A stretch of 64,000 bases of DNA from Candidatus Uhrbacteria bacterium (GTDB taxonomy: Bacteria > Patescibacteriota > Patescibacteriia > GWA2-47-26), in NCBI GenBank assembly GCA_016187515.1, contig JACPJN010000007.1, positions 4,046-68,045 of the forward strand. Direction: 5' to 3'. Below the pieces are notes generated by a model, which worked only from the letters and a program-made list of their open reading frames with translations, searched no databases and had not been told where the DNA came from. Below are positions 1 to 64,000 of the stretch, piece by piece. How positions within the stretch are numbered: position 1 is the first letter of the stretch; every line of letters begins with the position of its first letter. A program made the position numbers and the translations under genes.

Positions 1-122
1 CCGACGGCTCTGCATGTTATCCTCCATTTTCCGCCGCAGATGTTTGCGGCGACCTGAATACCTTATCTAAAATTGTGAATTCCGGCAAGTTTGTGTATTG
101 GGCCGCTGCGCTTGTTGGAGCG

Positions 123-1271
123 TTAGTAGCGCACCCCATAATTTTCCGGCACAATCTCAATCCAGGTTACTCCCGCGTTGAATTCCACCTCGTGTCCTTG
201 CGCGTCATACCAGCGCATCCGCTCGCGCGCACTCGGTTTTTTCCACACTCCGACCGTAACGCGGCCATCCTGAAATACCAGTCCTTTGCCTTCCCCCAGC
301 GTGGTAAATTCTTTGCGCCCCACGGCATCCAGAATTTTCATTTTCTGAAACGCCACCGCGATATTTTTGGCAATAATCTCTTTCCCGTTCGCGCCGCGAT
401 GCGCGCCATCCCATTGTATCCGCTTGTAGTGATTCTCAAATTTGTCGTAAAGCCACTGCGCACCATAGGGCGCGGCGTAGCCGATTTGAATATCATTCAC
501 ATCTCCGCGCAAATCCGGCGGAGCGTCGGATTTAAACTTCCAAACCCCCACTGTATCTCCCCCTTGGCGAGGGGGAGAAAGAGGGGGTGGAAAATTTTGG
601 TACGCCTTCTCCAGCAACTCCGTATTCGTATACAAATGGTGCGGTCTTGGCCGGCCATCTTTTGCGTAAAAATACTGCGGCTGATACCATTGATCCAAGT
701 CCTGCACGCCATCAACACTCTCCACACGCAACATATTGTAAGCCGCCGGCGAAGATCCCACATGCGCGAAAAGCGTATTAAACTCCGCGGCCCAGTCCAG
801 AAAGTAAGGCCGCGCGCTGCGCACCGGGCCGATTTCGATCGTGGTTTCCGCGTTGTTCCGCGTCAGGGCCGCTGGCACAGCCTTGGAAATTTGAGCGGCC
901 CCTGCGGCCCTTTGTTCCGCGTTGTTCCGCGGAGCCATGGTATACGTGGGTAGTACAAAATACCCCAAAAACCTCGTAATATTCGCTTCGGTCACCGCTT
1001 CAAACACCAGCGCCGCCTCCGCAATCCCCGAGATCGGCTGGGCCTCGATCATGTTTTCCACCAGCACCCCGGCGACCGGCGGATTCTCCTGGCCTTGTTC
1101 CACCATCATCCCGTCAATTGCCCGGCGCACTTTTGGCGTCTCCGCTATCACCGCCTCCTTTGAAACCTCATCCTGCCACGGACGAATCACCCACATCAAA
1201 ACAAAAACAGCCGTGACGATGATCACCGCTATCCCAAGCTCCTTTTTCCGGTCTCTTTTTGTTTTTTTCAT
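123..1271 (-). CDS. DUF3048 (YerB-like) domain protein, N-terminal membrane anchor
   Basis: ORF 123..1358; probable start at MKKTKRDRKK preceded by GGAGG; N-terminal TM helix; motif PISGIAEAALVFEAVTEANITRFLGYF typical of DUF3048; carries an in-frame REP-like insertion (~540-600) and TRNNAE tandem-repeat insertion (841-930). Confidence 0.55.
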   Translation of the reverse strand: MKKTKRDRKKELGIAVIIVTAVFVLMWVIRPWQDEVSKEAVIAETPKVRRAIDGMMVEQGQENPPVAGVLVENMIEAQPISGIAEAALVFEAVTEANITRFLGYFVLPTYTMAPRNNAEQRAAGAAQISKAVPAALTRNNAETTIEIGPVRSARPYFLDWAAEFNTLFAHVGSSPAAYNMLRVESVDGVQDLDQWYQPQYFYAKDGRPRPHHLYTNTELLEKAYQNFPPPLSPPRQGGDTVGVWKFKSDAPPDLRGDVNDIQIGYAAPYGAQWLYDKFENHYKRIQWDGAHRGANGKEIIAKNIAVAFQKMKILDAVGRKEFTTLGEGKGLVFQDGRVTVGVWKKPSARERMRWYDAQGHEVEFNAGVTWIEIVPENYGVRY

Positions 1272-1492
1272 ATTCCTCCATTTCCATTTTTCCCCTCCAC
1301 TGGCGGAGGCGCCGATGCGCGGCGTTTCCGAATGAGGACCCTTGCGCAGCCCCGCCATTGTATTGTTTTCTTTTAAGATGCAACCGATTGGCGGGGCGAG
1401 CAGGAGCGCAGCGGGGATATTCGTGAATGAGAGAAAATGGTTACGCTGACGCGTGTCCGAAGAGGAAATGCCGCGTGGCGGTGCCGGAGCAA

Positions 1493-2185
1493 CTACTTCT
1501 TTTTCTCCTCTTTCTTCCCCTCTTCCTCTTCTTTCTTCGCTTTTTCCGCTTTCTTCTCATCCCCAACAGAGGTAATTTTCTCAATCACCTCTTTTTCCGA
1601 AGGCGCGGGAGCGGCCTCTTCTTCCACTCTGGGCGGCTGGGCCAGGACGACCTTCTCTTCCGCCCGGGTCAGTACCGTAATGCCGCTGGGAATCTTCAGG
1701 TCTTTAACGGCGATCGTATCCTCAAAAGTCCGCAGCGGCGCGATATCCACTTCAATCTCGTGCACCAAATCCTGCGGCAAACATTCCGCCTGGAGTTCTT
1801 GTAAATTCTTGACCAGCACCCCGCCAAGCTCTTTGATCGCCGCGGATTCGCCTTTGAACTTGAGCGGAATGGTCACCTTCAATTTTTCGGTCATGGAGAC
1901 CTGATAAAAATCCACGTGAATGGGCTTAAGATGGAGGTGATGCTTGGCCACCTCCTGAATCAACACCTTAACCGGCGCTTCATCTCCAACCTGAAGATCC
2001 ACCAAGGTGGACTCCCCGGCCTGCTTATACACTTTTTCAAACGCGCGGGCCTCAATCTGCACGTTTTGAGACGGCACATGATGCCCATAGAGCACGGCTG
2101 GGACAACCCCCGCGCGCCGAAGCGCCGGGGCTTTTTTCCCCGCCGTATCCCGCCTCTGCGCTTGTAAACTGATGGTTTGCTGCAT
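1493..2185 (-). CDS. rplY: 50S ribosomal protein L25/general stress protein Ctc
   Basis: 230 aa; N-terminus MQQTISLQAQRRDTAGKKAPALRRAGVVPAVLYG matches L25/Ctc; Lys/Glu-rich C-terminal tail. Confidence 0.85.
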   Translation of the reverse strand: MQQTISLQAQRRDTAGKKAPALRRAGVVPAVLYGHHVPSQNVQIEARAFEKVYKQAGESTLVDLQVGDEAPVKVLIQEVAKHHLHLKPIHVDFYQVSMTEKLKVTIPLKFKGESAAIKELGGVLVKNLQELQAECLPQDLVHEIEVDIAPLRTFEDTIAVKDLKIPSGITVLTRAEEKVVLAQPPRVEEEAAPAPSEKEVIEKITSVGDEKKAEKAKKEEEEGKKEEKKK

Positions 2186-2325
2186 ATTATAGATTTGAGA
2201 GCGCTTTGCAATTCAATACACGTGCACAAAAGAATACCATATCCCGCGTACCCTTGTCAACTCCACCGGTATAGTGTACGATCAAGGCGCTCTTTTAACC
2301 CGTACACTCAAAAAGGAGGAAAGGC

Positions 2326-2623
2326 CATGGGCGAACCCGAACATCCGCTGATTATCCTGCTATTTGGGGCATTCATTGTTCTTTTTTTCGCCGTGCTTAT
2401 CTCTCAAGCGCTCCGCGGATGTCCGCATGCGGACGAAGATGTCCAAGGGGACATTAGAGGCGATCACCAAAGGATGTCTGACCGCGCGATCCGCGACGCC
2501 GGCGCGCCCGGACCGGACCGCTTTACCGGCCGGATCTTCATCCGCCCGGAATTCAAGTACAGCGACCATGCTCCGGACACGGCCGATGATCTGGATTTGC
2601 GCCGGGACGGCGGCACGCTGTAG
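2326..2623 (+). CDS. small membrane protein (hypothetical)
   Basis: ATG at 2326 preceded by AAAGGAGGAAAGGCC; one TM helix (LIILLFGAFIVLFFAVLISQAL); GC-rich relative to flanks. Confidence 0.4.
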
Positions 2624-2686
2624 ACGCCACGCTGCACTTTGTGCTACACTAAACTTGTCCACAAGGACAGAAAGGAGAGAAATCCC

Positions 2687-2827
2687 ATGGGAGACGGCTG
2701 TTACCCAGACCACTTCATCGTCCTCGGCAAGCTCATCGACGGCGGAAGGTTCGGCGAAGACGGCGGACGCGTCTGCGGCGTGACCATCTGCATGGCCCTG
2801 GACAAGACCCACCTCTCGATCCACTAG
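2687..2827 (+). CDS. 46-aa Cys-containing small peptide (hypothetical)
   Basis: MGDGCYPDHFIVLGKLIDGGRFGEDGGRVCGVTICMALDKTHLSIH; preceded by conserved leader tgctacactaaacttgtccacaaggacagaaaggagagaaa shared with peptide gene at 3993. Confidence 0.35.
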   Translation: MGDGCYPDHFIVLGKLIDGGRFGEDGGRVCGVTICMALDKTHLSIH

Positions 2828-2919
2828 GAGTAGCGCGAGAGCGCGCGTCAATGCCCCGATCGCAGCAGCGGGGCTACTCCACGCACCTTCAACTCAACCG
2901 CACGAAAGGAGGAAACGCC

Positions 2920-2946
2920 ATGTGCTCGCTCACGTGCACCACGTAG
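2920..2946 (+). CDS. 8-aa peptide MCSLTCTT (possible mini-ORF)
   Basis: ATG 8 nt after strong SD AAAGGAGG; directly followed by GC-rich hairpin + T-run terminator; leader shares tccacgcac motif with 8840-8900 leader. Confidence 0.25.
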   Translation: MCSLTCTT

Positions 2947-2972
2947 CCACACGGCTACCCGCTCTTCCACGC

Positions 2973-3016
2973 ACCCCGGCAACGCATCTGCATCACGCGT
3001 CGCCGGGTTTTTTTAA
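2973..3016 (+). terminator. rho-independent terminator (copy 1 of duplicated module)
   Basis: ccccggcaacgc...gcgtcgccggg hairpin followed by ttttttt; the same ~55-nt module recurs at 4090-4147. Confidence 0.6.
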
Positions 3017-3019
3017 TCT

Positions 3020-3183
3020 AAGGGACTGTTGCCGAATATCATTTCTACTGCAATTTCCAGATTTCGGCTGCAGCTTTGCAAAAATTGTTCAACAGATACT
3101 CCGTATATGCTTCACAATTTTTGCTTTGCTTCGCTCAAAATCTGAAAATTTCGTTACGAAAGCATATTCGGCAACAGTCCCTT
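3020..3183. mobile_element. MITE-like element with 20-bp perfect terminal inverted repeats
   Basis: aagggactgttgccgaatat at 3020-3039 and its exact reverse complement at 3164-3183 flank an AT-rich 124-bp core; no ORF. Confidence 0.5.
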
Positions 3184-3202
3184 TCCGCAAAGCGATTTCC
3201 AA

Positions 3203-3640
3203 TCAAAATTTGTGTGTGTTTAAAAATTCGCCGGGCGTTATAATAAACACTGGCAATCGTAAATCGGCTAGCTTGATATTGCGAAGAAGATGTTTCTGAT
3301 CCAGAGTCAAAAGAATGGGGGTATCACTCAACAGCGCCCCCAATACAATTGGGATGTCTTTATCCGGGACGCAGGAACGCAGACGATACTCCAACACCAA
3401 AGGAATGTCGGCAAGGGATTGAATGCGGGGTTGAATTGCGGTCAAGTTATTATAATGCCGGGCAACTGCCTCGCTACCTAGCTTTTTCTCAATATTTCGC
3501 TCGGCTTCCGCAAGCGCATGGGCTACCGTGACGACGCGTATCTTTTCCCGCTTAGCCAATTCAATAACAAAGTGCGATCCACCACTGGGTGACCGCACTG
3601 CGGCAAAAAATATATTCGCATCCAAAAATACCGGCTCCAT
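3203..3640 (-). CDS. PIN-domain toxin (VapC-like)
   Basis: 145 aa; N-terminal FLDANIFFAA... with acidic residues typical of PIN nucleases. Confidence 0.65.
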   Translation of the reverse strand: MEPVFLDANIFFAAVRSPSGGSHFVIELAKREKIRVVTVAHALAEAERNIEKKLGSEAVARHYNNLTAIQPRIQSLADIPLVLEYRLRSCVPDKDIPIVLGALLSDTPILLTLDQKHLLRNIKLADLRLPVFIITPGEFLNTHKF

Positions 3641-3664
3641 AGCAAGAAATAGCCCGCCCCTTTA

Positions 3665-3871
3665 TTATACGGTGAGCAATTTTTCCAATCGCGCGCGCGT
3701 GGCACGATCAATCCGATCCATCTTGGCAAATTCGCGAATCCGCTTTTCAGAATATTCCTCAATTCCCCAGCGGAGCTCCGGAATGAAACGTAGCATCTCA
3801 TTATAAAGCGTTGCTCTCCTTTTCAGAATTTCATAACGGCTCTTTGGAAGCGTCACAGTTGAAGAAGACAT
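3665..3871 (-). CDS. putative antitoxin (VapB-like) upstream of PIN gene
   Basis: 68-aa ORF immediately upstream of and co-oriented with the PIN gene, the classic toxin-antitoxin arrangement. Confidence 0.45.
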   Translation of the reverse strand: MSSSTVTLPKSRYEILKRRATLYNEMLRFIPELRWGIEEYSEKRIREFAKMDRIDRATRARLEKLLTV

Positions 3872-3992
3872 AAAAATAGATAATCATTTTACTTATGTGG
3901 TTAAGTATACCAATCCCCTACCCCGCGTGTCAAACTTATCTATTGTGTGCTACACTAAACTTGTCCACAAGGACAGAAAGGAGAGAAAATTC

Positions 3993-4079
3993 CATGCGCA
4001 CGTTCTTTTTCGGACTGGCACTGGTGCTGACCATGCTCACGGCGCCCAACGTGGCCCACGCGTTCGTGATCATGTTCTA
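3993..4079 (+). CDS. 28-aa hydrophobic peptide (type I toxin-like/small membrane peptide)
   Basis: MRTFFFGLALVLTMLTAPNVAHAFVIMF; same leader as 2687 peptide; followed by terminator module copy 2. Confidence 0.35.
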
Positions 4080-4089
4080 GCCCCGCCGG

Positions 4090-4147
4090 CTACGCTCTTC
4101 CACGCACCCCGGCAACGCATCTGCATCACGCGTCGCCGGGTTTTTTT
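4090..4147 (+). terminator. rho-independent terminator (copy 2 of duplicated module)
   Basis: gctcttccacgcaccccggcaacgcatctgcatcacgcgtcgccgggttttttt, identical to 2960-3016. Confidence 0.6.
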
Positions 4148-4168
4148 AATTTTTTCCTCCTCTCCACT

Positions 4169-4367
4169 AAAGTATAAGGATGTCTCGTGACGGCGACTCG
4201 CAGCAAAAATGTTGCGCAGGTCGAGCGGGCAAGGCGTCCCGACCGCGGTCGGGACGAGCGAGACCGAGCACAAGCAACGGCCGCCTCGCTGGGGCGGCCG
4301 ATTGCGGTTTTTGCGCGAGTCGCCGGCACGGGACAGCCGTCGCGCTACCCCCTCACCCTTATACTTT
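4169..4367. other. GC-rich nested-hairpin element (structured RNA or MITE-like)
   Basis: Outer IR aaagtataagg/ccttatacttt (4169-4179, 4357-4367); inner IR gacggcgactcgc/gcgagtcgccggc; perfect palindrome gtcccgaccgcggtcgggac 4236-4255; hairpin ggccgcctcgctggggcggcc. Confidence 0.4.
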
Positions 4368-5442
4368 GCACCACCCCCAGCATTAAAAAATTCGCAAGCA
4401 GCGCGGAACCCCCGAGCGACACAAACGGCAGCGGCAGCCCGACAATCGGCAGAACCCCAAGATTCATTCCCGCGTTAAGCAAAACCTGCACCCCTAAAAC
4501 CAAGAAAAACCCCGCCACGCAAAACATCGCGAAACCGTCAGTAATGGCGCGCAGCAGATTCGCGAGCCGCCACACGATTACCCCATAAGCCCCCAGTACC
4601 AGAAGCACGCCGAAAAGTCCAAGCTGTTCGGCCAGCACCGCGAAGATAAAATCGGTCTGCGCTTCGGGCAAAAACCGCAGCTGCGATTGCGAACCCTGGC
4701 CAAGGCCCCGGCCGGCAATCCCGCCGGCGCCCACGGCAATCACGGATTGGCGAATATTATAGCCATGCCCAAACGGATCCCGTTCGGGATCAAGAAAACT
4801 CAACACCCGCTCTTTTTGATAATCGCGCAAGAAAAATTGCCAGCTCAACAGCGCGGCAAAAACCACCGCGATAATTCCGCCCCACAGGTAGCGTCCGGGC
4901 ACTCTGGCAAAAAGCACCATCCCAAAAGTAATGGCTAAAAGCACAAGCGCCGAACCCAGATCCGGCTGGGCCAGGGTCAGCGCGGTATAAAGCCCGCCCA
5001 AAATGCCGACCCCCAGCATGACTTTCAGATCCACCAGATGCGCTTTGCGATCAAGATAATTCGCGACGACCATAATCAGAATGATTTTGGCGAGCTCCAC
5101 CGGCTGCGCGGTATAACCCAGGATGGAAAGCCAGCCGCGCGTTCCGCGCACGGTCACCCCAAACAGGATCACCCCGGTAAGCGCCGCGGCTCCGGCCACA
5201 TAGAGAAAACGCGTTAGCGAACGCCACACCCGAAAATCCACCAGGGTCAGTCCGAGGGCGGCCGCAAACCCGACCCCCGTAAACACCAATTGTTTTCTGA
5301 AATTGAAAAGCCGCCCGGGGTCTTGCGCCAGATCCACGCTCCAAATCGCTAAGAGCCCGAGGGCAACCAAAATCCCCACCGCTGAAAAAAGGATCCAATC
5401 AATACGCCGAAAAATACGCAAAATTTGCGGCATAAATTCCAA
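4345..5442 (-). CDS. ftsW: SEDS-family peptidoglycan glycosyltransferase FtsW/RodA
   Basis: 365 aa polytopic; motifs PDLGSALVL, LPFVSLGGSALLANF characteristic of FtsW/RodA/SpoVE. Confidence 0.85.
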   Translation of the reverse strand: MEFMPQILRIFRRIDWILFSAVGILVALGLLAIWSVDLAQDPGRLFNFRKQLVFTGVGFAAALGLTLVDFRVWRSLTRFLYVAGAAALTGVILFGVTVRGTRGWLSILGYTAQPVELAKIILIMVVANYLDRKAHLVDLKVMLGVGILGGLYTALTLAQPDLGSALVLLAITFGMVLFARVPGRYLWGGIIAVVFAALLSWQFFLRDYQKERVLSFLDPERDPFGHGYNIRQSVIAVGAGGIAGRGLGQGSQSQLRFLPEAQTDFIFAVLAEQLGLFGVLLVLGAYGVIVWRLANLLRAITDGFAMFCVAGFFLVLGVQVLLNAGMNLGVLPIVGLPLPFVSLGGSALLANFLMLGVVQSIRVRG

Positions 5443-5568
5443 ATCACAAGCACCAAATTACAAGGAAATCTCAAGCTCCAAATCACAAATCACAGTCGTT
5501 TGTAATTTGAAATTTGTGGTTTGGTATTTGTTTGTTTTTTGGGATTTGTAATTTGGCGCCTCTTAATC

Positions 5569-6414
5569 CTACGGCTTAAGATACACCTCCGGGTTCATCA
5601 AATCAATTATCGGCACCACTTCGATATTCGAAATCGCCCCGAGGCGATCAATCCACGTCAGCTCTAGTTTGCGCGTCTGGCCTGATCTAAACTCATCAAC
5701 CGTAACCCCTTGGGCCCCTTGCAGCCGCGAACCCTGGAAAAGCAGCACTAAAAAATCAGCCGCCACATACCCAAAGGCCGTCTTGTTAATCAGTGAAAAA
5801 GTCGCGCGCCCTACGCTCCCTTTTCCTTCCACTACCGCCGGTATGAATTTCGGATCTTGCACTTCAAAATCAAGCCGTTCCTGACGCCACTTGGCCACAT
5901 CCGGAATTTCTTTAGGGTTAATTCGCCGCCAAGAAAGATTTTCTATATTAAATACCAGCGTCCCCGCGCCGGCGGAACGAAGCGTGCGAATAAAGGGACG
6001 CTCTTCTTGAGGCAGCAGAAATCCGTTTTCCACGCGCTGAAGCTCGTCGCCGATTCCGATCGTGTAGGAGAACTCCGCCGACCACTCGGGATTGGGATTT
6101 TGTACGCGCGCCAGCACATCCGTAACCTCCCCGGAACGCAACAGCTCTATTCCGCCAAGCTGCAGATCAACCGGCCGATTGGCCAGACGCGCGGCTTCGC
6201 CGGGAATGGCGGTTTTTAAGAGCTCGAGGTCTTGCAGTTTGCGCTTGTTCGAAAACAAGAGCTCTTGACCAACCCCCCATCCGGAATAGACGATCAGCGC
6301 CCCGTCCAGCGCCAAAATTATACCCAGCGCGGCTTTGCGCAGTACGGCCCGATGCTTGACATACCAAATCGCGGTCCCCAGTTGTTTTTCAGATAGTTCC
6401 GAATCGCTAGGCAT
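5569..6414 (-). CDS. hypothetical membrane-anchored protein
   Basis: ORF 5569..6468; likely start MPSDSELSEKQ; one N-terminal TM helix; no recognisable domain. Confidence 0.4.
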   Translation of the reverse strand: MPSDSELSEKQLGTAIWYVKHRAVLRKAALGIILALDGALIVYSGWGVGQELLFSNKRKLQDLELLKTAIPGEAARLANRPVDLQLGGIELLRSGEVTDVLARVQNPNPEWSAEFSYTIGIGDELQRVENGFLLPQEERPFIRTLRSAGAGTLVFNIENLSWRRINPKEIPDVAKWRQERLDFEVQDPKFIPAVVEGKGSVGRATFSLINKTAFGYVAADFLVLLFQGSRLQGAQGVTVDEFRSGQTRKLELTWIDRLGAISNIEVVPIIDLMNPEVYLKP

Positions 6415-6529
6415 AGTCTTGTATTGTAGCACAAAATGTGATATACTGGTATCTAGTAATCGACCCATGGTGTTATTGAGTGGTTATGTTATTGGATGTT
6501 CAATACTTAATAACTTAATCACTTACTAA

Positions 6530-8704
<2,175 letters not shown>

Positions 8705-8705
8705 A

Positions 8706-8800
8706 ACGGAACACCCCCTCTCGCTCCCCCTCATTAAGGGGGAGAAATCGACAAACAATTTCCTCCCCTTTTCAAGGGGAGGTTGGGAGGGGTCAGGCGG
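8706..8800. repeat. REP-like palindromic elements after gyrB
   Basis: ccccctctcgctccccctcattaagggggag...cctccccttttcaaggggaggttgggaggggtc. Confidence 0.7.
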
Positions 8801-8897
8801 AAACAATTGAATGTCTTACCGCCGGGGCTTGCCCCCGGCTTTTTGCTATGCTACACTCCCCTTAGCCGCACCTTCCACGCACAAAGGAGAAATCGCC

Positions 8898-9221
8898 ATG
8901 CCGTACTGTCTGATTGGTAAGCTCGTTGTCTGGGGCGTGCTACCGCTCGCCTATCTTTTCTTCTCCATCTGGGCCTGCAGTGCGCTAACCCAGGCACTGC
9001 GCAAACCGCTGCTTGGCCACTACTACGGCCCGAACTTCTGGATCGAGAGCGCCTACAACGCGATCGACTACACCGGGCCGAACACCTTCATGGCCGGACT
9101 GAACACGGTCATCGTTTTTCTCCTGGCCCCGTTCCTCAACACGCTCGGCTTCCTTGAATTCGGCATCCGCTACGCCCTCAAGCGCTGGCGCAAGACCGCC
9201 ACCCCCGCCGCGCTCGCCTAG
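8898..9221 (+). CDS. small polytopic membrane protein (hypothetical)
   Basis: 107 aa from MPYCLIGKLVVWGV; SD AAAGGAGAAATCGCC; leader contains gctacact and tccacgcac motifs shared with 2.6-4.0 kb peptide genes; GC-rich terminator with T8 at 9300-9345. Confidence 0.4.
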   Translation: MPYCLIGKLVVWGVLPLAYLFFSIWACSALTQALRKPLLGHYYGPNFWIESAYNAIDYTGPNTFMAGLNTVIVFLLAPFLNTLGFLEFGIRYALKRWRKTATPAALA

Positions 9222-9407
9222 TCCGCGCCTTCCCATCATAGTTTACCCGCCTAACTTTACCCTCTGCCGAAGGAAAGTTTGGCGGGCTCCTTCCCGTGGC
9301 CCACGCCCGCGCGCGCCGCCACGGTGTTTTTTTTAATTTTTGTCTAAGTTCTAAGCCAGGATACGAACCAGCTACCCACCTTGGCAATCACCTCCTGACC
9401 ACCGGAT

Positions 9408-9433
9408 CTATTATAAGCGATCGCTTATAATAG
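9408..9433. promoter_or_regulatory. 26-bp perfect palindrome ctattataagcgatcgcttataatag
   Basis: Exact palindrome read directly; lies between convergent genes. Confidence 0.4.
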
Positions 9434-9479
9434 CTCCTGACTAACGTTGTCCACAAACCCAGTGGCGGACCGAAGAGAA

Positions 9480-9620
9480 ATCCCCCTCGCCCCGACTCGC
9501 TGTGAATTATGAGGGCGTCACGATTCGTAACCCCCTCTAACTCCCCCTTACCCTAAGGGGGAGAAAAATTTCATCCGTGATCCGTGGCTATCCTGTTCTC
9601 TATCCGCGGCTATCCGTAAC
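9480..9620. repeat. REP-like element with 3' extension gtgatccgtggctatcc...ctatccgcggctatcc
   Basis: aatccccctcgcccc...cgtaaccccctctaactcccccttaccctaagggggag followed by the extension; same composite at 21030-21212. Confidence 0.65.
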
Positions 9621-10088
9621 GTGCCTCAAGGCATAGAGCGCCACTCCGGCCGCCACCGAAACATTGAGTGATTCTTTTTTGCCGAGCATGGGGATATGGA
9701 CGATGGCGTCGGCACGTTCCAGTACTCCGCGCGAAACGCCGTTGACTTCATTGCCAACCACGATTGCCACAGGAAACCGTGGTTTAAATTTTTTTATTGA
9801 TTGAGATTTTTTTGTTTGTTCAAGCGCAACAACTTGCACTCCTTGTGCCTGCAATTCCTCCACCACCTTCCACGTCTGTCCCCTTTTCTCCCACGGCACG
9901 GTTTGCTCCGCCCCCAGCGCGACTTTGGCAATTTCTTTGCGCGGCGGGGTACCGGTATATCCGCATAAATATACTTTAGCCACACCAAACGCATCAGCGC
10001 TGCGAAACAGCGACCCCACATTGTGCAAACTGCGAATTCGGTCCGCCACCAGATAAACCGCACCCTTGTGCATAATGCCCCTTGACAT
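9600..10088 (-). CDS. SpoU/TrmH-family RNA 2'-O-methyltransferase
   Basis: ORF 9600..10127; motifs VVGNEVNGVSRGVLERADAIVHIPMLG...SLNVSVAAGVALY typical of SPOUT class; alternative start at 10127. Confidence 0.7.
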   Translation of the reverse strand: MSRGIMHKGAVYLVADRIRSLHNVGSLFRSADAFGVAKVYLCGYTGTPPRKEIAKVALGAEQTVPWEKRGQTWKVVEELQAQGVQVVALEQTKKSQSIKKFKPRFPVAIVVGNEVNGVSRGVLERADAIVHIPMLGKKESLNVSVAAGVALYALRHVTDSRG

Positions 10089-10150
10089 AAAATCTGCCTT
10101 ATTATACACTATTCCCACTGCCCGCAACAGGGCTTTTTTAAGACCAAATT

Positions 10151-10330
10151 ATGCGCCTGATAAACTATCTCAAAGAATCACAGCAGGAAATGAAAAAAGT
10201 GGTCTGGCCGTCTAAAAAAGAAACCACCAATTATACCTTGGCCGTGGTCTTCATCAGCTTGGGTATTGCCGTCTTCTTCGCGATCGTTGACTATTTTCTG
10301 AACATCGGACTGGAAAAAATAATTCGCTAG
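10151..10330 (+). CDS. secE: preprotein translocase subunit SecE
   Basis: 59-aa ORF (below ORF-track cutoff): MRLINYLKESQQEMKKVVWPSKKETTNYTLAVVFISLGIAVFFAIVDYFLNIGLEKIIR; single TM; directly upstream of nusG as in the conserved secE-nusG-rplK-rplA operon. Confidence 0.8.
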   Translation: MRLINYLKESQQEMKKVVWPSKKETTNYTLAVVFISLGIAVFFAIVDYFLNIGLEKIIR

Positions 10331-10335
10331 TTCAT

Positions 10336-10881
10336 ATGCCCAAGCAGACACTCGACCTGGGACGGCGCTGGTACGCGATCCACACCTATTCCGGCTACGA
10401 GGAAAATGTCTCCACCAACTTAAAACAGCGCGTGGAGTCCATGGGGATCGAAGACAAAATCTTCAGCGTCTTGGTGCCCACCGAAAAGAAAATCAAAATT
10501 AAAAGCGGCCGCCGTAAAGTGGTGGAGGAAAAAATCTTCCCGGGATATGTGCTCGTGGAAATGATTGTCACTGACGATTCTTGGTATGTGGTGCGCAATA
10601 CTCCCAACGTCACCGGCTTTGTCGGTTCGGGCACCACGCCCACCCCGATTGCCGAGCTGGAGGTAAAAGCGCTGCTCAAGCGCACCCAAATTGAAGAGCC
10701 AACTTATACCATTGACGTCACCGTCGGCCAACCCGTGCAGATTACCGACGGCCCCTTCAAGGGATTTGAGGGCAAAGTTTCTCAAGTTGATGAGGCGCGC
10801 GGCAAAATCAAAGTCGTGGTCAGCATGTTCGGCCGCGAAACCCCGGTGGAATTGGACTTCCTGCAGATTAAAAAAATATAA
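10336..10881 (+). CDS. nusG: transcription termination/antitermination factor NusG
   Basis: 181 aa; NGN domain RWYAIHTYSGYEENV and C-terminal KOW (GPFKGFEGKVSQVD). Confidence 0.9.
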   Translation: MPKQTLDLGRRWYAIHTYSGYEENVSTNLKQRVESMGIEDKIFSVLVPTEKKIKIKSGRRKVVEEKIFPGYVLVEMIVTDDSWYVVRNTPNVTGFVGSGTTPTPIAELEVKALLKRTQIEEPTYTIDVTVGQPVQITDGPFKGFEGKVSQVDEARGKIKVVVSMFGRETPVELDFLQIKKI

Positions 10882-10887
10882 TACGCT

Positions 10888-11313
10888 ATGGCTAAGAAAA
10901 TCAAGACCATCATCAAACTCCAAATCCCGGCCGGCAAAGCCAATCCGGCCCCGCCGGTGGGTCCGGCGTTAGGCCAGCATGGCCTGAACATCGCGGAATT
11001 TTGCCAGAAATTCAATGCCGCGACTTCAAAAATGGGAGGCGATATAGTTCCGGTGGAAATTACCGTATTTGAAGATCGCACTTACACCTTCCGCACTAAA
11101 ACCCCTCCGGCTTCCGACCTGCTCAAGAAAGCCGCGGGCATTGAAAAGGGCTCCGGAAAACCGCTGACTGAAAAAATCGGCAAGGTCAGCCGGGCGCAAG
11201 TCCGGGAGATCGCGCTGCGCAAACTTCCGGATTTAAATACTAAGGACATTGAGAAAGCCATAAAAACCATCGCGGGTACAGCCAGACAAATGGGGCTGGA
11301 AGTTATCGGCTAA
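10888..11313 (+). CDS. rplK: 50S ribosomal protein L11
   Basis: 141 aa; [35 protein letters not shown] is canonical L11. Confidence 0.95.
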
Positions 11314-11339
11314 GCGGTCCTATTGGACCCAGACGACCT

Positions 11340-12020
11340 ATGACACATGGAACTAAATATCAAGCCGCCGCCAAACTCGTGGACCAAGATAAACTCTACA
11401 AACCGGAAGAGGCCTTGGAGCTCGTAAAAAAAACTTCCACGGCGAAATTTGACGCGGCGGTTGAAATCCACTGCCATCTGGGCATTGACGCGTCAAAAGG
11501 CACCGAGCAAGTCCGCAGTAACGTAAGTTTCCCGCACGGAACCGGCAAAACCAAAAAGGTCATCGCCTTTGTCGGCCCAACCTTGGAAAAGCAGGCCGAA
11601 GAGGCCGGCGCCGACATTGTCGGAAACGACCGCCTGATTGACGAGATCGCCGGCAGCGGCAAGATTGATTTTGACGTGGCGGTGGCCACTCCGGACATGA
11701 TGCCGCGCCTCGCCAAGATCGCCAAGATTCTTGGTCCCAAAGGACTAATGCCCAACCCCAAGTCCGAAACCGTCACTACGGACATTAAAAAAACCATTGC
11801 TGAATTAAAGCGCGGCAAAGTCAACTTCAAAAGCGATAATACCGGAAATGTGCACATCGCCATCGGCCGAGTTTCCTTTGAAACCGTAAAACTGCTGGAA
11901 AATTTTGAGAAATTCATGGACGCGCTGCGCCGCGCCAAACCCTCTTCTTCCAAAGGAATTTTTGTCCGCTCCTGCGCGGTCACCGCCACCATGGGCCCGG
12001 CGATCAAAGTGAGCATTTAA
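11340..12020 (+). CDS. rplA: 50S ribosomal protein L1
   Basis: 226 aa; typical L1 sequence and position after rplK. Confidence 0.95.
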   Translation: MTHGTKYQAAAKLVDQDKLYKPEEALELVKKTSTAKFDAAVEIHCHLGIDASKGTEQVRSNVSFPHGTGKTKKVIAFVGPTLEKQAEEAGADIVGNDRLIDEIAGSGKIDFDVAVATPDMMPRLAKIAKILGPKGLMPNPKSETVTTDIKKTIAELKRGKVNFKSDNTGNVHIAIGRVSFETVKLLENFEKFMDALRRAKPSSSKGIFVRSCAVTATMGPAIKVSI

Positions 12021-12022
12021 AT

Positions 12023-12592
12023 ATGATCTTAAGTGACCGCGACATCAAACGCGCCCTCGCTGAAGGCAGAATTAAGGTCGATCCCCTGCCTGATCTGGGA
12101 GTCCACCTTGGCCCTTGTTCGCTCGATTTCCAGCTTGGCACGACCTTGCGCGTTTTTGAATATACCAAGCACCCGGTGATTGATCCGCGTCAAAGGGAAA
12201 TGTTTGATAAACTCTCCCGCGAGCTGAATGTGCCGGAAGGAGAGAGTTTTATTATCCACCCGGGGGAACTAATCATTGCCTCTACTTTAGAATGGCTCGA
12301 ACTTTCCAATGACTTGGTCGGGCGCCTGGAAGGCCGCTCTTCACTCGGCCGCATCGGGGTGGTGGTCCATTCCACTGCCGCGCGCTTTGATCCGGGCTGG
12401 CGCGGCAGACCGGTACTGGAGCTTGGAAACCTCGGCCGCATTCCGGTCGCGCTTTTTCCCGGCATGCGCATTTGCTCATTTACGTTTGAGCAATTGTCTT
12501 CTCCTGCCGAGCAACTCTACCACACGCGCGCCACCTCAAAATATGCGAACCAAGAAGGGGCCAGTGCGTCTAAATTGGCAGACGAATTATGA
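12023..12592 (+). CDS. dcd: dCTP deaminase
   Basis: 189 aa; MILSDRDIKRALAEGRIKVDP... and SLGRIGVVVH motif; adjacent to dut. Confidence 0.8.
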   Translation: MILSDRDIKRALAEGRIKVDPLPDLGVHLGPCSLDFQLGTTLRVFEYTKHPVIDPRQREMFDKLSRELNVPEGESFIIHPGELIIASTLEWLELSNDLVGRLEGRSSLGRIGVVVHSTAARFDPGWRGRPVLELGNLGRIPVALFPGMRICSFTFEQLSSPAEQLYHTRATSKYANQEGASASKLADEL

Positions 12593-13017
12593 AGGTGCGC
12601 ATCCACAGAAAGGACTCCTCCGTACCCCTTCCGGAATACCAAACTCCCGGCTCGGTCGCGTTTGACCTTGCCGCCTCGGAAGATACCACGGTTCCCCCGC
12701 GTGAAATCCGGCTCATTCCTACGGGTCTGGTGATCTGCACCCCGCCGGGTCATATACTGCTGGTCGCCACCCGCTCATCCACACCAATGAAAAAGGGACT
12801 TATGCTTGCCAATGGCATTGGCATTATAGATCAAGATTTTTGCGGCCCGGATGACGAAATAAAATTGCAGCTTTTCAATTTTACCGACCAGCCCGTGGAA
12901 ATAAAAAAAGGCGACCGCCTCGCCCAGGGGCTTTTTCTCAAACTTGATCGTGTGGAATGGGAAGAAGTAAGCCAACTGGAGAATAAAACCCGAGGGGGAT
13001 TTGGCTCGACTGGGTGA
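12589..13017 (+). CDS. dut: dUTP diphosphatase
   Basis: 142 aa; dUTPase motifs (GSVAFDL, GIIDQDF, RGGFGSTG); 4-bp overlap with dcd. Confidence 0.9.
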   Translation: MKVRIHRKDSSVPLPEYQTPGSVAFDLAASEDTTVPPREIRLIPTGLVICTPPGHILLVATRSSTPMKKGLMLANGIGIIDQDFCGPDDEIKLQLFNFTDQPVEIKKGDRLAQGLFLKLDRVEWEEVSQLENKTRGGFGSTG

Positions 13018-13124
13018 CTGTAATTCAATTTCTCCCCCTTAAGATAAGGGGGAGCTAGAGGGGGTTATGACAATCTCAAAAGCGGCCATAGGGCCGCTTT
13101 TCTCTACTTGCCGCTTGCTCATTG

Positions 13125-13496
13125 CTACTTACTACTTTCCAATACTTCCTCATCCTCCGGCCGCCAGGCCGGATCAACAATTGCCAAAAATTTTAATTCG
13201 CGGTCCCCGGTATTTTCAATAGATTGTTTCCCGTTGGGAGGAATATAAATCGTGTCATCCGGCCCAACTTGTTCTGCTTCATCATCGATATGCATAATTC
13301 CCTCGCCCTCCAAAATATAATACACTTCGGAGGTCTTTAATCTATGCAATAGCGAGCGCTTATGGGGTTTCACTATCGCATGTACAATACTGTAACGCAA
13401 CGCAAGATCGGCTTTTGCCGGATGAATTGGTTCACGCAGAATAGTTTCATCTGCCGCCATAAATTCCTCCAAATCATGAAATTTCTTTATAAACAT
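13125..13496 (-). CDS. cupin-domain protein
   Basis: 123 aa; two-His cupin-like motifs, small beta-barrel size. Confidence 0.55.
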   Translation of the reverse strand: MFIKKFHDLEEFMAADETILREPIHPAKADLALRYSIVHAIVKPHKRSLLHRLKTSEVYYILEGEGIMHIDDEAEQVGPDDTIYIPPNGKQSIENTGDRELKFLAIVDPAWRPEDEEVLESSK

Positions 13497-13511
13497 AATC
13501 AGTTGTTAAAT

Positions 13512-13721
13512 TTACTTAACCACCGAATCCTGAACCCTAAAATACTGCTTAATGTACGCGACAAAGTCCTGACCACAATCAGCGCACAGATCAAAAGATA
13601 AGTTAAGGCCACTGCCGCGAACAGTCCCATCAACCCAGGGGGCATTTTTATTGATAGTATATACTCCGGGCGGCTTCTGCACTTCACATTTGTCACATTT
13701 ATTTATATTCATAACCGTCAT
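13512..13721 (-). CDS. small zinc-ribbon-like protein (hypothetical)
   Basis: 69 aa with CDKC...CADC pairs. Confidence 0.4.
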   Translation of the reverse strand: MTVMNINKCDKCEVQKPPGVYTINKNAPWVDGTVRGSGLNLSFDLCADCGQDFVAYIKQYFRVQDSVVK

Positions 13722-13851
13722 TCATTTTTTTAACTCCACTATTGTATCACCCCATGATTGATTGTCAAATATACAAATTAAATCGTATATAATGCCAAAT
13801 CCGTGGCAATCTGCGATCCGCGGCCATCTGTTACCCATCTGCGGGAATCTG

Positions 13852-14544
13852 TCATATCCTATAAACTACATCTTTTCTTTCCACCACAATTTCCCAGCCC
13901 TTCTTTTTCGCGGCTTGGTAAAGTCCGCGCGAGGGATTAAACGCGATCGCTCTTACCGCCAGCTTAAGCATGGAAATATCGCTTTCGCTATCCCCGACTG
14001 CCACCGAACCGCTAAGAGTCAAATTGTACTTTTTAACGACGTGTTTTACCAAAAACTCTTTATCAAAAACCGAATAAGTATAGCGCGCTTTACCGGTATA
14101 CCGCCTACGCGCGTCGGTTTCCAGCACCCAGCCATACGTTCTGTCAAACCGCAAAAACCGATTATACCAACGCACGATTTCAAACGGGGAGCCGGAAATT
14201 GCGACCAGAAAGTAATTTTTCTTGCGCAGTTTTTCAATCAAATCACGGGTAAAACGGTACACGTGCGATTTTTCCGCCGCAACCACGTCTCGAGATATGC
14301 GCCGCACATCCGCTTGCCGCTTGCCCTTAATGTGGCAAATAAATACTTTGACCAATTTCTCAAGATACGCGTCATAGGTGCCTTTGCGATTAAGCCAGGC
14401 GCGCAAATACGGCTCCACCTCGGCTCGCGCCCGCGCCGGAAAAATCCCCTCATTCACCAGATACGAAAACAGCCGCCGCGTCAAAGACGAGCGAAAAATC
14501 GTGCCATCAACATCAAAAACCGCGAGTTTTCTTTTGGTTGCCAT
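13852..14544 (-). CDS. HAD-superfamily hydrolase (subfamily IB-like)
   Basis: 230 aa; motif I VFDVDGTIF, later GDSESD. Confidence 0.7.
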   Translation of the reverse strand: MATKRKLAVFDVDGTIFRSSLTRRLFSYLVNEGIFPARARAEVEPYLRAWLNRKGTYDAYLEKLVKVFICHIKGKRQADVRRISRDVVAAEKSHVYRFTRDLIEKLRKKNYFLVAISGSPFEIVRWYNRFLRFDRTYGWVLETDARRRYTGKARYTYSVFDKEFLVKHVVKKYNLTLSGSVAVGDSESDISMLKLAVRAIAFNPSRGLYQAAKKKGWEIVVERKDVVYRI

Positions 14545-14574
14545 ATATTTTATTATACGCTATACTGTGAAACT

Positions 14575-15447
14575 ATGAAAGTATACCTAGACATCGTCCG
14601 TCACATTTTAGAGCATGGCGAAATGAAAGAAAACCGCACGGGCGTGCGGGCGCTTGCGATTGCCGGCGCGATGTTTGAACATGACCTGGCCTCGGGCTTC
14701 CCCCTGCTGACCACCAAAAAAATGCCGTTCAAAGTTGTGGCGACTGAACTGGAATTTTTTATTAAAGGCATTACGGACAAACAGTGGCTTAAAGACCGCA
14801 AATGCCACATCTGGGACGAATGGGCCAGCCCACGCCTCGCGGCATACGGACTCGACGAGGAATCCAAGCTGCGCATGCGCAACGAGCGCGATCTCGGACC
14901 AATTTACGGATTTCAGTGGCGTCATTTCGGAACGACATATCGTGGATATGAAGAGAATTATTCTGGCCAAGGCATCGATCAATTGAAAAATGTTGTTGAA
15001 AAATTAAAAAGCAATCCAAATGACCGTCGCATGATCGTTTCGGCGTGGAATCCCCTAGCACTTGGAGAGATGGGCCTACCGCCCTGCCATTATTCATTCC
15101 AAGTTACGGTGATCAATGGCCGGTTAAATCTGCTGTGGAACCAACGCTCGGTAGATACCATGCTGGGTTTGCCTTTCAACATTGCCAGTTATGCGTTGCT
15201 TTTGCATTTACTCGCCAAAGAGTCGGGGCTTAAAGAAGGAAAACTGGTGGGATTTCTCGGCGACGTCCACATTTATGAAAACCACGTCGAGGGCGCGCGC
15301 GAGCAAATTAGCCGCGATCCAAACACCTATCCCCTGCCCACCATCCAAACCGATCCCTGGACCGGCCTTTTCAACTGGGAAGCCCCGCATACACAACTTC
15401 TCGGCTACGAAAGTTATCCAAGAATTGAATTTGCGATTGCGGTGTAA
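14575..15447 (+). CDS. thyA: thymidylate synthase (ThyA)
   Basis: Start MKVYLDIVRHILEHGEMKENRTGV; conserved active-site region WNPLALGEMGLPPCHYSFQV; the tracked ORF 13762..15447 is an artefactual 5' extension antisense to the HAD gene. Confidence 0.9.
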   Translation: MKVYLDIVRHILEHGEMKENRTGVRALAIAGAMFEHDLASGFPLLTTKKMPFKVVATELEFFIKGITDKQWLKDRKCHIWDEWASPRLAAYGLDEESKLRMRNERDLGPIYGFQWRHFGTTYRGYEENYSGQGIDQLKNVVEKLKSNPNDRRMIVSAWNPLALGEMGLPPCHYSFQVTVINGRLNLLWNQRSVDTMLGLPFNIASYALLLHLLAKESGLKEGKLVGFLGDVHIYENHVEGAREQISRDPNTYPLPTIQTDPWTGLFNWEAPHTQLLGYESYPRIEFAIAV

Positions 15448-15450
15448 CCT

Positions 15451-16008
15451 ATGGCAGTATCTCTTATTGCGGCGGTTTCCAAAAATGGAGTGATTGGAGC
15501 GAAAAATGATCTACCTTGGTATTTGCCCGAGGACTTAAAGCATTTCAAAATGCTGACCACGGGAAAAACCGTGCTCATGGGCCGCAAAACCTTTGAGTCA
15601 ATTTTGAAGCGTCTTGGAAAACCCCTGCCGAATCGGAAAAATGTGGTGGTGACAAGGGATGTACATTACGCCCCCCCACCTCAATCCTCCCCCACCAGGG
15701 GGGAGGAAGCTCCCAAAAATTCCCCTCCCCTTGTGGGAGGGGCTAGGGGAGGGGGTGAGGGTGTATGCCTGCACCACTCGGTTGAAGAAGCGCTTGCGCA
15801 CCACCAAGACGAGGAGATAATGGTGGCCGGCGGCGGAGAAATCTTCAAGCAGACCATTGACCGCGCCGACCGGCTCTACATCACCGAGGTACACAAGGAA
15901 GTTCCCGGCGACGTGTATTTCCCCGCGATTGATCCGAACACTTGGAGCGAAACCGCGCGCGAAGACCACGAAGAGTTTTCGTTTGTAACCTACATTCGTA
16001 ATTCGTAG
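15451..16008 (+). CDS. folA: dihydrofolate reductase with in-frame REP-like insertion
   Basis: MAVSLIAAVSKNGVIGAKNDLPWYLPEDLKHFKMLTTGKTVLMGRKTFESI is canonical DHFR; ~30-aa insert PPPQSSPTRGEEAPKNSPPLVGGARGGGEGV encoded by the GGGGAG palindromic repeat at 15671-15765. Confidence 0.85.
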   Translation: MAVSLIAAVSKNGVIGAKNDLPWYLPEDLKHFKMLTTGKTVLMGRKTFESILKRLGKPLPNRKNVVVTRDVHYAPPPQSSPTRGEEAPKNSPPLVGGARGGGEGVCLHHSVEEALAHHQDEEIMVAGGGEIFKQTIDRADRLYITEVHKEVPGDVYFPAIDPNTWSETAREDHEEFSFVTYIRNS

Positions 16009-16040
16009 TATTCGCACAAGATTCGTAATTCGTACACACT
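15995..16040. repeat. TACGAAT element forming the tmk leader
   Basis: cattcgtaattcgtagtattcgcacaagattcgtaattcgtacacact then ATG. Confidence 0.65.
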
Positions 16041-16706
16041 ATGTTCATCGTAATTGAAGGAAGTGATGGCTCTGGCAAAGCCACCCAGCTTGAGCTGATT
16101 GCCAAACACCCTCAACTCCGGGGACAAACAATTACCACGATGGATTTTCCCCAGTACGGCCAAAAAAGCGCCGGCCTGGCCGAAGAATATTTGAATGGAA
16201 AATACGGCGGCGTGCGCGAGGTTTCGCCGTATATCGCCTCGCTCTTCTTTGCGGTGGATCGGTTTGACGCCAGTTTCAAAATTCGCGCGGCGGTAAGCGC
16301 GGGCAAGATCGTAATTTCCAACCGCTACACGCTCTCCAGCGCGGCCCATCAAGGCGCGAAAATAAAAAATTCTGACGAACGGCAAAAATTTTTCCACTGG
16401 CTTAACGAGCTGGAATATGATACGCTGAAGCTGCCCCGCCCGGACCTCACGATCTTTCTCCATGTTCCGGCCGAGATCGGCTATGAACTCATCCTAAAAA
16501 AGCAGCGCCGCGATTATCTGGGCGGGAAAGCGCGCGATATCCATGAGGCCGATCTTGAATACCTAAAAACCGTAGAACAAGCTTATCTCACCCTGTCGGA
16601 AAACGACCCGGCGATCCAGCGGATTGAGTGCGCGCCGGGCGGAATCCTTCTGCCTATCGAACAAATAAACGACTTAATTCTTCAAGAAATTCTCCGGCGA
16701 TTATGA
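16041..16706 (+). CDS. tmk: thymidylate kinase
   Basis: 221 aa; P-loop MFIVIEGSDGSGKATQ; start codon immediately follows a TACGAAT-repeat element with no SD. Confidence 0.9.
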   Translation: MFIVIEGSDGSGKATQLELIAKHPQLRGQTITTMDFPQYGQKSAGLAEEYLNGKYGGVREVSPYIASLFFAVDRFDASFKIRAAVSAGKIVISNRYTLSSAAHQGAKIKNSDERQKFFHWLNELEYDTLKLPRPDLTIFLHVPAEIGYELILKKQRRDYLGGKARDIHEADLEYLKTVEQAYLTLSENDPAIQRIECAPGGILLPIEQINDLILQEILRRL

Positions 16707-17395
16707 TATCCTTAGGCGAACTCATTAAAAAAGTGCTCCTGATTTATTCCGCCCATTTTCGGACTTTTCTGGGAATTCTAATCGCCACCCTTCTCTGGAA
16801 TATCGCGATTAACACCATTCCGGTAAGTATCTCAACCACCTTGCGTTTTGCCATCCCGACTTTTAGCGTCTCCTTCCTGATCGCGGCGTTTACCGAGCTG
16901 GCCTTGATTAAAAGCTACGCGAATTTTATTGAGGAGAAACCGGTTGCGTTGCGCGAGATATTTGCGCAAGCATTCCGAAAACTGCCTTGGTTTATTCTGA
17001 TCCTCCTCATTTGGATGACAATTATGCTGGTGGGGATCACCTTCCTGATTTTTCCGGCGATTATTTTCGGGGTGTGGTTCATATTTGTCGGAACCGTACT
17101 GATGCTGGAGGATGCCCGCGGCTTTAAGGTCTTCAAAAGGAGTAAGACGCTAACGGCCGGATTTTTCTTTCCTCTGCTCTTGCGCGCCGGAGCGATTACG
17201 GTGGCCGCTTTCTTTGTCGCAAGCGCCGCCTCCCAAGGATTTGCCGGCATTTTGACGGCACTCCTGGGTCCGGCTAATCCGTATGGCCCGGTGTTTAGCG
17301 CAATTGTTCGGGCGGTCCTTACGGCCCTGGCGCTTCCCATCATCAGCGGAACTGTCGTTACGCTGTATTTTGAGATGAGGAAATTAAAGGGATAA
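16703..17395 (+). CDS. polytopic membrane protein (hypothetical)
   Basis: ORF 16628..17395; probable start MISLGELIKK at 16703 overlapping tmk stop; about six TM helices. Confidence 0.5.
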   Translation: MISLGELIKKVLLIYSAHFRTFLGILIATLLWNIAINTIPVSISTTLRFAIPTFSVSFLIAAFTELALIKSYANFIEEKPVALREIFAQAFRKLPWFILILLIWMTIMLVGITFLIFPAIIFGVWFIFVGTVLMLEDARGFKVFKRSKTLTAGFFFPLLLRAGAITVAAFFVASAASQGFAGILTALLGPANPYGPVFSAIVRAVLTALALPIISGTVVTLYFEMRKLKG

Positions 17396-17473
17396 CGCGA
17401 ATCCTTACGCCGCGAATCGCGCGAATTATTCGCGTCATTGGCGGGGCAAAGCCCATCCGCGCAATCCTCGCAT

Positions 17474-19012
17474 ATGAATTACGAAGCAATAATCGGATTG
17501 GAAATTCATGTCCAACTTAAAACCAAGAGCAAGCTTTTTTGCGGTTGTGATAATCGCGGAGAAGATGCTCCGCCCAATACCACCGTCTGTCCTGTCTGTA
17601 TGGGACACCCAGGGGTGCTACCGGTTTTGAACAAGCAAGCGCTGGAGTTTGGAATCATGGCCGGACTCGCGCTTAACTGTACCATTCCGGAAAAAGCGAA
17701 ATTTGACCGGAAAAACTATTTTTATCCGGATTTACCGAAGGGCTATCAGATCTCGCAGTTTGACGAACCGATTTGTGTAAATGGACTGGTATCCATTGCG
17801 GTGCCCACGGCACAGAAAGACGCGCGCAAAAACGCGGACATCCGCATCACCCGTATCCATATGGAAGAAGACGCGGCGAAAAGCACGCATGCGGACGGCA
17901 AGACCTACGTGGACTTCAACCGCGCCGGAACTCCGCTTATTGAGACCGTTACCGAGCCGGATTTCCGCTCCCCGCTCGAGGCCAAAACCTTTCTCCAGGA
18001 GTTGCGCCGCATTATGCGCTATCTCGGCGTCTCTGACGCGGACATGGAAAAAGGGCACCTGCGCTGCGATGCGAATATCTCGCTCCGCCCTACTAACCAA
18101 GCTCCCCCCCTTAATGTAAGGGGGGGCACGGGGGGGTTATACCCCAAAACCGAAGTAAAAAATATCAACTCCTTCCGCGCGGTTGAGCGCGCGCTTCAAT
18201 ACGAAATTCAGCGGCAAACCAAGCTTTGGGACGATGGCAAACCGCCTGCGATCACGACAACCCGCGGTTGGGATGATGTGCAAGGGATTACCGTTGAACA
18301 GCGCAGCAAAGAGGACTCTGCCGATTATCACTATTTCCCCGAGCCGGACTTGCCCCCCTTGCTTCTGCGCGAAGTGGTTGACCAAGTACGCGGCCGCATG
18401 CCGGAACTGCCGCGAGCGCGCCGGCTGCGTCTTGCGGAGGAATATGGGTTTTCCCCAGGCGAGACCATGATTTTAACGGAAGAGAAACCGCTGGCGGATT
18501 ATACCGAGCAGGTAATGACCGAGCTGCAAACCTGGATACGCGACCTGGAAGAAGACGGTACCGAGGAGGAGAAATGGGAACGCAACAAAAAGAAACTGAC
18601 CAAACTGTTTTCCGGCTGGTTTATCACTAAACTTTTCGGGCTAATGGAAAAACACGCCGTGGATATTCGCACCATAAAAATCACCCCGGAAAATTTTGCG
18701 GAACTGCTGACCATGATTCACGCCAATCGCGTAAACTCGACCGCGGCGCTGCAAATTCTGGAAGAAATGTTACTCACGGGCGGCGATCCCAGCCAGATCA
18801 TGGAGGAAAAAAAGCTTGAGCAGGTCTCCAATAACGAGGAAATCACGCCGATTGTGCAGGACGTAATCGCGGCTAATCCACAAGCCATCGCTGACTTCAA
18901 AGCTGGCAAAGCTAACGCCCTACAATTCCTGGTTGGCCAGGTCATGAAATCCTCTCGCGGCAAAGCCAACCCGGACCTCGCCCAAAAACTCCTAAAAAAA
19001 CTGCTCCGCTAA
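17474..19012 (+). CDS. gatB: aspartyl/glutamyl-tRNA amidotransferase subunit B, with in-frame REP-like insertion
   Basis: Start MNYEAIIGLEIHVQL; conserved GatB regions; insert NQAPPLNVRGGTGGL encoded by palindromic repeat at 18100-18145. Confidence 0.9.
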   Translation: MNYEAIIGLEIHVQLKTKSKLFCGCDNRGEDAPPNTTVCPVCMGHPGVLPVLNKQALEFGIMAGLALNCTIPEKAKFDRKNYFYPDLPKGYQISQFDEPICVNGLVSIAVPTAQKDARKNADIRITRIHMEEDAAKSTHADGKTYVDFNRAGTPLIETVTEPDFRSPLEAKTFLQELRRIMRYLGVSDADMEKGHLRCDANISLRPTNQAPPLNVRGGTGGLYPKTEVKNINSFRAVERALQYEIQRQTKLWDDGKPPAITTTRGWDDVQGITVEQRSKEDSADYHYFPEPDLPPLLLREVVDQVRGRMPELPRARRLRLAEEYGFSPGETMILTEEKPLADYTEQVMTELQTWIRDLEEDGTEEEKWERNKKKLTKLFSGWFITKLFGLMEKHAVDIRTIKITPENFAELLTMIHANRVNSTAALQILEEMLLTGGDPSQIMEEKKLEQVSNNEEITPIVQDVIAANPQAIADFKAGKANALQFLVGQVMKSSRGKANPDLAQKLLKKLLR

Positions 19013-19185
19013 ATCCCCCTCCCTTAGGGTAAGGGAGGGCGGGGTGGGTTACGAAAATTTTCCTCCCCTGCCCGCGATTTTCCCCCCTGTCCCGATTCTC
19101 GAGAATCGAGGATCCTCGGCCGCAGCCGGGACCCGAGGGGGGATTAAGGGGGGTGGGAGCAAAGGAGGGGTCACACTATCACATC
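19012..19185. repeat. cluster of GGGGAG-type palindromic REP-like elements
   Basis: ccccctcccttagggtaagggagggcggggtgggttacgaa and further G/C-run inverted repeats between gatB and miaA. Confidence 0.7.
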
Positions 19186-20111
19186 GAAAACTTTTTCACG
19201 AGGCGCGCGGCTTCTTTTTTGCTGCGCACCCACACAATCCGCTTATCCCTCCGAAACCACGTCATCTGCCGACGGGAAAAATCTTTAATCGCGTGCGATA
19301 ATGCATCTACCATTGTTGTCAAATTCTCACGATCGTGAGAATTTGACGGTCGCTTTTTTGATTGCAGTCGGCGTAAATAATGACTCATATACCGATATTC
19401 GAGGCCGAATGATTCAAGGCGTTTCCAGGAAATGCCTTGGCGGTGCAAGCGCATCGCTTCCCCCATAAGCCCCTGCTTCAAGCGCGCCTTTAGGCGAGCG
19501 TCAATGCGTTTGTTAAGCACATCTCGTGGCACGGCAAGCCCGATCATTAATACCTTATAAGACGGCGCGTGTTTTTCGCGCTGTTTTGAAAGCGGCACTC
19601 CTGTGGCCAGACAAATCTCAATTGCCCGCTCCAGACGCCGGCGATTGTTTTTATCAATGACACGATATGTGGCAGGGTCTAATTTTTTTAATTTCGCACT
19701 TAATTTCTTCGTGCTCAATCGCGCAAGTCGCGCCCGCAACTTAAAATCCGGTGGCGCATCCGGCAGAACATATCCGTCCACTACCGCCTGCACATAAAGT
19801 CCGGTCCCGCCCACGAGAATCGGCAATTTCCCGCGCCCCAAAATATCCTCAATCGCCCGATACGCCCGCTTTTGATACTGCGCCAAGGTAAAATTCGTCT
19901 TGGGGCTTACCACATCAATTAAATGATGCCGCACGGCCCTATGCCCTTTGCCATAAGCCCTAAGCTCCTTCCCCGTCCCAATATCCATCCCGCGATACAC
20001 CTGCCGGGAATCTGCTGATACAATCTCGCCATTAAAACGCCGCGCCAAATCAACCGCGAGTTTGGTTTTCCCCGACGAAGTCGGACCGACAATAACAATA
20101 ATTTTTTGCAT
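19179..20111 (-). CDS. miaA: tRNA dimethylallyltransferase
   Basis: Start MQKIIVIVGPTSSGKTKLAVDLA (P-loop), conserved MiaA body. Confidence 0.9.
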   Translation of the reverse strand: MQKIIVIVGPTSSGKTKLAVDLARRFNGEIVSADSRQVYRGMDIGTGKELRAYGKGHRAVRHHLIDVVSPKTNFTLAQYQKRAYRAIEDILGRGKLPILVGGTGLYVQAVVDGYVLPDAPPDFKLRARLARLSTKKLSAKLKKLDPATYRVIDKNNRRRLERAIEICLATGVPLSKQREKHAPSYKVLMIGLAVPRDVLNKRIDARLKARLKQGLMGEAMRLHRQGISWKRLESFGLEYRYMSHYLRRLQSKKRPSNSHDRENLTTMVDALSHAIKDFSRRQMTWFRRDKRIVWVRSKKEAARLVKKFSM

Positions 20112-20127
20112 ATACAACTCAATCACC

Positions 20128-20420
20128 CCTCTTAAGATAAGAGGGGGTAGGGGGAGTTATGAACTATGTACATCTCGTAACCCCCTCTAACTCCCCCTTA
20201 CCCTAAGGGGGAGAATTTGATTGATTGTACCACAAAAAAAGAAAGGGCGCCCCGAAGGGAACCCGTGGAACACACTGCTTGGGTGGAACACCCTCACCCT
20301 ACCCTCTCCCATCAAGGGAGAGGGATTGCCCTTTTGCTTCCTCTCCCCTTTGTGGGAGAGGATTGAGGTGAGGGGGGCCCTACCGCGTTTCCCAGCCAAA
20401 ACGGCGCTGGAGCGCGCGGA
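20128..20420. repeat. cluster of REP-like palindromic elements
   Basis: cccctcttaagataagagggggtagggggagttatgaa...cgtaaccccctctaactcccccttaccctaaggggga and more copies to ~20420; tracked ORFs 20187..20552 and 20221..20607 here are artefacts. Confidence 0.7.
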
Positions 20421-20952
20421 GACGAAGACATGCGGCAGTGAGCATGAGTACACCGGCAAGCATACACAGCCCCCATTGCCCGGGCCAGGCAAGAAATGCC
20501 ATGGTCCCGATGAGCACCACCGTGAACGTGGCGGAGCGCACCCGCGCGCCAAAGGTGTTAGGACGGGTGAACCTCGTGGCGATGAGGTAGATTACGAACG
20601 CCAGTGAAAGAGCGATAAACGGTTCCTCGTGCGTGCGGTGTGCGAACCAGTCGTAGCCGAGTCGCCCCAGAAGCACCGCCCCGACTCCGATGTTAAGCGC
20701 GATCACCACGAACCGATGGTACTTGTTGTTCCAGGCGTTGACGACCTGCGGATCGCCCATATAGTTCATGACGGCGCCCAAGATAAGGCGAAGTGCAGTC
20801 GCAACCATATAAAGAATAGCAGCCTCGACCCACTTCCTATTCCAGATCGACATCATAGCTGCCACGCCGCAAATGAAGGCGCAGGGCGCCGTAAGTTTGT
20901 AATTACCCTCGGCACGCACGCGCACAAAACTGAAGCTGACTGGGTTACTCAT
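20380..20952 (-). CDS. polytopic membrane protein (hypothetical), flanked by REP clusters
   Basis: Start MSNPVSFSF preceded by GGAGGTG; 5-6 TM helices; GC-richer than neighbours. Confidence 0.5.
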   Translation of the reverse strand: MSNPVSFSFVRVRAEGNYKLTAPCAFICGVAAMMSIWNRKWVEAAILYMVATALRLILGAVMNYMGDPQVVNAWNNKYHRFVVIALNIGVGAVLLGRLGYDWFAHRTHEEPFIALSLAFVIYLIATRFTRPNTFGARVRSATFTVVLIGTMAFLAWPGQWGLCMLAGVLMLTAACLRLRALQRRFGWETR

Positions 20953-21029
20953 GATGTACACCTCCACCCAAACCTTATCACAAATCCCCGTTTCCGTCAA
21001 GGGCCAGGGCGTGGTAGAATACAACAAAA

Positions 21030-21212
21030 CTCCCCTCTTAAGATAAGAGGGGTTGGGGGGAGTTATGAAGCGGTCGTAACCCCCTCCACTCCCACCCCCT
21101 CTTAATCTCCCCCTCCCGCCAGAGGCGAGGCTCGCCAGAGGCGGCGGGCAGGGGGAGAAAATTGGTTAATCTGTGATCCGTGGCTTATCCGTCATCTATC
21201 CGCGGCTATCAG
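21030..21212. repeat. REP-like element with 3' extension (gtgatccgtggcttatcc...ctatccgcggctatc)
   Basis: Same composite structure as 9480-9620. Confidence 0.65.
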
Positions 21213-21216
21213 TGTT

Positions 21217-22110
21217 ATGAAACACCACACCACCCACTCCACCTCGCGAACCTTGCGCACTGCCATTTTCATGAGTATCGCGGTCGTAATAATCGAAGTT
21301 GCCGGCGGCATTTACACCGGCTCGCTGGCTTTGCTTTCGGACGCCAGCCATGCTTTTTCTGACCTTTTAGCGCTTACCATTACCCTTTTCGCCCTGCGCA
21401 TTGCCGCGCGCCCGCCGACCGCCAAACATACCTTTGGCTATCACCGCGCGGAAGTAATCGGCGCCCTCTTAAATGGCTTGCTGCTTTTAGTCATGGCTTG
21501 GGGGATCGGCAGTGCGGCTTGGTCTCGTCTTGAGTCGCCACCCGACATTCAGGGCGAATTAGTGGCCCTGATCGGTTTTGTCGGCATTATTCCCAATATC
21601 TGGACAGTGGCGCGTTTGCGCAAATCTACAAACCTTAATGTAAAAAGCGCGGCCCTCCATGCCCTCGGTGATGCGGGCGCTTCGGTTGTAGTCGTGATCA
21701 GCGGAGTAATCATCGCGCTTACCGGGCTTACTCAATTTGATGCGGCAGCGAGTTTAATTGTCGTGGCCTTACTGACGATCGGCGCGATACGTCTTCTAAA
21801 GCAAGTATTAATTATCTTACTTGAGGGCACTCCCGAAAACATTGACCGAGAAAATATCTCAAAATTGGTCTGCGCGCTCCCGGGCGTGCGCTCCACCCAC
21901 GACGTGCACCTTTGGACCCTGTGCTCGGACGTGGTGTATTTCACCGGACACCTGGTCATTGATGGAAAACCGGATCTTAAAAAAGCCCAAGAAGTTGTCA
22001 CCGGCGCAACCCGCGCCTTGAACAAAAAAGGTGTTCACCATATAACACTCCAAATTGAGACGCCGGATCACTCGTGCGTGAAAGAAGAGGCCTGCGAAAT
22101 CGTGCACTAG
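21217..22110 (+). CDS. cation diffusion facilitator (CDF) family divalent-metal efflux transporter
   Basis: 297 aa; six TM helices; motif HAFSDLLALTITLFALRIAARPPTAKHTFGYHRAEVIGALLNG; C-terminal cytoplasmic domain. Confidence 0.85.
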   Translation: MKHHTTHSTSRTLRTAIFMSIAVVIIEVAGGIYTGSLALLSDASHAFSDLLALTITLFALRIAARPPTAKHTFGYHRAEVIGALLNGLLLLVMAWGIGSAAWSRLESPPDIQGELVALIGFVGIIPNIWTVARLRKSTNLNVKSAALHALGDAGASVVVVISGVIIALTGLTQFDAAASLIVVALLTIGAIRLLKQVLIILLEGTPENIDRENISKLVCALPGVRSTHDVHLWTLCSDVVYFTGHLVIDGKPDLKKAQEVVTGATRALNKKGVHHITLQIETPDHSCVKEEACEIVH

Positions 22111-22129
22111 ATTTATCCACTGGCCGGAC

Positions 22130-22157
22130 TTGACACCAAAAAGCCAGGGTGTATGAT
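22130..22157 (+). promoter_or_regulatory. sigma70-like promoter TTGACA-N16-TATGAT
   Basis: TTGACA at 22130-22135, TATGAT at 22152-22157, directly after CDF stop. Confidence 0.5.
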
Positions 22158-22163
22158 GAAAAT

Positions 22164-22395
22164 AGAGGACAGCGTGGAGAGGGGGTTTCTCAAGCGATAA
22201 CACAGCCGCGGGGAGAGCGCGTGTGTAAGCTCAAAGAAACCCAGGAATATCAGTTACTCCACCCCCTTTCCCTGTCCGACCACGGACAAAATCTGGTACT
22301 CATACGAGAGCGTCAGGCAGAGCAAACGCGTGCTACGCTATTGGGTTAAAAATATAGGACGAAAATCTCACGGCCGTGAGATTTTCGTCCTTTTT
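22164..22395 (+). ncRNA. candidate ~230-nt sRNA (unknown family)
   Basis: Bounded by the promoter above and a perfect 34-bp hairpin ggacgaaaatctcacggccgtgagattttcgtcc + TTTTT (22357-22395); long-range complementarity ggacagcgtggagaggggg / ccaccccctttccctgtcc; no convincing ORF. Confidence 0.3.
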
Positions 22396-22488
22396 GTTAA
22401 ACGTGAAAATTGCAAAAACCACTCAATCAAAAACTCAATTCTATTAAAAAACCCGCACCCGAAGGCGCGGAATGCAGGTTGGGTCTCC

Positions 22489-22689
22489 TCACTCCAACCC
22501 CTCCAACGAACGAATTATCTGACGCTCCATCTTTTGCCTGTCTACAAACGCTGCCATTACCGTGCGTTCGTACTCGTGCAGTTGTGCATCGCATCGCTTC
22601 AAGGCACGATGGAGTAACACCCACTGCCGTACGCATAGCACTGCAAGTACAGGAATGATCACGCACCAGAGGACAATGGCTTCGAGCAT
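22489..22689 (-). CDS. small membrane protein (hypothetical, 66 aa)
   Basis: SD AGGAGGTGAGTC before ATG; one TM helix; followed by hairpin+T6 terminator at ~22440-22470. Confidence 0.45.
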   Translation of the reverse strand: MLEAIVLWCVIIPVLAVLCVRQWVLLHRALKRCDAQLHEYERTVMAAFVDRQKMERQIIRSLEGLE

Positions 22690-22692
22690 GAC

Positions 22693-23010
22693 TCACCTCC
22701 TAAATCGTGAAAGGTACCACATTGAAAATCCGGGATCACGCCACTCGATCCAGCGGAGCATGCGATGAAGTACTACTCCCATCGCGACCATACCGAGTAA
22801 TGGCCCGAAACTTCGGAGTGCTCCGGTGTCCGCGTAGTCATAGAGGGAGGCAAAAAAGCCAAAACCCAGCAGGAGCACTTTCGGAACATGTCCTCCCCAC
22901 CGATTCATGAACCGATGCGCGGCTCGATCGCGAGCATATTTGTCCACTGCCCAGATAAACAAAATGATAAATAATGGAAACAGGATGAATGTATGCGTGA
23001 TATTGTCCAA
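22693..23010 (-). CDS. membrane protein (hypothetical, 105 aa, TTG start)
   Basis: ORF-track start is TTG; AGGAGG 6 nt upstream; two or three TM helices; co-oriented with downstream 66-aa gene. Confidence 0.45.
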   Translation of the reverse strand: MDNITHTFILFPLFIILFIWAVDKYARDRAAHRFMNRWGGHVPKVLLLGFGFFASLYDYADTGALRSFGPLLGMVAMGVVLHRMLRWIEWRDPGFSMWYLSRFRR

Positions 23011-23059
23011 GGAACACCTCCTACTCCCATCCTACCATAAACAAAAATAAGGGCAAGCG

Positions 23060-23170
23060 CCCTTTCAAATTCTCCCCCCTTAGGGTAAGGGGAGGTTGGG
23101 AGGGGTTACGAACCGTGCAAAGCTCATAACCCACCCTCGCCCTCCCTTATCTTAAGGGAGGGAATTCCAT
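23060..23170. repeat. REP-like palindromic element pair
   Basis: cccccccttagggtaaggggaggttgggaggggttacgaa...cccaccctcgccctcccttatcttaagggaggg. Confidence 0.7.
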
Positions 23171-23180
23171 TATATTGTTG

Positions 23181-25019
23181 CTACACCTTCTCTGCAATTT
23201 CCTTCCTCACCCTCTTCACAAATGCCGCAAGGGTCATCACGGGCTGACGCTGCTGTCCGCGGATGCGGACGGTGAGTTTCTGGAGTGATTTTTCTTTATC
23301 ACCAATAATCAGCATGTAAGGAATTTTTTGCTTCTCGGCTTTGCGGATCTTATAGCCCACCGTATCCGCGCCATCATCCACTTCCACGCGGATCCCCGCT
23401 TCCGCAAGCTGCTTACCCAGTTTTTGTGCTCCGACACGATGCGCTTCCCCGACGGTTCCGATATAGACCTGCACCGGCGAGAGCCAAACCGGAAACGCGC
23501 CGGCAAAGTGCTCAATCAAAATCCCTATGAAGCGCTCGAGCGAACCGTAAATCACACGGTGAATCGCAACCGGCGTTTTCCTGGAACCGTCTTGCGCGGT
23601 GTACTCCAGTTTAAATCGCCGCGGTTGCTGGAAATCAAGTTGAATAGTGCCCATCTGCCACTGCCGCCCGAGCGCGTCATTCATTAAAATATCTACCTTC
23701 GGCCCATAGAACGCGCCATCCCCTTCCTTTATGGTATAGGGCTTACCGCTCTCCTTTAGAATACGCGTCAGCTGCGCCTCGGCCTTGTTCCAGGTGGCAA
23801 TGTCACCCATAAAAATCTCCGGACGCGTTCCGAGTCGGAGTGAGTACTCCAGCTTGAAAATTGCGTAAAATCGTTTGACAATTTCCAGGATTCGCTCATA
23901 TTCTTGGGGAATTTGATCTTCCATCACAAAGCAATGCGCATCATCTTGGCGAAATTCACGCACCCGCAAAAGACCGTTCAGCGTCCCGGACAATTCAAAC
24001 CGATGCAGCATATCCGTATCCGACAGGCGTAGCGGCAATTCCCGATAGCTGCGTCCTTTTGATCCGAAGACCACCATGGCGTTTGGACAATTCATTGCTT
24101 TTATTCCATAGAGCTCACCCTCTACCTCCACTTCACCTTCCCCCTGATCCGCGACAAACATGTCCTGCCAATAATGCTCAAAATGGCCGGAAATCTCATA
24201 GAGTTCCTTTTTATTAAGCAGCGGTGATACAATTTCTTGGTATCCGTATTTTATATGTTCATGCCTCCAAAAATTTATAAGCTCGTTGTAGATGATCACC
24301 CCCTTAGGCAGCCAGTAAGGCATACCCGGGGCGGTGTGGTGAAACATGAATAATTCAAGTTCGGATCCCAATTTCTTATGGTCACGCTTGGCCACCTCTT
24401 CAAGAAAACGCAGATGCGCGGCAAGCGCCTCGGAATTTTCAAACGCCAGTCCGTAAATCCTTTGCAGCTGGGGATTTTTCTGATCACCGCGCCAGTACGC
24501 GCCGGAGATTTTATCAAGCTTAAAAGAATCCGCGCTAATCTCGGAGGTGTTTTCCACATGCCCGCCACGGCAAAGGTCAATGAATTTTCCGGTTTTGTAC
24601 AAAGTGACCGTAGTTGGCTTAGAGCTAAGGGCTAAGGGCTTAGAGTTCGCTGCTCTATGCTCTACGCCCTCTGCCCTTTGCAGTTCAGTAGTCCCGAATT
24701 TCTCAATATCTTCAATCAACTCTATTTTGAACGGCTGCTTCCGTTCTGCAAAAAATTTCTTTGCCTCTCCGGTCGACATCTCCATCCGTTCAAACGCCAG
24801 TTTTTCCTTTACCAGCGCCCGCATGCGTTTTTCCAACTTTCCCAAATCCTCCGGTGTCAGCGTCCGCGGCAGTAAAAAATCATAATAAAATCCATGTTCA
24901 ATCACCGGCCCAACTCCCAACTGGGCTTGGGGAAACATTTCTAAAACCGCACTTGCCAAAATATGGGCAAGCGAGTGACGGATATGCTCAAGTTTGTTCT
25001 TATCTTCTGACATAAACAT
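23181..25019 (-). CDS. thrS: threonyl-tRNA synthetase (no TGS domain), with in-frame simple-repeat insertion
   Basis: Start near MFMSEDKNKLEHIRHSLAHIL; class II motifs, anticodon-binding C-terminus; insert AEGVEHRAANSKPLALSSKP encoded by gcttagagctaagggctaagggcttagag repeats at 24615-24680. Confidence 0.9.
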   Translation of the reverse strand: MFMSEDKNKLEHIRHSLAHILASAVLEMFPQAQLGVGPVIEHGFYYDFLLPRTLTPEDLGKLEKRMRALVKEKLAFERMEMSTGEAKKFFAERKQPFKIELIEDIEKFGTTELQRAEGVEHRAANSKPLALSSKPTTVTLYKTGKFIDLCRGGHVENTSEISADSFKLDKISGAYWRGDQKNPQLQRIYGLAFENSEALAAHLRFLEEVAKRDHKKLGSELELFMFHHTAPGMPYWLPKGVIIYNELINFWRHEHIKYGYQEIVSPLLNKKELYEISGHFEHYWQDMFVADQGEGEVEVEGELYGIKAMNCPNAMVVFGSKGRSYRELPLRLSDTDMLHRFELSGTLNGLLRVREFRQDDAHCFVMEDQIPQEYERILEIVKRFYAIFKLEYSLRLGTRPEIFMGDIATWNKAEAQLTRILKESGKPYTIKEGDGAFYGPKVDILMNDALGRQWQMGTIQLDFQQPRRFKLEYTAQDGSRKTPVAIHRVIYGSLERFIGILIEHFAGAFPVWLSPVQVYIGTVGEAHRVGAQKLGKQLAEAGIRVEVDDGADTVGYKIRKAEKQKIPYMLIIGDKEKSLQKLTVRIRGQQRQPVMTLAAFVKRVRKEIAEKV

Positions 25020-25178
25020 TCTCTTCCTCCTGCGATAAACGCACCCGGCGGTGTGGTAAGGCAATTTTGGGAGCGTCTGCAGTCCTCTCTGCAATTTTAC
25101 CTATGCTCCGTAAATTGCAGAGGGACGGAAGAGGACCCTTGTATTGCCGATCCACACTGCCGGGCGCGTTTTGAGCTC

Positions 25179-26354
25179 CTATTTCTTCACCACCATTTTT
25201 ATCCGATCTGGTATCGTCGGAATCCGCTTTTGCCAAGAAGGAAAAAGCCGCACCGCCACCGCCTCGACCGCGTCAAAACTTTCGAGATATCGCGCGGCTT
25301 CCTCCGGAAGCATTCCGGCCACTTTGACCGGCTCCAAAACCGGACTCCCCGCGGAAAGACGCGCCTGGCCATCCGCGTAGACCTGCAACTGCACCGCTCC
25401 GGTTTTGGCATTCACGCTTTTAATCCGAATGACCAGGGTATCTTTATTAAAACTGATGAGCTCCCGGTCAGAGGGAACATTCGCCAAGACCTTCTCGAGC
25501 GCCAATTTTTCCAGCGCTTCCTTATCGTAAGCGAGCAACTTAACTTTCACTTTGCCAACTACTCCAAGGGTCTGACGCGCTTCGCCCTTTTCCCCGTCAA
25601 AAGTGACTTCCAAAATTTCGCTGTCCGCCGTAACCTCGCCGGCTTGCGCCTCTGGCGCCTTTGAAAATTCTTCTTTGGCGCGGGCAATGGCTTTTTCCAC
25701 CACGGCGTTGCGCGCGCGCTCCAGGTCGTCGGCGACGACCACGCGCACTTTTTGAGCGCCGCCCATCATCGCGGCCTTACTTTCCCCGTAAATCAACAGC
25801 TGCTTTGCCGCGTTCAGTCCGGGAATGGTAAAGCTTCCGGGTGCGATGTCTCCGGAAGGGCCCGTCTGATCCGCGGCCACCGCGACCGCCGTGCTCCCTT
25901 TGGCCGGAACCAGCACGCGTTCTTGAGTACGAAACAAAACTCCGGCGGAGGAAAGAAATCGCGTGGTGGCCACCAAGGGTTGGGGGGCGCTCGTGGTATT
26001 TATAACGGTGATTGTCCCCTCGGACCGGCCTTGCTTTTCCGTAGTTCCGCTGGCTTCAAACTGCAATTCCTCCTCCATGATTTTTTCCTCATAGACCCCG
26101 GCAACCGCCGAAGAATAATCCAGTCCGTCATTTTCCGCCGCCGCTGGCCTCGCAGTGGCCAAAAATTCCGCGCTCCGCAGTTCGTCCTTGGGCGTGATAA
26201 TAATCGTGGCCTTGGCCACCGAGAAAAACACAATAATTCCCACCAAAAGCACCGTCAGCACCACAAAGGAGATCGCAATGCGGCGATAGATCATGGAAAG
26301 CGAGGGGAGGGCTGACTGTCTATGCTTAGTCATATAAATCGCTAATAACATCAT
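25179..26354 (-). CDS. hypothetical membrane-anchored protein
   Basis: 391 aa; single N-terminal TM (ISFVVLTVLLVGIIVFF); no recognisable domain. Confidence 0.45.
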   Translation of the reverse strand: MMLLAIYMTKHRQSALPSLSMIYRRIAISFVVLTVLLVGIIVFFSVAKATIIITPKDELRSAEFLATARPAAAENDGLDYSSAVAGVYEEKIMEEELQFEASGTTEKQGRSEGTITVINTTSAPQPLVATTRFLSSAGVLFRTQERVLVPAKGSTAVAVAADQTGPSGDIAPGSFTIPGLNAAKQLLIYGESKAAMMGGAQKVRVVVADDLERARNAVVEKAIARAKEEFSKAPEAQAGEVTADSEILEVTFDGEKGEARQTLGVVGKVKVKLLAYDKEALEKLALEKVLANVPSDRELISFNKDTLVIRIKSVNAKTGAVQLQVYADGQARLSAGSPVLEPVKVAGMLPEEAARYLESFDAVEAVAVRLFPSWQKRIPTIPDRIKMVVKK

Positions 26355-26401
26355 TATAACACACTTGAAGCTGCCGCGTACTTTTCGCTATCCACAAGCG
26401 T

Positions 26402-27421
26402 CTATACCGCGGGTTGCGCGCGGCCCGCTGCGGATTTACCGGCTCTACCCTTGGCCACCAGCGCCGTTTTGGTCGGTTCGGCAATTTCATAACCCTGGCT
26501 GAATATTTCCGCTTCCAAACGGGTAATTTTTCCGGCCAATTGCTGAAAGGCGTTTAACAGCATACGCCTCTTCTTGTGCAGCGCCGTAATCCGGATAGCA
26601 TGCTCCTGCTCTGTTTCACCGCGCCTACGCGGCGAATCTGTGTCAATATCCTTGATCGCGTACAAAAGATCGGCGCGTTCTTTCTTGGCCTTCCAAAGCT
26701 GCTCTTCCGGGCTCACCCTCGCTTTCTCCATCTTAACCACCTCGTTTGCTTCCGGCCGCACAAAATCAATCAGCCGCCGCGACGCCTCGGCAATACGCTG
26801 GTAGCAGGAAATTTGCAGGTTCCTTTCCAGTGCCGACAAAATATCGGCCGGACGCACTTTCCTGACGGGTTGATCCAGCGCGCGCTCGGACTCAAATACA
26901 CGGCGCGCTAAGGCAAAATCATTACTGTTAAAACCGCCGCCTTCCACCACTCTGCTTAGCAGATCCAGAACTTTAATTTGCGACTGCCGCAATTCAATGG
27001 CCTGCGGAATTTGCTCTTTATCACGCTCAACCTGTTTTTCCAGGACTTTGAGGTTTGCATTCCAGACCTCCACACTGCTTCCAAACCGTTCCAGCGCGCT
27101 TGGTAAATTTCGGCCATCCGCAAAATAAGCGTATTCCAATGCTTCCAGTTTGTTGATGAGAACCGCGGCCTGGTCGTCTCCGCCGCGCTCAAGCGTTGCT
27201 AACTCCCTTTCCAATAAGACAAACTCCGCCTCCGGCGAAATGTATTCAATTTGCTCCGGGACTGATTCCTGCCTTTCGGGGCTAACCGGTCTTACCGAAT
27301 CTCCCAAGCGTCTCGTAAAACGACCGGAAGACACTTCTCCTCCGGAGGATTGTCGGGATCTGCTTTCCCCCTGCGAAACCGGGGCCGACTCATAACTTCG
27401 TCGTGAGTTTTCTCTGGACAT
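26402..27421 (-). CDS. hypothetical coiled-coil protein
   Basis: 339 aa; TTGACA-N17-TATCAT promoter immediately upstream (27428-27457 on minus strand); heptad-rich. Confidence 0.45.
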   Translation of the reverse strand: MSRENSRRSYESAPVSQGESRSRQSSGGEVSSGRFTRRLGDSVRPVSPERQESVPEQIEYISPEAEFVLLERELATLERGGDDQAAVLINKLEALEYAYFADGRNLPSALERFGSSVEVWNANLKVLEKQVERDKEQIPQAIELRQSQIKVLDLLSRVVEGGGFNSNDFALARRVFESERALDQPVRKVRPADILSALERNLQISCYQRIAEASRRLIDFVRPEANEVVKMEKARVSPEEQLWKAKKERADLLYAIKDIDTDSPRRRGETEQEHAIRITALHKKRRMLLNAFQQLAGKITRLEAEIFSQGYEIAEPTKTALVAKGRAGKSAAGRAQPAV

Positions 27422-27518
27422 ACCTTTATATGATACCTACCCGGATCCCGATTGTCAAAAACTTGACAAACTTGAAAATATGTGTTAAACAGTAAGTACG
27501 GGAAAGGAAAGCGCTAAA

Positions 27519-27980
27519 ATGATCCAAACAATGGCCCCCATACCGAAGATCTGGCGGGCCATGATGGTCCGCCCGCAAGCGCCGAAAGGAGGACCCCAAC
27601 CCGGGGTCTTGCAAGTTCTTCTTTACCATACGGACGATTCACCCGGTCTGCTTCCAAAACCACCGGAGGGAGTGCGTGTGAAACTGAATTTTGCGGATGG
27701 TCTGGGAAGCGAAGTATGGCAGGAGCAGCGGCGCCGGCTTGTACATGGTACAATCTTGACGCTCGTTCTGAAAACATGGCGCGAGCTTTCCCTGGGAGGA
27801 GAACTACTGACCAGCTGCGCAAAGCCAGAGATTCTCCAAGTGCTCGCGGGTTTTTCGCTCCTGGTTCCGAACTTGCCTGAGCTGCGGTTCACTCGTGAAC
27901 CGCATCCGGAAAGCATTGTGTTTCTGCCGGAGGCACAGACCTCACTGGGGGTACAACCTCCAAAGGAGAAACCTCCATGA
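27519..27980 (+). CDS. hypothetical protein (153 aa)
   Basis: Convergent with 28047..29189 gene with a shared hairpin+T-run between them; alternative minus-strand ORFs overlap, so the call is tentative. Confidence 0.3.
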   Translation: MIQTMAPIPKIWRAMMVRPQAPKGGPQPGVLQVLLYHTDDSPGLLPKPPEGVRVKLNFADGLGSEVWQEQRRRLVHGTILTLVLKTWRELSLGGELLTSCAKPEILQVLAGFSLLVPNLPELRFTREPHPESIVFLPEAQTSLGVQPPKEKPP

Positions 27981-28046
27981 CCTGGACACGCGCTCGCCGC
28001 TCTACTCAAAAGCGGAGGCCTGCCTCGCAGACCCCCGCTTGTTTTT

Positions 28047-29189
28047 TTATTCCGGAGCTTGTGCGATTCTCTCCATATCTTCCGCGTGCCTCCGGCGTTC
28101 GCTTTCGTCAGCTTCTGCCTTCAACCACTCTTCTTTAAGTTGTGTTTTTCTCCCTTCCAGCGCTTCCAGCGCTTCACCCAAAGGCGCGAGTTGGCGCAAA
28201 TCAGCCAGCTGATCATCCTTCCCGATCTTCTCGATTTGTTCCTTGATATTGTCAATTTCTAGATCTACTCTAGCCAGCTCTACGTCAATCCTGCGCACTT
28301 GCTTCGCCGCCTGTTCAACCAATTGGCGCAATCCGATGGCGCGTATTTTTCGCTCGGGTACGGATCGTGATTCTAGACCCATAGTTGGAGAAATTAAATT
28401 CTTATTTGGATCTTCTGAAGCAGGGGGGCTCTTTTGAGTATCCTCCCAAGGCAATCGCTCCCGCGTCGCGTCTATTCGTTTCGGACTGATGAGCGCTGCC
28501 GGTCCAGCGACCTCTTCCGGGGCTTCCTGTACTGGTTGCTCTGCGGTTCTAGGAGCATTAAATTTACCCTGTCGCGCCTCCACCAGCGCACGCGCAACTC
28601 CCAGTGGCTGTTCAGTTATAAAACGCTTCTCCCACTTTTCCAGTGGTGGAGAGCCGCGCGGGGTTTGGGCGGACGCTTGTTTCTCGGCAGCAGGCGCGTT
28701 GGGCTGACCGCGGAGCGCCCGCTCAAGCGCCGGATGACCGGCCATAAATTTCTGTTCCCACGGCTGAAGCTGTAACTCGGTAGGAGCGGAAGGATCAATC
28801 TGCCCGGCCTCCGGCGCCCTCACCCCATATTCTTCCGCGACATATCTAATCGCGTCAACCGGAGTTTTAAGTTGCCCGGCCTGCGCTTCCAATTGGGCCA
28901 AAAGTTCTGCGGCGCGCTGGCGCGCCGCGTTAACACGCGCCGGATCCCCGGAAGGGGTCGCGCGGCCTAACTCCGCAAGAATCGCGCCGGTATAAACCGC
29001 GGTATCACGTAATTTCTGATCCACCCGCCCGCGCGCCTGTCCGCGTTGAATCACCGCGCGCTGATCTGCGGTCAAATCCGGCCGCGGCGGACCGCCTTCT
29101 TTGCCTTCAGCGCCTTCTACCGGAAAAAGCACCTCTGGTCCGGGCGCTTTTGGCCTATTCTCGCTTATATTTTGTGCCCTGTCTGCCAT
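28047..29189 (-). CDS. hypothetical coiled-coil protein
   Basis: 380 aa; Ala/Glu/Gln-rich heptads, no known domain. Confidence 0.45.
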   Translation of the reverse strand: MADRAQNISENRPKAPGPEVLFPVEGAEGKEGGPPRPDLTADQRAVIQRGQARGRVDQKLRDTAVYTGAILAELGRATPSGDPARVNAARQRAAELLAQLEAQAGQLKTPVDAIRYVAEEYGVRAPEAGQIDPSAPTELQLQPWEQKFMAGHPALERALRGQPNAPAAEKQASAQTPRGSPPLEKWEKRFITEQPLGVARALVEARQGKFNAPRTAEQPVQEAPEEVAGPAALISPKRIDATRERLPWEDTQKSPPASEDPNKNLISPTMGLESRSVPERKIRAIGLRQLVEQAAKQVRRIDVELARVDLEIDNIKEQIEKIGKDDQLADLRQLAPLGEALEALEGRKTQLKEEWLKAEADESERRRHAEDMERIAQAPE

Positions 29190-29195
29190 ATAATT

Positions 29196-32100
29196 TTAGT
29201 TTATCACGACTTGACCTTGTCCCACAATATCCTCAATTGACCGGATCAAGCGCTCTTCCGGATCAATCTGAAAACCCGTCTGAATCGTGCGCTTTACGCC
29301 GTTTTGGCTAAGCACAATGTAGACCGGGGTTGATCCTCGGGTGGACGCAAAAAACGTGCGCAGGGTCTCGAGCGTCGCGCGGTCGTGGTTTTGGAGATGG
29401 ATGAGGAGACGTTTTGATGAGGTATTAGGTACTTGGGTACTTGGGTACCTGGGGTCTTTCATAGTGTTCTTGTCTACTAATACCCTAGGATCCTGAGATC
29501 CTAATTGCCCAGCGCTCTCCGCTGTCAGCACCATCGCCCGCTCGCACACCACCCGTTTCTCCTCGCCGCCTCCGCGTCCCCACACGCATAAAAGCGCCCC
29601 GTCAGACCAGATACCCGGGTTTTCTTTGTACGTTTTCGGAAACGCGACCACCTCGCAGGAACCGGTCAAATCCTGCAGCCGTCCGACGGCCATGCGTTCT
29701 CCGTTTTTGGTGGTACGCGTTTTACATTCCGTAAGCGCTCCGGCCACGCAAAGCGGCGCTCGGTCCGGCACCTCCAGCAGCGCGGAGATCGGCGTCACTT
29801 TGCCGTCCAGCGCCTGTTTAAACTCCTCCAGCGGATGCGCGGTAACGTAAAGTCCAAGCAATTCTTTTTCCCATCGCAACTTTTCTTCACGAGCGGCCGG
29901 CGGAGCGTCTTTGATGCTCAACCGATTCACCTCCGGCAAGCCGGTAAAAAGCGTGCTCTGCTTTGACGGCTCCGCAGTCGCACCACGATGAAACGCCAGC
30001 ATGGCTTCCATATTTTCAAGCATCACCCCGCGATCGCCAAAGCAATCCATCGCGCCGGATTTGATTAAACTCTCCAGCGATTTTTTATTGAGATTCTTAT
30101 GCTGGACGCGCTTAAGAAAATCCTCCAGGTTCTCATAGGCGCCGCCTTGTTCCCGCTCCTCGATCACCGCCTCCACCACGTCCGATCCCAAATTTTTAAT
30201 CGCCAAAAGCCCAAAACGGATGGTCTGATCATCCACATAGGTAAAATCCTTATGACTCTCATTTACATCCGGCGGGAGCACTTTGATTCCCGCTTCTCGC
30301 GCGCCCATGATCACTTCCGCCAGTTTATCCGTATTTCCCGCCTCCGCGGTCAAAATCGCGGTAATAAATTCCGCCGGCCAGTGCGCTTTCATGTACGCGG
30401 TCTGATAAGCCACCATGCCATAGGAAGCGGCATGGGAATTATGCACAATAATATCGTTGGCCACAAAATTATGGGTTTCCGGAACAGTAAGATCATACGT
30501 CATTGCTTCACCCCTAGAAATAATACTTACTACTTCATCCCAATACACATCCGAGTGCGCAAACTCCGTGAGCACTTCCGAATGAAGCGCTTCGGCTATT
30601 ACCGCAACCGTTTCTCGTAAATATCCTTTTTTGGCATCATCATTACATAAAAGACGCTCCGCAATGTTATGAGTTCGCGCAAATCCTTTCAAACTCATCT
30701 CCGTTTTGATAATTTCCGATTTAATAATCGGCAACACTCCCGCTGGAATAATGTCCTTACTTCCGCGCGCGCTCCAAGCCGAGATCGCTCCATTCAACAC
30801 TGGGTGGTGCGCCACAATCTCTGAAAGCGTGGCGCGCTTTTCTCCAATAAGATATTGTCCTACGGTTTGTTCGAATATCTTAATGTTCGTATGTCGTGAT
30901 ACATGAATTGTCCATCCGGTTTTGACCGTATCGCGATACTTAAAATGCTTTTCGTGCACCGTACTAATCATTCCCAGCCGCAACAAAAGATGTTGCATGT
31001 CATAAGCAAGCAATCGCGAACTGGTCGCATAGTACAATTGCCCTTCACCCTCATCGCTATGCACGCAACCGTCCCCTTGCCACATTTTTCCCAAAAGTAC
31101 ACAAAGCTGCTCGCGATTGAGTAAAAATACGAATGTCGGGAACACTTTGCTCGTAGCCTTGCAATCGAGCAATTCCCATTCCTGTGCAAACGAACGCAAC
31201 CCGTTCGGTTGCTTTTGGTTTTGCTTTCCGACATACACGGATACCGCCGACCTTGATCTGTCGATCGTAATGCGCGCATTGCTAAATTGTTTCGCATGCG
31301 ATATAAAATCGGCAATCTCCTCTTCCGCTTTGGAATAATAGTATATTCCGTACGGATGGCAGAAATTTCCCTCAGCCAAAAGATATCCTAACGCCGCGAG
31401 TTTATAATCATCAATTGGATAAGCGCGTTTAGGCAGTGGCGCGTGACGTGCGGTTGCAATACGGTCGCCGTGCTTTAACTCTGCGAGTGTAGCCCAGCTC
31501 CCAAATTTTCTGAAAGGGTGATTTGCCGTTGCTTTTATGCGTAGACCGCGACGGGTAATGACTTCAAATATCGGCTTTACACCGTTTTGTTGTACGGCTC
31601 CTATTGGTCGCTTGTCCAAGGTAAGATCATCCTCAAGGGATAGAAGAGTAATCTTGGAATTGCTTGATCTATACAATTCCTCTACCGTCCTTCGAACGCC
31701 TGACACCGCGTCGTAAATAATAGTGTCTCCCGTAATACATTTGTTAAAACCATACGCCGCAAACGGTTCAATCAATGCCCAGATTTCCTCGGCGCGCGCT
31801 CGCACCAGCCCTTTTTTAACGCAGCCGCTTAAAAATTTCTCGCGCTGGGCCACCATTTCGCGCGGAATTTTTTTACCCATGGCTTTGCGTAATTTATCGG
31901 CTTCTTCCCAAGTATAACCCGCTAGTTCAATGGCGATCATGAGCACGTCGTCCTGATAAACTAAAATACCATAAGTACGCTCCAAAATATTCTGCAGTTG
32001 CGGCACCAAATACTGAATCAGCCGCGGATTATGCTTGCGCTTAATATATTCCGGAATGGACTCCATCGGACCCGGGCGAAAAAGCGCGACCATCGCCATG

Positions 32101-33995
32101 ATGTCGTGAATACTTGAGGGTTTGAGTTCTTTCAAATAGCGGGTCATGCCTGAACCGGACAGCTGAAATACGCCCATGGTATCCCCGCGCGAGAGCATTT
32201 CAAAAGTTTTCTTGTCTTCTGGCGGGAGCTTATCAATATCCACGGACACGCCTTTAGTTTTCTTCACGATCTGTACCGCATCGCCCAAGATGGAAAGATT
32301 GCGGATTCCCAACATATCCATCTTAACTAAGCCCGCGGCCTCCACCGCGTGCATGTCATACTGGGTAATAATATGATCGCCCTGGGCTTCTTTTTGAAGC
32401 GGCGTAAAATCCGTAAGTTTGGTGGGCGCAATGACCATGCCGGCCGCGTGTACCGAAGCGTGGCGCGCGCAACCTTCCACTTTACGCGCCAAATTCAGCA
32501 CGCGTTTCGTATTGGCATCCTCATGGTACATCTTCCCCAGCTCGGGATTTTCCTCCAACGCCCGGTCCACGGTCATGTGAAATCCTTGCGCCCCGGGCGG
32601 GATCATTTTGGAAAGTTTGTCGCCAAAGGAATATGGAAAACCCAGTACGCGCGTGACATCGCGCACGGCCGCACGCGGCAACATGGTCCCAAATGTACAG
32701 ATTTGCGCGACTTTATCGCGCCCGTATTTTTCTCGCACGTATTCAATCACCTCATCGCGGCGATTATCCGCAAAATCCACATCAATATCCGGCGGACTCG
32801 GACGCGACACGGTTAAAAATCGTTCAAATGGCAAACGCAAATCCAGAGGATTGACCGTAGTAATATCAATGAGATAAGACACGAGCGATCCCGCGGCCGA
32901 ACCGCGCGTGGTCACCACAATTCCTTGCGCGCGCGCCCATTTCACATAGTCCGACACAATTAAAAAATAAGTAGAAAAACCGGTTTTTTTGATTACCTCA
33001 AGTTCATACTCAATACGCTGAAGGACAGTCCTTTGGTCGAGTAAAGGACTGTCCTTCTTCAATCCAAACCTCTCCTGCGCCGCTTTCCACACTAACTCTT
33101 CCAAATACTCATGATGCGTCCTTCTCTCTGGTACCGGAAACTGCGGAAACGCCCATTGGTTAAGCGTAAGCTCCAGATTGCAGCGCTCGGCCACCTTTAG
33201 CGTATTTATGATAACTTCCGGATGGTCTTTCCACTGCGCCGCCACTTCCTCTGGAGATTTAAACGAGTGATCCACGCCCGTCATGTTTAACCGGCCTTTG
33301 TCCGTGACAAATTTACCTGTTTGCACGCACACCAGTACATCTTGCGCCTCGCCATCGTCGGCATGCAAATAGTGGCTGTCTACCGTGGCCACCGGCACAA
33401 TACCGAGCTCTTCGCATAATTTAAACATGCCGCGATTGACGGTTTCTTGTTCTGGAATCTCGGGGTGTTTCTGCACCTCGGCGAAAAAATTCTCTTTGCC
33501 AAAAATCTCTTGAAACTCTTGAGCAACGCGTTTTGCTTCATCGAATTGTCCGCGCGCGATCAGCCGCGGAATCTCACCGCGCAAACAACCGGAGAGCGCA
33601 ATAAGCCCTTTGCCATACGCGCGCAGGGCGGCTTTATCAATGCGCGGTTTATAATAATAACCTTCCAGATGCGCGAGCGTGGTCAGCAACATTAAATTCC
33701 GATAGCCCTCCTCATTGCGCGCGAGCAAGGTTAAGTGGTGGTAATCCTTGTCCACGCCCGCGCGCTTTTCTTCTTTTTCTCCGAGTGCCATGTAGGCCTC
33801 CATGCCAACAATCGGCTTGATTTCCTGCCTTCTACATTCTTGATAAAATTCCAACGCGCCATACATCACGCCGTGATCGGTTAAGGCAAGCGCCGGACAC
33901 CCAAACTCTTTCGCCCGCGCCACCAACTCCGGAATTTTCGGAAGACCATCAAGTAAGCTGTAATGGGAGTGGGTATGCAAGTGGACGAAGGGCAT
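29196..33995 (-). CDS. dnaE: DNA polymerase III alpha subunit containing an intein
   Basis: 1599 aa; N-terminal PHP domain MPFVHLHTHSHYSLLDG; polymerase core; the conserved FNK-SHAA motif is interrupted by an intervening sequence. Confidence 0.9.
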   Translation of the reverse strand: MPFVHLHTHSHYSLLDGLPKIPELVARAKEFGCPALALTDHGVMYGALEFYQECRRQEIKPIVGMEAYMALGEKEEKRAGVDKDYHHLTLLARNEEGYRNLMLLTTLAHLEGYYYKPRIDKAALRAYGKGLIALSGCLRGEIPRLIARGQFDEAKRVAQEFQEIFGKENFFAEVQKHPEIPEQETVNRGMFKLCEELGIVPVATVDSHYLHADDGEAQDVLVCVQTGKFVTDKGRLNMTGVDHSFKSPEEVAAQWKDHPEVIINTLKVAERCNLELTLNQWAFPQFPVPERRTHHEYLEELVWKAAQERFGLKKDSPLLDQRTVLQRIEYELEVIKKTGFSTYFLIVSDYVKWARAQGIVVTTRGSAAGSLVSYLIDITTVNPLDLRLPFERFLTVSRPSPPDIDVDFADNRRDEVIEYVREKYGRDKVAQICTFGTMLPRAAVRDVTRVLGFPYSFGDKLSKMIPPGAQGFHMTVDRALEENPELGKMYHEDANTKRVLNLARKVEGCARHASVHAAGMVIAPTKLTDFTPLQKEAQGDHIITQYDMHAVEAAGLVKMDMLGIRNLSILGDAVQIVKKTKGVSVDIDKLPPEDKKTFEMLSRGDTMGVFQLSGSGMTRYLKELKPSSIHDIMAMVALFRPGPMESIPEYIKRKHNPRLIQYLVPQLQNILERTYGILVYQDDVLMIAIELAGYTWEEADKLRKAMGKKIPREMVAQREKFLSGCVKKGLVRARAEEIWALIEPFAAYGFNKCITGDTIIYDAVSGVRRTVEELYRSSNSKITLLSLEDDLTLDKRPIGAVQQNGVKPIFEVITRRGLRIKATANHPFRKFGSWATLAELKHGDRIATARHAPLPKRAYPIDDYKLAALGYLLAEGNFCHPYGIYYYSKAEEEIADFISHAKQFSNARITIDRSRSAVSVYVGKQNQKQPNGLRSFAQEWELLDCKATSKVFPTFVFLLNREQLCVLLGKMWQGDGCVHSDEGEGQLYYATSSRLLAYDMQHLLLRLGMISTVHEKHFKYRDTVKTGWTIHVSRHTNIKIFEQTVGQYLIGEKRATLSEIVAHHPVLNGAISAWSARGSKDIIPAGVLPIIKSEIIKTEMSLKGFARTHNIAERLLCNDDAKKGYLRETVAVIAEALHSEVLTEFAHSDVYWDEVVSIISRGEAMTYDLTVPETHNFVANDIIVHNSHAASYGMVAYQTAYMKAHWPAEFITAILTAEAGNTDKLAEVIMGAREAGIKVLPPDVNESHKDFTYVDDQTIRFGLLAIKNLGSDVVEAVIEEREQGGAYENLEDFLKRVQHKNLNKKSLESLIKSGAMDCFGDRGVMLENMEAMLAFHRGATAEPSKQSTLFTGLPEVNRLSIKDAPPAAREEKLRWEKELLGLYVTAHPLEEFKQALDGKVTPISALLEVPDRAPLCVAGALTECKTRTTKNGERMAVGRLQDLTGSCEVVAFPKTYKENPGIWSDGALLCVWGRGGGEEKRVVCERAMVLTAESAGQLGSQDPRVLVDKNTMKDPRYPSTQVPNTSSKRLLIHLQNHDRATLETLRTFFASTRGSTPVYIVLSQNGVKRTIQTGFQIDPEERLIRSIEDIVGQGQVVIN
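30439..31739 (-). mobile_element. DnaE intein (~434 aa) with LAGLIDADG homing-endonuclease domain
   Basis: Begins CITGDTII right after extein AYGFNK and ends DIIVHN followed by +1 Ser (SHAASYG); LAGLIDADG-like blocks LAALGYLLAEGNF and LLAYDMQHLLLRLGM; coordinates +-1 nt. Confidence 0.8.
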
Positions 33996-34007
33996 AGTAA
34001 ATTTCTA

Positions 34008-34135
34008 ATTGCTTTAATTATTCTAATTGACCTAAACAATACCCAAGACCCAATAAACAAATTTGGGATTTTCGAGCTTAGGATTTGTTTAGAATAATTA
34101 GGTCAATTAGGTGAATTAGAAATTCTCAACAACCC
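34008..34135. repeat. left ~125-bp AT-rich flanking repeat (internally palindromic)
   Basis: ctaattattctaattgacctaaacaa...ttaggtcaattaggtgaattag; direct repeat of 34803-34935. Confidence 0.6.
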
Positions 34136-34153
34136 CATCCTACCACACCCCCC

Positions 34154-34195
34154 TTGACAGGGCAACCGCTGCAATGCTATAGTCTTCTTAGGAGG
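34154..34195 (+). promoter_or_regulatory. promoter TTGACA-N18-TATAGT plus SD AGGAGG
   Basis: TTGACA 34154-34159, TATAGT 34178-34183, AGGAGG 34190-34195, 8 nt before ATG. Confidence 0.55.
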
Positions 34196-34203
34196 TTGCC
34201 ACC

Positions 34204-34311
34204 ATGTCGAGCAACGTCGTATACTGGCGCACTGCCAGCTTCTGGAAAGTCTACGGGTTTCTGCTCGCCTTCACCGCGCTTCTGATATATGCCCTTGCGT
34301 ACTTCGTGTGA
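34204..34311 (+). CDS. 35-aa hydrophobic peptide (type I toxin-like small membrane protein)
   Basis: MSSNVVYWRTASFWKVYGFLLAFTALLIYALAYFV; below ORF-track cutoff; strong promoter and SD; terminator aaaaaccatctctcgccgaggtggttttttga at ~34395-34430. Confidence 0.5.
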   Translation: MSSNVVYWRTASFWKVYGFLLAFTALLIYALAYFV

Positions 34312-34448
34312 TTTTTCGAAGCATGAGTAGTTCCGCTCCTTCCCGTCCCGCCCTCTTGGCGAACCGCGCAAGCACTTGCCTCGCGCCGTCCGCCCCATTC
34401 AAAAAACCATCTCTCGCCGAGGTGGTTTTTTGATTTATGTCCAGATTA

Positions 34449-34802
34449 TTATTCCTCTCCTTCGTCTTCTTGTTGTTCGGCTGCTTCTTCCTTCATCTTC
34501 TCGTGCTTTTTCCGCCGAGGAGACGCTCGGCGTTCGCTTCGCCGATCCATCAGATACGAACCGACATATTTTACTCCCTCGGCAATGCCGGAAAAAATGC
34601 TTAACGACCGCTCCAATTTTTCCTTTAAACTTTCAAATATGCCTAAGGCCTTATTTATCTTCTCCCGTACATCCTCGGTCATCCCGCGCGCCTCGCGCAT
34701 GATGGCGATAAAATAATACAACAACCAGCAGACAAAAATCGTAAACCACAGTACGCAAAAAGCCAGAACGAGATAGAGAATGTCCTTTGCATCAGCGACC
34801 AT
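34449..34802 (-). CDS. small membrane-anchored coiled-coil protein with charged tail
   Basis: Probable start MVADAKDILYLVLAFCVLWFTIFVCWLLYYFIAIM (TM) then coiled coil and RRASPRRKKHEKMKEEAAEQQEDEGEE tail; convergent with the 35-aa peptide gene. Confidence 0.45.
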   Translation of the reverse strand: MVADAKDILYLVLAFCVLWFTIFVCWLLYYFIAIMREARGMTEDVREKINKALGIFESLKEKLERSLSIFSGIAEGVKYVGSYLMDRRSERRASPRRKKHEKMKEEAAEQQEDEGEE

Positions 34803-34935
34803 AAACAAATTTCTAATTATTCTAATTATTCTAATTGATCTAAACAAATCCTAATGCCTTAATTTCCAATTTTATAATTTGGGATTTGGGACTTATTTAG
34901 GTCAATTAGGTGAATTAGGTGAATTCTCAATTTGG
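34803..34935. repeat. right ~130-bp AT-rich flanking repeat
   Basis: ctaattattctaattattctaattgatctaaacaa...ttaggtcaattaggtgaattaggtgaattctc. Confidence 0.6.
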
Positions 34936-34936
34936 G

Positions 34937-37447
34937 TTAATCTCGCACCTTAGCATCAAACCTCTCTTTTAGCATGCGAGACAATTTTATGTGCACCTTC
35001 TCCGCTTCTTGCGCCGTCAGCGTTCGCTCGGCCGAGGCATACTGGATATGAAACGCCAGACTACGGTGTCCCTCCGGCACGCCCTTGCCTGCATACTGAT
35101 CAAACAGTTCCACGCCGGCAATGAGCGGATCAAGTTTGGCAATCGCGCCATGAATCACGGCGTACTCTTTTTCTTTGCTCACTACAAAGGCAATGTCACG
35201 CTTGACCGGCGGATACGCCGGAGGCGGCTCATACGCTCGGCCTTGACCAATCAGCGGATAGACCACGCGCATTTCCCACTCTAAAAACGCAACCCGCTGC
35301 TCTATGCCATAAGCCCTAAGCAATTGTGGATGAAGTTCACCCACTACCCCCAGTATATCACGCCCGGATTTTACGAGCAATACGCGAGAGGGGTGGTAAT
35401 GCTTGACCCACGGCGCCTTAATTGACCCGACTTTTTCATATCCAAAATTTGGCAAGGCCAAAACTTCCGCCAAATGTTCGGCCACGCCTTTTGCCGCGTA
35501 AAAATGCGCACCCTCGCGTTCTTCGCGCCCGGCACTCAACACAATGAGCTTTTGTCGTTCGTCGGGTAATTCTCCCGCACGAGGATGATATTCGCTCGAC
35601 AATTCAAACAATTTCAACTCATCCCGCGTTTTTTCATTTTCCGCCACAGCTTTGAGGAGCGAAATTCCCAGCCACGGCCGCATGTGCGCCATCTCGGAGG
35701 TCAAAGGATTGGCAAGCGCCAGCGCGTCGCGGTCCGGATCAAACCCGGCGCGCGCAACACTATCGCGAGCAACAAATGAATAGGTGTAAAGTTCGGTAAA
35801 TCCTGCGCCGCGCAACGCCTCCTTCACTTCGTGTTCGTGCGTAAATTGCACACTTTGTATCTCGAAAGGAAGATCGCCTTGTGGAAGCACACCGGGAATC
35901 CTGTGATATCCATACATCCGCGCGACTTCCTCGGCAATATCCGCAACCCCGTCCGCTTCAACCTCGCGCCAATACGGAAATTTTACGCCCCACTTTTTTG
36001 CGCCTCCCGATACGGAAAACCCAAGCGCGGTTAAATATTTTTTCATTTGCGGCGCCGGAATTTCCACGCCGATTTTCTTCGCCACCTCCACAGGCGCGAC
36101 TTTCACCGTTTTTCCTCCCCTTAAGGTAAGGGGAGGCGAGGAGGGGTTATGCCGATCCACCATCCCCACCACCTTCCCTCCGGCAATCTCGGCGGTCAAC
36201 TCCATCAATCGCGCCGCCGCAAACTCCGGCAACGGCACAGGCAATCCTTTATTAAACCGCACAGAACTCGCCGAGGTAAGCCCAATCTGATGCTCGCCGC
36301 GGCGAATCGTGAGCGCATCAAAATTCGCAATCTCGTACACGATCCGCGTTGTCCCCGCGCGCACCCCGGTTTCTTCTCCGCCCATGATGCCGGCAATCGC
36401 CACTGGCCGCTGGGCATCAGCAATCACTAGAATATTTTCATCAAGTTCGTAGGTATTCCCATCTAATGCTAAAACCTTTTCCCCTTTCTTCCCCATCCGC
36501 ACCACTATTTTTTTCCGTGTCCCATCCGTTTTATTTCCGTGTCTTTCTGTGTTATGAAGACGCTCAGCATCAAAAGCATGACACGGCTGCCCATACTCTA
36601 GTAGTACATAATTCGTGATATCCACGATATTATTTATCGGCCGCACCCCAGAGGCCATAAGCCGCCGCTGTATCCACCACGGCGACGGCCCCACCTTCAC
36701 GCCTTCCATCACCACCGCCATGTACCGCGGACACAACTTTGGCACTTCAACTTTAACGTCCAACCAATCTCCTCCCCTTAGGTTAAGGGGAGGTCGGGAG
36801 GGGTTATGACCAATTTTCAATTTTACATTTTCAATTTTACATTTTACATTGAATATCGCCCCCACCTCGCGCGCCAACCCAACTATGCCCATAGCGTCCG
36901 GACGATTGGTTGTTATTTCCACCTCAAGTACCACATCATCTAATCCAAGTGCTCTAGCCACTGGCACACCCACGCGCGCGCCCGTGGCAGTCAAATCTAA
37001 AATCTCCCGCTCTTTGTGTGGAAACATTTCATATAGCCCAATCTCATTGGCCGCGCAAATCATGCCTTCACTTTTGACGCCACGAATTTCTGTCGGTGTT
37101 AATTCCATTGGTTCACCTTCTCCATGCCAGCGCACTTTTGCTCCCGGCAGAGCTACCGCCACCAACATTCCTTCTTTAATATTCGTTCCCCCACACACAA
37201 TAGTTCGTGGTCGTTCGTCTTTATTGTTCGTGGTCGTTCGTGCTATACGCAGCTTATCGGCATTTGGATGCGGCTCTATTTCCACAATCTTCCCGACTAC
37301 AATCGCCGGATCCAGTCCTACCACCATTGGCCGCATTCGCTCCACGGAAAACGCATGAAGCGACAAGCGCTCCGCCACTTCCTCTGGGCGGGCTTTAAGT
37401 CCTGGCAAAAACTCACGCAGCCAATTATAGGAAACCAATAGGTTCAT
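34937..37447 (-). CDS. pheT: phenylalanyl-tRNA synthetase beta subunit, with multiple in-frame repeat insertions
   Basis: 836 aa; tRNA-binding N-domain, B3/4, B5, FDX-ACB; inserts from REP elements (PPLNLRGG at ~36110-36150; SSPPLTLRGG at ~36770-36808) and tandem repeats (36815-36850, 37195-37250). Confidence 0.9.
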   Translation of the reverse strand: MNLLVSYNWLREFLPGLKARPEEVAERLSLHAFSVERMRPMVVGLDPAIVVGKIVEIEPHPNADKLRIARTTTNNKDERPRTIVCGGTNIKEGMLVAVALPGAKVRWHGEGEPMELTPTEIRGVKSEGMICAANEIGLYEMFPHKEREILDLTATGARVGVPVARALGLDDVVLEVEITTNRPDAMGIVGLAREVGAIFNVKCKIENVKLKIGHNPSRPPLNLRGGDWLDVKVEVPKLCPRYMAVVMEGVKVGPSPWWIQRRLMASGVRPINNIVDITNYVLLEYGQPCHAFDAERLHNTERHGNKTDGTRKKIVVRMGKKGEKVLALDGNTYELDENILVIADAQRPVAIAGIMGGEETGVRAGTTRIVYEIANFDALTIRRGEHQIGLTSASSVRFNKGLPVPLPEFAAARLMELTAEIAGGKVVGMVDRHNPSSPPLTLRGGKTVKVAPVEVAKKIGVEIPAPQMKKYLTALGFSVSGGAKKWGVKFPYWREVEADGVADIAEEVARMYGYHRIPGVLPQGDLPFEIQSVQFTHEHEVKEALRGAGFTELYTYSFVARDSVARAGFDPDRDALALANPLTSEMAHMRPWLGISLLKAVAENEKTRDELKLFELSSEYHPRAGELPDERQKLIVLSAGREEREGAHFYAAKGVAEHLAEVLALPNFGYEKVGSIKAPWVKHYHPSRVLLVKSGRDILGVVGELHPQLLRAYGIEQRVAFLEWEMRVVYPLIGQGRAYEPPPAYPPVKRDIAFVVSKEKEYAVIHGAIAKLDPLIAGVELFDQYAGKGVPEGHRSLAFHIQYASAERTLTAQEAEKVHIKLSRMLKERFDAKVRD

Positions 37448-37451
37448 AATT

Positions 37452-37811
37452 TCATCTTTCCTTATCTTTCACATAAATACCTTCATTATCCGTACCAGCT
37501 AAGATTGGTCCTACTAATTTCCATCCTTGTTGCTCCAAATCCCCTTTTCTTTTTTTCTCAATCACATCGCGCCGTATATCTACCAGCTTTTCATCATAAA
37601 AAAGAACTCTCCCAGAACTACTTAACACGATACTCTTTTTATCTATTAAAGATTCTGGTACACCTTTATTATATCCTCTTTCCCAATCAAAAAAATCAAC
37701 TTCAACGTTGACTACCGTCCAACCTCTTTGCTGTATTTCGTTTCTTTTTTGTGTTTCAATTGCAATTCGTGCTAAAGCTTCGCTTCTTGGTCCCAAATCG
37801 GCAGATGACAT
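37452..37811 (-). CDS. hypothetical 119-aa protein wedged between pheS and pheT
   Basis: Tightly packed with pheS stop and pheT start; no recognisable domain. Confidence 0.45.
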   Translation of the reverse strand: MSSADLGPRSEALARIAIETQKRNEIQQRGWTVVNVEVDFFDWERGYNKGVPESLIDKKSIVLSSSGRVLFYDEKLVDIRRDVIEKKRKGDLEQQGWKLVGPILAGTDNEGIYVKDKER

Positions 37812-37812
37812 A

Positions 37813-38952
37813 CTAAAATTGTTCCAAAAAATTTAAGTCATTATTATACAACACCCTGATATCATCAATGCGCAAACCCTGCTTCATCATGTAGCTCCGC
37901 TCCACTCCAAACCCAAACGCAAATCCACTCCACACTTTTGGATCAAGTCCGCCTGCTTTTAAAACATTGGGGTGTACCATGCCGGCGCCAGCAAGCTCAA
38001 GCCAGCCGGACTTACAAAGTCTGCACTTCTCCCCTCCCCTTAAGGTAAGGGGAGGTTGGGAGGGGTTATGAACATAACCAGTGCCATGACACACGCCACA
38101 TGATACATCTACTTCAAACGACGGTTCGGTAAATCGAAAGTGAAACGGCCGCAAACGAATTCTACGCTCCGGCCCAAAAAAGACGCGCGCGAAATATTCA
38201 AGCGTTCCCTTCAAATGCGTCACTGCGACATTCCGATCAATGAGGAGTCCTTCAAACTGATGAAACATCGGCACATGCGACACATCTGATTGCCTACGAT
38301 AACACTTAGCCAGGTTGATCATCCGAATCGGCGGCTTGCGTCGTTCCATCTCGCGCACTTGGCCATTGGAAGTATGCGGTGTAAGCACCATTTTTCCAAA
38401 CTTTGGATGCTCAATGTAATTTCCGCGTTGTTCCGCGATATGCTCTAGCGAGACGTTCCGCGTGGTTCCGCGACCTACAAAATAGGTCTCCCACTCATCC
38501 CGCGCTGGATGTCCCTTCGGCATGTTCAACGCCTCAAACGCATAATAATCCCAATCTACCTCCGGATACCGCATCCGATAAAATCCCAACTGCGCGAAAA
38601 TCCGGGTAATCTCCTCAATCGCCTGGGTCGTAATATGCAAATGCCCCAGCGGCGGCCGCGTCCCCGGAAGCGTCACATCCAGTTTCTCTTGCTCCGCCAG
38701 CTTGCCCAGCGCCACACCTTCCAACTCTTTTACGTGTTGTTGTAGTGCTGTCATGATGTACTGCTTTAGTGTATTCAACTCCTGTCCCGCTTTTTTCCGC
38801 TCCTCGCCTTTCATTTCCGCAAGTTCGGAAAATAATCCGGTCATGGTTCCTTTTCTTCCCAAAAATTCAATACGCACAGCCTCAAGCCCGGCCGCGTCAC
38901 GCGCCGCCTCAATCTTCTTTTTCACGATGTTCTCAATTTCCTTAAGGTCCAT
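37813..38952 (-). CDS. pheS: phenylalanyl-tRNA synthetase alpha subunit, with in-frame REP-like and tandem-repeat insertions
   Basis: 379 aa; class II catalytic core; insert HNPSQPPLTLRGGEKCRLC from REP at 38030-38072; gttccgcg tandem repeats at 38400-38470. Confidence 0.9.
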   Translation of the reverse strand: MDLKEIENIVKKKIEAARDAAGLEAVRIEFLGRKGTMTGLFSELAEMKGEERKKAGQELNTLKQYIMTALQQHVKELEGVALGKLAEQEKLDVTLPGTRPPLGHLHITTQAIEEITRIFAQLGFYRMRYPEVDWDYYAFEALNMPKGHPARDEWETYFVGRGTTRNVSLEHIAEQRGNYIEHPKFGKMVLTPHTSNGQVREMERRKPPIRMINLAKCYRRQSDVSHVPMFHQFEGLLIDRNVAVTHLKGTLEYFARVFFGPERRIRLRPFHFRFTEPSFEVDVSCGVCHGTGYVHNPSQPPLTLRGGEKCRLCKSGWLELAGAGMVHPNVLKAGGLDPKVWSGFAFGFGVERSYMMKQGLRIDDIRVLYNNDLNFLEQF

Positions 38953-38964
38953 ACAACAACTTTT

Positions 38965-39005
38965 TCTCCCCCTTAGGCTAAGGGGGAGTTAGAGGGGGTT
39001 ACGAA
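38965..39005. repeat. REP-like palindromic element
   Basis: ctcccccttaggctaagggggagttagagggggttacgaa. Confidence 0.7.
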
Positions 39006-39116
39006 ACTAAATTATACCCTCCCCCACATTCCCTCCATCATACACGATTACACTTGACAAAACAACTCCGCCATGCGACAATACACATACCTGTCAGAAA
39101 ACCACGGAGGAACGCC

Positions 39117-39647
39117 ATGTCTATCCGCACCGTTCTTTTTTCCATAATGCTCGCGCTAGGATGTGGTACAATTTCCCATCCGCAGACCCCCCATCCGCAG
39201 ACCGGAGTCTACCACGCCACCCTGGGCTCGAACGCTGACCATCCCATCTGCGAAGCAGCCCTGCGCCAGTTTGTCGTGCCAGGCGAGGTGACCTTTGTCC
39301 ATTTCTGGGCAAGCTGGTGTACGGCGTGCGCTGTCGTATCCGAACACATACAACAGCGATTCGCAGATCAGATTAGGATTGTATATCTCGACCTTGGGGA
39401 TCCGCGCAATGCCAGCGAGGATATCATGCAACTATGCGGCCATAAAGGACTTCCAATTGATATCGTTTACAGCCGTACTGGCCGGATGATCCTCAACGCC
39501 TCACCCTACAAGATCGTGCGCAACCGCTCAATTGTCCAATCCTACGATCCCCAACAACCGGAGGGGATTATAGAATATATCACTTTCCTCGATGCCGTAG
39601 TGACGAAGCTCCTGAAGCTACCGCCATCTCCCCATCGGCTCAAGTGA
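39117..39647 (+). CDS. thioredoxin-fold lipoprotein (TlpA/ResA-like thiol-disulfide oxidoreductase), cassette A
   Basis: SD GGAGG; MSIRTVLFSIMLALGC lipobox signal peptide; WCTAC active site (FVHFWASWCTACAV); GC-rich. Confidence 0.7.
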   Translation: MSIRTVLFSIMLALGCGTISHPQTPHPQTGVYHATLGSNADHPICEAALRQFVVPGEVTFVHFWASWCTACAVVSEHIQQRFADQIRIVYLDLGDPRNASEDIMQLCGHKGLPIDIVYSRTGRMILNASPYKIVRNRSIVQSYDPQQPEGIIEYITFLDAVVTKLLKLPPSPHRLK

Positions 39648-39797
39648 CCAACTCGCGCGGACTCTCACCGGTTCGCACCTTTTTTTCTATGGGACTATTG
39701 CCGGGACTGTTGCCGAATGTGCTCTCGTAGCGAAAAGCGCGCCCGCCCCTTCGACATCCAACTCCGGCTATGCTTCCTCTGGCGGCCATTTTCTCCC

Positions 39798-39843
39798 GCC
39801 CCGCCCGCGCGCTTCCTGCGCCGGCCGGGGTTTCTTTTTTATT
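39798..39843 (+). terminator. cassette terminator module (copy A)
   Basis: ccccgcccgcgcgcttcctgcgccggccggggtttctttttt; near-identical copies at 40893-40938 and 41744-41788, each followed by att(a/g)acgcaccaccat. Confidence 0.65.
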
Positions 39844-39995
39844 AACGCACCACCATCTCGATCGCAGCCAGAATTGATTCCCGTTTTTTAAAGTCGCCTC
39901 GCTTGACGTATTTCAATGCTCCGTACAATTCTTCTAAATTTTTCTGGAGACCACTGATTTTCCTGGAAACCGCCGTCGACAACTACTGTCCATTC

Positions 39996-40031
39996 TGTCC
40001 CAAAATCTCACGGCCGTGAGATTTTGGGACA
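39996..40031. repeat. 36-bp perfect palindrome TGTCCCAAAATCTCACGGCCGTGAGATTTTGGGACA (copy 1)
   Basis: Exact inverted repeat followed by aatttttgttttg; identical copies at 40991, 41807, 42915, 46695. Confidence 0.85.
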
Positions 40032-40089
40032 ATTTTTGTTTTGCGATCCTCGTCAAGTGGATAACCCCCCCTTTTTTTCTACACCCCCC

Positions 40090-40118
40090 TTGACAATCAA
40101 ACAAAATCATGCTATTAT
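40090..40118 (+). promoter_or_regulatory. cassette B promoter TTGACA-N17-TATTAT
   Basis: TTGACA 40090-40095, TATTAT 40113-40118; embedded in a ~110-bp module (39996-40125) almost identical to 40991-41125. Confidence 0.65.
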
Positions 40119-40194
40119 AGCAGGATGCCTTTTGGCGTCCTGTGTGGCATTTCGCCGCGCGGCATGAACTTTCCATCAGCAAAAAGAGGACATC

Positions 40195-40851
40195 ATGCTC
40201 GTTCATTGGTTGTTCAAGGACGTCTTCATGATGGTGGCAATCGGTTTCATCGCGGTGGTCGCGCTCACCATCATCCTACATGCGGTGATGCGACCCATCC
40301 TGCGGAAGCTCACACTTGGCGACTACGAGAAATTCCTCCACAAGCCGAGCAACTATGTGGTGCAGGAGTATCCCTCTGCGTCCCACGGTGGCGGCGCGCT
40401 CAACAGGGCTGCAGTGAGACGACATGCCGAACGTTGGGCTAAGCTCGGCAACGAATGGGGACTCGCCATGGTGGCCTGCGTGGCGATCATCGCTGCAGTG
40501 ATGATCTTCGGCATCCACACGGCGAGCCAGAATTCCAATCCCCTGGAGGTGATCACGCCATACCTCAACTGGATTGGTGTGTGGTTCTTCCTTGCCATCG
40601 CCTGCCTGGTGCCGCACAAGATCTGTCTGACCATCGCGCGGTGGTACGAAAACGGCGCCGAGAACGGGAGGTTGCCGCCCCTGCCCGGCGCCCCCGAGAA
40701 CTCGCTGGCTCGGATCTCAATATCGGTCAAGAACGATCCCGATCCTCTCCCCTATGCGATCAAGGACATCAACCAGTTCGTCGCGATGGTGGTGGAGGGA
40801 CCACAATTCTCGTGGTGGCGGTACCAGCTTCGTCGGATGTTTTGTCGGTAG
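40195..40851 (+). CDS. membrane protein (hypothetical, ~3 TM), cassette B
   Basis: 218 aa; SD AAAGAGG; TM helices; no known domain. Confidence 0.5.
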   Translation: MLVHWLFKDVFMMVAIGFIAVVALTIILHAVMRPILRKLTLGDYEKFLHKPSNYVVQEYPSASHGGGALNRAAVRRHAERWAKLGNEWGLAMVACVAIIAAVMIFGIHTASQNSNPLEVITPYLNWIGVWFFLAIACLVPHKICLTIARWYENGAENGRLPPLPGAPENSLARISISVKNDPDPLPYAIKDINQFVAMVVEGPQFSWWRYQLRRMFCR

Positions 40852-40892
40852 TGGACCGTACCTACATGTGTCCCACCGGCGAAACTCTCTGT

Positions 40893-40938
40893 TCCGCCCC
40901 GCCCGCGCGCTTCCTGCGCCGGCCGGGGCTTCTTTTTT
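40893..40938 (+). terminator. cassette terminator module (copy B)
   Basis: ccgccccgcccgcgcgcttcctgcgccggccggggcttctttttt. Confidence 0.65.
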
Positions 40939-40990
40939 ATGTGCAGGTTGTGTGTATATGAGCTTTTCCCATTTGCCACCCGTTTGCCAC

Positions 40991-41026
40991 CCGCATCCGA
41001 TTGTCCCAAAATCTCACGGCCGTGAG
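40991..41026. repeat. 36-bp perfect palindrome (copy 2)
   Basis: Identical to copy 1. Confidence 0.85.
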
Positions 41027-41092
41027 ATTTTGGGACAATTTTTGTTTTGCGATCCTCGTCAAGTGGATAACTCCCCCCTTTCTACATCCCTC

Positions 41093-41121
41093 TTGACAAT
41101 CAAGCGATTATATGCCATTAT
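41093..41121 (+). promoter_or_regulatory. cassette C promoter TTGACA-N17-CATTAT
   Basis: TTGACA 41093-41098; -10 41116-41121. Confidence 0.6.
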
Positions 41122-41162
41122 TAAACTAGGCAACCCCGCCTGAAAGTGAAAGTGAGGATACC

Positions 41163-41723
41163 ATGCAGCGAACCTTTGTTCTTTTCGTCTTTCTTGGCGC
41201 CGCCTGCGGCGGCAAGGCAGGCCCGACGCGTCCCGAGCTCGGCAGTACCGAATGCTATGCTGCCCAAGCGCTCCCTCAAATCCGGGGCGATCGGCCTCTG
41301 CACTGCGCGTTCCAGGATCAGCTGCCTGCCGAGGTGTCTCACCTCGTCGCGATGGCACGCCTGAGGATTGAGTGCGATCCGGAAAAAGTGATGGCCGCGG
41401 TGTCGTTTAACCACCACTTGCCGGAAGAAGAACCGAAATTCATTGAGGTGGCATGCAATGATGACTACCCAACCGAGCTCGTCTGCGGATGGACTACCAA
41501 CTTCCGCATCACCGCCCACGACTTCGGCGAAGGAACAACTCGGGTAATCATCCGAAGCGACTGCCCTTTGCCCGAATACGGAGGCGTCCGCTGCAGCGAT
41601 CAGATTCCCCCGCATGCAATATTCACCTCAACAGAAAGACATTGCGAGACGGGTGACGCGCTGCTTATCAATCCGGTCAGCTCCAACCAGGAAATTACGG
41701 TCTGGGCCGACCCGATCGACTGA
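41163..41723 (+). CDS. Cys-rich secreted/lipoprotein-like protein (hypothetical), cassette C
   Basis: 186 aa; signal peptide MQRTFVLFVFLGAAC; at least 9 Cys; SD GAGGA. Confidence 0.5.
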   Translation: MQRTFVLFVFLGAACGGKAGPTRPELGSTECYAAQALPQIRGDRPLHCAFQDQLPAEVSHLVAMARLRIECDPEKVMAAVSFNHHLPEEEPKFIEVACNDDYPTELVCGWTTNFRITAHDFGEGTTRVIIRSDCPLPEYGGVRCSDQIPPHAIFTSTERHCETGDALLINPVSSNQEITVWADPID

Positions 41724-41743
41724 TCGCTCCACCAACCCGTTCC

Positions 41744-41788
41744 CCCCCCGCCCGCGCGCGCCCACGCGCCGGCCGGGGTTTCTTTTTT
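41744..41788 (+). terminator. cassette terminator module (copy C)
   Basis: cccccccgcccgcgcgcgcccacgcgccggccggggtttctttttt. Confidence 0.65.
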
Positions 41789-41806
41789 ATTGACGCACCA
41801 CCATTC

Positions 41807-41842
41807 TGTCCCAAAATCTCACGGCCGTGAGATTTTGGGACA
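41807..41842. repeat. 36-bp perfect palindrome (copy 3)
   Basis: Identical sequence; between convergent cassette C and PaaX-like gene. Confidence 0.85.
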
Positions 41843-41941
41843 ACCTTTGTTTCTAGATCCTTTTCGAGATCCTCTTTCTTCCGCCCCTTTTTGTACCATC
41901 TAGTGCTCGATAATACTCAACCAACGCTTGATACTTTGGTA

Positions 41942-42649
41942 CTATTTTGACTTTCTCCTTTTCTGCTTCACTTTAAAATATGCACGCGGTGATAAATCAT
42001 AAATCTCACCATCTTCCTTCTGTCGCTGCATCTGCCGCCAAACCCGTATTACGCGCGGGCTGCATTTTTTACAGTCGGCTTCAATCAGCGCGTAATATCG
42101 GTGCAAGCCAAGGTACTTTAATAAGCCGTGTAGCGCTGGTTCGGGATTGTACTTTGTAACCCACACGGAAAACTGCCACATTTGAAATCCGCTTGCTTTA
42201 AGAAGTTTCCGTAAGTGATCGCGATGCTTTCGCAACCGTTCTGGAATATCAAAAATTACCACCCGCCAGGCGCGATCCCACTTTTGTTTGCGCTGATCTT
42301 CCATGTGCTGTATAAATCGTATCCGCAGTATTTCGTACTTACCCTTGGCAGTCAAACGATACAACTGCTCCTCTCCTTCTTGCACTAACTCGATGTAATG
42401 TTCCTGCTTTAAATAGTGGATACGCCGCATCAGCCGCCTATATTCTCGTTTTCTGCGCGCGCGTTCACGTTCTATATAGGCCACTGGTCCAAAGCCGCCT
42501 AAACTCCAGCGTACATGCGATGGCACGTGGATACCTCCCCCCTTTAGATTTGTAGCCTGAAGTTCGAGCAATGCGATTTGTAACTCTTGCAGTTGTAATC
42601 GAGTACTCATAGATATGAGACCGCTGAACAATTGATTATTCGTGTTCAT
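41942..42649 (-). CDS. PaaX-family transcriptional regulator (winged HTH + PaaX_C-like domain)
   Basis: 235 aa; YRLTAKGKYEIL resembles PaaX wHTH FYSLTxKG; WDRAWRVVIFDIPERLRKHRDHLRKLLKASGFQMWQFSVWV matches PaaX_C WDGxW...LxxxGFGxLxxGVW; family match is inference from motif recall, no search run. Confidence 0.55.
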   Translation of the reverse strand: MNTNNQLFSGLISMSTRLQLQELQIALLELQATNLKGGGIHVPSHVRWSLGGFGPVAYIERERARRKREYRRLMRRIHYLKQEHYIELVQEGEEQLYRLTAKGKYEILRIRFIQHMEDQRKQKWDRAWRVVIFDIPERLRKHRDHLRKLLKASGFQMWQFSVWVTKYNPEPALHGLLKYLGLHRYYALIEADCKKCSPRVIRVWRQMQRQKEDGEIYDLSPRAYFKVKQKRRKSK

Positions 42650-42914
42650 TCGTAAGGCCGCCTGGCCAGGGCAGCGCAGGAAACCGGCGATTCCGGCGGC
42701 CGTCTATTCGCCTGCCCCGCACCAAGCCGCAGTCGGCGCCTCTTTAATACCCTAGGGATAGCCGCAGGCGGCATCCGTGGCTCGCCCAGCCATTCACCAC
42801 TGCCTTTCTTCGGGCTTTGGTGCTGGGGTGGATATTCGTGTGAACCTGCGCAGGTGTTAGTTCTTCAACATTCTCAGATATGCGCTTCAAAGGGACATTC
42901 AGCATCCGGCTTTT

Positions 42915-42950
42915 TGTCCCAAAATCTCACGGCCGTGAGATTTTGGGACA
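42915..42950. repeat. 36-bp perfect palindrome (copy 4)
   Basis: Identical; upstream (gene sense) of PaaX-like gene, beyond a ~260-nt GC-rich leader. Confidence 0.85.
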
Positions 42951-43044
42951 AAAGCGCACGGTTACGTTTTTGTAATTTTATGTACAATTTTTTTCGAAAT
43001 CACTCCGCGAAATCACTCCGGAGATTTCAATTCTACGATGCATA

Positions 43045-44211
43045 TCACCGCAGTGCATTCTTGACTACTTCCACAATTCTCCCCCCATACCTCCCCACAT
43101 CGCGGACGCTGACCGCGGCCACCAGCAGAATCAGCAAGACAAAACCCGCGGCGTGCACCCAGCCCTCAACGCGCCGGGCCACCGGCCGGCCGCGCAACTT
43201 TTCAATCAAAATAAACAGGATGCGTCCGCCATCCAGCGCCGGAAACGGGAGCACATTTAGAATTGCCAGGTTAATCGAAAGGATGGCCATAAACTGAAGC
43301 AGATTTACTAATCCTTGCCGCGCCGCCTGTCCGGTTAACACCGCGATGCCAACCGGACCGGTAAGATCCGCGCCAACCGGCCTACCTAAAACCGCGTCCC
43401 GGATCAGTTCCGCGAAAGCTACCACAATCGTTTTTGAAAGCACCGCAGTAATTTCCACCGCTTTAGGGACCGCGAGCCACAGCGGATAGCGGACGGTTCC
43501 CACATCCGCAATCATCACGCCGATTCCCGGAGCTTTGGTTTTTTCTAAAATAATCGGCGTAACTTCTGCCTGTCGTAGCTGACCTTGGGCCTGAAATTCA
43601 ACGCGAATGGGTTGGCTTAAAAACTCGGCCGCCACATTTTTAACCGCCTCCGCTTTCTCAAGCGGCTGGCCATTTAGCGAAATAATCCGCGCGCCAGGGG
43701 CAATTCCGGCGCGCTCTGCCGGGCCACCGGGCAGCACTCCCATTACCTCCACATGCCGATCTTGTATCCGCGCGTGCGCGGAAATGTCATCTTCAATTAC
43801 TTGCGGAAAACCAAGGGCAAATCCTCCCGAAATCAAGACGACCGCGAGTAACGCATTCATGAGCACTCCGGCGGCAATAATCCAGACCCGTCGGTAAGCC
43901 GGCAGTCCGGCAAAACTATCCCCGGACTCGATTTCTTCTCCGGATTCGCCTTTGATTCTCACAAATCCGCCAAACGGAAGCGCGTTGATGGAGTAAACAG
44001 TCCCTCCCTCGCGCGCCTTAAAATCTTTCGGATTGCCCCAGACGATCTTACGACGCCCGTTCACCCGCTGAATGCCTACTACCCGCGGGGGAAATCCAAA
44101 TCCAAATTCATCTACCCGCAAACCCGCGCGCTTGGCGGTAATAAAATGCCCGAACTCGTGGACAAAAACTAAAACGGAGAGGACGAGGAGGAAAATGAGG
44201 AGAGTGAGCAT
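43045..44211 (-). CDS. rseP: RIP metalloprotease RseP (site-2 protease, M50 family)
   Basis: HEFGHFITAK HExxH in first TM, PDZ domain, LDGG motif; probable start MLTLLIFLLV. Confidence 0.85.
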   Translation of the reverse strand: MLTLLIFLLVLSVLVFVHEFGHFITAKRAGLRVDEFGFGFPPRVVGIQRVNGRRKIVWGNPKDFKAREGGTVYSINALPFGGFVRIKGESGEEIESGDSFAGLPAYRRVWIIAAGVLMNALLAVVLISGGFALGFPQVIEDDISAHARIQDRHVEVMGVLPGGPAERAGIAPGARIISLNGQPLEKAEAVKNVAAEFLSQPIRVEFQAQGQLRQAEVTPIILEKTKAPGIGVMIADVGTVRYPLWLAVPKAVEITAVLSKTIVVAFAELIRDAVLGRPVGADLTGPVGIAVLTGQAARQGLVNLLQFMAILSINLAILNVLPFPALDGGRILFILIEKLRGRPVARRVEGWVHAAGFVLLILLVAAVSVRDVGRYGGRIVEVVKNALR

Positions 44212-44328
44212 AGAATATAGTTGTGGGTGTAGTTGTCGCAGCCCGTACCGTCTACGGTGTAGTCCTACGGCCAATTGACAACACCTTATGACGAAACCGA
44301 TACGAGCAGCGAAACCGCCACCGTATAA

Positions 44329-45153
44329 CTACAGCCTTGCGGCTTTAAGATTAATGGACATTCCGAGCCATTTTTCCGCCAGTTCCTGAAATTTCGGCGT
44401 TTTTTTGCTGACATAGAATTCGTGTTTCGGAGCACTCATAACTCCCCTAACCCCTCTTACCTTAAGAGGGGAATCCGATTGATCGTTCCTCCCCTTAAGG
44501 TAAGGGGAGGCAGGAGGGGTTATGAACTGTTGAACTTCACGCGCCACCGTCTCCGCCGAATCCACGAGCTGCACACGATTGCCCACAATATCAGCAATCA
44601 CGCCTTTAAGCCAGGGGTAATGCGTACACCCTAAAATAAGCGTATCAACCTGCGCGCGCTGAAACGGCGCAAGATACTGCTCCGCCACTTCATAGGTCGT
44701 CGGATGCACCAAGCGCCCAGCTTCAACCAGCGGAACGAACAAGGGACATTCCCGGGCATTAATGCCGCGGCACCATTTTTGATACGCGCCGCTTTGCACA
44801 GTGGTCCGCGTGCCAATTACTCCAATCCGGCCATTATGTGTCCGGCGCAGCGCTTCGCGCACGGCCGGAGTAATCACTTCAAAAATCGGCACGCTGGGAA
44901 ATTCCTTGCGCAACGCTAATCCCGACACCGCGGAGGCCGTATTGCAGCCCACCACAATCATTTGCGCTTTTTTCTTTAGTAAAAACTTCGCGTTTTGCAG
45001 CGCGTAGCCCGCCACGGTCTCCGGCGGCTTATTGCCGTACGGCGTTCGCGCCGTATCGCCAAAATAAATAATTTTCTCGCGGGGTAGCGCCGCCATTACG
45101 GCTTTCGCCACGGTCAATCCGCCGAGTCCTGAATCGAAAATTCCGATTGTCAT
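44329..45153 (-). CDS. murI: glutamate racemase with in-frame REP-like insertions
   Basis: IGIFDSGLGGLTVAKAV, GCNTAS, GCTHYP motifs; inserts DSPLKVRG(VRG) encoded by REP copies at 44440-44528. Confidence 0.85.
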   Translation of the reverse strand: MTIGIFDSGLGGLTVAKAVMAALPREKIIYFGDTARTPYGNKPPETVAGYALQNAKFLLKKKAQMIVVGCNTASAVSGLALRKEFPSVPIFEVITPAVREALRRTHNGRIGVIGTRTTVQSGAYQKWCRGINARECPLFVPLVEAGRLVHPTTYEVAEQYLAPFQRAQVDTLILGCTHYPWLKGVIADIVGNRVQLVDSAETVAREVQQFITPPASPYLKGRNDQSDSPLKVRGVRGVMSAPKHEFYVSKKTPKFQELAEKWLGMSINLKAARL

Positions 45154-45950
45154 AGAACCCCAAGCCAAGAGCGAATAAATTGTTTTGTCTGCTTTGGACC
45201 GGAAACCGCAATGCACTTAACTCCAGTACGGCGCACGGCAAAGTCGTTGCCACCGGGAAATAACGCATCGCCGATAAATAACATCTGCCGTTTTGGAACA
45301 TGTAAATGTTTTTCAATCTGTCGTATCCCATAGGCCTTATCAATACCCTTTTTGGTCACATCAATGGAGGTATAACCCGCAGCACGAACTTCCAAGTTCG
45401 GTAAACGACGCTGCAGAGCGCGCGCGAGTTTCATTTTAATCTTTTTATTCCCTGCCAGCCACTGCTTTTTAAGTTCTACCCCGCGCTGACCTAAGGACGC
45501 GACAATTTCCTGTCCCAAAGCGGAAAAAGTCACTTGCGTGCCGCGATCTTCAATCACCGAGCCATAAACCTTCTTGGGATGCACATAACCAACTTCTCTG
45601 AATGCCTCTTGGAAAGCTTTGCGGATCGCCTGTTTTTCTCTTTTGGTAAGTTTCAATTCATACACCTTTTTCCATCCAGACGCGTAACGATAAAAAGCCG
45701 TGGCCGTGGTGGGAAACAGAAAAAGATTTCCCAGCAACTTTGTTGGCGCGCGCAAATGACCGATAAATTGACTTTTAAAAACGTCGTATTTGCCGCCGCC
45801 GATAACCGCCACTATTTTCTTTTTTAATAGTGCCTTAAGCAGTCCCGACATCTCTTTATCCATTGGGGATTTGGTCTCGGTAAGCGTCCCGTCCAAGTCA
45901 AACACAATAAGCGTTTGCTTGATTAGATCGGCATCTTGGCGGGCTTGCAT
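45150..45950 (-). CDS. HAD-superfamily hydrolase (IIB-like)
   Basis: Motif I LIVFDLDGTLTE, motif IV FIGDALFPGGND. Confidence 0.65.
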   Translation of the reverse strand: MQARQDADLIKQTLIVFDLDGTLTETKSPMDKEMSGLLKALLKKKIVAVIGGGKYDVFKSQFIGHLRAPTKLLGNLFLFPTTATAFYRYASGWKKVYELKLTKREKQAIRKAFQEAFREVGYVHPKKVYGSVIEDRGTQVTFSALGQEIVASLGQRGVELKKQWLAGNKKIKMKLARALQRRLPNLEVRAAGYTSIDVTKKGIDKAYGIRQIEKHLHVPKRQMLFIGDALFPGGNDFAVRRTGVKCIAVSGPKQTKQFIRSWLGVL

Positions 45951-46031
45951 ATAATAGTTTCCCATTATATACTATCTACATCAATTCGCCAATTCCATAA
46001 TTCATGCCTCATAATTCATAATTCACTCAAT

Positions 46032-46589
46032 ATGCCTACCTACCTTTGGATAATTCTCGCCGTCGCCGCCGTCCTAGTTCTTTGGGTCATTGCCATCTAT
46101 AATGGCCTGATAACTCGCCGAAACCGCGTGCAAGAGTCCTGGTCTGATATTGATGTTCAGCTAAAACGCCGCTATGATCTTATCCCCAACCTCATGGAAT
46201 CCGTCAAGGGATATATGCAACATGAGCGGGGCACGCTTGAAAAAGTTACTGCGGCGCGTACCGCGGCAATGGGCGCGAAAACCATGGCCGAACATGCCAA
46301 ATCAGAAAACATGCTGACCGAAGCATTAAAATCCATTTTTGCCGTAGCGGAAAATTATCCGGATCTCAAGGCCTCGCAAAACTTCCTCCAGCTCCAAGAT
46401 GAACTTTCCGACACGGAGAACAAAATCCAAGCCGCCCGACGGTTCTATAACGGGAATGTCATGAACTTTAACACGCGCATCCAAAGTGTGCCCGCCAATC
46501 TCGTGGCCGGCATGTTCAGCTTCAAAACGCGAGAATTTTTTGAACTTTCCGAACCCGCCGCGCGCGAGGCGGTAAAAGTGCATTTTTGA
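46032..46589 (+). CDS. lemA: LemA family protein
   Basis: N-terminal TM then LemA signature region NRVQESWSDIDVQLKRRYDLIPNL...; terminator ccccgcccccacaaaggcgggtttttgttttt at 46630-46660. Confidence 0.8.
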   Translation: MPTYLWIILAVAAVLVLWVIAIYNGLITRRNRVQESWSDIDVQLKRRYDLIPNLMESVKGYMQHERGTLEKVTAARTAAMGAKTMAEHAKSENMLTEALKSIFAVAENYPDLKASQNFLQLQDELSDTENKIQAARRFYNGNVMNFNTRIQSVPANLVAGMFSFKTREFFELSEPAAREAVKVHF

Positions 46590-46694
46590 TTCGCGAATGA
46601 TTACAAATTACTCACGAATGTATACGAATCCCCGCCCCCACAAAGGCGGGTTTTTGTTTTTCTGGAAACTACTGTCTGAAACGACCGCCTCTCC

Positions 46695-46730
46695 TGTCCC
46701 AAAATCTCACGGCCGTGAGATTTTGGGACA
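46695..46730. repeat. 36-bp perfect palindrome (copy 5), with extended imperfect arms 46683-46740
   Basis: Between convergent lemA and 46914..47525 gene. Confidence 0.85.
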
Positions 46731-46913
46731 TAGGCGGTTCGCGCACCTACCCATTACTAAACGTCCCGCATTGGGCGCGATCGAGCCAAATACGGGACGA
46801 CTTGTGTATACCGGTGCATACCGGAAAGGCAGCGGTTAGGATAAAAAACAAGCCCGGGCGGAAGAAAACGAATCTTCCACTCGGGCCGAGGAACAGGAAC
46901 AGGGGCCGACTGA

Positions 46914-47525
46914 CTACTGCGCCGCGGCGACCGGCGCGGTCAGGTCGCGATGCTGGACGTGATACAGGCGCCAGAGCGTAAGGATCGTGAGCACTCCTTC
47001 GACGACGACAACCACTCCCCACACCGTCCTACCCAGCATCAAAATACCAAAGAGCGTAACCGCCCCCACTCCGAAGATCGCAATCGCCCACCCGTACGGT
47101 ACACCCAACAACGCATCTGCGGAGGGGGCGAGGACGAGGGCGAAGACGAAGGCGACAACAACGAAGACGTAGATGGCGGTACCGATGGCACCGACGGTGT
47201 CGACGGCGGCGATGGTGGCGGTGGTGGTGGCGGTGGTTTCGAGGGCGAGGGCGATGGTGGCGGCGAAGATGGCGACGATGGTGGTGGCGGTGGTGGCGAA
47301 GATGGCTGCGGCGGCGCGGAAGGCGACAACGACGACGGCGAAGGCGGTGGCGATGATGGCGGAGGCGGCGGTGGCCTCCTCCTGACTCGCATTTGCCAGA
47401 AGAGCGATGTGGTACGCTCCTGCCGCTACCAGGAGCCCGCTGATTGTGAAAAGAACGATTTTCTTCATCGTTATACCCTGCTTTCTTTTGTTTTGGGTTT
47501 GGGAACGATAATCCTTATATACCAC
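46914..47525 (-). CDS. low-complexity Ala/Thr/Val-rich polytopic membrane protein (hypothetical)
   Basis: Signal/TM MKKIVLFTISGLLVAAGAY; body encoded by (GGY/GCC)n simple-sequence DNA 47160-47400; TTGACA-N17-TATATA promoter just upstream (47516-47544, minus strand); other frames also open so frame choice rests on promoter and N-terminal signal. Confidence 0.4.
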   Translation of the reverse strand: MVYKDYRSQTQNKRKQGITMKKIVLFTISGLLVAAGAYHIALLANASQEEATAASAIIATAFAVVVVAFRAAAAIFATTATTIVAIFAATIALALETTATTTATIAAVDTVGAIGTAIYVFVVVAFVFALVLAPSADALLGVPYGWAIAIFGVGAVTLFGILMLGRTVWGVVVVVEGVLTILTLWRLYHVQHRDLTAPVAAAQ

Positions 47526-47564
47526 ACTTTCGACATATTGTCAAGTTTGGGGTACAATATGATG

Positions 47565-47642
47565 TGTACGAATTACGAATCATCGTACGAATACAACGAA
47601 TTCGTAATATTCGTGCAACATTCGTTGATTCGTACACAAATA
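47565..47642. repeat. TACGAAT palindromic element forming the htpX leader
   Basis: tgtacgaattacgaat...cattcgttgattcgtacacaaat then ATG; terminal inverted repeats TGTACGAAT/ATTCGTACA. Confidence 0.7.
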
Positions 47643-48532
47643 TGTACTCCCAAATCACCTCCAATAAACGCAAAACCTGGCTGCTCATCATAATTTTCCT
47701 CGCCGTGGTGCTGGGGATTGGGTATTTGTATGACTATCTTTACGGCTATGGATCGGGTGGGCTGATTTTTGCCGCAGTGATTGCACTGGTTATGGCGCTT
47801 ACCGGCTACTACTCTGGCGATAAGCTGGCGCTTGCCGTCTCCGGCGCAAAGCCCGTAACCCGCGAACAAAACGCTTATCTTTGGCGCCTGGTAGAAAATC
47901 TTTGCATTTCTCAAGGTCTGCCTATGCCGCGGCTACACATTATTCAAGATAGCGCCATCAACGCGTTTGCCACTGGCCGGGATCCCAAACATGCTTCGGT
48001 AGCGGTAACCACCGGCGCGCTTGAAAAACTGGAAAACGAAGAACTGGAAGGCGTGCTCGCTCACGAACTTTCACACGTAAAAAATTATGACATCCGGGTC
48101 ATGACGATTGTGATTGTGCTGGTTGGCATTGTGGCGCTGGTTTCCGACTGGATGCTGCGCATGCATGTGTTTGGTTTAGGCGGACATCGTGGCGGCCGTG
48201 ATCGCGGCGTACACCCGCTCTTTCTGGTGGTCGGCATCATTCTTATGGTACTTGCTCCGCTGATCGCCCAGCTTATCAAACTCGCGGTCTCGCGCCGCCG
48301 CGAATATCTGGCCGATGCTTCCGGCGCGCTGATGACGCGCTATCCGGAAGGGCTGGCGCGCGCACTTCAAAAAATCGGCGCGCAAAAACAGCCAATGCTT
48401 CGCGCCAATGAAGCCACCGCGCACCTTTATATTGCCAACCCTTTTGGAAGCACACGCAAATGGCTTACCCAGGCCTTCTCGACCCACCCGCCAATTGAAG
48501 AACGCGTAAAAATTTTAAGACAAATGGCTTGA
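47643..48532 (+). CDS. htpX: M48-family zinc metalloprotease HtpX
   Basis: Start MYSQITSNKRKTWLL; HELSHV HExxH; TMs; ATG directly after TACGAAT palindromic element. Confidence 0.85.
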
Positions 48533-48533
48533 T

Positions 48534-49487
48534 ATGGCCGACGTAAGTAAGACCAAGGGTGCTCCGGGTGAGCCGGGAAAAAATGTAAAAAAAATCGGCG
48601 AAATTAAAATTACGGTTCCCCACCCCCCGGCCGGACTATCCCCACAAACGTCCAGTCCTGGTACAATGGAAAGCGGCCCCCCACCCCCAGAACCGCCCGC
48701 GCCCCAAAAACCCCCAGGCCAGCCCGGCCAAGGCGCTCGGCCGCCAGTACAGCCAGTTCAGCCCCTACCGCCGCCTCAAGGTCCCCGAGAAGGCCAAGGG
48801 CCTCCGGATAGCCAAGAGCAATCCGGTCCTGGTTCAACGCGTTCCCCAGGACCCCAACCCGGCCCAGCCCCGCAAGACCAACTCGAAATGCTGGCCGAAC
48901 TGGCGAGGCAAGAAGACGCCCAAAAAGAGAAATTGGGACAGCAAATCCAGAAGGACGAAAGCGCTGCCGGGCGCGCCCATCTTATCGAGCTCATTGCCCA
49001 GACCATTGTTAATGGTTTGGAATTCATTGATCGCCTGCTGAAACTGCTGGGGAATATCGCCAAACCCATCCCGGTCCTGGGTTGGATTATACAGATCCTT
49101 GTCTGGATCGCGCGCGGTATCGTAATTTTACTGAAGTTCATTCCCAACGGGGTGGCGAAGGGGGAACGCAAAGATGAAGATCGCCTGCGCAAACGCGCCT
49201 TAAAGTTGAGAAAAGAAGCGGGAATTAAATCTCCGCCCCCTCCGGATAATCCGCACGGGACCACCGAGATTCCCGCCGCAGGATTAATCGAGGAGGACGT
49301 GCGTTTCCCGGTGCTCAACCTGGTTCGTCCGGCCCCGGCTCCCCAACCCATCACCTTGCTGCCCGGACTTTTGAAAATAAACCCGCCGCTTTCCGGAATT
49401 TTAAAAATATTCATTATCGCCGGAGGGGCCGCGCTGCTGCTTATAAGTTTAGGCGGGCTGGTTACTTTCATGCAATCTCAATCCTAA
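48534..49487 (+). CDS. Pro-rich membrane protein (hypothetical)
   Basis: 317 aa; ~130-aa Pro/Gln/Gly-rich N-terminus, then TM helices. Confidence 0.45.
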   Translation: MADVSKTKGAPGEPGKNVKKIGEIKITVPHPPAGLSPQTSSPGTMESGPPPPEPPAPQKPPGQPGQGARPPVQPVQPLPPPQGPREGQGPPDSQEQSGPGSTRSPGPQPGPAPQDQLEMLAELARQEDAQKEKLGQQIQKDESAAGRAHLIELIAQTIVNGLEFIDRLLKLLGNIAKPIPVLGWIIQILVWIARGIVILLKFIPNGVAKGERKDEDRLRKRALKLRKEAGIKSPPPPDNPHGTTEIPAAGLIEEDVRFPVLNLVRPAPAPQPITLLPGLLKINPPLSGILKIFIIAGGAALLLISLGGLVTFMQSQS

Positions 49488-49499
49488 CCTCCAAACTGT

Positions 49500-50723
49500 A
49501 TGAGTCAACGTCTTAAACGCATCCTCGCGATTGCCGGATTCGTGGTGATCATCCTGTTAATCGGATTTCTGCTTTGGCGGGTGTTTTATCGCCCAATTTT
49601 TACGCCTGCCCCGCCCGGCGCTGCCCCGCTGGTCTTGCCGGAGGATAGCAAAGGATTGCCGACCGCGCCTCCGGCCCGCCCGCGCGCTCCGCTTGCTCCC
49701 GGCGTCCCGGGTACTCAAGAGGCGCCATCCCGGATTGCCGCCGGCGGAGTAACCGCGGTACAAACTCTAGCGGATACCGCGGTGCTAGCCCCCGCGCTGG
49801 CCCCGCAAGGAGAAGCCATTCAATACTACAATCGCGAAGATGGTAAATTCTATCGCGTTTCCGTAGACGGCCGCATAGAGGCCATTTCCGACAAGGTCTT
49901 TTTTAACGTCTCCAAAGTAATCTGGGCGCCCGACCGGAAAAAATCCATTTTGGAATATCCGGATGGCGCGAACATTCTTTACGATTTTGAAACCAAACGC
50001 CAAGTCACCTTGCCGCCGCATTGGGAATCCTTCAGTTTTTCAACCTCTTCGGATCAAATCGCGTTTCTATCTTTAGGCCTGGATCGCGATCACCGCTGGC
50101 TCGGGATCTCTTCCGCCGACGGCTCGCAAAGTAAGCCAATTGAACCCTTGGGCGACAACGCTGCCAAAGTTCAGGTAGAATGGTCGCCCAACAATCAGAT
50201 GATCGCGCTTTCCTCAACCGGACTGACCGCCGCGATCGGTGAGCAGGAAATTCTGCCCATTGGTCTGCATGGCGAGAATTTCCATTCCCTCTTGGTCAAT
50301 GGGATTGGATTCCGCGCGCGCTGGTCGCCCGACGGCGAGCGGATTCTTTATAGCGTCAGTTCCTTCCAAAATGATTGGAAGCCCGAGCTCTGGATTGTCC
50401 GCGGCGCCCCGAGTCAGATCGGCGCCGGGAAAATTCCGGTTGGCTTAAATACCTGGGCGGACAAATGCGCCTTTGGAGGCGCTCAAACCGTTTACTGCGC
50501 GGTTCCAAAAAACCTGCCGCGCGGGGCGGGGTTGTATCCTTTGGCCGCGGAAAACGCGCCGGATGAGCTTTGGAAAATCAATCTTGTAAGCGGCGCTCGC
50601 GAAAAAATCGCGATTCCCACCCAAGATATTACCATGCAATCCCTGGTTGTAACCGGGCAAGAAAACGCGCTTTACTTTACCGACCAGGTCTCCGGCCGAC
50701 TGTACAAAATTGATTTAAAGTAA
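49500..50723 (+). CDS. membrane-anchored beta-propeller (TolB/PD40-like) protein
   Basis: N-terminal TM; repeated WSPD/WAPD blades (VEWSPNNQM, ARWSPDGER, VIWAPDRKK). Confidence 0.55.
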   Translation: MSQRLKRILAIAGFVVIILLIGFLLWRVFYRPIFTPAPPGAAPLVLPEDSKGLPTAPPARPRAPLAPGVPGTQEAPSRIAAGGVTAVQTLADTAVLAPALAPQGEAIQYYNREDGKFYRVSVDGRIEAISDKVFFNVSKVIWAPDRKKSILEYPDGANILYDFETKRQVTLPPHWESFSFSTSSDQIAFLSLGLDRDHRWLGISSADGSQSKPIEPLGDNAAKVQVEWSPNNQMIALSSTGLTAAIGEQEILPIGLHGENFHSLLVNGIGFRARWSPDGERILYSVSSFQNDWKPELWIVRGAPSQIGAGKIPVGLNTWADKCAFGGAQTVYCAVPKNLPRGAGLYPLAAENAPDELWKINLVSGAREKIAIPTQDITMQSLVVTGQENALYFTDQVSGRLYKIDLK

Positions 50724-50812
50724 ATCAAGTAAAGCAGGTAAATCAGGTAAATCAAGCTGGCAAAAACTTGATTTACTTGTCTCGCTTGTCTCGCTCAATT
50801 TATTCAATCGCC

Positions 50813-51481
50813 ATGCGTACCACCCCCTACATCCTGATCGTACTTTTGGCGCTTTTGGCTGCCGCGTTTGTCGGATTTTTGGCCTACTATTCTTATCGCC
50901 CATTTACACCCGAAGCGCCGCCAGCCCCGTTGGCCGCGGAACAAATTACAGCCACCGCCGCGCCTGCCAAACCTTTTATCGCCGGCACTGATCCGGTCTA
51001 CGGCGATCAATCCGCGGAAATCACGATTGTGGAGTTTGGAGATTTTATGTGTCCGGCTTGCGCCGAGGTAAACGCTACGCTCTACGCTGTACTGAACGAA
51101 TTTAAAGGAAAGGTTCGGCTGGTTTGGAAAGATCTGCCCAATACGTCCCGCCATTTTCTTGCCCTAGATGCGGCCAAAGCCGCTCGCTGCGCGCAAGAGC
51201 AAGGCGCGTTTTGGCCATATCACGATTTGCTCCTGGCCCGCCAGAGCGAACTAAATGCCGAACTGCTCCCGAGGATCGCCCAGCAATTGCAGCTTAAGGT
51301 GGGGGACTTTTCCGCCTGCCTGGCCTCGGACCGATCGGTTGGTCTTATTGAGCGCTCCAAAAACGAGGCGCTTCTGCTCCAAGTTGACGCCACGCCATAC
51401 TTTTTTATCGGCGAGCGACGGATTTCAGGAGCAGTAAGCCCGGAAACCCTTCGACAAATCCTGGATGCAAATCTCAAATAG
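50813..51481 (+). CDS. DsbA/BdbD-like thiol:disulfide oxidoreductase, membrane-anchored
   Basis: N-terminal TM; CPAC active site (FGDFMCPACAEV); thioredoxin fold length. Confidence 0.7.
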   Translation: MRTTPYILIVLLALLAAAFVGFLAYYSYRPFTPEAPPAPLAAEQITATAAPAKPFIAGTDPVYGDQSAEITIVEFGDFMCPACAEVNATLYAVLNEFKGKVRLVWKDLPNTSRHFLALDAAKAARCAQEQGAFWPYHDLLLARQSELNAELLPRIAQQLQLKVGDFSACLASDRSVGLIERSKNEALLLQVDATPYFFIGERRISGAVSPETLRQILDANLK

Positions 51482-51482
51482 T

Positions 51483-52790
51483 ATGAGGCGTCTAATCGTC
51501 TTCTCAATTTTTAATCTCCTGCTAATGGTACCGGCAACAGTACACGCAGTGGGCTCGTGCGCCACATTGCAAAATGCGCTCATTGAACAATGGAGAGCAG
51601 TATGTGCCGTCGGTCTTTATGAGGGCAGCACGCTTAATTCAAATTTCTGCGACAACATTACCGATCCTGATCGCCATCTCAATATGTGTCGCAGAGATGA
51701 TGTAAATAGACGGTGTGTGGCGCGCGATTCAGCTATTGTAAGCTTGTGTAATTATGGTCGTAGCCAAGGAATCTGTGCAGGCCTTTGCGCTCAAGATATA
51801 ACTATTCCAGAAACAGTCCCCCCGCCCGGACCCACCGAACCGGAGTTGGCCGCCGAAGGAGTCATCCTCCCGCGCCTGCAGATTGATATTCCCACCCTGC
51901 AACCGTTTACTCGTCCGCGCACCTATCAAGAAGGCGAACAAGTATTTCTAGACATTGGTTTTATTGGCCAATATATTGTCGGGCTTTACCAATATCTGGT
52001 GGGCATTGTCGGGATTTTAGCCGGAGTCATCTATACCTGGGCCGGATTCCGCTGGCTGACCTCCGGCGGCGATCCGGAAAAAATCGGCGATGCCAAGAAA
52101 AAAATCGCCGGAGCCACCATGGGACTCGTGCTGGTACTCGGCTCCTATCTCGTGCTTTATCTGGTAAACCCCGCATTAACGGTCTTTGAACCGCTGCGAA
52201 TTGAGTATGTAAAACGGATTCCACTGGAGACCCCGGAAGAATCGGACAACTCCTTTGATGCCGCGGCCGCGACGTTATGCCCAGGCGCCAATGAGTTCCA
52301 ACCCGTACCGCGCACCGCGACTAACCTCGGATTGCGAACCGGGAAAGATCTGCTTATACCGGAGGCCGGACAAAAACTGCTGGAGGCCGCGCGCATTGCG
52401 GATGAGCGCGGCTATGGCCTGTGGGTCTGCTCGGCTGGGCGCACTCTTCAACAACAACAAGCACTTTGGGATAGCGCCTTACGGCAGCACGGCAGTGAAG
52501 AGGTGGCTCGCCGATATGTGGCGCAACCGCGCTGCGGCGCGCCGCATTTAACCGGCCGTACCGTGGATATAACCTTATGGACCAAAGATCTTGCCCAACC
52601 AGTAACCGGCGACGGCTGCACTAGAAGAAATGTCAGCGCCGCAAATGCCGCGCAAACCACGGCACAGCAGCGCGTACTTCAAGAAATAATGTTTACCGCC
52701 GGATGGCGCCGCTACTGTGGCGAATGGTGGCACTTTGAGTTTGGCACTCCCCGTGCGCAGCGTGCCGGAAGCAGCCCCTGCGCAAATTAA
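51483..52790 (+). CDS. fusion: Cys-rich secreted N-domain + two-TM pilin-like segment + C-terminal peptidase M15 (VanY-like D,D-carboxypeptidase) domain
   Basis: Signal peptide MRRLIVFSIFNLLLMVPATVHA; two TM helices YIVGLYQYLVGIVGILAGVIY...ATMGLVLVLGSYLVLYLV around a charged loop (VirB2/TrbC-like topology, inference); LAS/M15 motifs H-x6-D (PHLTGRTVDI) and EWWHFE. Confidence 0.55.
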   Translation: MRRLIVFSIFNLLLMVPATVHAVGSCATLQNALIEQWRAVCAVGLYEGSTLNSNFCDNITDPDRHLNMCRRDDVNRRCVARDSAIVSLCNYGRSQGICAGLCAQDITIPETVPPPGPTEPELAAEGVILPRLQIDIPTLQPFTRPRTYQEGEQVFLDIGFIGQYIVGLYQYLVGIVGILAGVIYTWAGFRWLTSGGDPEKIGDAKKKIAGATMGLVLVLGSYLVLYLVNPALTVFEPLRIEYVKRIPLETPEESDNSFDAAAATLCPGANEFQPVPRTATNLGLRTGKDLLIPEAGQKLLEAARIADERGYGLWVCSAGRTLQQQQALWDSALRQHGSEEVARRYVAQPRCGAPHLTGRTVDITLWTKDLAQPVTGDGCTRRNVSAANAAQTTAQQRVLQEIMFTAGWRRYCGEWWHFEFGTPRAQRAGSSPCAN

Positions 52791-52961
52791 AAAACCCCGG
52801 CGCGGAGGTCATGGACCGTTTTGGTCGCTCCGGCCAGGGGTACTGCTGGTTCACGCGCACTTACCGCGCGCGTTTTCTTCGGCTTGCTCGAAGGCAAGCC
52901 GGCGCAACCTATCCGCGAAGATCCGCGTACACGTTGCGTTATGGTGAGCTAGCGAGGTCCG

Positions 52962-53249
52962 CTAGCTGAAGAGGGACGGCCTTCCCGCGGGCCGCGCCAG
53001 GGCCGGGTACCGGCCGCTGCGCAGCGCCGAGCCGAGCCACGGACGCCCGGTGGCGCGCCGGTAGGCCTCGCCGGCCTCCAAGCCGCCCCGCGTGAGGCGC
53101 TCGTAGATCCCCACCTCACTGCCCGTCATGCCGGAGCAGACGGCCTTGTCGCGATGCACGACCGTTCCGTCCGGCAACTGGAGCTGATTGGCCGGCTCCA
53201 GCCGCAGGTGGCAGCCGGGGCAGCCCTCCTCGCCATTTCCCCTGATCAT
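52962..53249 (-). CDS. small Cys-containing protein in ~70 % GC island (hypothetical)
   Basis: Start MIRGNGEEGCPGCHL after purine-rich SD AAGGAAGAGGAAAGGAAAG; local GC far above window average. Confidence 0.35.
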   Translation of the reverse strand: MIRGNGEEGCPGCHLRLEPANQLQLPDGTVVHRDKAVCSGMTGSEVGIYERLTRGGLEAGEAYRRATGRPWLGSALRSGRYPALARPAGRPSLFS

Positions 53250-53556
53250 GGTCTTTCCTTTCCTCTTCCTTTGTTTGACTGCTTTCCCCCTTCTCACGCG
53301 GCAAGCGCAGTCCGGGCTTTTCCGCGTGTTTTTTGCGCGCCTTTTTTTGAATTAGCCAAAGCCCTCCTTTGGTTTTGCTGCGGCGCGAGCGTGAAATTGA
53401 CTCTCCCGAATACTGAAGTTAACAGGGATGGCAGCCCTGCACCCCTAAAGTATTCAATCAATTTCCGTGCTCACGATCTCCCGCGCCAAGCGTGAAAAAG
53501 CGCGAATACGGAAAAGTTGAACCTATTCTACAATAGACGATTAAAATTGTCAATAC

Positions 53557-55953
53557 TTACTCCAAATGCGCCTTTCCTTCTTTTTGCATAATCTCGGCCC
53601 GTAATTGTGGATAACTGCGCAACTCCGGATCCTGGGCAAGCAACTCCTGTGCGGCCGCTTTGGCCGCTTTGGCAATCTCGACATCCGCAAAAGAGGCAAT
53701 TTTGAACTCCGGGAACCCGGACTGGGCGGTTCCGCTATAGATTTCCCCTGGGCCGCGCAGTGCTAAGTCGCGCTCGGCCAGCTCAAAACCGTTGTCACAC
53801 TCTAAAAACGCCTTAAGGCGTGCCGGACCCCTCCTCACCTCCCCTTCTCCTCCCGAGGCGGATCCGCCTTGGGCGGAAAAAGGGGAGGAAATTTCCCCCC
53901 CTGCCCGAGGGGGGGTTCGGGGGGGTGGGAGATCATCCACCATCAGCAAACAATACGATTGCGCCTCTCCGCGCCCGACTCTACCCCTAAATTGATGCAG
54001 TTGTGCCAAACCAAAATTCTGTACCCCTTCGATCACCATGACGGTAGCATTCGGAACATCAATGCCCACCTCAATCACGGGAGTGGCCACCAGGATATCA
54101 ATCCTGCTCATTTTGTCATTCTGAGCCGGAGGCGAAGAATCCCGTCCACCACGAGAATCACGGGATCCCTCGCTTGCGCTCGGGATGACAGAAGCGAATT
54201 CCTCCATCACTTTCTCGCGTTCTTTGCTCTTCATCCGGCCATGCAAAAGTCCTACGTGCAAATCTGGGAATATGTCATTTTTCAAATGCTCAAACACTTC
54301 GGTGGCGGCTTTGACTCCTAGGGTGTCGGAGGGATCAATAATCGGACAAGTCCAAAATACCTGATGGCCGGCGGCAACTTGCCCGCGCACAAAGTCATGA
54401 GCTTGTTCGCGGGACCAGACCGCATCCTCACCCTGCCCCCCTCCCCTAACCCCTCCCACCAAGGGAGGGGGATTTGTTTTTACTCCCTCTCCCCTTGTGG
54501 GAGAGGGCGGGGGTGAGGGGTGGTCCGCCACCAAAATCGTCTCAATCCTCTGCCTCCCTTTCGGCATTTCTTTGAGCACCGAGATATCCAAATCGCCATA
54601 AAACACGAGCGCTAAACTGCGCGGAATTGGCGTGGCGGTCAGCGTGAGCAAATGCGGCATCAGACCGTCGCCGCGTTTTTCTTTAAGCGCCGCGCGCTGG
54701 GAAACCCCAAACCGATGCTGTTCATCCACAACCGCGAGCACCAGATTTTTAAACTTCACGCCGCCCTGGATTAGCGCGTGGGTGCCAACGATTACATCCG
54801 CCTCGATCAGTTGCTTCTTTCTTTTCTCCTCTCCGATGCGCAAAGCAATCGTAATTCCCTGCGGTTCCAGAAATTTTGAAAATGTCTTAAAATGTTGGCG
54901 CGCCAAAATCTCGGTCGGCGCCATAATCGCCACTTGCCCCCTCGACGCTAGACCCTCGACGCTAGACCCTAAAACGGCATTGAGCGCCGCAATCGCCACC
55001 ACCACGGTTTTCCCCGATCCCACCTCTCCTTCCAGGAGACGATTCATAGGGTGAACGAATTGAACTGAACTACCGTTGTTTAGTTGTTGAGTTGTTCGGT
55101 TGTTCAGTTCTTTGCGGCCACTCATATCGCAAAGAATCTCCCACGCGGCCTTGCGCTGATCATCAGTCAACTGGAACGGAAGTCCTTCCACGAACTTTTT
55201 AGTCACCGCTTCGTGAAATTCTACCTCGGGCGCCGAAATTTTTTTCAGCTCGCGCTTGAGGGACACCGCGAATAATTGCAAACGCAGTAATTCATCAAAC
55301 TTCAGCCGCCGGCGGGCCTCCTCCAGCTTGGCTTCATCCGGCGGGAAATGTATCGCGGTAAGCGCCTGCGGAAGGTGGGTCAACCCATAGCGATCCTTAA
55401 TCGCAACCGGAAGCGGATCCGGCACGCTTCGCGCAAGCGGAAGCGCCTGACGCACTAAAAACCGGATCTGCTTTTGCGATAACTTTTCAGTGGAGGGATA
55501 GACCGGCACCAGCCGCGCCGCATGCGTCGCGGGGCGTTTACTCACCTTCTCATACATCGGCGAGGAAAGATAAAGTCCGCTCCCTTCATCTTTCGCGTAC
55601 CCGACGAGATAAACTTCATCGCCGGATTTAAACATTTTCGCGACCCACGGCTGATTAAACCAAACCACGCGTACCGACCCGGTCCCGTCCCCCACCACGG
55701 CCTGGGTAAGCAGCTTGCGTTTCCACTTGCTTCGCGCGCTTTCAATCAGCTCCACTCTCCCGCGCACCACCACCCGCTCCCCGGGACGCACCGCTTTTAT
55801 TTCCGTCAGGCGAGAAAGATCGTCCCAGCGCGAGGGAAAATAAAAAAGAAGGTCCTGGGCGGTAAGGACCCCAAGGTGACGTAACTGGGAGGCAACTTTC
55901 GCGCCAATATGGGACAGTTCCGTGACAGGACTTGATAATATAGCCCGGATCAT
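53557..55953 (-). CDS. recG: ATP-dependent DNA helicase RecG with multiple in-frame repeat insertions
   Basis: 798 aa; wedge/OB N-domain, helicase motifs (GSGKT, DEQHRFG, TATPIPR), C-terminal domain; inserts from REP elements at 53828-53932 and 54428-54522, a second hairpin element at 54100-54190, and tandem repeats at 55060-55110. Confidence 0.9.
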   Translation of the reverse strand: MIRAILSSPVTELSHIGAKVASQLRHLGVLTAQDLLFYFPSRWDDLSRLTEIKAVRPGERVVVRGRVELIESARSKWKRKLLTQAVVGDGTGSVRVVWFNQPWVAKMFKSGDEVYLVGYAKDEGSGLYLSSPMYEKVSKRPATHAARLVPVYPSTEKLSQKQIRFLVRQALPLARSVPDPLPVAIKDRYGLTHLPQALTAIHFPPDEAKLEEARRRLKFDELLRLQLFAVSLKRELKKISAPEVEFHEAVTKKFVEGLPFQLTDDQRKAAWEILCDMSGRKELNNRTTQQLNNGSSVQFVHPMNRLLEGEVGSGKTVVVAIAALNAVLGSSVEGLASRGQVAIMAPTEILARQHFKTFSKFLEPQGITIALRIGEEKRKKQLIEADVIVGTHALIQGGVKFKNLVLAVVDEQHRFGVSQRAALKEKRGDGLMPHLLTLTATPIPRSLALVFYGDLDISVLKEMPKGRQRIETILVADHPSPPPSPTRGEGVKTNPPPLVGGVRGGGQGEDAVWSREQAHDFVRGQVAAGHQVFWTCPIIDPSDTLGVKAATEVFEHLKNDIFPDLHVGLLHGRMKSKEREKVMEEFASVIPSASEGSRDSRGGRDSSPPAQNDKMSRIDILVATPVIEVGIDVPNATVMVIEGVQNFGLAQLHQFRGRVGRGEAQSYCLLMVDDLPPPRTPPRAGGEISSPFSAQGGSASGGEGEVRRGPARLKAFLECDNGFELAERDLALRGPGEIYSGTAQSGFPEFKIASFADVEIAKAAKAAAQELLAQDPELRSYPQLRAEIMQKEGKAHLE

Positions 55954-55985
55954 GTAGAATAACTTCTAATGGTGTTCCAAACTTT

Positions 55986-56057
55986 GCCCCTGTAGTTCAA
56001 TGGATCGAATGCAAGATTGCGGATCTTGTGATCCAGGTTCGATTCCTGGCGGGGGCA
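55986..56057 (+). tRNA. tRNA-Arg (anticodon GCG), no encoded CCA
   Basis: 7-bp acceptor gcccctg/cgggggc with one U.G pair; anticodon stem caaga/tcttg, loop ttGCGga; T-arm ccagg-ttcgatt-cctgg; acceptor extended by tgttccaaacttt / agagtttggaaca. Confidence 0.6.
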
Positions 56058-56258
56058 GAGTTTGGAACAGCATGTCCCGATCGCGATCGGGATGATCTAG
56101 GTTCTGCGCCAAAGGCGCATCCGCCTCAGGCGGAGATTCCTGGCGGGGGCAGAGTTTGGAACGGCATGTCCCGATCGCGATCGGGATGATCTAGGTTCTG
56201 CGCCAAAGGCGCATCCGCCTCAGGCGGAGATTCCTGGCGGGGGCAGAGTTTGGAACAG
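56058..56258 (+). repeat. tandem 94-bp direct repeats (2 units + partial) each ending in the last 17 nt of the tRNA
   Basis: gattcctggcgggggca at 56041, 56135, 56229 (period 94); unit contains palindrome cccgatcgcgatcggg and two short hairpins. Confidence 0.8.
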
Positions 56259-56259
56259 A

Positions 56260-56751
56260 TTAGATTCTTAACATCCGGGCCAGCCAGTCGGAGATCGGCT
56301 CTTCGGTTTTGGAAGTATCCTCGCGGACCAGTCCGCGCAAAATCGCGCGGATACTATCGGGGTTAATCTCGCCAAGCGGGATTGGCAAACGCGGCCGCAA
56401 TCCTCCAAATTCAAAATAAAGCGTTTTTACCGCGGGCGGGGCATCCACCACCCAAAAATGATCTATATCTTTCCAGGGATAAAAACGCTCTCCCAGAGCA
56501 ATGCCGCGCTGCGCGATAATAAACCGATAGGCCCGCGGAGGCCGTAAACTGTGGGTCGCGAAAATAATGCCAAACATTATAACAATGAACGCGAAGAGAA
56601 AATTGCGGCTGCTCACGGCATAAATCAGCAAAAGTATCCCCACCGCTGCCGCCGCGATCGCCCAAGCCAATCCGCGGGCATGCTGATGATATTCCCGGAT
56701 TTCCCAGGAAAGTAACTCCGGCCCGTAATTACCCGTATTTGCTGTGGTCAT
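56260..56751 (-). CDS. membrane protein with PH-like C-terminal domain (hypothetical)
   Basis: 163 aa; two TM helices then soluble domain. Confidence 0.4.
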   Translation of the reverse strand: MTTANTGNYGPELLSWEIREYHQHARGLAWAIAAAAVGILLLIYAVSSRNFLFAFIVIMFGIIFATHSLRPPRAYRFIIAQRGIALGERFYPWKDIDHFWVVDAPPAVKTLYFEFGGLRPRLPIPLGEINPDSIRAILRGLVREDTSKTEEPISDWLARMLRI

Positions 56752-56776
56752 AGGCAGTATTTTAAGTATACCACAT

Positions 56777-57535
56777 CTACACCTCCAGGATAGCGCCCAA
56801 AACCCAGAGTACCGCCACGCCTAAACCAAACGCGAGCATGTGCGATAAAATATGCCCCCGCCGCAGTTCTTTGTGTATTTCCGGGAGCAGATCAACGGTC
56901 GCGATATAGATAAAGCCGCCACCGGCAAGCGCGATAAGCGGTACTTCGACGCTCTCGGCTACCCCGGCGATAAAATAAACCAGCACTCCTCCGGCAATCG
57001 CGGCCAGCGCGGAAAACAGATTCCAACGAATCGCCTGTGCCCTGGTCATGCCCATCTGCTGCAACACGCCAAAATCGCCAACCTCCTGGGGAATTTCGTG
57101 AAGCAATACCGCGATCGCGGTAACCAACCCCAACGGCAGTGAAATCAAGAGTGCCGCGGCAATCGCGATCCCGTCTAAAAAATTATGCACCGTGTCGCCA
57201 ATAATCACCATGCTGCGGCGCGTTTTGTGAACGTCACAAATGCCTTCATGACAATGCGAGATCAACAGCAACTGCTCAATTACATAAAAAATCAGCAATC
57301 CAGTAAACACATAAAGCAGTACGCGGCCGGGCTCCACCCCCTCTAAATGTTCAAAGGCCTCCGGCAACAGATCAAAAAACGCCGCCGAAAGCATGGCCCC
57401 GGCCGCGAAAGAAACCAAATGCATCAGCCGTTCTTGGTTGCGCGCCAGGCGGCCGACAATGAAAAGCGCGGCCAGAACCCCGAGTACTCCTCCGATAATG
57501 GTGAGCCCGATAATTAATAGTAAAGTCATAAACAA
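56777..57535 (-). CDS. ZIP-family zinc/iron permease (ZupT-like)
   Basis: 252 aa, ~8 TM; signature HNFLDGIAIAAA and LHEIPQEVGDFGVL. Confidence 0.8.
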   Translation of the reverse strand: MFMTLLLIIGLTIIGGVLGVLAALFIVGRLARNQERLMHLVSFAAGAMLSAAFFDLLPEAFEHLEGVEPGRVLLYVFTGLLIFYVIEQLLLISHCHEGICDVHKTRRSMVIIGDTVHNFLDGIAIAAALLISLPLGLVTAIAVLLHEIPQEVGDFGVLQQMGMTRAQAIRWNLFSALAAIAGGVLVYFIAGVAESVEVPLIALAGGGFIYIATVDLLPEIHKELRRGHILSHMLAFGLGVAVLWVLGAILEV

Positions 57536-57584
57536 TAGCCATTACATTTTTACCTGTCAATAATATCAAAAAGACACCCGGGAG

Positions 57585-58700
57585 TCAAACTCGCTTTCGC
57601 GCGAATCTCTCTCCGTACACGGCCAGAAAGGTGGCGATCGGAAAAGCGAGAGCGATCGCGGTGCTGCCGGCCAGCGTCCTAACAATTTCAACCGCGATAA
57701 TTTCACTATTTATCACTTGTCCATACGTCATCGCGACTTCTTCATTAAGTTTGAAAAGGAGCAAGAGGGGTAGTGATGCTCCCGCATAAGTAAGAAATAG
57801 AGTATTAACGATTGCCCCCAGATGGCTGTTGCCCACCTTAAATGCCATCTTAAATACTGGCCTGGAAGATAGCTCGGGATTGGCCTCCCTAATTTGCGCA
57901 ACGGTTTCGATCTGGCTGACTACCGCGTCATCAAGCACGCCGAGGGTGCCAATCAGCATCCCCGCTAAAAGCAAGCCCTGAAAATTAATCGCGCCCTTTC
58001 CAAGCGACATCAGATAAAGCGATTCCTCGGTCAATCCCGTCAGACGAGTTAGGTAGGTAAATAGTACCGAGATGCCCAGCGCTAAAAGCAGCGCGCCGGC
58101 AATGCTGACCGTCGCGAGATGGGCCCGGCTATTCCATCCTTCCGTTATGTAGATAGACAATACTACAACAGCCAGCGCTCCTAAAACGCTAACCAGTACC
58201 GGATTAGTTCCGTTTAGAATGCGCGGTATAATAAACCCCAGGATTACCGTAAAAGTCATGGCCAAACTCAAAAGCGCCCGCAAACCTTTGCGCCGGCCAA
58301 CCGCGATGATACTCAAAATAAAAAATCCGGCCAATAAATAAAGGTACGGCCGTCGGACATAATCAGTCACGGTAAATATCTCTTTGCCATCCGGTACTTT
58401 GTCATAATAGACAATCACCCGATCGCCTTTTTTATAAACTCCGGCATCAATAATATCGAGCTCGGAAATTCCCTGCGACAGCGCCTCGCGGCCTTTCCAA
58501 ACTCCGGTCAGACCGCGCAGGCGTAAATCCTGCTGGGTGACTTTTGATCCATCTTCACGAGTAAACGCGCGCTCGCGGATAATCTCGATGACCCGCGCTT
58601 CAAAAGTTTCACTAACGATAAGTGACGGCGGCGCATCCTGCGCTTTGGCAATGAGCGGCAACAGTAGTACGATAATACATAGCAGTCGAGATAATCTCAT
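57585..58700 (-). CDS. YibE/F-family membrane protein
   Basis: N-terminal signal/anchor, periplasmic-like domain, then ~6 TM; assignment from overall architecture and sequence recall. Confidence 0.55.
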   Translation of the reverse strand: MRLSRLLCIIVLLLPLIAKAQDAPPSLIVSETFEARVIEIIRERAFTREDGSKVTQQDLRLRGLTGVWKGREALSQGISELDIIDAGVYKKGDRVIVYYDKVPDGKEIFTVTDYVRRPYLYLLAGFFILSIIAVGRRKGLRALLSLAMTFTVILGFIIPRILNGTNPVLVSVLGALAVVVLSIYITEGWNSRAHLATVSIAGALLLALGISVLFTYLTRLTGLTEESLYLMSLGKGAINFQGLLLAGMLIGTLGVLDDAVVSQIETVAQIREANPELSSRPVFKMAFKVGNSHLGAIVNTLFLTYAGASLPLLLLFKLNEEVAMTYGQVINSEIIAVEIVRTLAGSTAIALAFPIATFLAVYGERFARKRV

Positions 58701-58875
58701 ATAATTAAGCCAGTATATCATATTTCCAAACCATAAACCACCCTTGCGGGGTGGCTTGTTTTACTTCAGTAGATGGCGGGCCGTACGGGATTTGCCTTGC
58801 ACTACGCAGAGTGCATGGCACCCTGTACCCTATGTGGTGCAGGGTGAACCCTCATTCCGTGACCCCGCCCAAAGC

Positions 58876-58921
58876 GGGCCGTAGGGGATTTGAACCCCTG
58901 GTCTTCTCCGTGACAGGGAGA
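58876..58921 (-). pseudogene. tRNA-Asp(GUC)-like 3' fragment (anticodon arm + T arm + acceptor 3' strand); 5' half absent
   Basis: minus strand tctcc-ctGTCac-ggaga, variable agacc, T-arm agggg-ttcaaat-cccct, acggcccg; a second copy of the 3' end (caaatcccgtacggcccgcca) at 58783-58803; region closes with hairpin+T terminator ~58745-58765. Confidence 0.45.
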
Positions 58922-58932
58922 CGTGTTAGATA

Positions 58933-59277
58933 TTATTTCACAGCAGCGACAATCTTCGCAAATACGGCCGGGTGCTCAATGGCGAGTGTGGAAAGCACTT
59001 TGCGGTCAAGAGTAATGCCTTTCTTGTGCAGCGCGGAGATCAGCGTGGAGTACTTCATGCCTTCTTCGCGCGCGGCGGCATTGAGCCGAATATTCCAAAG
59101 CGCCCGGAATTCCCGCTTTTTGCGGCGGCGATCAACATAGGCGTGCGCGCCGGCCTTCAAAACCGCCGGCTTCATGAGCGTTATCTTGGACTTGCGTCCC
59201 CACTTGTACCCCTTGGTCGCGGCTAAAAATTTCTTCCTTCGTTTGATTCGATGTGTTCCTCGTTTGACTCGTGGCAT
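58933..59277 (-). CDS. rplT: 50S ribosomal protein L20
   Basis: MPRVKRGTHRIKRRKKFLAATKGYKWGRKS canonical L20. Confidence 0.95.
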   Translation of the reverse strand: MPRVKRGTHRIKRRKKFLAATKGYKWGRKSKITLMKPAVLKAGAHAYVDRRRKKREFRALWNIRLNAAAREEGMKYSTLISALHKKGITLDRKVLSTLAIEHPAVFAKIVAAVK

Positions 59278-59362
59278 ATTGATCGGTGAATCAAGTGAAT
59301 CAAGCAAGACAAGCAAGTCAAGCTGCTTGATTTACCTGATTTACTTGCTTTACTTGATTTAC

Positions 59363-59560
59363 TTATTTAGCGTATGGCAGCAACTTCTTCACGTTGGGCG
59401 CGTGATGCTCGGAAAGCGATACATCCCGCCGCTTTTCGCGCGTTACTTTCCCCGGCTCGCGCGCGTTAAAATGATCCTGCCCGCCTTTGCGAATTAGAAC
59501 TTTTCCGGTTCTGGTAATTTTGAACCGCTTGGAAAGCGACTTTGGGGTCTTGAGTTTCAT
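59363..59560 (-). CDS. rpmI: 50S ribosomal protein L35
   Basis: 65 aa MKLKTPKSLSKRFKITRTGKVLIRK. Confidence 0.9.
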   Translation of the reverse strand: MKLKTPKSLSKRFKITRTGKVLIRKGGQDHFNAREPGKVTREKRRDVSLSEHHAPNVKKLLPYAK

Positions 59561-59567
59561 ACATTTT

Positions 59568-59659
59568 GTGTACGAATTACGAATCTTGAACGAATATTAC
59601 GAATGTTGTAAATTCAAATTCGTAGTATTCGCAACGCCATTCGTTGATTCGTACACAGA
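59568..59659. repeat. TACGAAT palindromic element between infC and rpmI
   Basis: tgtgtacgaattacgaatcttgaacgaatattacgaat...attcgtagtattcgcaacgccattcgttgattcgtacaca; 11-bp perfect TIR; shares 20-mer cattcgttgattcgtacaca with the htpX copy. Confidence 0.7.
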
Positions 59660-60196
59660 TTATTTCTTCGCAATGACCATGGACAATACTCCGCCTTGTT
59701 TTTGAAATGGCTGGTCAATTCTGATCTCCGTAAATAAGGCCACAAAGTCCTGAAGAATTTTACGCGCCAGCTCCACATGCTGACGTTCGCGGCCGCGCAA
59801 AATAATTTCTATCCGTACGCGATTCCCTTCGTCCATAAACCGCTGCGCCATCTCTCTGCGCACCCCCAGATCATGGTCACCGATTCGCAGCGACAACCGC
59901 ACCCCCTTCACCTCCACTTCTTTGGCATGCGCTTTTTGCTTGCGCATCTCTTTAGTTTTTTGATATTTATATCTTCCGTAATCAGTAATTTTCGCAATCG
60001 GGGGTTGCGCATTGGGATTGATAAGCACAAGATCTAGCCCTTGCTCGCGCGCGAGCGTAAGCGCGGCCGCAGTATCCATAACATCAAGGTGTTCGCCTTG
60101 ATCGTTGATAACCCGAACCTGCGGGGCAGTAATGCCGGTGTTAAACCGGATTAACGGCCCTTGGGGTTTTTGCGGTCTTCTTCGAGAAATTCGCAT
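59660..60196 (-). CDS. infC: translation initiation factor IF-3
   Basis: IF3 N and C domains (VRVINDQGEHLDVMD..., KEVEVKGVRLSLRIGDHDL); true start may be non-AUG. Confidence 0.85.
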   Translation of the reverse strand: MRISRRRPQKPQGPLIRFNTGITAPQVRVINDQGEHLDVMDTAAALTLAREQGLDLVLINPNAQPPIAKITDYGRYKYQKTKEMRKQKAHAKEVEVKGVRLSLRIGDHDLGVRREMAQRFMDEGNRVRIEIILRGRERQHVELARKILQDFVALFTEIRIDQPFQKQGGVLSMVIAKK

Positions 60197-60229
60197 TGGG
60201 GAAGAGTTATTGAGTTATTGGTTATTAAG

Positions 60230-60628
60230 TTATTGGGTGGTTGAATCCTTGCGCCGCTCCAACAGATAGTGGATATACCCGTTCAACACTTTTCTCGCCG
60301 CGAGGTATTGTGCAATCAGTTGCTCACATGCTTCCAGTGGCGCCTGATGCAAATCACGGGCGGCGATAATGTGGTTGCGTGTCTCTTCAAGCGAACCTCG
60401 CGCCTGTCTGCAAAACTGAATATTCTCCTGATAATGGAACCTCCCAAATCCCTCCGCGATATTTGCGGGTGTTGAGGAACTACACCGTCTAAGCTGAGGC
60501 ACACGATTATACTTCTCATCAGCAGGCAATAATTTCACAAACTCATACACCTCAAGCATGATCTGATGAGTCAATCGCCATGCTTCTAGCTGGGTAAAAT
60601 CTACAATCTTCTCTTGCATGTATCTCAA
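60230..60628 (-). CDS. four-helix-bundle protein (23S rRNA intervening-sequence protein family)
   Basis: 132 aa; hallmark NIAEGFGR motif and length of that family; family match is inference from motif recall, no search run; immediately downstream of ssrA. Confidence 0.6.
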   Translation of the reverse strand: MRYMQEKIVDFTQLEAWRLTHQIMLEVYEFVKLLPADEKYNRVPQLRRCSSSTPANIAEGFGRFHYQENIQFCRQARGSLEETRNHIIAARDLHQAPLEACEQLIAQYLAARKVLNGYIHYLLERRKDSTTQ

Positions 60629-60668
60629 CCTAATAACTCAATAACTTAATAACTCGGTACTCTCAATT

Positions 60669-61106
60669 GGTGGAGGTGGAGGGAGTTGAACCCTCGTCTA
60701 GTAAATCCTTCGCATTCAACACTACAAGCTTAGCTTTCTTTGGATTTTTGGAACGCGCCTGAAAGAAAGCAAACAGCGCGCTCCTAGTCTTTGCCAATCT
60801 CAAGCATGTCGGGTAAGACCTCCGTCATGCTCCATCCTCTAATTACAGGAGTGCCCCGCTAGAGGAATCGCGGGACTCCTGACACACTGCTTAAAAAGCG
60901 GCGTGTGCAAAGGCCGGAGCTCTGAAAGTGCTGAAAGCATTTGTCAGAGTATTCCAACCCATAGATACGTTCTTGGCATGTATCAATTTCCCTGACCGTT
61001 TTATCCCGACCTAAGTCGGGATCCCGACTTTACGTCGGGACGAGTGGACAGAGTTGCTCGGCTTGCGTCAAAGTGCGTTGAACTCCTATCGATGCCCGTC
61101 ACCCCC
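60669..61106 (-). ncRNA. ssrA: tmRNA (SsrA)
   Basis: minus strand 5' GGGGGUGACGGG... and 3' ...GAGGGUUCAACUCCCUCCACCUCCACCA: tRNA-like acceptor with G3.U70, T-arm GGGUUCAACUCCC, encoded CCA; 5' end preceded by a perfect hairpin; smpB adjacent; tag-peptide frame not assigned. Confidence 0.7.
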
Positions 61107-61249
61107 AAATCTATGCGGCTTTTAGCCGCATAGATTTGGGGGTGCAAAGTTATTTAGTTATTGAGTTATTACAATCGATCAAACCAACGTAATAACTCAA
61201 TAACCAATAACCTAATAACTCTCACCTCATAACCCAATAACTCAATAAC

Positions 61250-61696
61250 CTAATAACTCCTTCTCAATTTCTCCCGAATTTCGCGATCCACGGCGCGTTT
61301 TTTAATCACCTCGCGTTTCTCGTATTTTTTGCGTCCGCGGGCCAGCCCGAGCTCGACTTTCAAACGGCGTCCCTTAGTATACAGGGAAACCGGTATTAGT
61401 GTCAAGCCCTGGCTATGAATCTTCCCCATGAGCTCCTTAATCTCGCGGCCGTGCAGCAGCAATTTACGACTGGCCGTCGGATCATAATCTTTTAAAGATC
61501 CGGCCTTTTTGTAGGCCCCAATATGGGCATTCAAGAGCCAGACCTCCTCGCCTTTGAGTGTGGCATAGGCGCCTTTAAGCGATACATTGCCGGCACGCAC
61601 CGATTTTACCTCCTGACCGGTAAGCACAATCCCCGCCTCGTAGGTTTTAAGGATGTCGTAATCAAATTTGGCACGCGGATTTTTGGCAAGGGTCAT
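61250..61696 (-). CDS. smpB: SsrA-binding protein SmpB
   Basis: 148 aa; canonical SmpB body and basic C-terminal tail. Confidence 0.9.
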   Translation of the reverse strand: MTLAKNPRAKFDYDILKTYEAGIVLTGQEVKSVRAGNVSLKGAYATLKGEEVWLLNAHIGAYKKAGSLKDYDPTASRKLLLHGREIKELMGKIHSQGLTLIPVSLYTKGRRLKVELGLARGRKKYEKREVIKKRAVDREIREKLRRSY

Positions 61697-63099
61697 AGCG
61701 TCCGGGTGCCGACAAAGCTTTGCCCGTGCGGAATTATTTTCTCGCTTCCTAAAATTACTATCTTGCTCCTTTTTTTAAGTCCGGATTTTTTTGCCTGCGC
61801 GAGAAGCAATTTCAAAAGCGCGTCCATGGTTTTTACCCGCGGCACGAGAAACGGCCGGACGCCCCAGGAAAGATTTAATTGATGCACAACACGCCAATCG
61901 GGTGAGCCCACGATAAGCGGCACTTCGGTACGATAGCGCGACAGTAAACGTCCGGTATGCCCCGTAAGCGAGCCGGCCAGGATTGCTTTGGCCTCTTCAG
62001 TACGCGCGCGCACAGCCGCAAGCAGCGCTACTTCTTCTTCGCGCGGCCCATGAGTAATCTCGCCTCCGATTGAGAGATCATCAAACCTTGATGCTTCGGT
62101 TTTTTTAATAATATGTGCCATGGTCGCGACCGCTTCCACCGGAAATTGCCCGCTGGCGCTTTCTCCGGAAAGCATGGTCGCGTCGGTGTGATCAATTACG
62201 GCATTGGCCACATCCGAGGCCTCGGCCCGGCTTGGCCGGGGGCTTCGTTCCATGGAGGCCAGCATCTCGGTGGCCACAATTACGGGCACAGCCATCCGCC
62301 GGCATTTTTCAATCAGCTCTTTTTGAATAATCGGCACTTCTTCAGGACTGGTGGCGAGTGCCAGATCGCCTCGCGCGATCATAATGCCGTCGGCCTCACG
62401 CAGAATTTCGTCAAAATTCTGCACGGCTTCGCGGGTTTCGATTTTTACAATAATATGGAGCTCTGGTTTTTTTAAAAGTCGTCTAAGCGCAACTACATCC
62501 GCAGGGCGTTTTACAAACGAAAGCGCCACAAAATCAATATCTTGACCGCGCGCCCAAGCCGCGTCGTTTTTGTCTTTACTGGTCAGCGACGGCAAAGGTA
62601 GCGACACGCCGGCAATCGCAATCCCCTTGTGCGATTTTAGCTCGCCCCCCAAAGTCACTTTCGCATGAATATCGCGGTCACGCACTTCCTCAACCACACA
62701 CTCAATCGTCCCGTCCGCGATCAAAAGATGCGCTCCTTTTTTCGCGTACTTGTGGAAATTCGGCACGGCAATGGGTATTTTAGTTATTGGGTTATGAGTT
62801 ATTGAGTTATTAGATTGTGTGGTAAAGACCAATTTTTGTCCAATTACTAATTTCAAATTACTAATTACCAATTCCCCGATCCTTGCCTTCGGTCCTTGCA
62901 AATCAATCAGAATCGCGACCGGCTCTCCTGTTTTTTTAGCCGCCGTGCGAATTGTACGAATTGCACGACCGTGCCACGCGTAAGTGCCGTGCGACATATT
63001 TAATCGGCACACGTTCATTCCGGCACGGATCATTTTTTGAAGTGTGGCTGGCGTCTCGGAGGATGGACCGATGGTGCAAATTATCTTAGTACGCTTCAT
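61693..63099 (-). CDS. pyk: pyruvate kinase with in-frame repeat insertion
   Basis: 468 aa; MKRTKIICTIGPSSETPATLQKMIRAGMNVCRLNMSHGT, catalytic MIARGDL; insert ISNLKLVIGQKLVFTTQSNNSITHNPITKI encoded by ttattgagttatt-type repeat DNA at 62775-62880. Confidence 0.9.
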   Translation of the reverse strand: MKRTKIICTIGPSSETPATLQKMIRAGMNVCRLNMSHGTYAWHGRAIRTIRTAAKKTGEPVAILIDLQGPKARIGELVISNLKLVIGQKLVFTTQSNNSITHNPITKIPIAVPNFHKYAKKGAHLLIADGTIECVVEEVRDRDIHAKVTLGGELKSHKGIAIAGVSLPLPSLTSKDKNDAAWARGQDIDFVALSFVKRPADVVALRRLLKKPELHIIVKIETREAVQNFDEILREADGIMIARGDLALATSPEEVPIIQKELIEKCRRMAVPVIVATEMLASMERSPRPSRAEASDVANAVIDHTDATMLSGESASGQFPVEAVATMAHIIKKTEASRFDDLSIGGEITHGPREEEVALLAAVRARTEEAKAILAGSLTGHTGRLLSRYRTEVPLIVGSPDWRVVHQLNLSWGVRPFLVPRVKTMDALLKLLLAQAKKSGLKKRSKIVILGSEKIIPHGQSFVGTRTL

Positions 63100-63191
63100 A
63101 GCGAGAGTTATTAGGTTATTGAGTTATTAGGTTATTAGTTTGTGAGTCACGATAACTTAATGACTTAATAACTTAATCACTTAATAACCCA

Positions 63192-64000
63192 TTACTGCTT
63201 TAACTCCTCCAACTCCACCTTCACCTCCCGTTCTTTTCCTTGACTCAATATTTTAAGCGTCACGGTATCGCCCGGCTGGTGTTTTTGAATCTGTCCGGCC
63301 AGCGGACGGTCTTCGGTAATCTTGACGCGATCAATCTCCAAAATTATATCATTCTCGCGCAGACCAGCTTTATCCGCTGGCGAGGCCGGAGCAATGGCCA
63401 GATTCGTCCGCTCCGCACCCCGCACAATCAGCGCCCCATAATCAACCGGCAGTTGATTTTCTTGTTTAAGCTCCGGGGTAATAATCACATACCGCACTCC
63501 GAGCCACGGCCGCACAATCCGCCCGATCTTGATCACGCTCTCAATCACCGGCTTGGCTTGATTTACCGGAATGGCAAAACCCAAATTCTGGCCGGCTTGC
63601 GAGACCGCGGTATTAATGCCAATCACCTCCCCTTTCATGTTGACTAAAGGCCCGCCGGAATTTCCCGGATTAATCGCCGCGTCCGTCTGAATCGCCTCTT
63701 CAATTACCTCCGAGCCAATCCCAGGTCCGCCGGCGGTAACTCGCCGCTTAATACCCGACACTACCCCGCGGGTAATGGTGTTGGAAAATTCGGAAAGCGC
63801 GTTGCCAATCGCGATCACGGATTCGCCAATCTGTAAATTATCAGAGTTTCCGAATTTCACCGTGGGTAATCCCTGGGCCTCTATTTTAATAAGCGCCAAA
63901 TCAATAAACGGATCCCGCGCCATTACTTTAGCATCATACCGCTTTCCTTCCGAGGTGACCACGGTATAAGTGGCCGCCTCGTCAAACACCACATGTTTAT
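63192..64000 (-). CDS. HtrA/DegP-family serine protease (partial; N-terminus beyond window)
   Basis: Trypsin-like active site GNSGGPLVN, followed by PDZ domain. Confidence 0.8.
   Translation of the reverse strand, partial: KHVVFDEAATYTVVTSEGKRYDAKVMARDPFIDLALIKIEAQGLPTVKFGNSDNLQIGESVIAIGNALSEFSNTITRGVVSGIKRRVTAGGPGIGSEVIEEAIQTDAAINPGNSGGPLVNMKGEVIGINTAVSQAGQNLGFAIPVNQAKPVIESVIKIGRIVRPWLGVRYVIITPELKQENQLPVDYGALIVRGAERTNLAIAPASPADKAGLRENDIILEIDRVKITEDRPLAGQIQKHQPGDTVTLKILSQGKEREVKVELEELKQ

Follow-up and report, generated by a model that had tools for sequence, protein, structure and literature searches.

A family of VirB2-like hairpin proteins with exchangeable peptidoglycan-hydrolase domains, represented at a Candidatus Uhrbacteria locus

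Results

Gene content of the locus

The window analyzed here is a 64-kb stretch of a Candidatus Uhrbacteria chromosome. At positions 47642-52790 it contains five co-oriented open reading frames on the forward strand, which encode HtpX, a Pro-rich protein, a PD40-like protein, a DsbA-like protein, and a protein in which a pilin-like hairpin is fused to a peptidase domain (Table 1). This agrees with the gene run described in a first-pass annotation made from the sequence alone. Each of the five has a family or homologue match, and because homologues occur in many metagenomes, we regard them as real genes rather than chance open reading frames. We found no gene for VirB4, VirB6, or any other T4SS component within the window.

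Table 1. Features of the fusion locus, in window coordinates; residues of the fusion protein follow 441-aa numbering.
Feature	Position	Strand	Basis
Promoter-like site TCGACA-17-TACAAT, 5' of htpX	47530..47558	+	Consensus scan, 10/12 matches; pattern match only
htpX, M48 membrane zinc protease, first of run	47642..48532	+	Pfam M48, NCBIfam HtpX
Pro-rich membrane protein, 317 aa	48534..49487	+	Hydrophobic segments
PD40-like membrane-anchored protein	49500..50723	+	PD40 below cut-off; homologues with PD40/Tricorn-type hits
DsbA-like thiol:disulfide oxidoreductase, membrane-anchored, CPAC	50768..51481 (likely true start 50813)	+	Thioredoxin_4, DSBA
Fusion: signal peptide, residues 7-28, ends VHA/VG	51483..51548	+	Hydrophobicity, model helix
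Fusion: variable Cys-rich N-terminal ectodomain, residues 29-110	51549..51794	+	8 Cys
Fusion: VirB2-like conserved core, residues 134-250 (P-x-L-x-I-x-I-P motif and beta-hairpin; TM1 166-198; charged loop 199-212; TM2 213-240 ending N-P-x-L; short strand)	51864..52214	+	PF18895, AF2 hairpin
Fusion: acidic flexible linker, residues 251-289	52215..52331	+	pLDDT 55-59
Fusion: M15 (LAS) zinc peptidase domain	52332..52787	+	Pfam M15 and VanY above cut-offs
R326	52440-52442	+	M15 catalytic set
H361	52545-52547	+	M15 catalytic set
D368	52566-52568	+	M15 catalytic set
E420	52722-52724	+	M15 catalytic set
H423	52731-52733	+	M15 catalytic set
Terminator-like hairpin, 3' of fusion gene	52854..52870	+	Pattern scan; pattern match only
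recG, convergent, synteny marker of conserved ABY1-type backbone	53557..55953	-	tblastn synteny; called genes in relatives

The htpX product scores 110.8 bits against Pfam M48 and 343.9 bits against the NCBIfam HtpX model (slightly below the cut-off of 355, with the alignment beginning at residue 27), so the first-pass identification holds, although its start of 47643 has to be moved to the ATG at 47642. The Pro-rich product had been called a membrane protein, and hydrophobic segments are indeed present at residues 175-207 and 284-314, in its C-terminal half. It matched no Pfam or NCBIfam family and gave no significant BLAST match to 33 related loci; we consider it a fast-evolving protein. For the PD40-like protein, which has a single N-terminal TM segment, the earlier proposal of a TolB/PD40-like propeller is half sustained. 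TolB is not supported (20 bits, with a cut-off of 343), but a PD40-like propeller is plausible: PD40 matches at 17.2 bits (E=0.005; cut-off 20.9), the homologue P0163 reaches 30.7 bits, and several of more than 1075 homologues have PD40/Tricorn-type Pfam matches. The protein belongs to a very large Patescibacteria family and is probably a beta-propeller. The DsbA-like assignment is borne out by profile matches (Thioredoxin_4, E=1e-29; DSBA, 8e-13) and by the CPAC motif, which follows an N-terminal TM segment; 23 of 26 members of this family have a CxxC motif, and M16 is likely the true start.

Architecture of the fusion protein

The fusion protein is 441 aa long if translated from the ATG at 51465, a start at which the gene overlaps the end of dsbA, or 435 aa from the ATG at 51483, one base past the dsbA stop codon. 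NCBI annotates the 435-aa form, not the 436 aa given in the first-pass annotation, under the name D-alanyl-D-alanine carboxypeptidase family protein. The signal segment (hydrophobic at residues 8-33, with a model helix at 4-21) leads into the N-terminal ectodomain, with cysteines at 32, 47, 62, 75, 84, 95, 104, and 108, as expected from the earlier description of a Cys-rich secreted domain. This domain is modeled at pLDDT 52-78, has a mean pairwise identity of 16%, and occurs also in the homologues P0015, P0017, and P0022, whereas P0003 lacks it.

Hydrophobic helices at residues 170-196 and 213-241 flank the loop TSGGDPEKIGDAKKK. The first-pass annotation had compared this topology with VirB2/TrbC-type pilins, and residues 173-225 do match the PF18895 T4SS_pilin family at 37.2 bits, above its curated gathering score of 26.6. 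Weaker matches, below threshold, were given by TrbC/VirB2 profiles in relatives, and by the NCBIfam Mbov_0395 pilin-like model. The hairpin is modeled by AF2 at pLDDT >90, and its core is 34% identical (E=2e-16) to a pilin encoded next to VirB4 in a related locus, L026. Residues Y170, G194, G202, G220, Y228, L231, N235, P236, and L238 are near-invariant, and mean pairwise identity is 38% in TM1, 37% in the loop, and 47% in TM2, compared with 31% in the M15 domain; the hairpin is thus more conserved than the enzyme domain. A Foldseek search with the hairpin alone returned generic helical hairpins, all with E >0.6 and none a conjugative pilin, and a PDB sequence search with it found nothing. We assign the hairpin to the VirB2-like T4SS_pilin family of Patescibacteria (Quinonero-Coronel et al. 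2025, PMC12102498).

The C-terminal domain is, by its sequence and predicted fold, an M15/LAS peptidase, as first proposed. Residues 299-427 score 40.8 bits against Peptidase_M15 (cut-off 27) and 27.2 bits against VanY (cut-off 25), and both motifs named earlier can be read directly, H-x6-D as H361-LTGRTV-D368 and E-x-x-H as E420-WW-H423. In 121 sequences R326, H361, and D368 are invariant, and E420 and H423 are conserved at 90% or more. Profile matches in the PDB (LdcB 4mph, 1.3e-8; VanXYc; VanX) and Foldseek matches (VanX 1r44, 3e-6; LdcB; VanY; Ply500) lie among the M15B/M15D LAS peptidases. We compared the domain with LdcB (4mph, 4ox3, 4ox5), VanY (5hnm, 5zhf), VanXYc/g (4mur, 4f78), and VanX/DdpX (1r44). 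It shares with these zinc peptidases the catalytic Arg, His-x6-Asp, and Glu-x-x-His, the fold, and Pfam membership, but falls far below the equivalog cut-offs for DdpX (56.6 bits vs 176) and VanX (26.6 bits vs 320), and it differs in the hairpin and in additional conserved cysteines at C357, C385, C418, and C439. The linker and M15 domain together have six cysteines. Altogether, the fusion product is a Sec-exported, bitopic-hairpin membrane protein; once the signal peptide is removed, its N-domain and M15 domain face outward on two antiparallel TM helices, and its charged loop lies in the cytoplasm.

The conserved P-x-L-x-I-x-I-P and N-P-x-L motifs on either side of the hairpin, together with flexible, low-confidence linkers on both sides, would also suit a polyprotein precursor, in which cleavage beside the hairpin, on one or both sides, frees a small mature pilin and N- and C-terminal ectodomains. 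Terminal processing of the TrbC and TrhA pilins offers a precedent, VirB2-type pilins are documented to undergo trimming at the C terminus (PMC11722321), and the gene run described here includes a membrane protease gene, htpX. Known trimming takes a few residues, however, not domains, and neither a TraF-type or other dedicated peptidase nor htpX is co-conserved with the fusion. This purely speculative reading is the one we find least probable.

One hairpin, exchangeable enzymes

We collected 158 proteins, consisting of the initial homologue matches and the best 150 of a further homologue search. The pilin+M15 arrangement is present in 121 of these, and its order is never reversed. The other 37 include proteins with SLT (7), Peptidase_C39_2 (4), and Amidase_2 (2), and one each with 3D, SLT_3, NlpC/P60, M23, and Amidase_5; a pilin+M15_4 protein was found within an array. 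The nearest relatives by N-domain and hairpin (55-59% identity) end in 3D, C39_2, or SLT, and those closest by hairpin have SLT, 3D, Amidase_2, or Peptidase_C39_2 in place of M15. The linker is the junction at which the C-terminal domain changes, with similarity stopping at query residues 258-276. In two relatives, the SLT and C39_2 versions occupy the same position downstream of dsbA. The fusion is therefore a member of a large, undescribed family whose conserved hairpin core carries exchangeable peptidoglycan-hydrolase domains (M15, M15_4, SLT, SLT_3, 3D, Amidase_2, Amidase_5, NlpC/P60, and M23), as well as Peptidase_C39_2, which is papain-like and not an established wall hydrolase. Its hosts are Uhrbacteria, Falkowbacteria, Kerfeldbacteria, and Magasanikbacteria, which we take to be members of GTDB class ABY1.

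A constant module with exchangeable hydrolase "warheads", variable N-domains, and multi-gene arrays recalls polymorphic effector systems. The fusion could accordingly be a displayed weapon or feeding tool, its hairpin co-polymerizing with pilin paralogues or otherwise displayed at the surface, so that a hydrolase carried at the tip or along the exterior of a T4SS pilus attacks the wall of a host bacterium, with Uhrbacteria as presumed epibionts. In solved conjugative pili, the loop of the helix-loop-helix subunit faces the lumen and both termini lie together at the opposite end (PMC11722321); if the hairpin were so arranged, terminal fusions would therefore point outward. Southlakia epibionticum has a pilin array (PMC10633639), and its epibiotic growth requires such arrays (PMC10633639, PMC12857230). 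On the other hand, a VirB2-type helical filament would have difficulty accommodating a subunit that bears a globular domain at each terminus (130 and 190 residues), except a rare minor one, the hairpin has no structural match to pilins in Foldseek, no immunity-like gene is evident, and host association of Uhrbacteria is unproven. We consider this role unlikely.

Gene neighborhood in relatives

Among the genes of the run, dsbA is the partner of the fusion that recurs: a co-oriented DsbA gene precedes the fusion in 20 of 22 informative loci, and the two genes often abut or overlap. This part of the first-pass annotation is supported. The same annotation had taken all five genes as one dedicated envelope or appendage module. 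Their shared orientation and tight spacing, the promoter-like site before htpX, and the terminator-like hairpin, which probably marks the end of the transcription unit, are in keeping with that, and PD40-DsbA-fusion is kept in Uhrbacteria-type relatives. Synteny nonetheless largely refutes it, and we hold it to be very unlikely. The Pro-rich protein is without a homologue in related loci; only L001 and L029 have htpX close by (tblastn synteny), htpX/lemA adjoin the fusion locus in close relatives only, and clpB or other genes separate htpX from it in relatives; and members of the PD40-like family greatly outnumber those of the fusion family. What is conserved on the chromosome is a PD40-DsbA-RadA-RecG backbone; it is also found where a pilin-hydrolase gene is absent, adjoining type IV pilus or comF genes. 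radA is missing at the Uhrbacteria locus.

In three relatives (L023, L026, and L028) the gene order is PrgI-like, VirB4 N-part, VirB4 (P-loop_TraG, 1e-28), a 200-aa protein, a small membrane protein, pilin, PD40, DsbA, pilin-M15, RadA. L001 has a VirB4-like gene at a distance of about 10 kb from the fusion locus, and the Falkowbacteria-type loci, set among housekeeping genes, have no VirB4 within 8 kb on either side. T4SS loci of ABY1 commonly contain recG and radA (PMC12102498). Because the window has no T4SS gene, the first-pass suggestion of a surface-appendage module rests on the relatives in which T4SS-type genes precede PD40-DsbA-fusion; we infer an appendage or envelope function for the fusion.

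The stable chromosomal position amid housekeeping genes, with no T4SS genes in the window or in Falkowbacteria-type loci, also suits an ordinary membrane-tethered stem-peptide carboxypeptidase of the LdcB/VanY kind, maturing the cell's own peptidoglycan, with the pilin-derived hairpin an inherited anchor unconnected to any T4SS. Among relatives of solved structure, the nearest are LD- and DD-carboxypeptidases, and the NCBI name agrees. Yet the hairpin is better conserved than the catalytic domain and has Gly, Tyr, Asn, and Pro positions that do not vary, which would be unusual in a passive anchor; replacement of M15 by SLT or a papain-like peptidase at the same locus ill fits one fixed reaction, and the PD40-DsbA-fusion trio directly adjoins VirB4 clusters in three genomes. 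Such a housekeeping role seems to us improbable.

Discussion

The fusion resembles PF18895, VirB2, and TrbC pilins in having, after a signal peptide, two hydrophobic helices separated by a short charged loop, and PF18895 pilins in that homologous hairpin proteins adjoin VirB4 in relatives and form paralogue arrays. It differs from solved mature conjugative pilins, which are small (TrhA has 74 aa; PMC11722321), in its length, in the globular ectodomains at both ends, and in a conserved beta element outside the membrane; in the window its gene also lies outside any T4SS cluster. A second comparison is with VirB1-like proteins, with which it shares a membrane-tethered, extracytoplasmic, modular hydrolase design and, in three relatives, a gene in line with VirB4. 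These proteins include CwlT of ICEBs1 and TcpG of pCW3. The SLT, NlpC/P60-like or papain-like, and M23 domains of the family overlap VirB1-like domain types, although we claim no sequence homology to VirB1, TrsG, or CD419. The anchor of the fusion is a VirB2-like hairpin rather than a single TM helix, and its catalytic domain is M15, which to our knowledge has not been described for VirB1-like proteins. PrgK of pCF10 and TraG of pIP501 are among the VirB1-like wall hydrolases of Gram-positive T4SSs named in PMC12102498.

We propose that the fusion is a VirB1 surrogate whose VirB2-like hairpin docks its hydrolase at the T4SS or pilus machinery of Patescibacteria, and put the probability of this at roughly 45%. 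The hairpin would be no passive anchor, but would place the enzyme in or beside a VirB4-driven, T4SS-like or pilus assembly platform, where the peptidase, tethered by a flexible linker of about 35 residues, could locally remodel the cell's own wall and let the apparatus or pilus pass. The upstream membrane-anchored DsbA (CPAC) might oxidize the 14 extracytoplasmic cysteines of the fusion. We regard the PD40-like, htpX, and Pro-rich genes as neighbors by chromosomal synteny, not demonstrated partners. The logic would be analogous to that of FlgJ-type fusions, in which a flagellar rod-cap domain is joined to a muramidase, the hydrolase being split or swapped in some lineages: a structural or assembly part of a machine that crosses the envelope carries the wall hydrolase that opens its way. 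The proteins are unrelated and the machines differ, so this is an analogy only.

For this docking proposal speak the constraint on the hairpin and its homology to a VirB4-adjacent pilin, the exchangeable hydrolases, the VirB4-adjacent loci, and the recurrence of DsbA. Against it stand the window and the Falkowbacteria-type loci without T4SS genes nearby, the structural searches that returned no conjugative pilin, and the nearest characterized M15 enzymes (LdcB, VanY, and VanX), which trim stem peptides and are not known wall-openers; moreover, no PF18895 protein has been shown to form a pilus (PMC12857230).

VirB2-like pilins occur widely across Patescibacteria, and most genomes that encode them have no VirB1 (PMC12102498). 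The fusion may supply the VirB1/PrgK/CwlT-type function that these bacteria apparently lack, and a hairpin that carries exchangeable wall-cutting enzymes is a clue to the role of a poorly understood secretion or pilus apparatus in ultrasmall bacteria.

A pilin-family hairpin is joined to an M15 peptidase

The window is part of the chromosome of a Candidatus Uhrbacteria bacterium (Patescibacteria/CPR). By profile searches and structure prediction, we show that the last gene of a co-oriented run of five encodes a predicted exported, membrane-tethered M15 peptidase, with intact catalytic residues, on a hairpin of the VirB2 family. The 441-aa ORF matches, at 100% identity, a protein that NCBI labels 'D-alanyl-D-alanine carboxypeptidase family protein'. 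We built an AlphaFold2 model on an alignment of 121 proteins of the same architecture. Its mean pLDDT is 82; the hairpin and the enzyme domain are mostly above 90 (both hairpin helices above 90, the enzyme domain about 90), and the N-domain lies at 52-78. Hydropathy and charge predict that the signal peptide is cut off and that the lysine-rich loop lies in the cytoplasm, which would place the two globular domains, with all 14 cysteines, outside it.

Features of the five-gene run and of the fusion protein (441-aa residue numbering). Identities are mean pairwise values among the 121 M15 members of the family.
Feature	Position	Strand	Identity	Remarks
Five co-oriented ORFs	47642-52790	+		ORF calling
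htpX	ATG 47642	+		M48 110.8 bits; NCBIfam HtpX 343.9 bits, slightly below the cut-off of 355
Pro-rich membrane protein		+		317 aa; no family match in Pfam or NCBIfam
PD40-like protein		+		407 aa; single N-terminal TM segment; PD40 17.2 bits (cut-off 20.9)
DsbA-like protein, membrane-anchored		+		Thioredoxin_4 104.3 bits, 1e-29; DSBA 49 bits; CPAC motif
Fusion gene	likely ATG 51483, or upstream ATG 51465	+		435 aa (as in NCBI) or 441 aa
Signal segment	residues 8-33			hydrophobic, ends VHA/VG (hydropathy)
N-domain	Cys span residues 32-108		16%	eight Cys; Pro-rich linker follows
P-x-L-x-I-x-I-P motif and beta-hairpin	residues 134-165			conserved
TM helix 1	residues 166-198		38%	hydrophobic window 170-196; model helix 166-198
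Loop between TM helices	TSGGDPEKIGDAKKK		37%	lysine-rich
TM helix 2	residues 213-240		47%	hydrophobic window 213-241; model helix 204-234; ends N-P-x-L
Short strand, then linker	about residues 250-289			linker acidic, low confidence
M15 enzyme domain	residues 290-441		31%	

A C-terminal M15/VanY domain with H-x6-D and E-x-x-H motifs had been proposed in the first-pass annotation, and both the domain and the motifs are present. Residues 299-427 match Peptidase_M15 (PF01427, 40.8 bits; cut-off 27) and VanY (PF02557, 27.2 bits; cut-off 25) in Pfam, and the catalytic set is complete: R326, H361-x6-D368, and E420-x-x-H423. R326, H361, and D368 do not vary among the 121 aligned proteins of this architecture, in which E420, W422, H423, and C439 reach a conservation of at least 90%. 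A Foldseek search of the PDB recovered the LAS fold, with matches, each of probability 1.00, to VanX (1r44, E=3e-6, target TM-score 0.54), VanXYc, LdcB, VanY, and the endolysin Ply500, while LdcB LD-carboxypeptidases rank first in a profile search of PDB sequences. Since the catalytic set is present and the Foldseek and PDB profile matches agree with it, we conclude that the domain is, by prediction, an intact M15/LAS zinc peptidase. Its scores fall far below the NCBIfam equivalog cut-offs for orthology to DdpX (56.6 of 176 bits), VanXY (31.4 of 250), and VanX (26.6 of 320).

The two-TM segment had been read as pilin-like, and profile searches bear this out. Residues 173-225 match the Pfam family PF18895 (T4SS_pilin) at 37.2 bits, over the gathering score of 26.6, and the protein has the layout of that family, i.e. 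a signal peptide and then two hydrophobic helices flanking a short charged loop. Sub-threshold matches were found to the NCBIfam Mbov_0395 pilin-like conjugal transfer family (E=4e-6) and, in some relatives, to TrbC/VirB2 (PF04956). The hairpin also shares 34% identity (E=2e-16) with a pilin encoded three genes 3' of VirB4 in a related genome, where genes for proteins of 200 and 172 aa lie between the two. When modelled alone, the hairpin has a pLDDT of 91. Foldseek comparison of this model with the PDB gave generic helical hairpins, with no significant match and no conjugative pilin in the top 50; since a two-helix fold carries too little structural information, we counted this neither for nor against a pilin identity. 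The hairpin sequence had no match among PDB sequences. A small mature pilin would consist essentially of the hairpin, and solved mature conjugative pilins are small (TrhA has 74 aa; PMC11722321). The fusion protein, far larger at 441 aa, also carries an N-domain of 100 residues and an enzyme domain of 150. Pilus formation has so far been demonstrated for no PF18895 protein (PMC12857230).

Hydrolases are exchanged on a constant hairpin core

We show that the fusion protein belongs to a family with interchangeable wall hydrolases and that it is tightly linked to dsbA. We scanned 1.84 billion cluster representatives exhaustively with HMMER and obtained 16,615 matches at E<=0.001, 90 of them at <=1e-30. 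The best 150 of the 16,615, together with the matches of an NCBI protein search, made up a set of 158 proteins, which we classified with region-specific HMMs. The hairpin was joined to M15, in the same order throughout, in 121 of the 158, and to some other partner in 37, of which 36 also match PF18895. The Pfam C-domains among the 37 are SLT (7), Peptidase_C39_2 (4), Amidase_2 (2), and, once each, SLT_3, 3D, NlpC/P60, M23, and Amidase_5; an M15_4 variant was found inside a pilin array. Six of the 37 are concatenated 'pilins' with 2-6 tandem PF18895-like hairpins (P0100, P0157, P0092, P0097, P0069, and P0094). P0100 has six such hairpins within 552 aa.

Over the N-domain and hairpin, the proteins closest to the query (42-59% identity) all lack M15: they carry 3D (P0015), Peptidase_C39_2 (P0017 and P0022), and SLT (P0011). 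Their similarity to the query breaks at residues 258-276, within the flexible linker, and the genes for P0011 and P0022 lie directly 3' of dsbA, the same position as that of the fusion gene in the window. Because similarity ends at the linker and the SLT and C39_2 versions occupy this same position, we conclude that the C-terminal hydrolase is, judged from sequence, a cassette that is exchanged while the hairpin core stays constant.

Near-invariant Gly, Tyr, Asn, and Pro residues in the helices would argue for specific protein-protein packing, beyond mere anchoring. The protein could instead be an ordinary housekeeping carboxypeptidase that has kept the hairpin as an inherited anchor, but both the conservation of the hairpin and the replacement of M15, SLT, and C39_2 by one another at one locus weigh against this, and we regard it as unlikely. 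That the fusion is a polyprotein that is processed we consider very improbable.

Genomic context within the window

The dsbA stop codon is separated by one base from the likely ATG of the fusion gene. A promoter-like site lies 5' of htpX, and a terminator-like hairpin lies 3' of the fusion gene (pattern matches only). htpX is what it had been named, with its start one base ahead of the coordinate first assigned. The DsbA-like protein has an N-terminal hydrophobic anchor, a thioredoxin-fold profile match, a CxxC motif, and a predicted extracytoplasmic location. The PD40-like protein had been likened to TolB; we rejected this identity, as TIGR02800 scores 20 bits against 343, and no tol/pal genes were found in the scanned parts of the window. 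Judged from weak Pfam signals, it may have a beta-propeller fold.

The remaining window genes are housekeeping genes: gyrB, thyA, gatB, thrS, pheST, an intein-containing dnaE, recG, infC, pyk, and tmRNA. We rejected a prophage endolysin/holin origin because of these surroundings and because the fusion, PD40-like, and Pro-rich proteins, as well as a small ORF at 52962-53297, had no PHROGs match. The 64-kb window contains no VirB4, VirB6, VirD4, or second pilin-like gene. A query with the conserved VirB4 C-terminus of the nearest relative gave mostly short fragments among its best 120 matches, and the window's 318-kb contig was not represented among these.

Several other features of the window are recorded here. 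The small ORF (52962-53297, minus strand) lies between the fusion gene and recG, as does its counterpart in the related locus L006 (2363-2677, minus strand; 59% identity, E=1e-29); it has a CPGC motif and no family match. A multi-TM protein of 203 aa, rich in Ala and Thr, is encoded between lemA and htpX at 46914-47525 (minus strand; no family match), opposite a low-complexity Gly/Asp-rich shadow ORF. The intein of the DNA polymerase III alpha gene (29196-33995, minus strand) has a LAGLIDADG homing-endonuclease domain. The tag peptide predicted for the tmRNA (60668-61106, minus strand), AKNVSMGWNTLTNAFSTFRAPAFAHAAF, is unusually long. The thymidylate synthase ORF (13762-15447, plus strand) is extended at its N-terminus by ~270 residues that match nothing in Pfam; its start (TTG) may be set wrongly, or the extension may be a fused domain of unknown type. 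A 235-aa protein (41942-42649, minus strand) has a PaaX-type central Cas2-like domain with a weak CRISPR_Cas2 match.

Neighbourhoods of the fusion genes in relatives

When nine same-architecture sequences were used to scan a single genome of each species, 23 loci were found, with titles of Kerfeldbacteria, Falkowbacteria, Magasanikbacteria, 'Patescibacteria group' MAGs, and 'uncultured Gammaproteobacteria'. The last are taken to be mislabelled MAGs, and the three named groups presumably belong to GTDB class ABY1. In 20 of the 22 loci that were informative, a co-oriented dsbA precedes the fusion gene by no more than ~6 kb, which, with its thioredoxin-fold match, upholds the earlier claim of a disulfide catalyst beside the fusion.

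Loci of the Uhrbacteria type run PD40-like, DsbA, fusion, and usually then RadA, with dsbA and the fusion gene directly adjoining and recG convergent. The Falkowbacteria type has the order DsbA, POR-gamma, ferredoxin, POR-alpha, pilin, POR-beta, fusion, surrounded by leuS, rnhA, recJ, lepA, and murJ; VirB4 is absent from the 8 kb on either side. In eight such loci (L011, L015, L017, L019-L021, L024, and L025; about 5700-7700 in each), the gene for a large PF18895 pilin is conserved in its place, where it splits a 2-oxoacid:ferredoxin oxidoreductase operon between the genes for its alpha and beta subunits. In the array type (L012, L018, and L030), 3-5 large hairpin proteins are encoded 3' of dsbA.

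We also show that in some relatives the fusion locus directly adjoins VirB4 clusters. A PF18895 pilin would be expected beside VirB4 and other T4SS genes, of which the window has none. L023, L026, and L028 do have them: directly 5' of the PD40-like gene, on the same strand, are genes for a PrgI-like protein, a VirB4 N-terminal part, and VirB4 (P-loop_TraG, 1e-28), followed by those for a protein of 200 aa, a small membrane protein, and a pilin of 372-442 aa whose C-domain is Cys-rich. L001 has an intein-containing VirB4-like gene ~10 kb from the fusion (16082-end, minus strand; 1300 aa). The C-terminal 132 residues of this VirB4 (16082-16480, minus strand) are 75-94% identical among the 120 clusters listed, mostly short fragments, a conservation far above that of the pilin-hydrolase proteins.

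The PD40-like family, with >1075 matches, far outnumbers the fusion family and is found without any fusion too. In L035, a type IV pilus cluster is followed by PD40, DsbA, RadA, and recG, and in L034 and L036 one is followed by PD40 and ComF. In all three (1-8242), the PD40-like gene is divergent from the pilus cluster (PilM, PilB, PilC, N_methyl pilin). This suggests that the PD40-like family is part of a competence/pilus neighbourhood. Given the larger size of the PD40 family and its occurrence without the fusion, we conclude that PD40-DsbA-RadA-RecG forms a backbone in the chromosome that accommodates pilin-hydrolase genes and, in some cases, T4SS genes as well. The frequent presence of comF, recG, and radA in ABY1 T4SS loci (PMC12102498) agrees with this.

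The first-pass annotation had treated all five genes as one envelope module. Synteny largely contradicts this: htpX/lemA lie near the fusion in close relatives only, PD40 occurs without the fusion, and the Pro-rich protein has no detectable homologue in related loci (BLAST against every gene there gave nothing better than E=0.2). We therefore rejected the module, which now seems very improbable, in favor of a core of dsbA and fusion on a conserved backbone.

Proposed role of the fusion proteins

Our leading hypothesis, to which we tentatively assign a probability of about 0.45, is that the hairpin would dock the enzyme onto a T4SS-like or pilus assembly platform, that the tethered enzyme would locally remodel the cell's own wall, and that DsbA would oxidise the ectodomain cysteines. 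VirB1, PrgK, and TraG do local wall remodelling in other systems, and we propose the fusion protein for that job. By predicted topology and domains it is, like the VirB1-like hydrolases, a membrane-tethered extracytoplasmic peptidoglycan hydrolase; an SLT and/or CHAP-type domain would be expected of those, whereas the fusion protein has M15 and its relative P0011, at the same locus, has SLT. VirB1 is apparently missing in most Patescibacteria with VirB2-like pilins (PMC12102498). Against this hypothesis stand the lack of T4SS genes in the window and near the Falkowbacteria-type loci, and the fact that the nearest M15 enzymes that have been characterised are stem-peptide trimmers.

Alternatively, the hydrolase could be displayed on a pilus or the surface and directed at a host's wall. 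The polymorphic, cassette-like design would fit this, and the loop faces the lumen in solved pili (PMC11722321), so that the termini should point outward; we think this improbable all the same. More doubtful still is a scheme in which the PF18895 hairpin polymerises or enters the pilus, such that a pilus or surface structure derived from a T4SS carries swappable 'warheads' (M15, SLT, amidase, 3D, papain-like) that cut peptidoglycan and breach the host wall, even when it is taken jointly with a variant, based on the recG/radA/comF neighbourhood, in which the bacterium breaches its own wall for a ComB-like DNA-uptake T4SS.

The PF18895 pilins of Patescibacteria (PMC12102498, PMC10633639), M15 peptidases, and T4SS-associated wall hydrolases were already known. 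New here are the covalent pilin-hydrolase fusion, its abundance, the fixed junction with exchangeable hydrolases, and the dsbA linkage, none of which is described in the literature searched; the function we infer. A 2025 census of these systems scored PF18895 matches plainly as 'VirB2' (PMC12102498), and the terms VanY, Peptidase_M15, PF02557, and PF01427 are missing from the parts of its supplements that were available. A large subset of these 'pilins' is covalently joined to peptidoglycan hydrolases, and the database label of a plain D-Ala-D-Ala carboxypeptidase can be corrected.

The one patescibacterium that is genetically tractable cannot do without its T4SS-like system and VirB2-like pilin arrays (PMC10633639, PMC11665869, PMC12857230), and the fusions bear on what these do. 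They connect the hairpin family physically with cell-wall cleavage, are a candidate for the missing wall-remodelling function, and offer soluble, assayable ectodomains for probing the role of the apparatus. Were the 'warhead' scheme true, a modular lytic armoury on a pilus would account for the T4SS and pilin arrays being essential in epibiosis.

Follow-up and report, generated by a model that had tools for sequence, protein, structure and literature searches.

The window, by which we mean the whole 64-kb stretch of DNA that was analysed, contains a tRNA-Arg(GCG) gene flanked by recG and by a gene for a small conserved membrane protein. A tandem repeat array begins within the 3' end of the tRNA gene. 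The source is an uncultured groundwater CPR bacterium, a Candidatus Uhrbacteria represented by a metagenome-assembled genome (MAG). ARAGORN called tRNA-Arg(gcg) at 55985-56058, and the Rfam tRNA model recognized a canonical tRNA at 55986-56057 with 63.7 bits against a gathering score of 29. Both predictors that were run therefore accept the tRNA-Arg(GCG) that an earlier note had read from the same DNA. A predicted sigma-70-like promoter is located approximately 25 nt 5' of the gene, a position that would place the whole leader arm described below inside the predicted transcript. The array ends 2 nt short of the stop codon of a convergent gene (56260-56751, minus strand). No intrinsic terminator was found 3' of the array, the sole terminator-like site being inside the downstream ORF. 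The features of the locus, and of a related one nearby, are as follows.

55932..55960, plus strand: predicted sigma-70-like promoter, TTGATA-17 nt-TAGAAT (consensus scan, 10/12 matches)
55973..55985, plus strand: leader arm tgttccaaacttt of a 13-bp helix that extends the acceptor stem (fold; covariation in five loci)
55986..56057, plus strand: tRNA-Arg(GCG), 72 nt, CCA not encoded (ARAGORN; Rfam RF00005)
56041..56069, plus strand: first copy of the direct repeat, the last 17 nt of the tRNA (G57-A73) and a 12-nt trailer (exact 28-mer copies)
56057..56069, plus strand: trailer arm (A73 and gagtttggaaca), partner of the leader arm (fold; covariation)
56058..56151, plus strand: tail unit 1, 94 nt (Tandem Repeats Finder, alignment to the tRNA)
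56075..56092 in unit 1 and 56169-56186 in unit 2, no strand assigned: perfect 18-nt palindrome tcccgatcgcgatcggga
56105..56134, plus strand: cassette of unit 1, TGCGCCAAAGGCGCA and TCCGCCTCAGGCGGA, between GGTTC (56100-56104) and GATTCC
56152..56245, plus strand: tail unit 2, 94 nt, one mismatch to unit 1 (Tandem Repeats Finder, alignment)
56199..56228, plus strand: cassette of unit 2, identical to that of unit 1, after GGTTC at 56194-56198
56246..56257, plus strand: third copy of the trailer arm (exact 28-mer copies)
58774..58873, minus strand: tail unit at a tRNA-Asp locus (pattern scan, cassette alignment)

Loci of relatives, given here as L numbers, were gathered through recG synteny in genome and metagenome scans. 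The nearest recG relatives are CPR/Patescibacteria MAGs, and the record for the adjoining 163-aa membrane protein lists it as hypothetical, from a Candidatus Uhrbacteria MAG. Both flanks are syntenic in relatives, and tRNA-Arg(GCG) beside recG is a conserved arrangement among related CPR genomes. In many of them the tRNA is oriented toward recG (L081, L117/L176, L167, L170, L185). In the window and in L001, L171, L173 and L187 the orientation is inverted, with the tRNA on its own between recG and the gene for the membrane protein. The anticodon GCG is unusual among bacteria generally, and the earlier note had singled it out as uncommon. That holds for bacteria at large but not for this lineage, where 29/29 distinct tRNA-Arg genes adjoining recG carry GCG. 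GCG is thus the norm here and marks nothing special at this locus.

The tRNA is enclosed by an extended helix. The leader tgttccaaacttt pairs with agagtttggaaca (56057-56069) through 13 pairs, one G-U among them, with discriminator A73 paired to U-1. Together with the acceptor stem these flank pairs make an unbroken 20-bp duplex. The minimum-energy fold of 55968-56075 contains the extended helix (z = -8.5 vs shuffles). The 13-bp extension of the acceptor stem that the earlier note had claimed from flanking complementarity is thus borne out by pairing and by fold, the leader arm beginning at 55973, one base to the left of where it had been started. Covariation was scored over 20 pairs, 13 in the flanks and 7 in the acceptor stem, using a gapless alignment of the five inverted-tRNA loci (window, L171, L173, L187, L001). 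Pairing is kept in 91% of cells and both-sided changes occur at ten helix pairs, values reached by 0/500 shuffles. When the partner was slid by 1-3 columns, pairing was only 41-54%. The four pairs closest to the tRNA are conserved (CUUU/AGAG) and the distal arms are unrelated in sequence. Continuation of the acceptor stem by at least 13 pairs was observed at 5/29 tRNA-Arg loci versus 0/49 other tRNAs; the permuted control gave a mean of 0.31. Judged by these alignments, the extended helix is conserved among relatives as a structure, not as a sequence.

Covariation in five relatives makes it probable that the helix is a processing stem for the precursor. It is a covarying leader/trailer duplex of about two helical turns, and it probably acts as a duplex that stabilises the precursor or directs its processing, being of a size that RNase III cuts. 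In rRNA operons, leader/trailer processing stems are cut by RNase III. The likeness is that the 5' and 3' flanks of a stable RNA form a covarying duplex of about 20 bp; unlike the rRNA stems, the CPR helix encloses a single tRNA and is continuous with its acceptor stem, and its cleavage is hypothetical. In L187 a T run follows the trailer arm, suggesting that the stem may also terminate transcription there. The covarying 20-bp duplex hints at an unusual tRNA precursor processing route in CPR bacteria.

Tandem Repeats Finder delimited the array at 56041-56258 with a period of 94, 2.3 copies and 98% matches, in agreement with the two full units and one partial unit described in the earlier note. 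The 28-mer GATTCCTGGCGGGGGCAGAGTTTGGAAC has exact matches at three places, 56041, 56135 and 56229 (0 expected by chance), and each unit does end, as had also been described, in the last 17 nt of the tRNA followed by a common trailer. The two full units differ at a single base, a at 56069 and g at 56163. Each consists, in order, of the trailer arm, the 18-nt palindrome, TGATCTAGGTTC, a 30-nt two-hairpin cassette and GATTCCTGGCGGGGGCA. TGATCTAGGTTC corresponds to the variable loop and the 5' T stem, with 11/12 bases identical to the tRNA. MAFFT aligned it to TGATCCAGGTTC of the tRNA, opened a 30-nt gap and continued with 29 identical bases. The gap is the cassette, inserted exactly between T-loop C56 and G57 of the copied tail and composed of two abutting, GC-rich 15-nt hairpins (TGCGCC-AAA-GGCGCA and TCCGCC-TCA-GGCGGA).

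How much of the tRNA is present in a unit was assessed by local alignment. The unit scored 20 against the tRNA, compared with 10.9 +/- 2.1 in shuffles, and 6/2000 shuffles reached that score. Upstream of the variable loop, with GGTTC left out, the likeness is not significant; 702/2000 shuffles reach it, and a degenerate full-length tRNA with an anticodon arm was rejected on this result. The likeness of the palindrome to an anticodon arm is not significant by itself either. Only the variable-loop/T-stem block is significant, and the unit accordingly copies part of the tRNA (about positions 44-73), not demonstrably all of it. The 94-nt units gave no ARAGORN call and no Rfam tRNA match even at E <= 10, and a unit alone folds no better than shuffles (z = -1.6). 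The unit as a functional tRNA, D-armless or of another kind, was rejected on the absence of ARAGORN and Rfam matches and on the poor keeping of the T stem in units elsewhere.

All fetched loci were scanned for GGTTC, a structured segment of 22-75 nt and RAWTCC with a tRNA tail, a pattern that gives false positives in GC-rich genomes. About six independent units are available. The layout of GGTTC, two hairpins and RAWTCC with the 3' strand recurs at CPR tRNA-Asp, tRNA-Arg and tRNA-Ser genes. The tRNA-Asp unit of the window has GGGTTC (58851-58846), a 52-nt two-hairpin cassette (58845-58794) and AAATCCCGTACGGCCCGCCA (58793-58774), a tail that matches exactly the 3' end of the intact tRNA-Asp in relative L001. 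In L171 the tRNA-Arg is followed by a 12-nt trailer arm, GGGTTC, a 52-nt cassette and the exact 17-nt end of its own tRNA plus GAG. This is a filled site, with an insertion of 87 nt and a 20-nt direct repeat. L187 has a tRNA identical to that of L171 and no unit, and is thus an empty site. A unit follows tRNA-Ser(TGA) in L081, and also in L006, L090 and L160, where the tail is an exact 18-nt copy. L001 has one degenerate unit, whose tail CTGGCGGGGGCA is of the window type and unlike L001's own tRNA. Among 76 tRNA contexts, E. coli tyrV included, copies of the 3' tail were found downstream in 7 and upstream in 2, and a copy of the 5' head once. Both upstream copies lie in the E. coli tyrT-tyrV spacer. 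CCA is present on the tails of L006, L081 and the window tRNA-Asp unit, which had prompted the idea of a retro-copy of mature tRNA. It was rejected because at the tRNA-Arg loci what was copied after the tail is genomic trailer sequence (GAG..., or 12 nt), not CCA.

The cassettes fall into families. The 52-nt cassettes of the window tRNA-Asp unit and the L171 tRNA-Arg unit are identical at 42/52 positions with two compensatory stem changes, and the second hairpin of this family is an inverted version of the first. The 30-nt cassettes of the window tRNA-Arg units and the L081 tRNA-Ser unit are identical at 24/30 positions, the differences being in the loops and in one compensatory pair. At the orthologous tRNA-Arg locus the window and L171 carry different cassettes. 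On these alignments the cassette families cross tRNA identities, Asp/Arg in one case and Arg/Ser in the other. The T stems of the units keep 3/5 pairs in L171, L081 and L006, as read from their sequences. Such poor maintenance indicates that the fragments are not conserved tRNA-like RNAs; the tail units conserve their position and their hairpins but no tRNA-like fold. The earlier note had proposed that finding the same repeats in relatives as a conserved structured RNA would argue for function rather than for an integration scar. This is partly the case. Relatives and other tRNA loci do share the architecture, and the hairpin stems do show compensatory changes; the T stems are mostly not maintained. 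A conserved left flank, GGRATGA, is not above chance in the window, and in L171 it coincides with the trailer arm of the helix.

The nearest parallel in layout is found in E. coli. The tyrT-tyrV repeats were reportedly first described by Egan and Landy in 1978 and by Rossi et al. in 1981. In K-12 they form a 178-bp tandem repeat of 3.1 (3.14) copies, with a further copy in the tyrT-tyrV spacer. In E. coli every unit reads ...CTTCGACCAAGGTTCGA, a hairpin-rich segment of 65 nt and AATCCTTCCCCCACCACCA, with a common trailer after it. It too is therefore a partial copy of the tRNA 3' end, trailer included, with the T loop split by an insert. In both organisms the tandem repeat begins inside the 3' end of the tRNA gene (the last one in E. 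coli), the units end in the terminal tRNA nucleotides (17-19 nt in E. coli) and then a common trailer, variable-arm and 5' T-stem sequence is retained before the tail (CTTCGA..AGGTTCGA in E. coli), a hairpin-rich insert splits the T loop, and there are about 2-3 copies of the unit. The two diagnostic parts of the tyrT-type architecture are present in each, as GGTTC/30 nt/GATTCC here and as GGTTCGA/65 nt/AATCC in E. coli. In layout the array matches the E. coli tyrT repeats more closely than it does a virus-integration scar.

The two systems also differ. The CPR unit is 94 nt long and the E. coli unit 178; the CPR insert is a compact 30-nt hairpin pair at C56/G57, whereas that of E. coli is 65 nt and lies at A58/A59. 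Unlike tyrT, the CPR locus is without a tpr-like conserved ORF and without an encoded CCA, its tRNA is enclosed by the 13-bp leader/trailer helix, and its cassette families are common to different tRNAs. There is no homology of sequence or structure between the CPR units and the E. coli repeats. The Rfam RtT model (RF00391) found no match in 55800-56400 even at E <= 10, and as a positive control it recovered four E. coli copies at 133-138 bits. The silence of this model in the window indicates that the CPR units share the architecture, not family membership. The E. coli annotation of RttR (rtT RNA) starts immediately downstream of tyrV and stops at the CCA of the first pseudo-tail. The rtT RNA has been connected with processing of the tyrT transcript and possibly with the stringent response (bioRxiv 10.1101/2024.07.17.603846).

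On balance we lean toward reading the locus as a stand-alone CPR tRNA-Arg(GCG) with a processing helix and with tail units duplicated by slippage or recombination, transcribed and cut in the manner of tyrT. A single tail unit is a recurrent and, on this reading, old feature of CPR tRNA loci, a partial and presumably non-functional copy of the tRNA 3' end that comprises the variable loop, the T stem, the 3' strand of the acceptor, the discriminator and the trailer. In this genome the unit is bracketed by 29-nt direct repeats of tRNA tail and trailer. Between such repeats, unequal recombination or slippage during replication probably produced the second, 99% identical copy, and the same events could also delete units. 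By analogy with E. coli tyrT, the tRNA promoter probably drives transcription of the array along with the tRNA, and cuts after each A73-equivalent, made by the tRNA 3'-end machinery, would release RNAs of about 94 nt. The anatomy, its recurrence, the covariation of helix and hairpin stems and the parallel with E. coli are demonstrated, whereas the way the unit was duplicated, its transcription and processing and any function are inferences. Plain duplication leaves several observations unexplained, namely the constant C56/R57 site of the cassettes, the occurrence of a cassette family at different tRNA identities, the differing cassettes of the window and L171 at an orthologous locus, and the L001 tail that is unlike its own tRNA.

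Other origins were weighed against this one. The copy number comes from one MAG assembly, and an assembler might have strung two strain variants together in tandem when the true count was one or variable. Short-read contigs from at least three samples do terminate within the repeat, and the single-base difference between the units could equally be a strain variant. Set against this, reads are usually longer than the 94-nt period, the three junctions agree with one another and other genomes independently carry single units, so that the feature is real whatever the copy count. An artefact is very improbable. Independent short-read assemblies of the same organism (L164-L166) stop inside the last tail copy, which confirms the right-hand junction and indicates that assemblers break at the repeat. 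The organism is present in metagenomes SRR12113385, SRR12113426 and SRR12113428. An exact-protein look-up of recG for contigs that enter the array from the left returned no record. The footprint of site-specific integration proposed in the earlier note would make the repeats attL/attR-type remnants of integrase elements that targeted the tRNA-Arg 3' end and then decayed or were imprecisely excised, or else integrase-less att-flanked remnants stacked in tandem. Integrases that target tRNA genes leave direct repeats running from the T loop through the tRNA 3' end, and three exact copies of G57-A73 are present here. The filled and empty orthologous sites with clean 20-nt repeats (L171 vs L187), and the L001 tail that looks as if of outside origin, point the same way. 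Partial tRNA genes arising from integration are widespread (PMC9897764). In the documented cases, however, the direct repeats measure about 44 bp and the partial copy is separated from the full one by 9-23 kb (PMC9897764), whereas successive tails here are 65-67 nt apart without a coding remnant. Furthermore, identity in the window overruns the tRNA by 12 nt and takes in the trailer arm, the flanks are syntenic housekeeping genes, and one cassette family stands behind tRNAs of different identity, which an integrase with a single att specificity would not produce. The array thus shares with att-derived partial tRNA genes direct repeats of the 3' part, with their start in the T loop, and filled and empty sites among relatives. 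It departs from them in the inclusion of the trailer in the repeat, in a copied T loop that contains hairpins and in a tandem arrangement. That no integrase lies in the window, as the earlier note had stated, was upheld when 20 otherwise unassigned ORFs of the 64 kb were scanned and none had an integrase or transposase Pfam domain. An attP search with the exact 17-mer in IMG/VR gave three matches, all by chance and inside ORFs. blastn of the whole locus against INPHARED phages and PLSDB plasmids matched the tRNA body only. CPR elements are few in these three libraries, which makes the negative a weak one. We regard the scar as unlikely. What survives of the proposed footprint is an indel polymorphism bounded by tRNA-tail direct repeats, with L171 filled and L187 empty; the attL/attR mechanism itself is not supported, given the short spacers, the absence of an integrase domain from the scanned ORFs and a repeat that overruns the tRNA end. 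The L171/L187 pair and the foreign tail of L001 make a recombination-based origin possible, perhaps through a trans-acting enzyme encoded elsewhere.

Somewhat less doubtful is a small non-autonomous element, made of the left part, GGTTC and the cassette, that would insert at or near the tRNA T loop or 3' end. Mobilised in trans, it would duplicate the local tRNA tail on insertion and so leave the gene intact. The portability of the cassettes across tRNA identities and genomes, at about 80% identity and with stems preserved, is consistent with such an element, as are exact matches between tail and local tRNA (window, L171, L006) and filled and empty sites with an identical tRNA (L171, L187). 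The inverted second hairpin of the 52-nt cassette recalls REP doublets. The genome also contains other small palindromic insertions, even in frame within recG. Cassette patterns searched in IMG/VR gave chance matches except for one contig (L178), which has three intergenic hairpins of the 52-nt family in tandem. A target-site duplication of fixed size is not seen, however, the duplicated length being 18, 20 or 29 nt; the L001 and L081 tails mismatch the adjacent tRNA, no transposase was seen in the window and there are only six independent examples. Nor are the cassettes dispersed, since the 64 kb holds them at two tRNA loci only, along with a related hairpin pair inside recG. REP/REPIN elements are mobilised by RAYT transposases. 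The cassettes resemble them as short GC-rich palindromes at gene ends, with compensatory stem changes and, in the 52-nt family, an inverted doublet. They differ in being tied to one exact position of the tRNA tail rather than dispersed through the window, and in the 30-nt form, which is two abutting 15-nt hairpins without a spacer. The many dispersed copies and the RAYT that characterize REP/REPIN were not found in the 64 kb, and there was no Y1 transposase among the ORFs scanned in the window. A mini-element of the IS200/IS605 type was rejected, the abutting 15-nt hairpins being without the spacing that known left and right ends of such elements show and no TnpA having been found.

Beyond the duplicated tail units and processing helix that we favor for this locus, we tentatively suggest that tail units may constitute an undescribed class of tRNA-gene-associated elements with portable cassettes at C56/R57, present in CPR bacteria and, convergently or anciently, at E. 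coli tyrT. In this tentative reading, a dedicated DNA mechanism could install the cassettes, targeting the universally conserved GGTTCRAWTCC and leaving the gene intact through duplication of its tail; alternatively, selection could act on a small RNA processed from the unit. For over 40 years the tyrT repeats of E. coli and their rtT RNA have stood as an isolated curiosity, without agreement on origin or function. An equivalent architecture is now found in a very distant lineage with tiny genomes, at several tRNA genes and with interchangeable cassettes. Recurrence at this distance turns a one-off into a class open to comparative study, across which filled and empty sites, cassette families, direct-repeat lengths and co-occurring genes can be compared. 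Tail units can pass for integration scars or pseudo-tRNAs in annotation, and they break short-read assemblies.

An aberrant candidate tRNA-Asp(GTC) lies directly 3' of rplT (58933-59316, minus strand), whose end it overlaps, and is followed at once by a tail unit, a partial copy of the tRNA 3' part whose T loop is split by a two-hairpin cassette.

58969-58874, minus strand, candidate tRNA-Asp(GTC), aberrant; partial Rfam tRNA match and cloverleaf fold
58873-58774, minus strand, tail unit with the 52-nt cassette, directly after the tRNA

The Rfam tRNA match scores 34.9 bits and covers model positions 10-63 only, and ARAGORN made no call here. The sequence folds into a cloverleaf with acceptor GGCCGU/ACGGCC, D stem GCGA/UCGC and normal anticodon and T arms. 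An additional 24-nt arm, which contains the rplT stop codon, sits at the junction of the D and anticodon arms, and no CCA is encoded. In contrast, the tRNA-Asp of the relative L001 is normal.

The 52-nt cassette family extends to a putative viral contig. Three tandem hairpins of this family (CCATGMACC-ACGYAG-GGTKCATGG) lie upstream of a gene start at ~6480-6600 of IMGVR_UViG_3300033489_000052. In the relative L173, a palindromic MITE-like element of ~170 nt (~1990-2165; ggggactgttgccgaatacc ... gcgtatttagcaacagtccc) is found downstream of the inverted tRNA-Arg, the site of the window's tail units. Small structured elements seem to collect at the spot behind the inverted tRNA-Arg. In E. coli K-12 (1286000-1287600), a fourth copy of RtT, the Rfam model of rtT RNA, was found within the tyrT-tyrV spacer (~1364-1495 of the extracted region, 132.9 bits). 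This copy terminates in a tRNA-Tyr tail; therefore E. coli has tail units both between and after the two tRNA genes.

Hairpin-forming DNA is also found inside a protein-coding gene.

53557-55953, minus strand, recG, with four in-frame inserts (55051-55119, 54415-54513, 54106-54192, 53827-53931)

At 798 aa, RecG of the window is longer than the full-length RecG of L001, L170 and L002 (~690-710 aa), and the four insertions are missing from every homologue aligned. 3/4 inserts are GC-rich hairpin-forming DNA, one insert holds a hairpin pair resembling the second hairpin in the cassette of the Arg locus (the 30-nt hairpin pair in the tail units behind tRNA-Arg(GCG)), and an 8-bp tandem repeat makes up one insert. 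The inserts resemble the in-frame palindromic elements of Rickettsia.

Two further families of small palindromes occur in the window.

CCCC(C)TTA-N3-TAAGGGG(G), starts at 9543, 13034, 18104, 20193, 23074, 36117, 36774, 38036, 38968 and 44491
ORFs with this repeat: 17438-19012 (one copy), 34937-37447 (two), 37813-38952 (one), 44329-45216 (one)
CCYCYCCC-N4/5-GGGRGRGG, paired hairpins, 8724-8782, 15686-15742 and 54450-54506; also 557-577 and 20303-20323

The first, with ~10 copies in 64 kb and conserved flanks (..agg...gggaggg), is a prolific mini-element compatible with coding sequence: 5 copies are intergenic and 5 lie within long ORFs. Pairs of the second family occupy one intergenic site, ORF 15451-16008 and recG. 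By eye, ORF 15451-16008 is putatively dihydrofolate-reductase-like.

The window also holds the following genes.

60668-61106, minus strand, long tmRNA, 439 nt, Rfam 112.8 bits
60230-60628, minus strand, 23S rRNA intervening-sequence protein gene (PF05635), adjoining the tmRNA
41942-42649, minus strand, isolated Cas2-like/PaaX central-domain protein (PF20803, PF09827)
13762-15447, plus strand, 561-aa ORF, thymidylate synthase domain at residues 274-561 only

No CRISPR array was noticed near the Cas2-like protein gene, and the 270-aa N-terminal extension of the thymidylate synthase ORF has no Pfam match. The predicted tmRNA tag is unusually long (AKNVSMGWNTLTNAFSTFRAPAFAHAAF), while the 379-nt tmRNA of L001 has a shorter tag.
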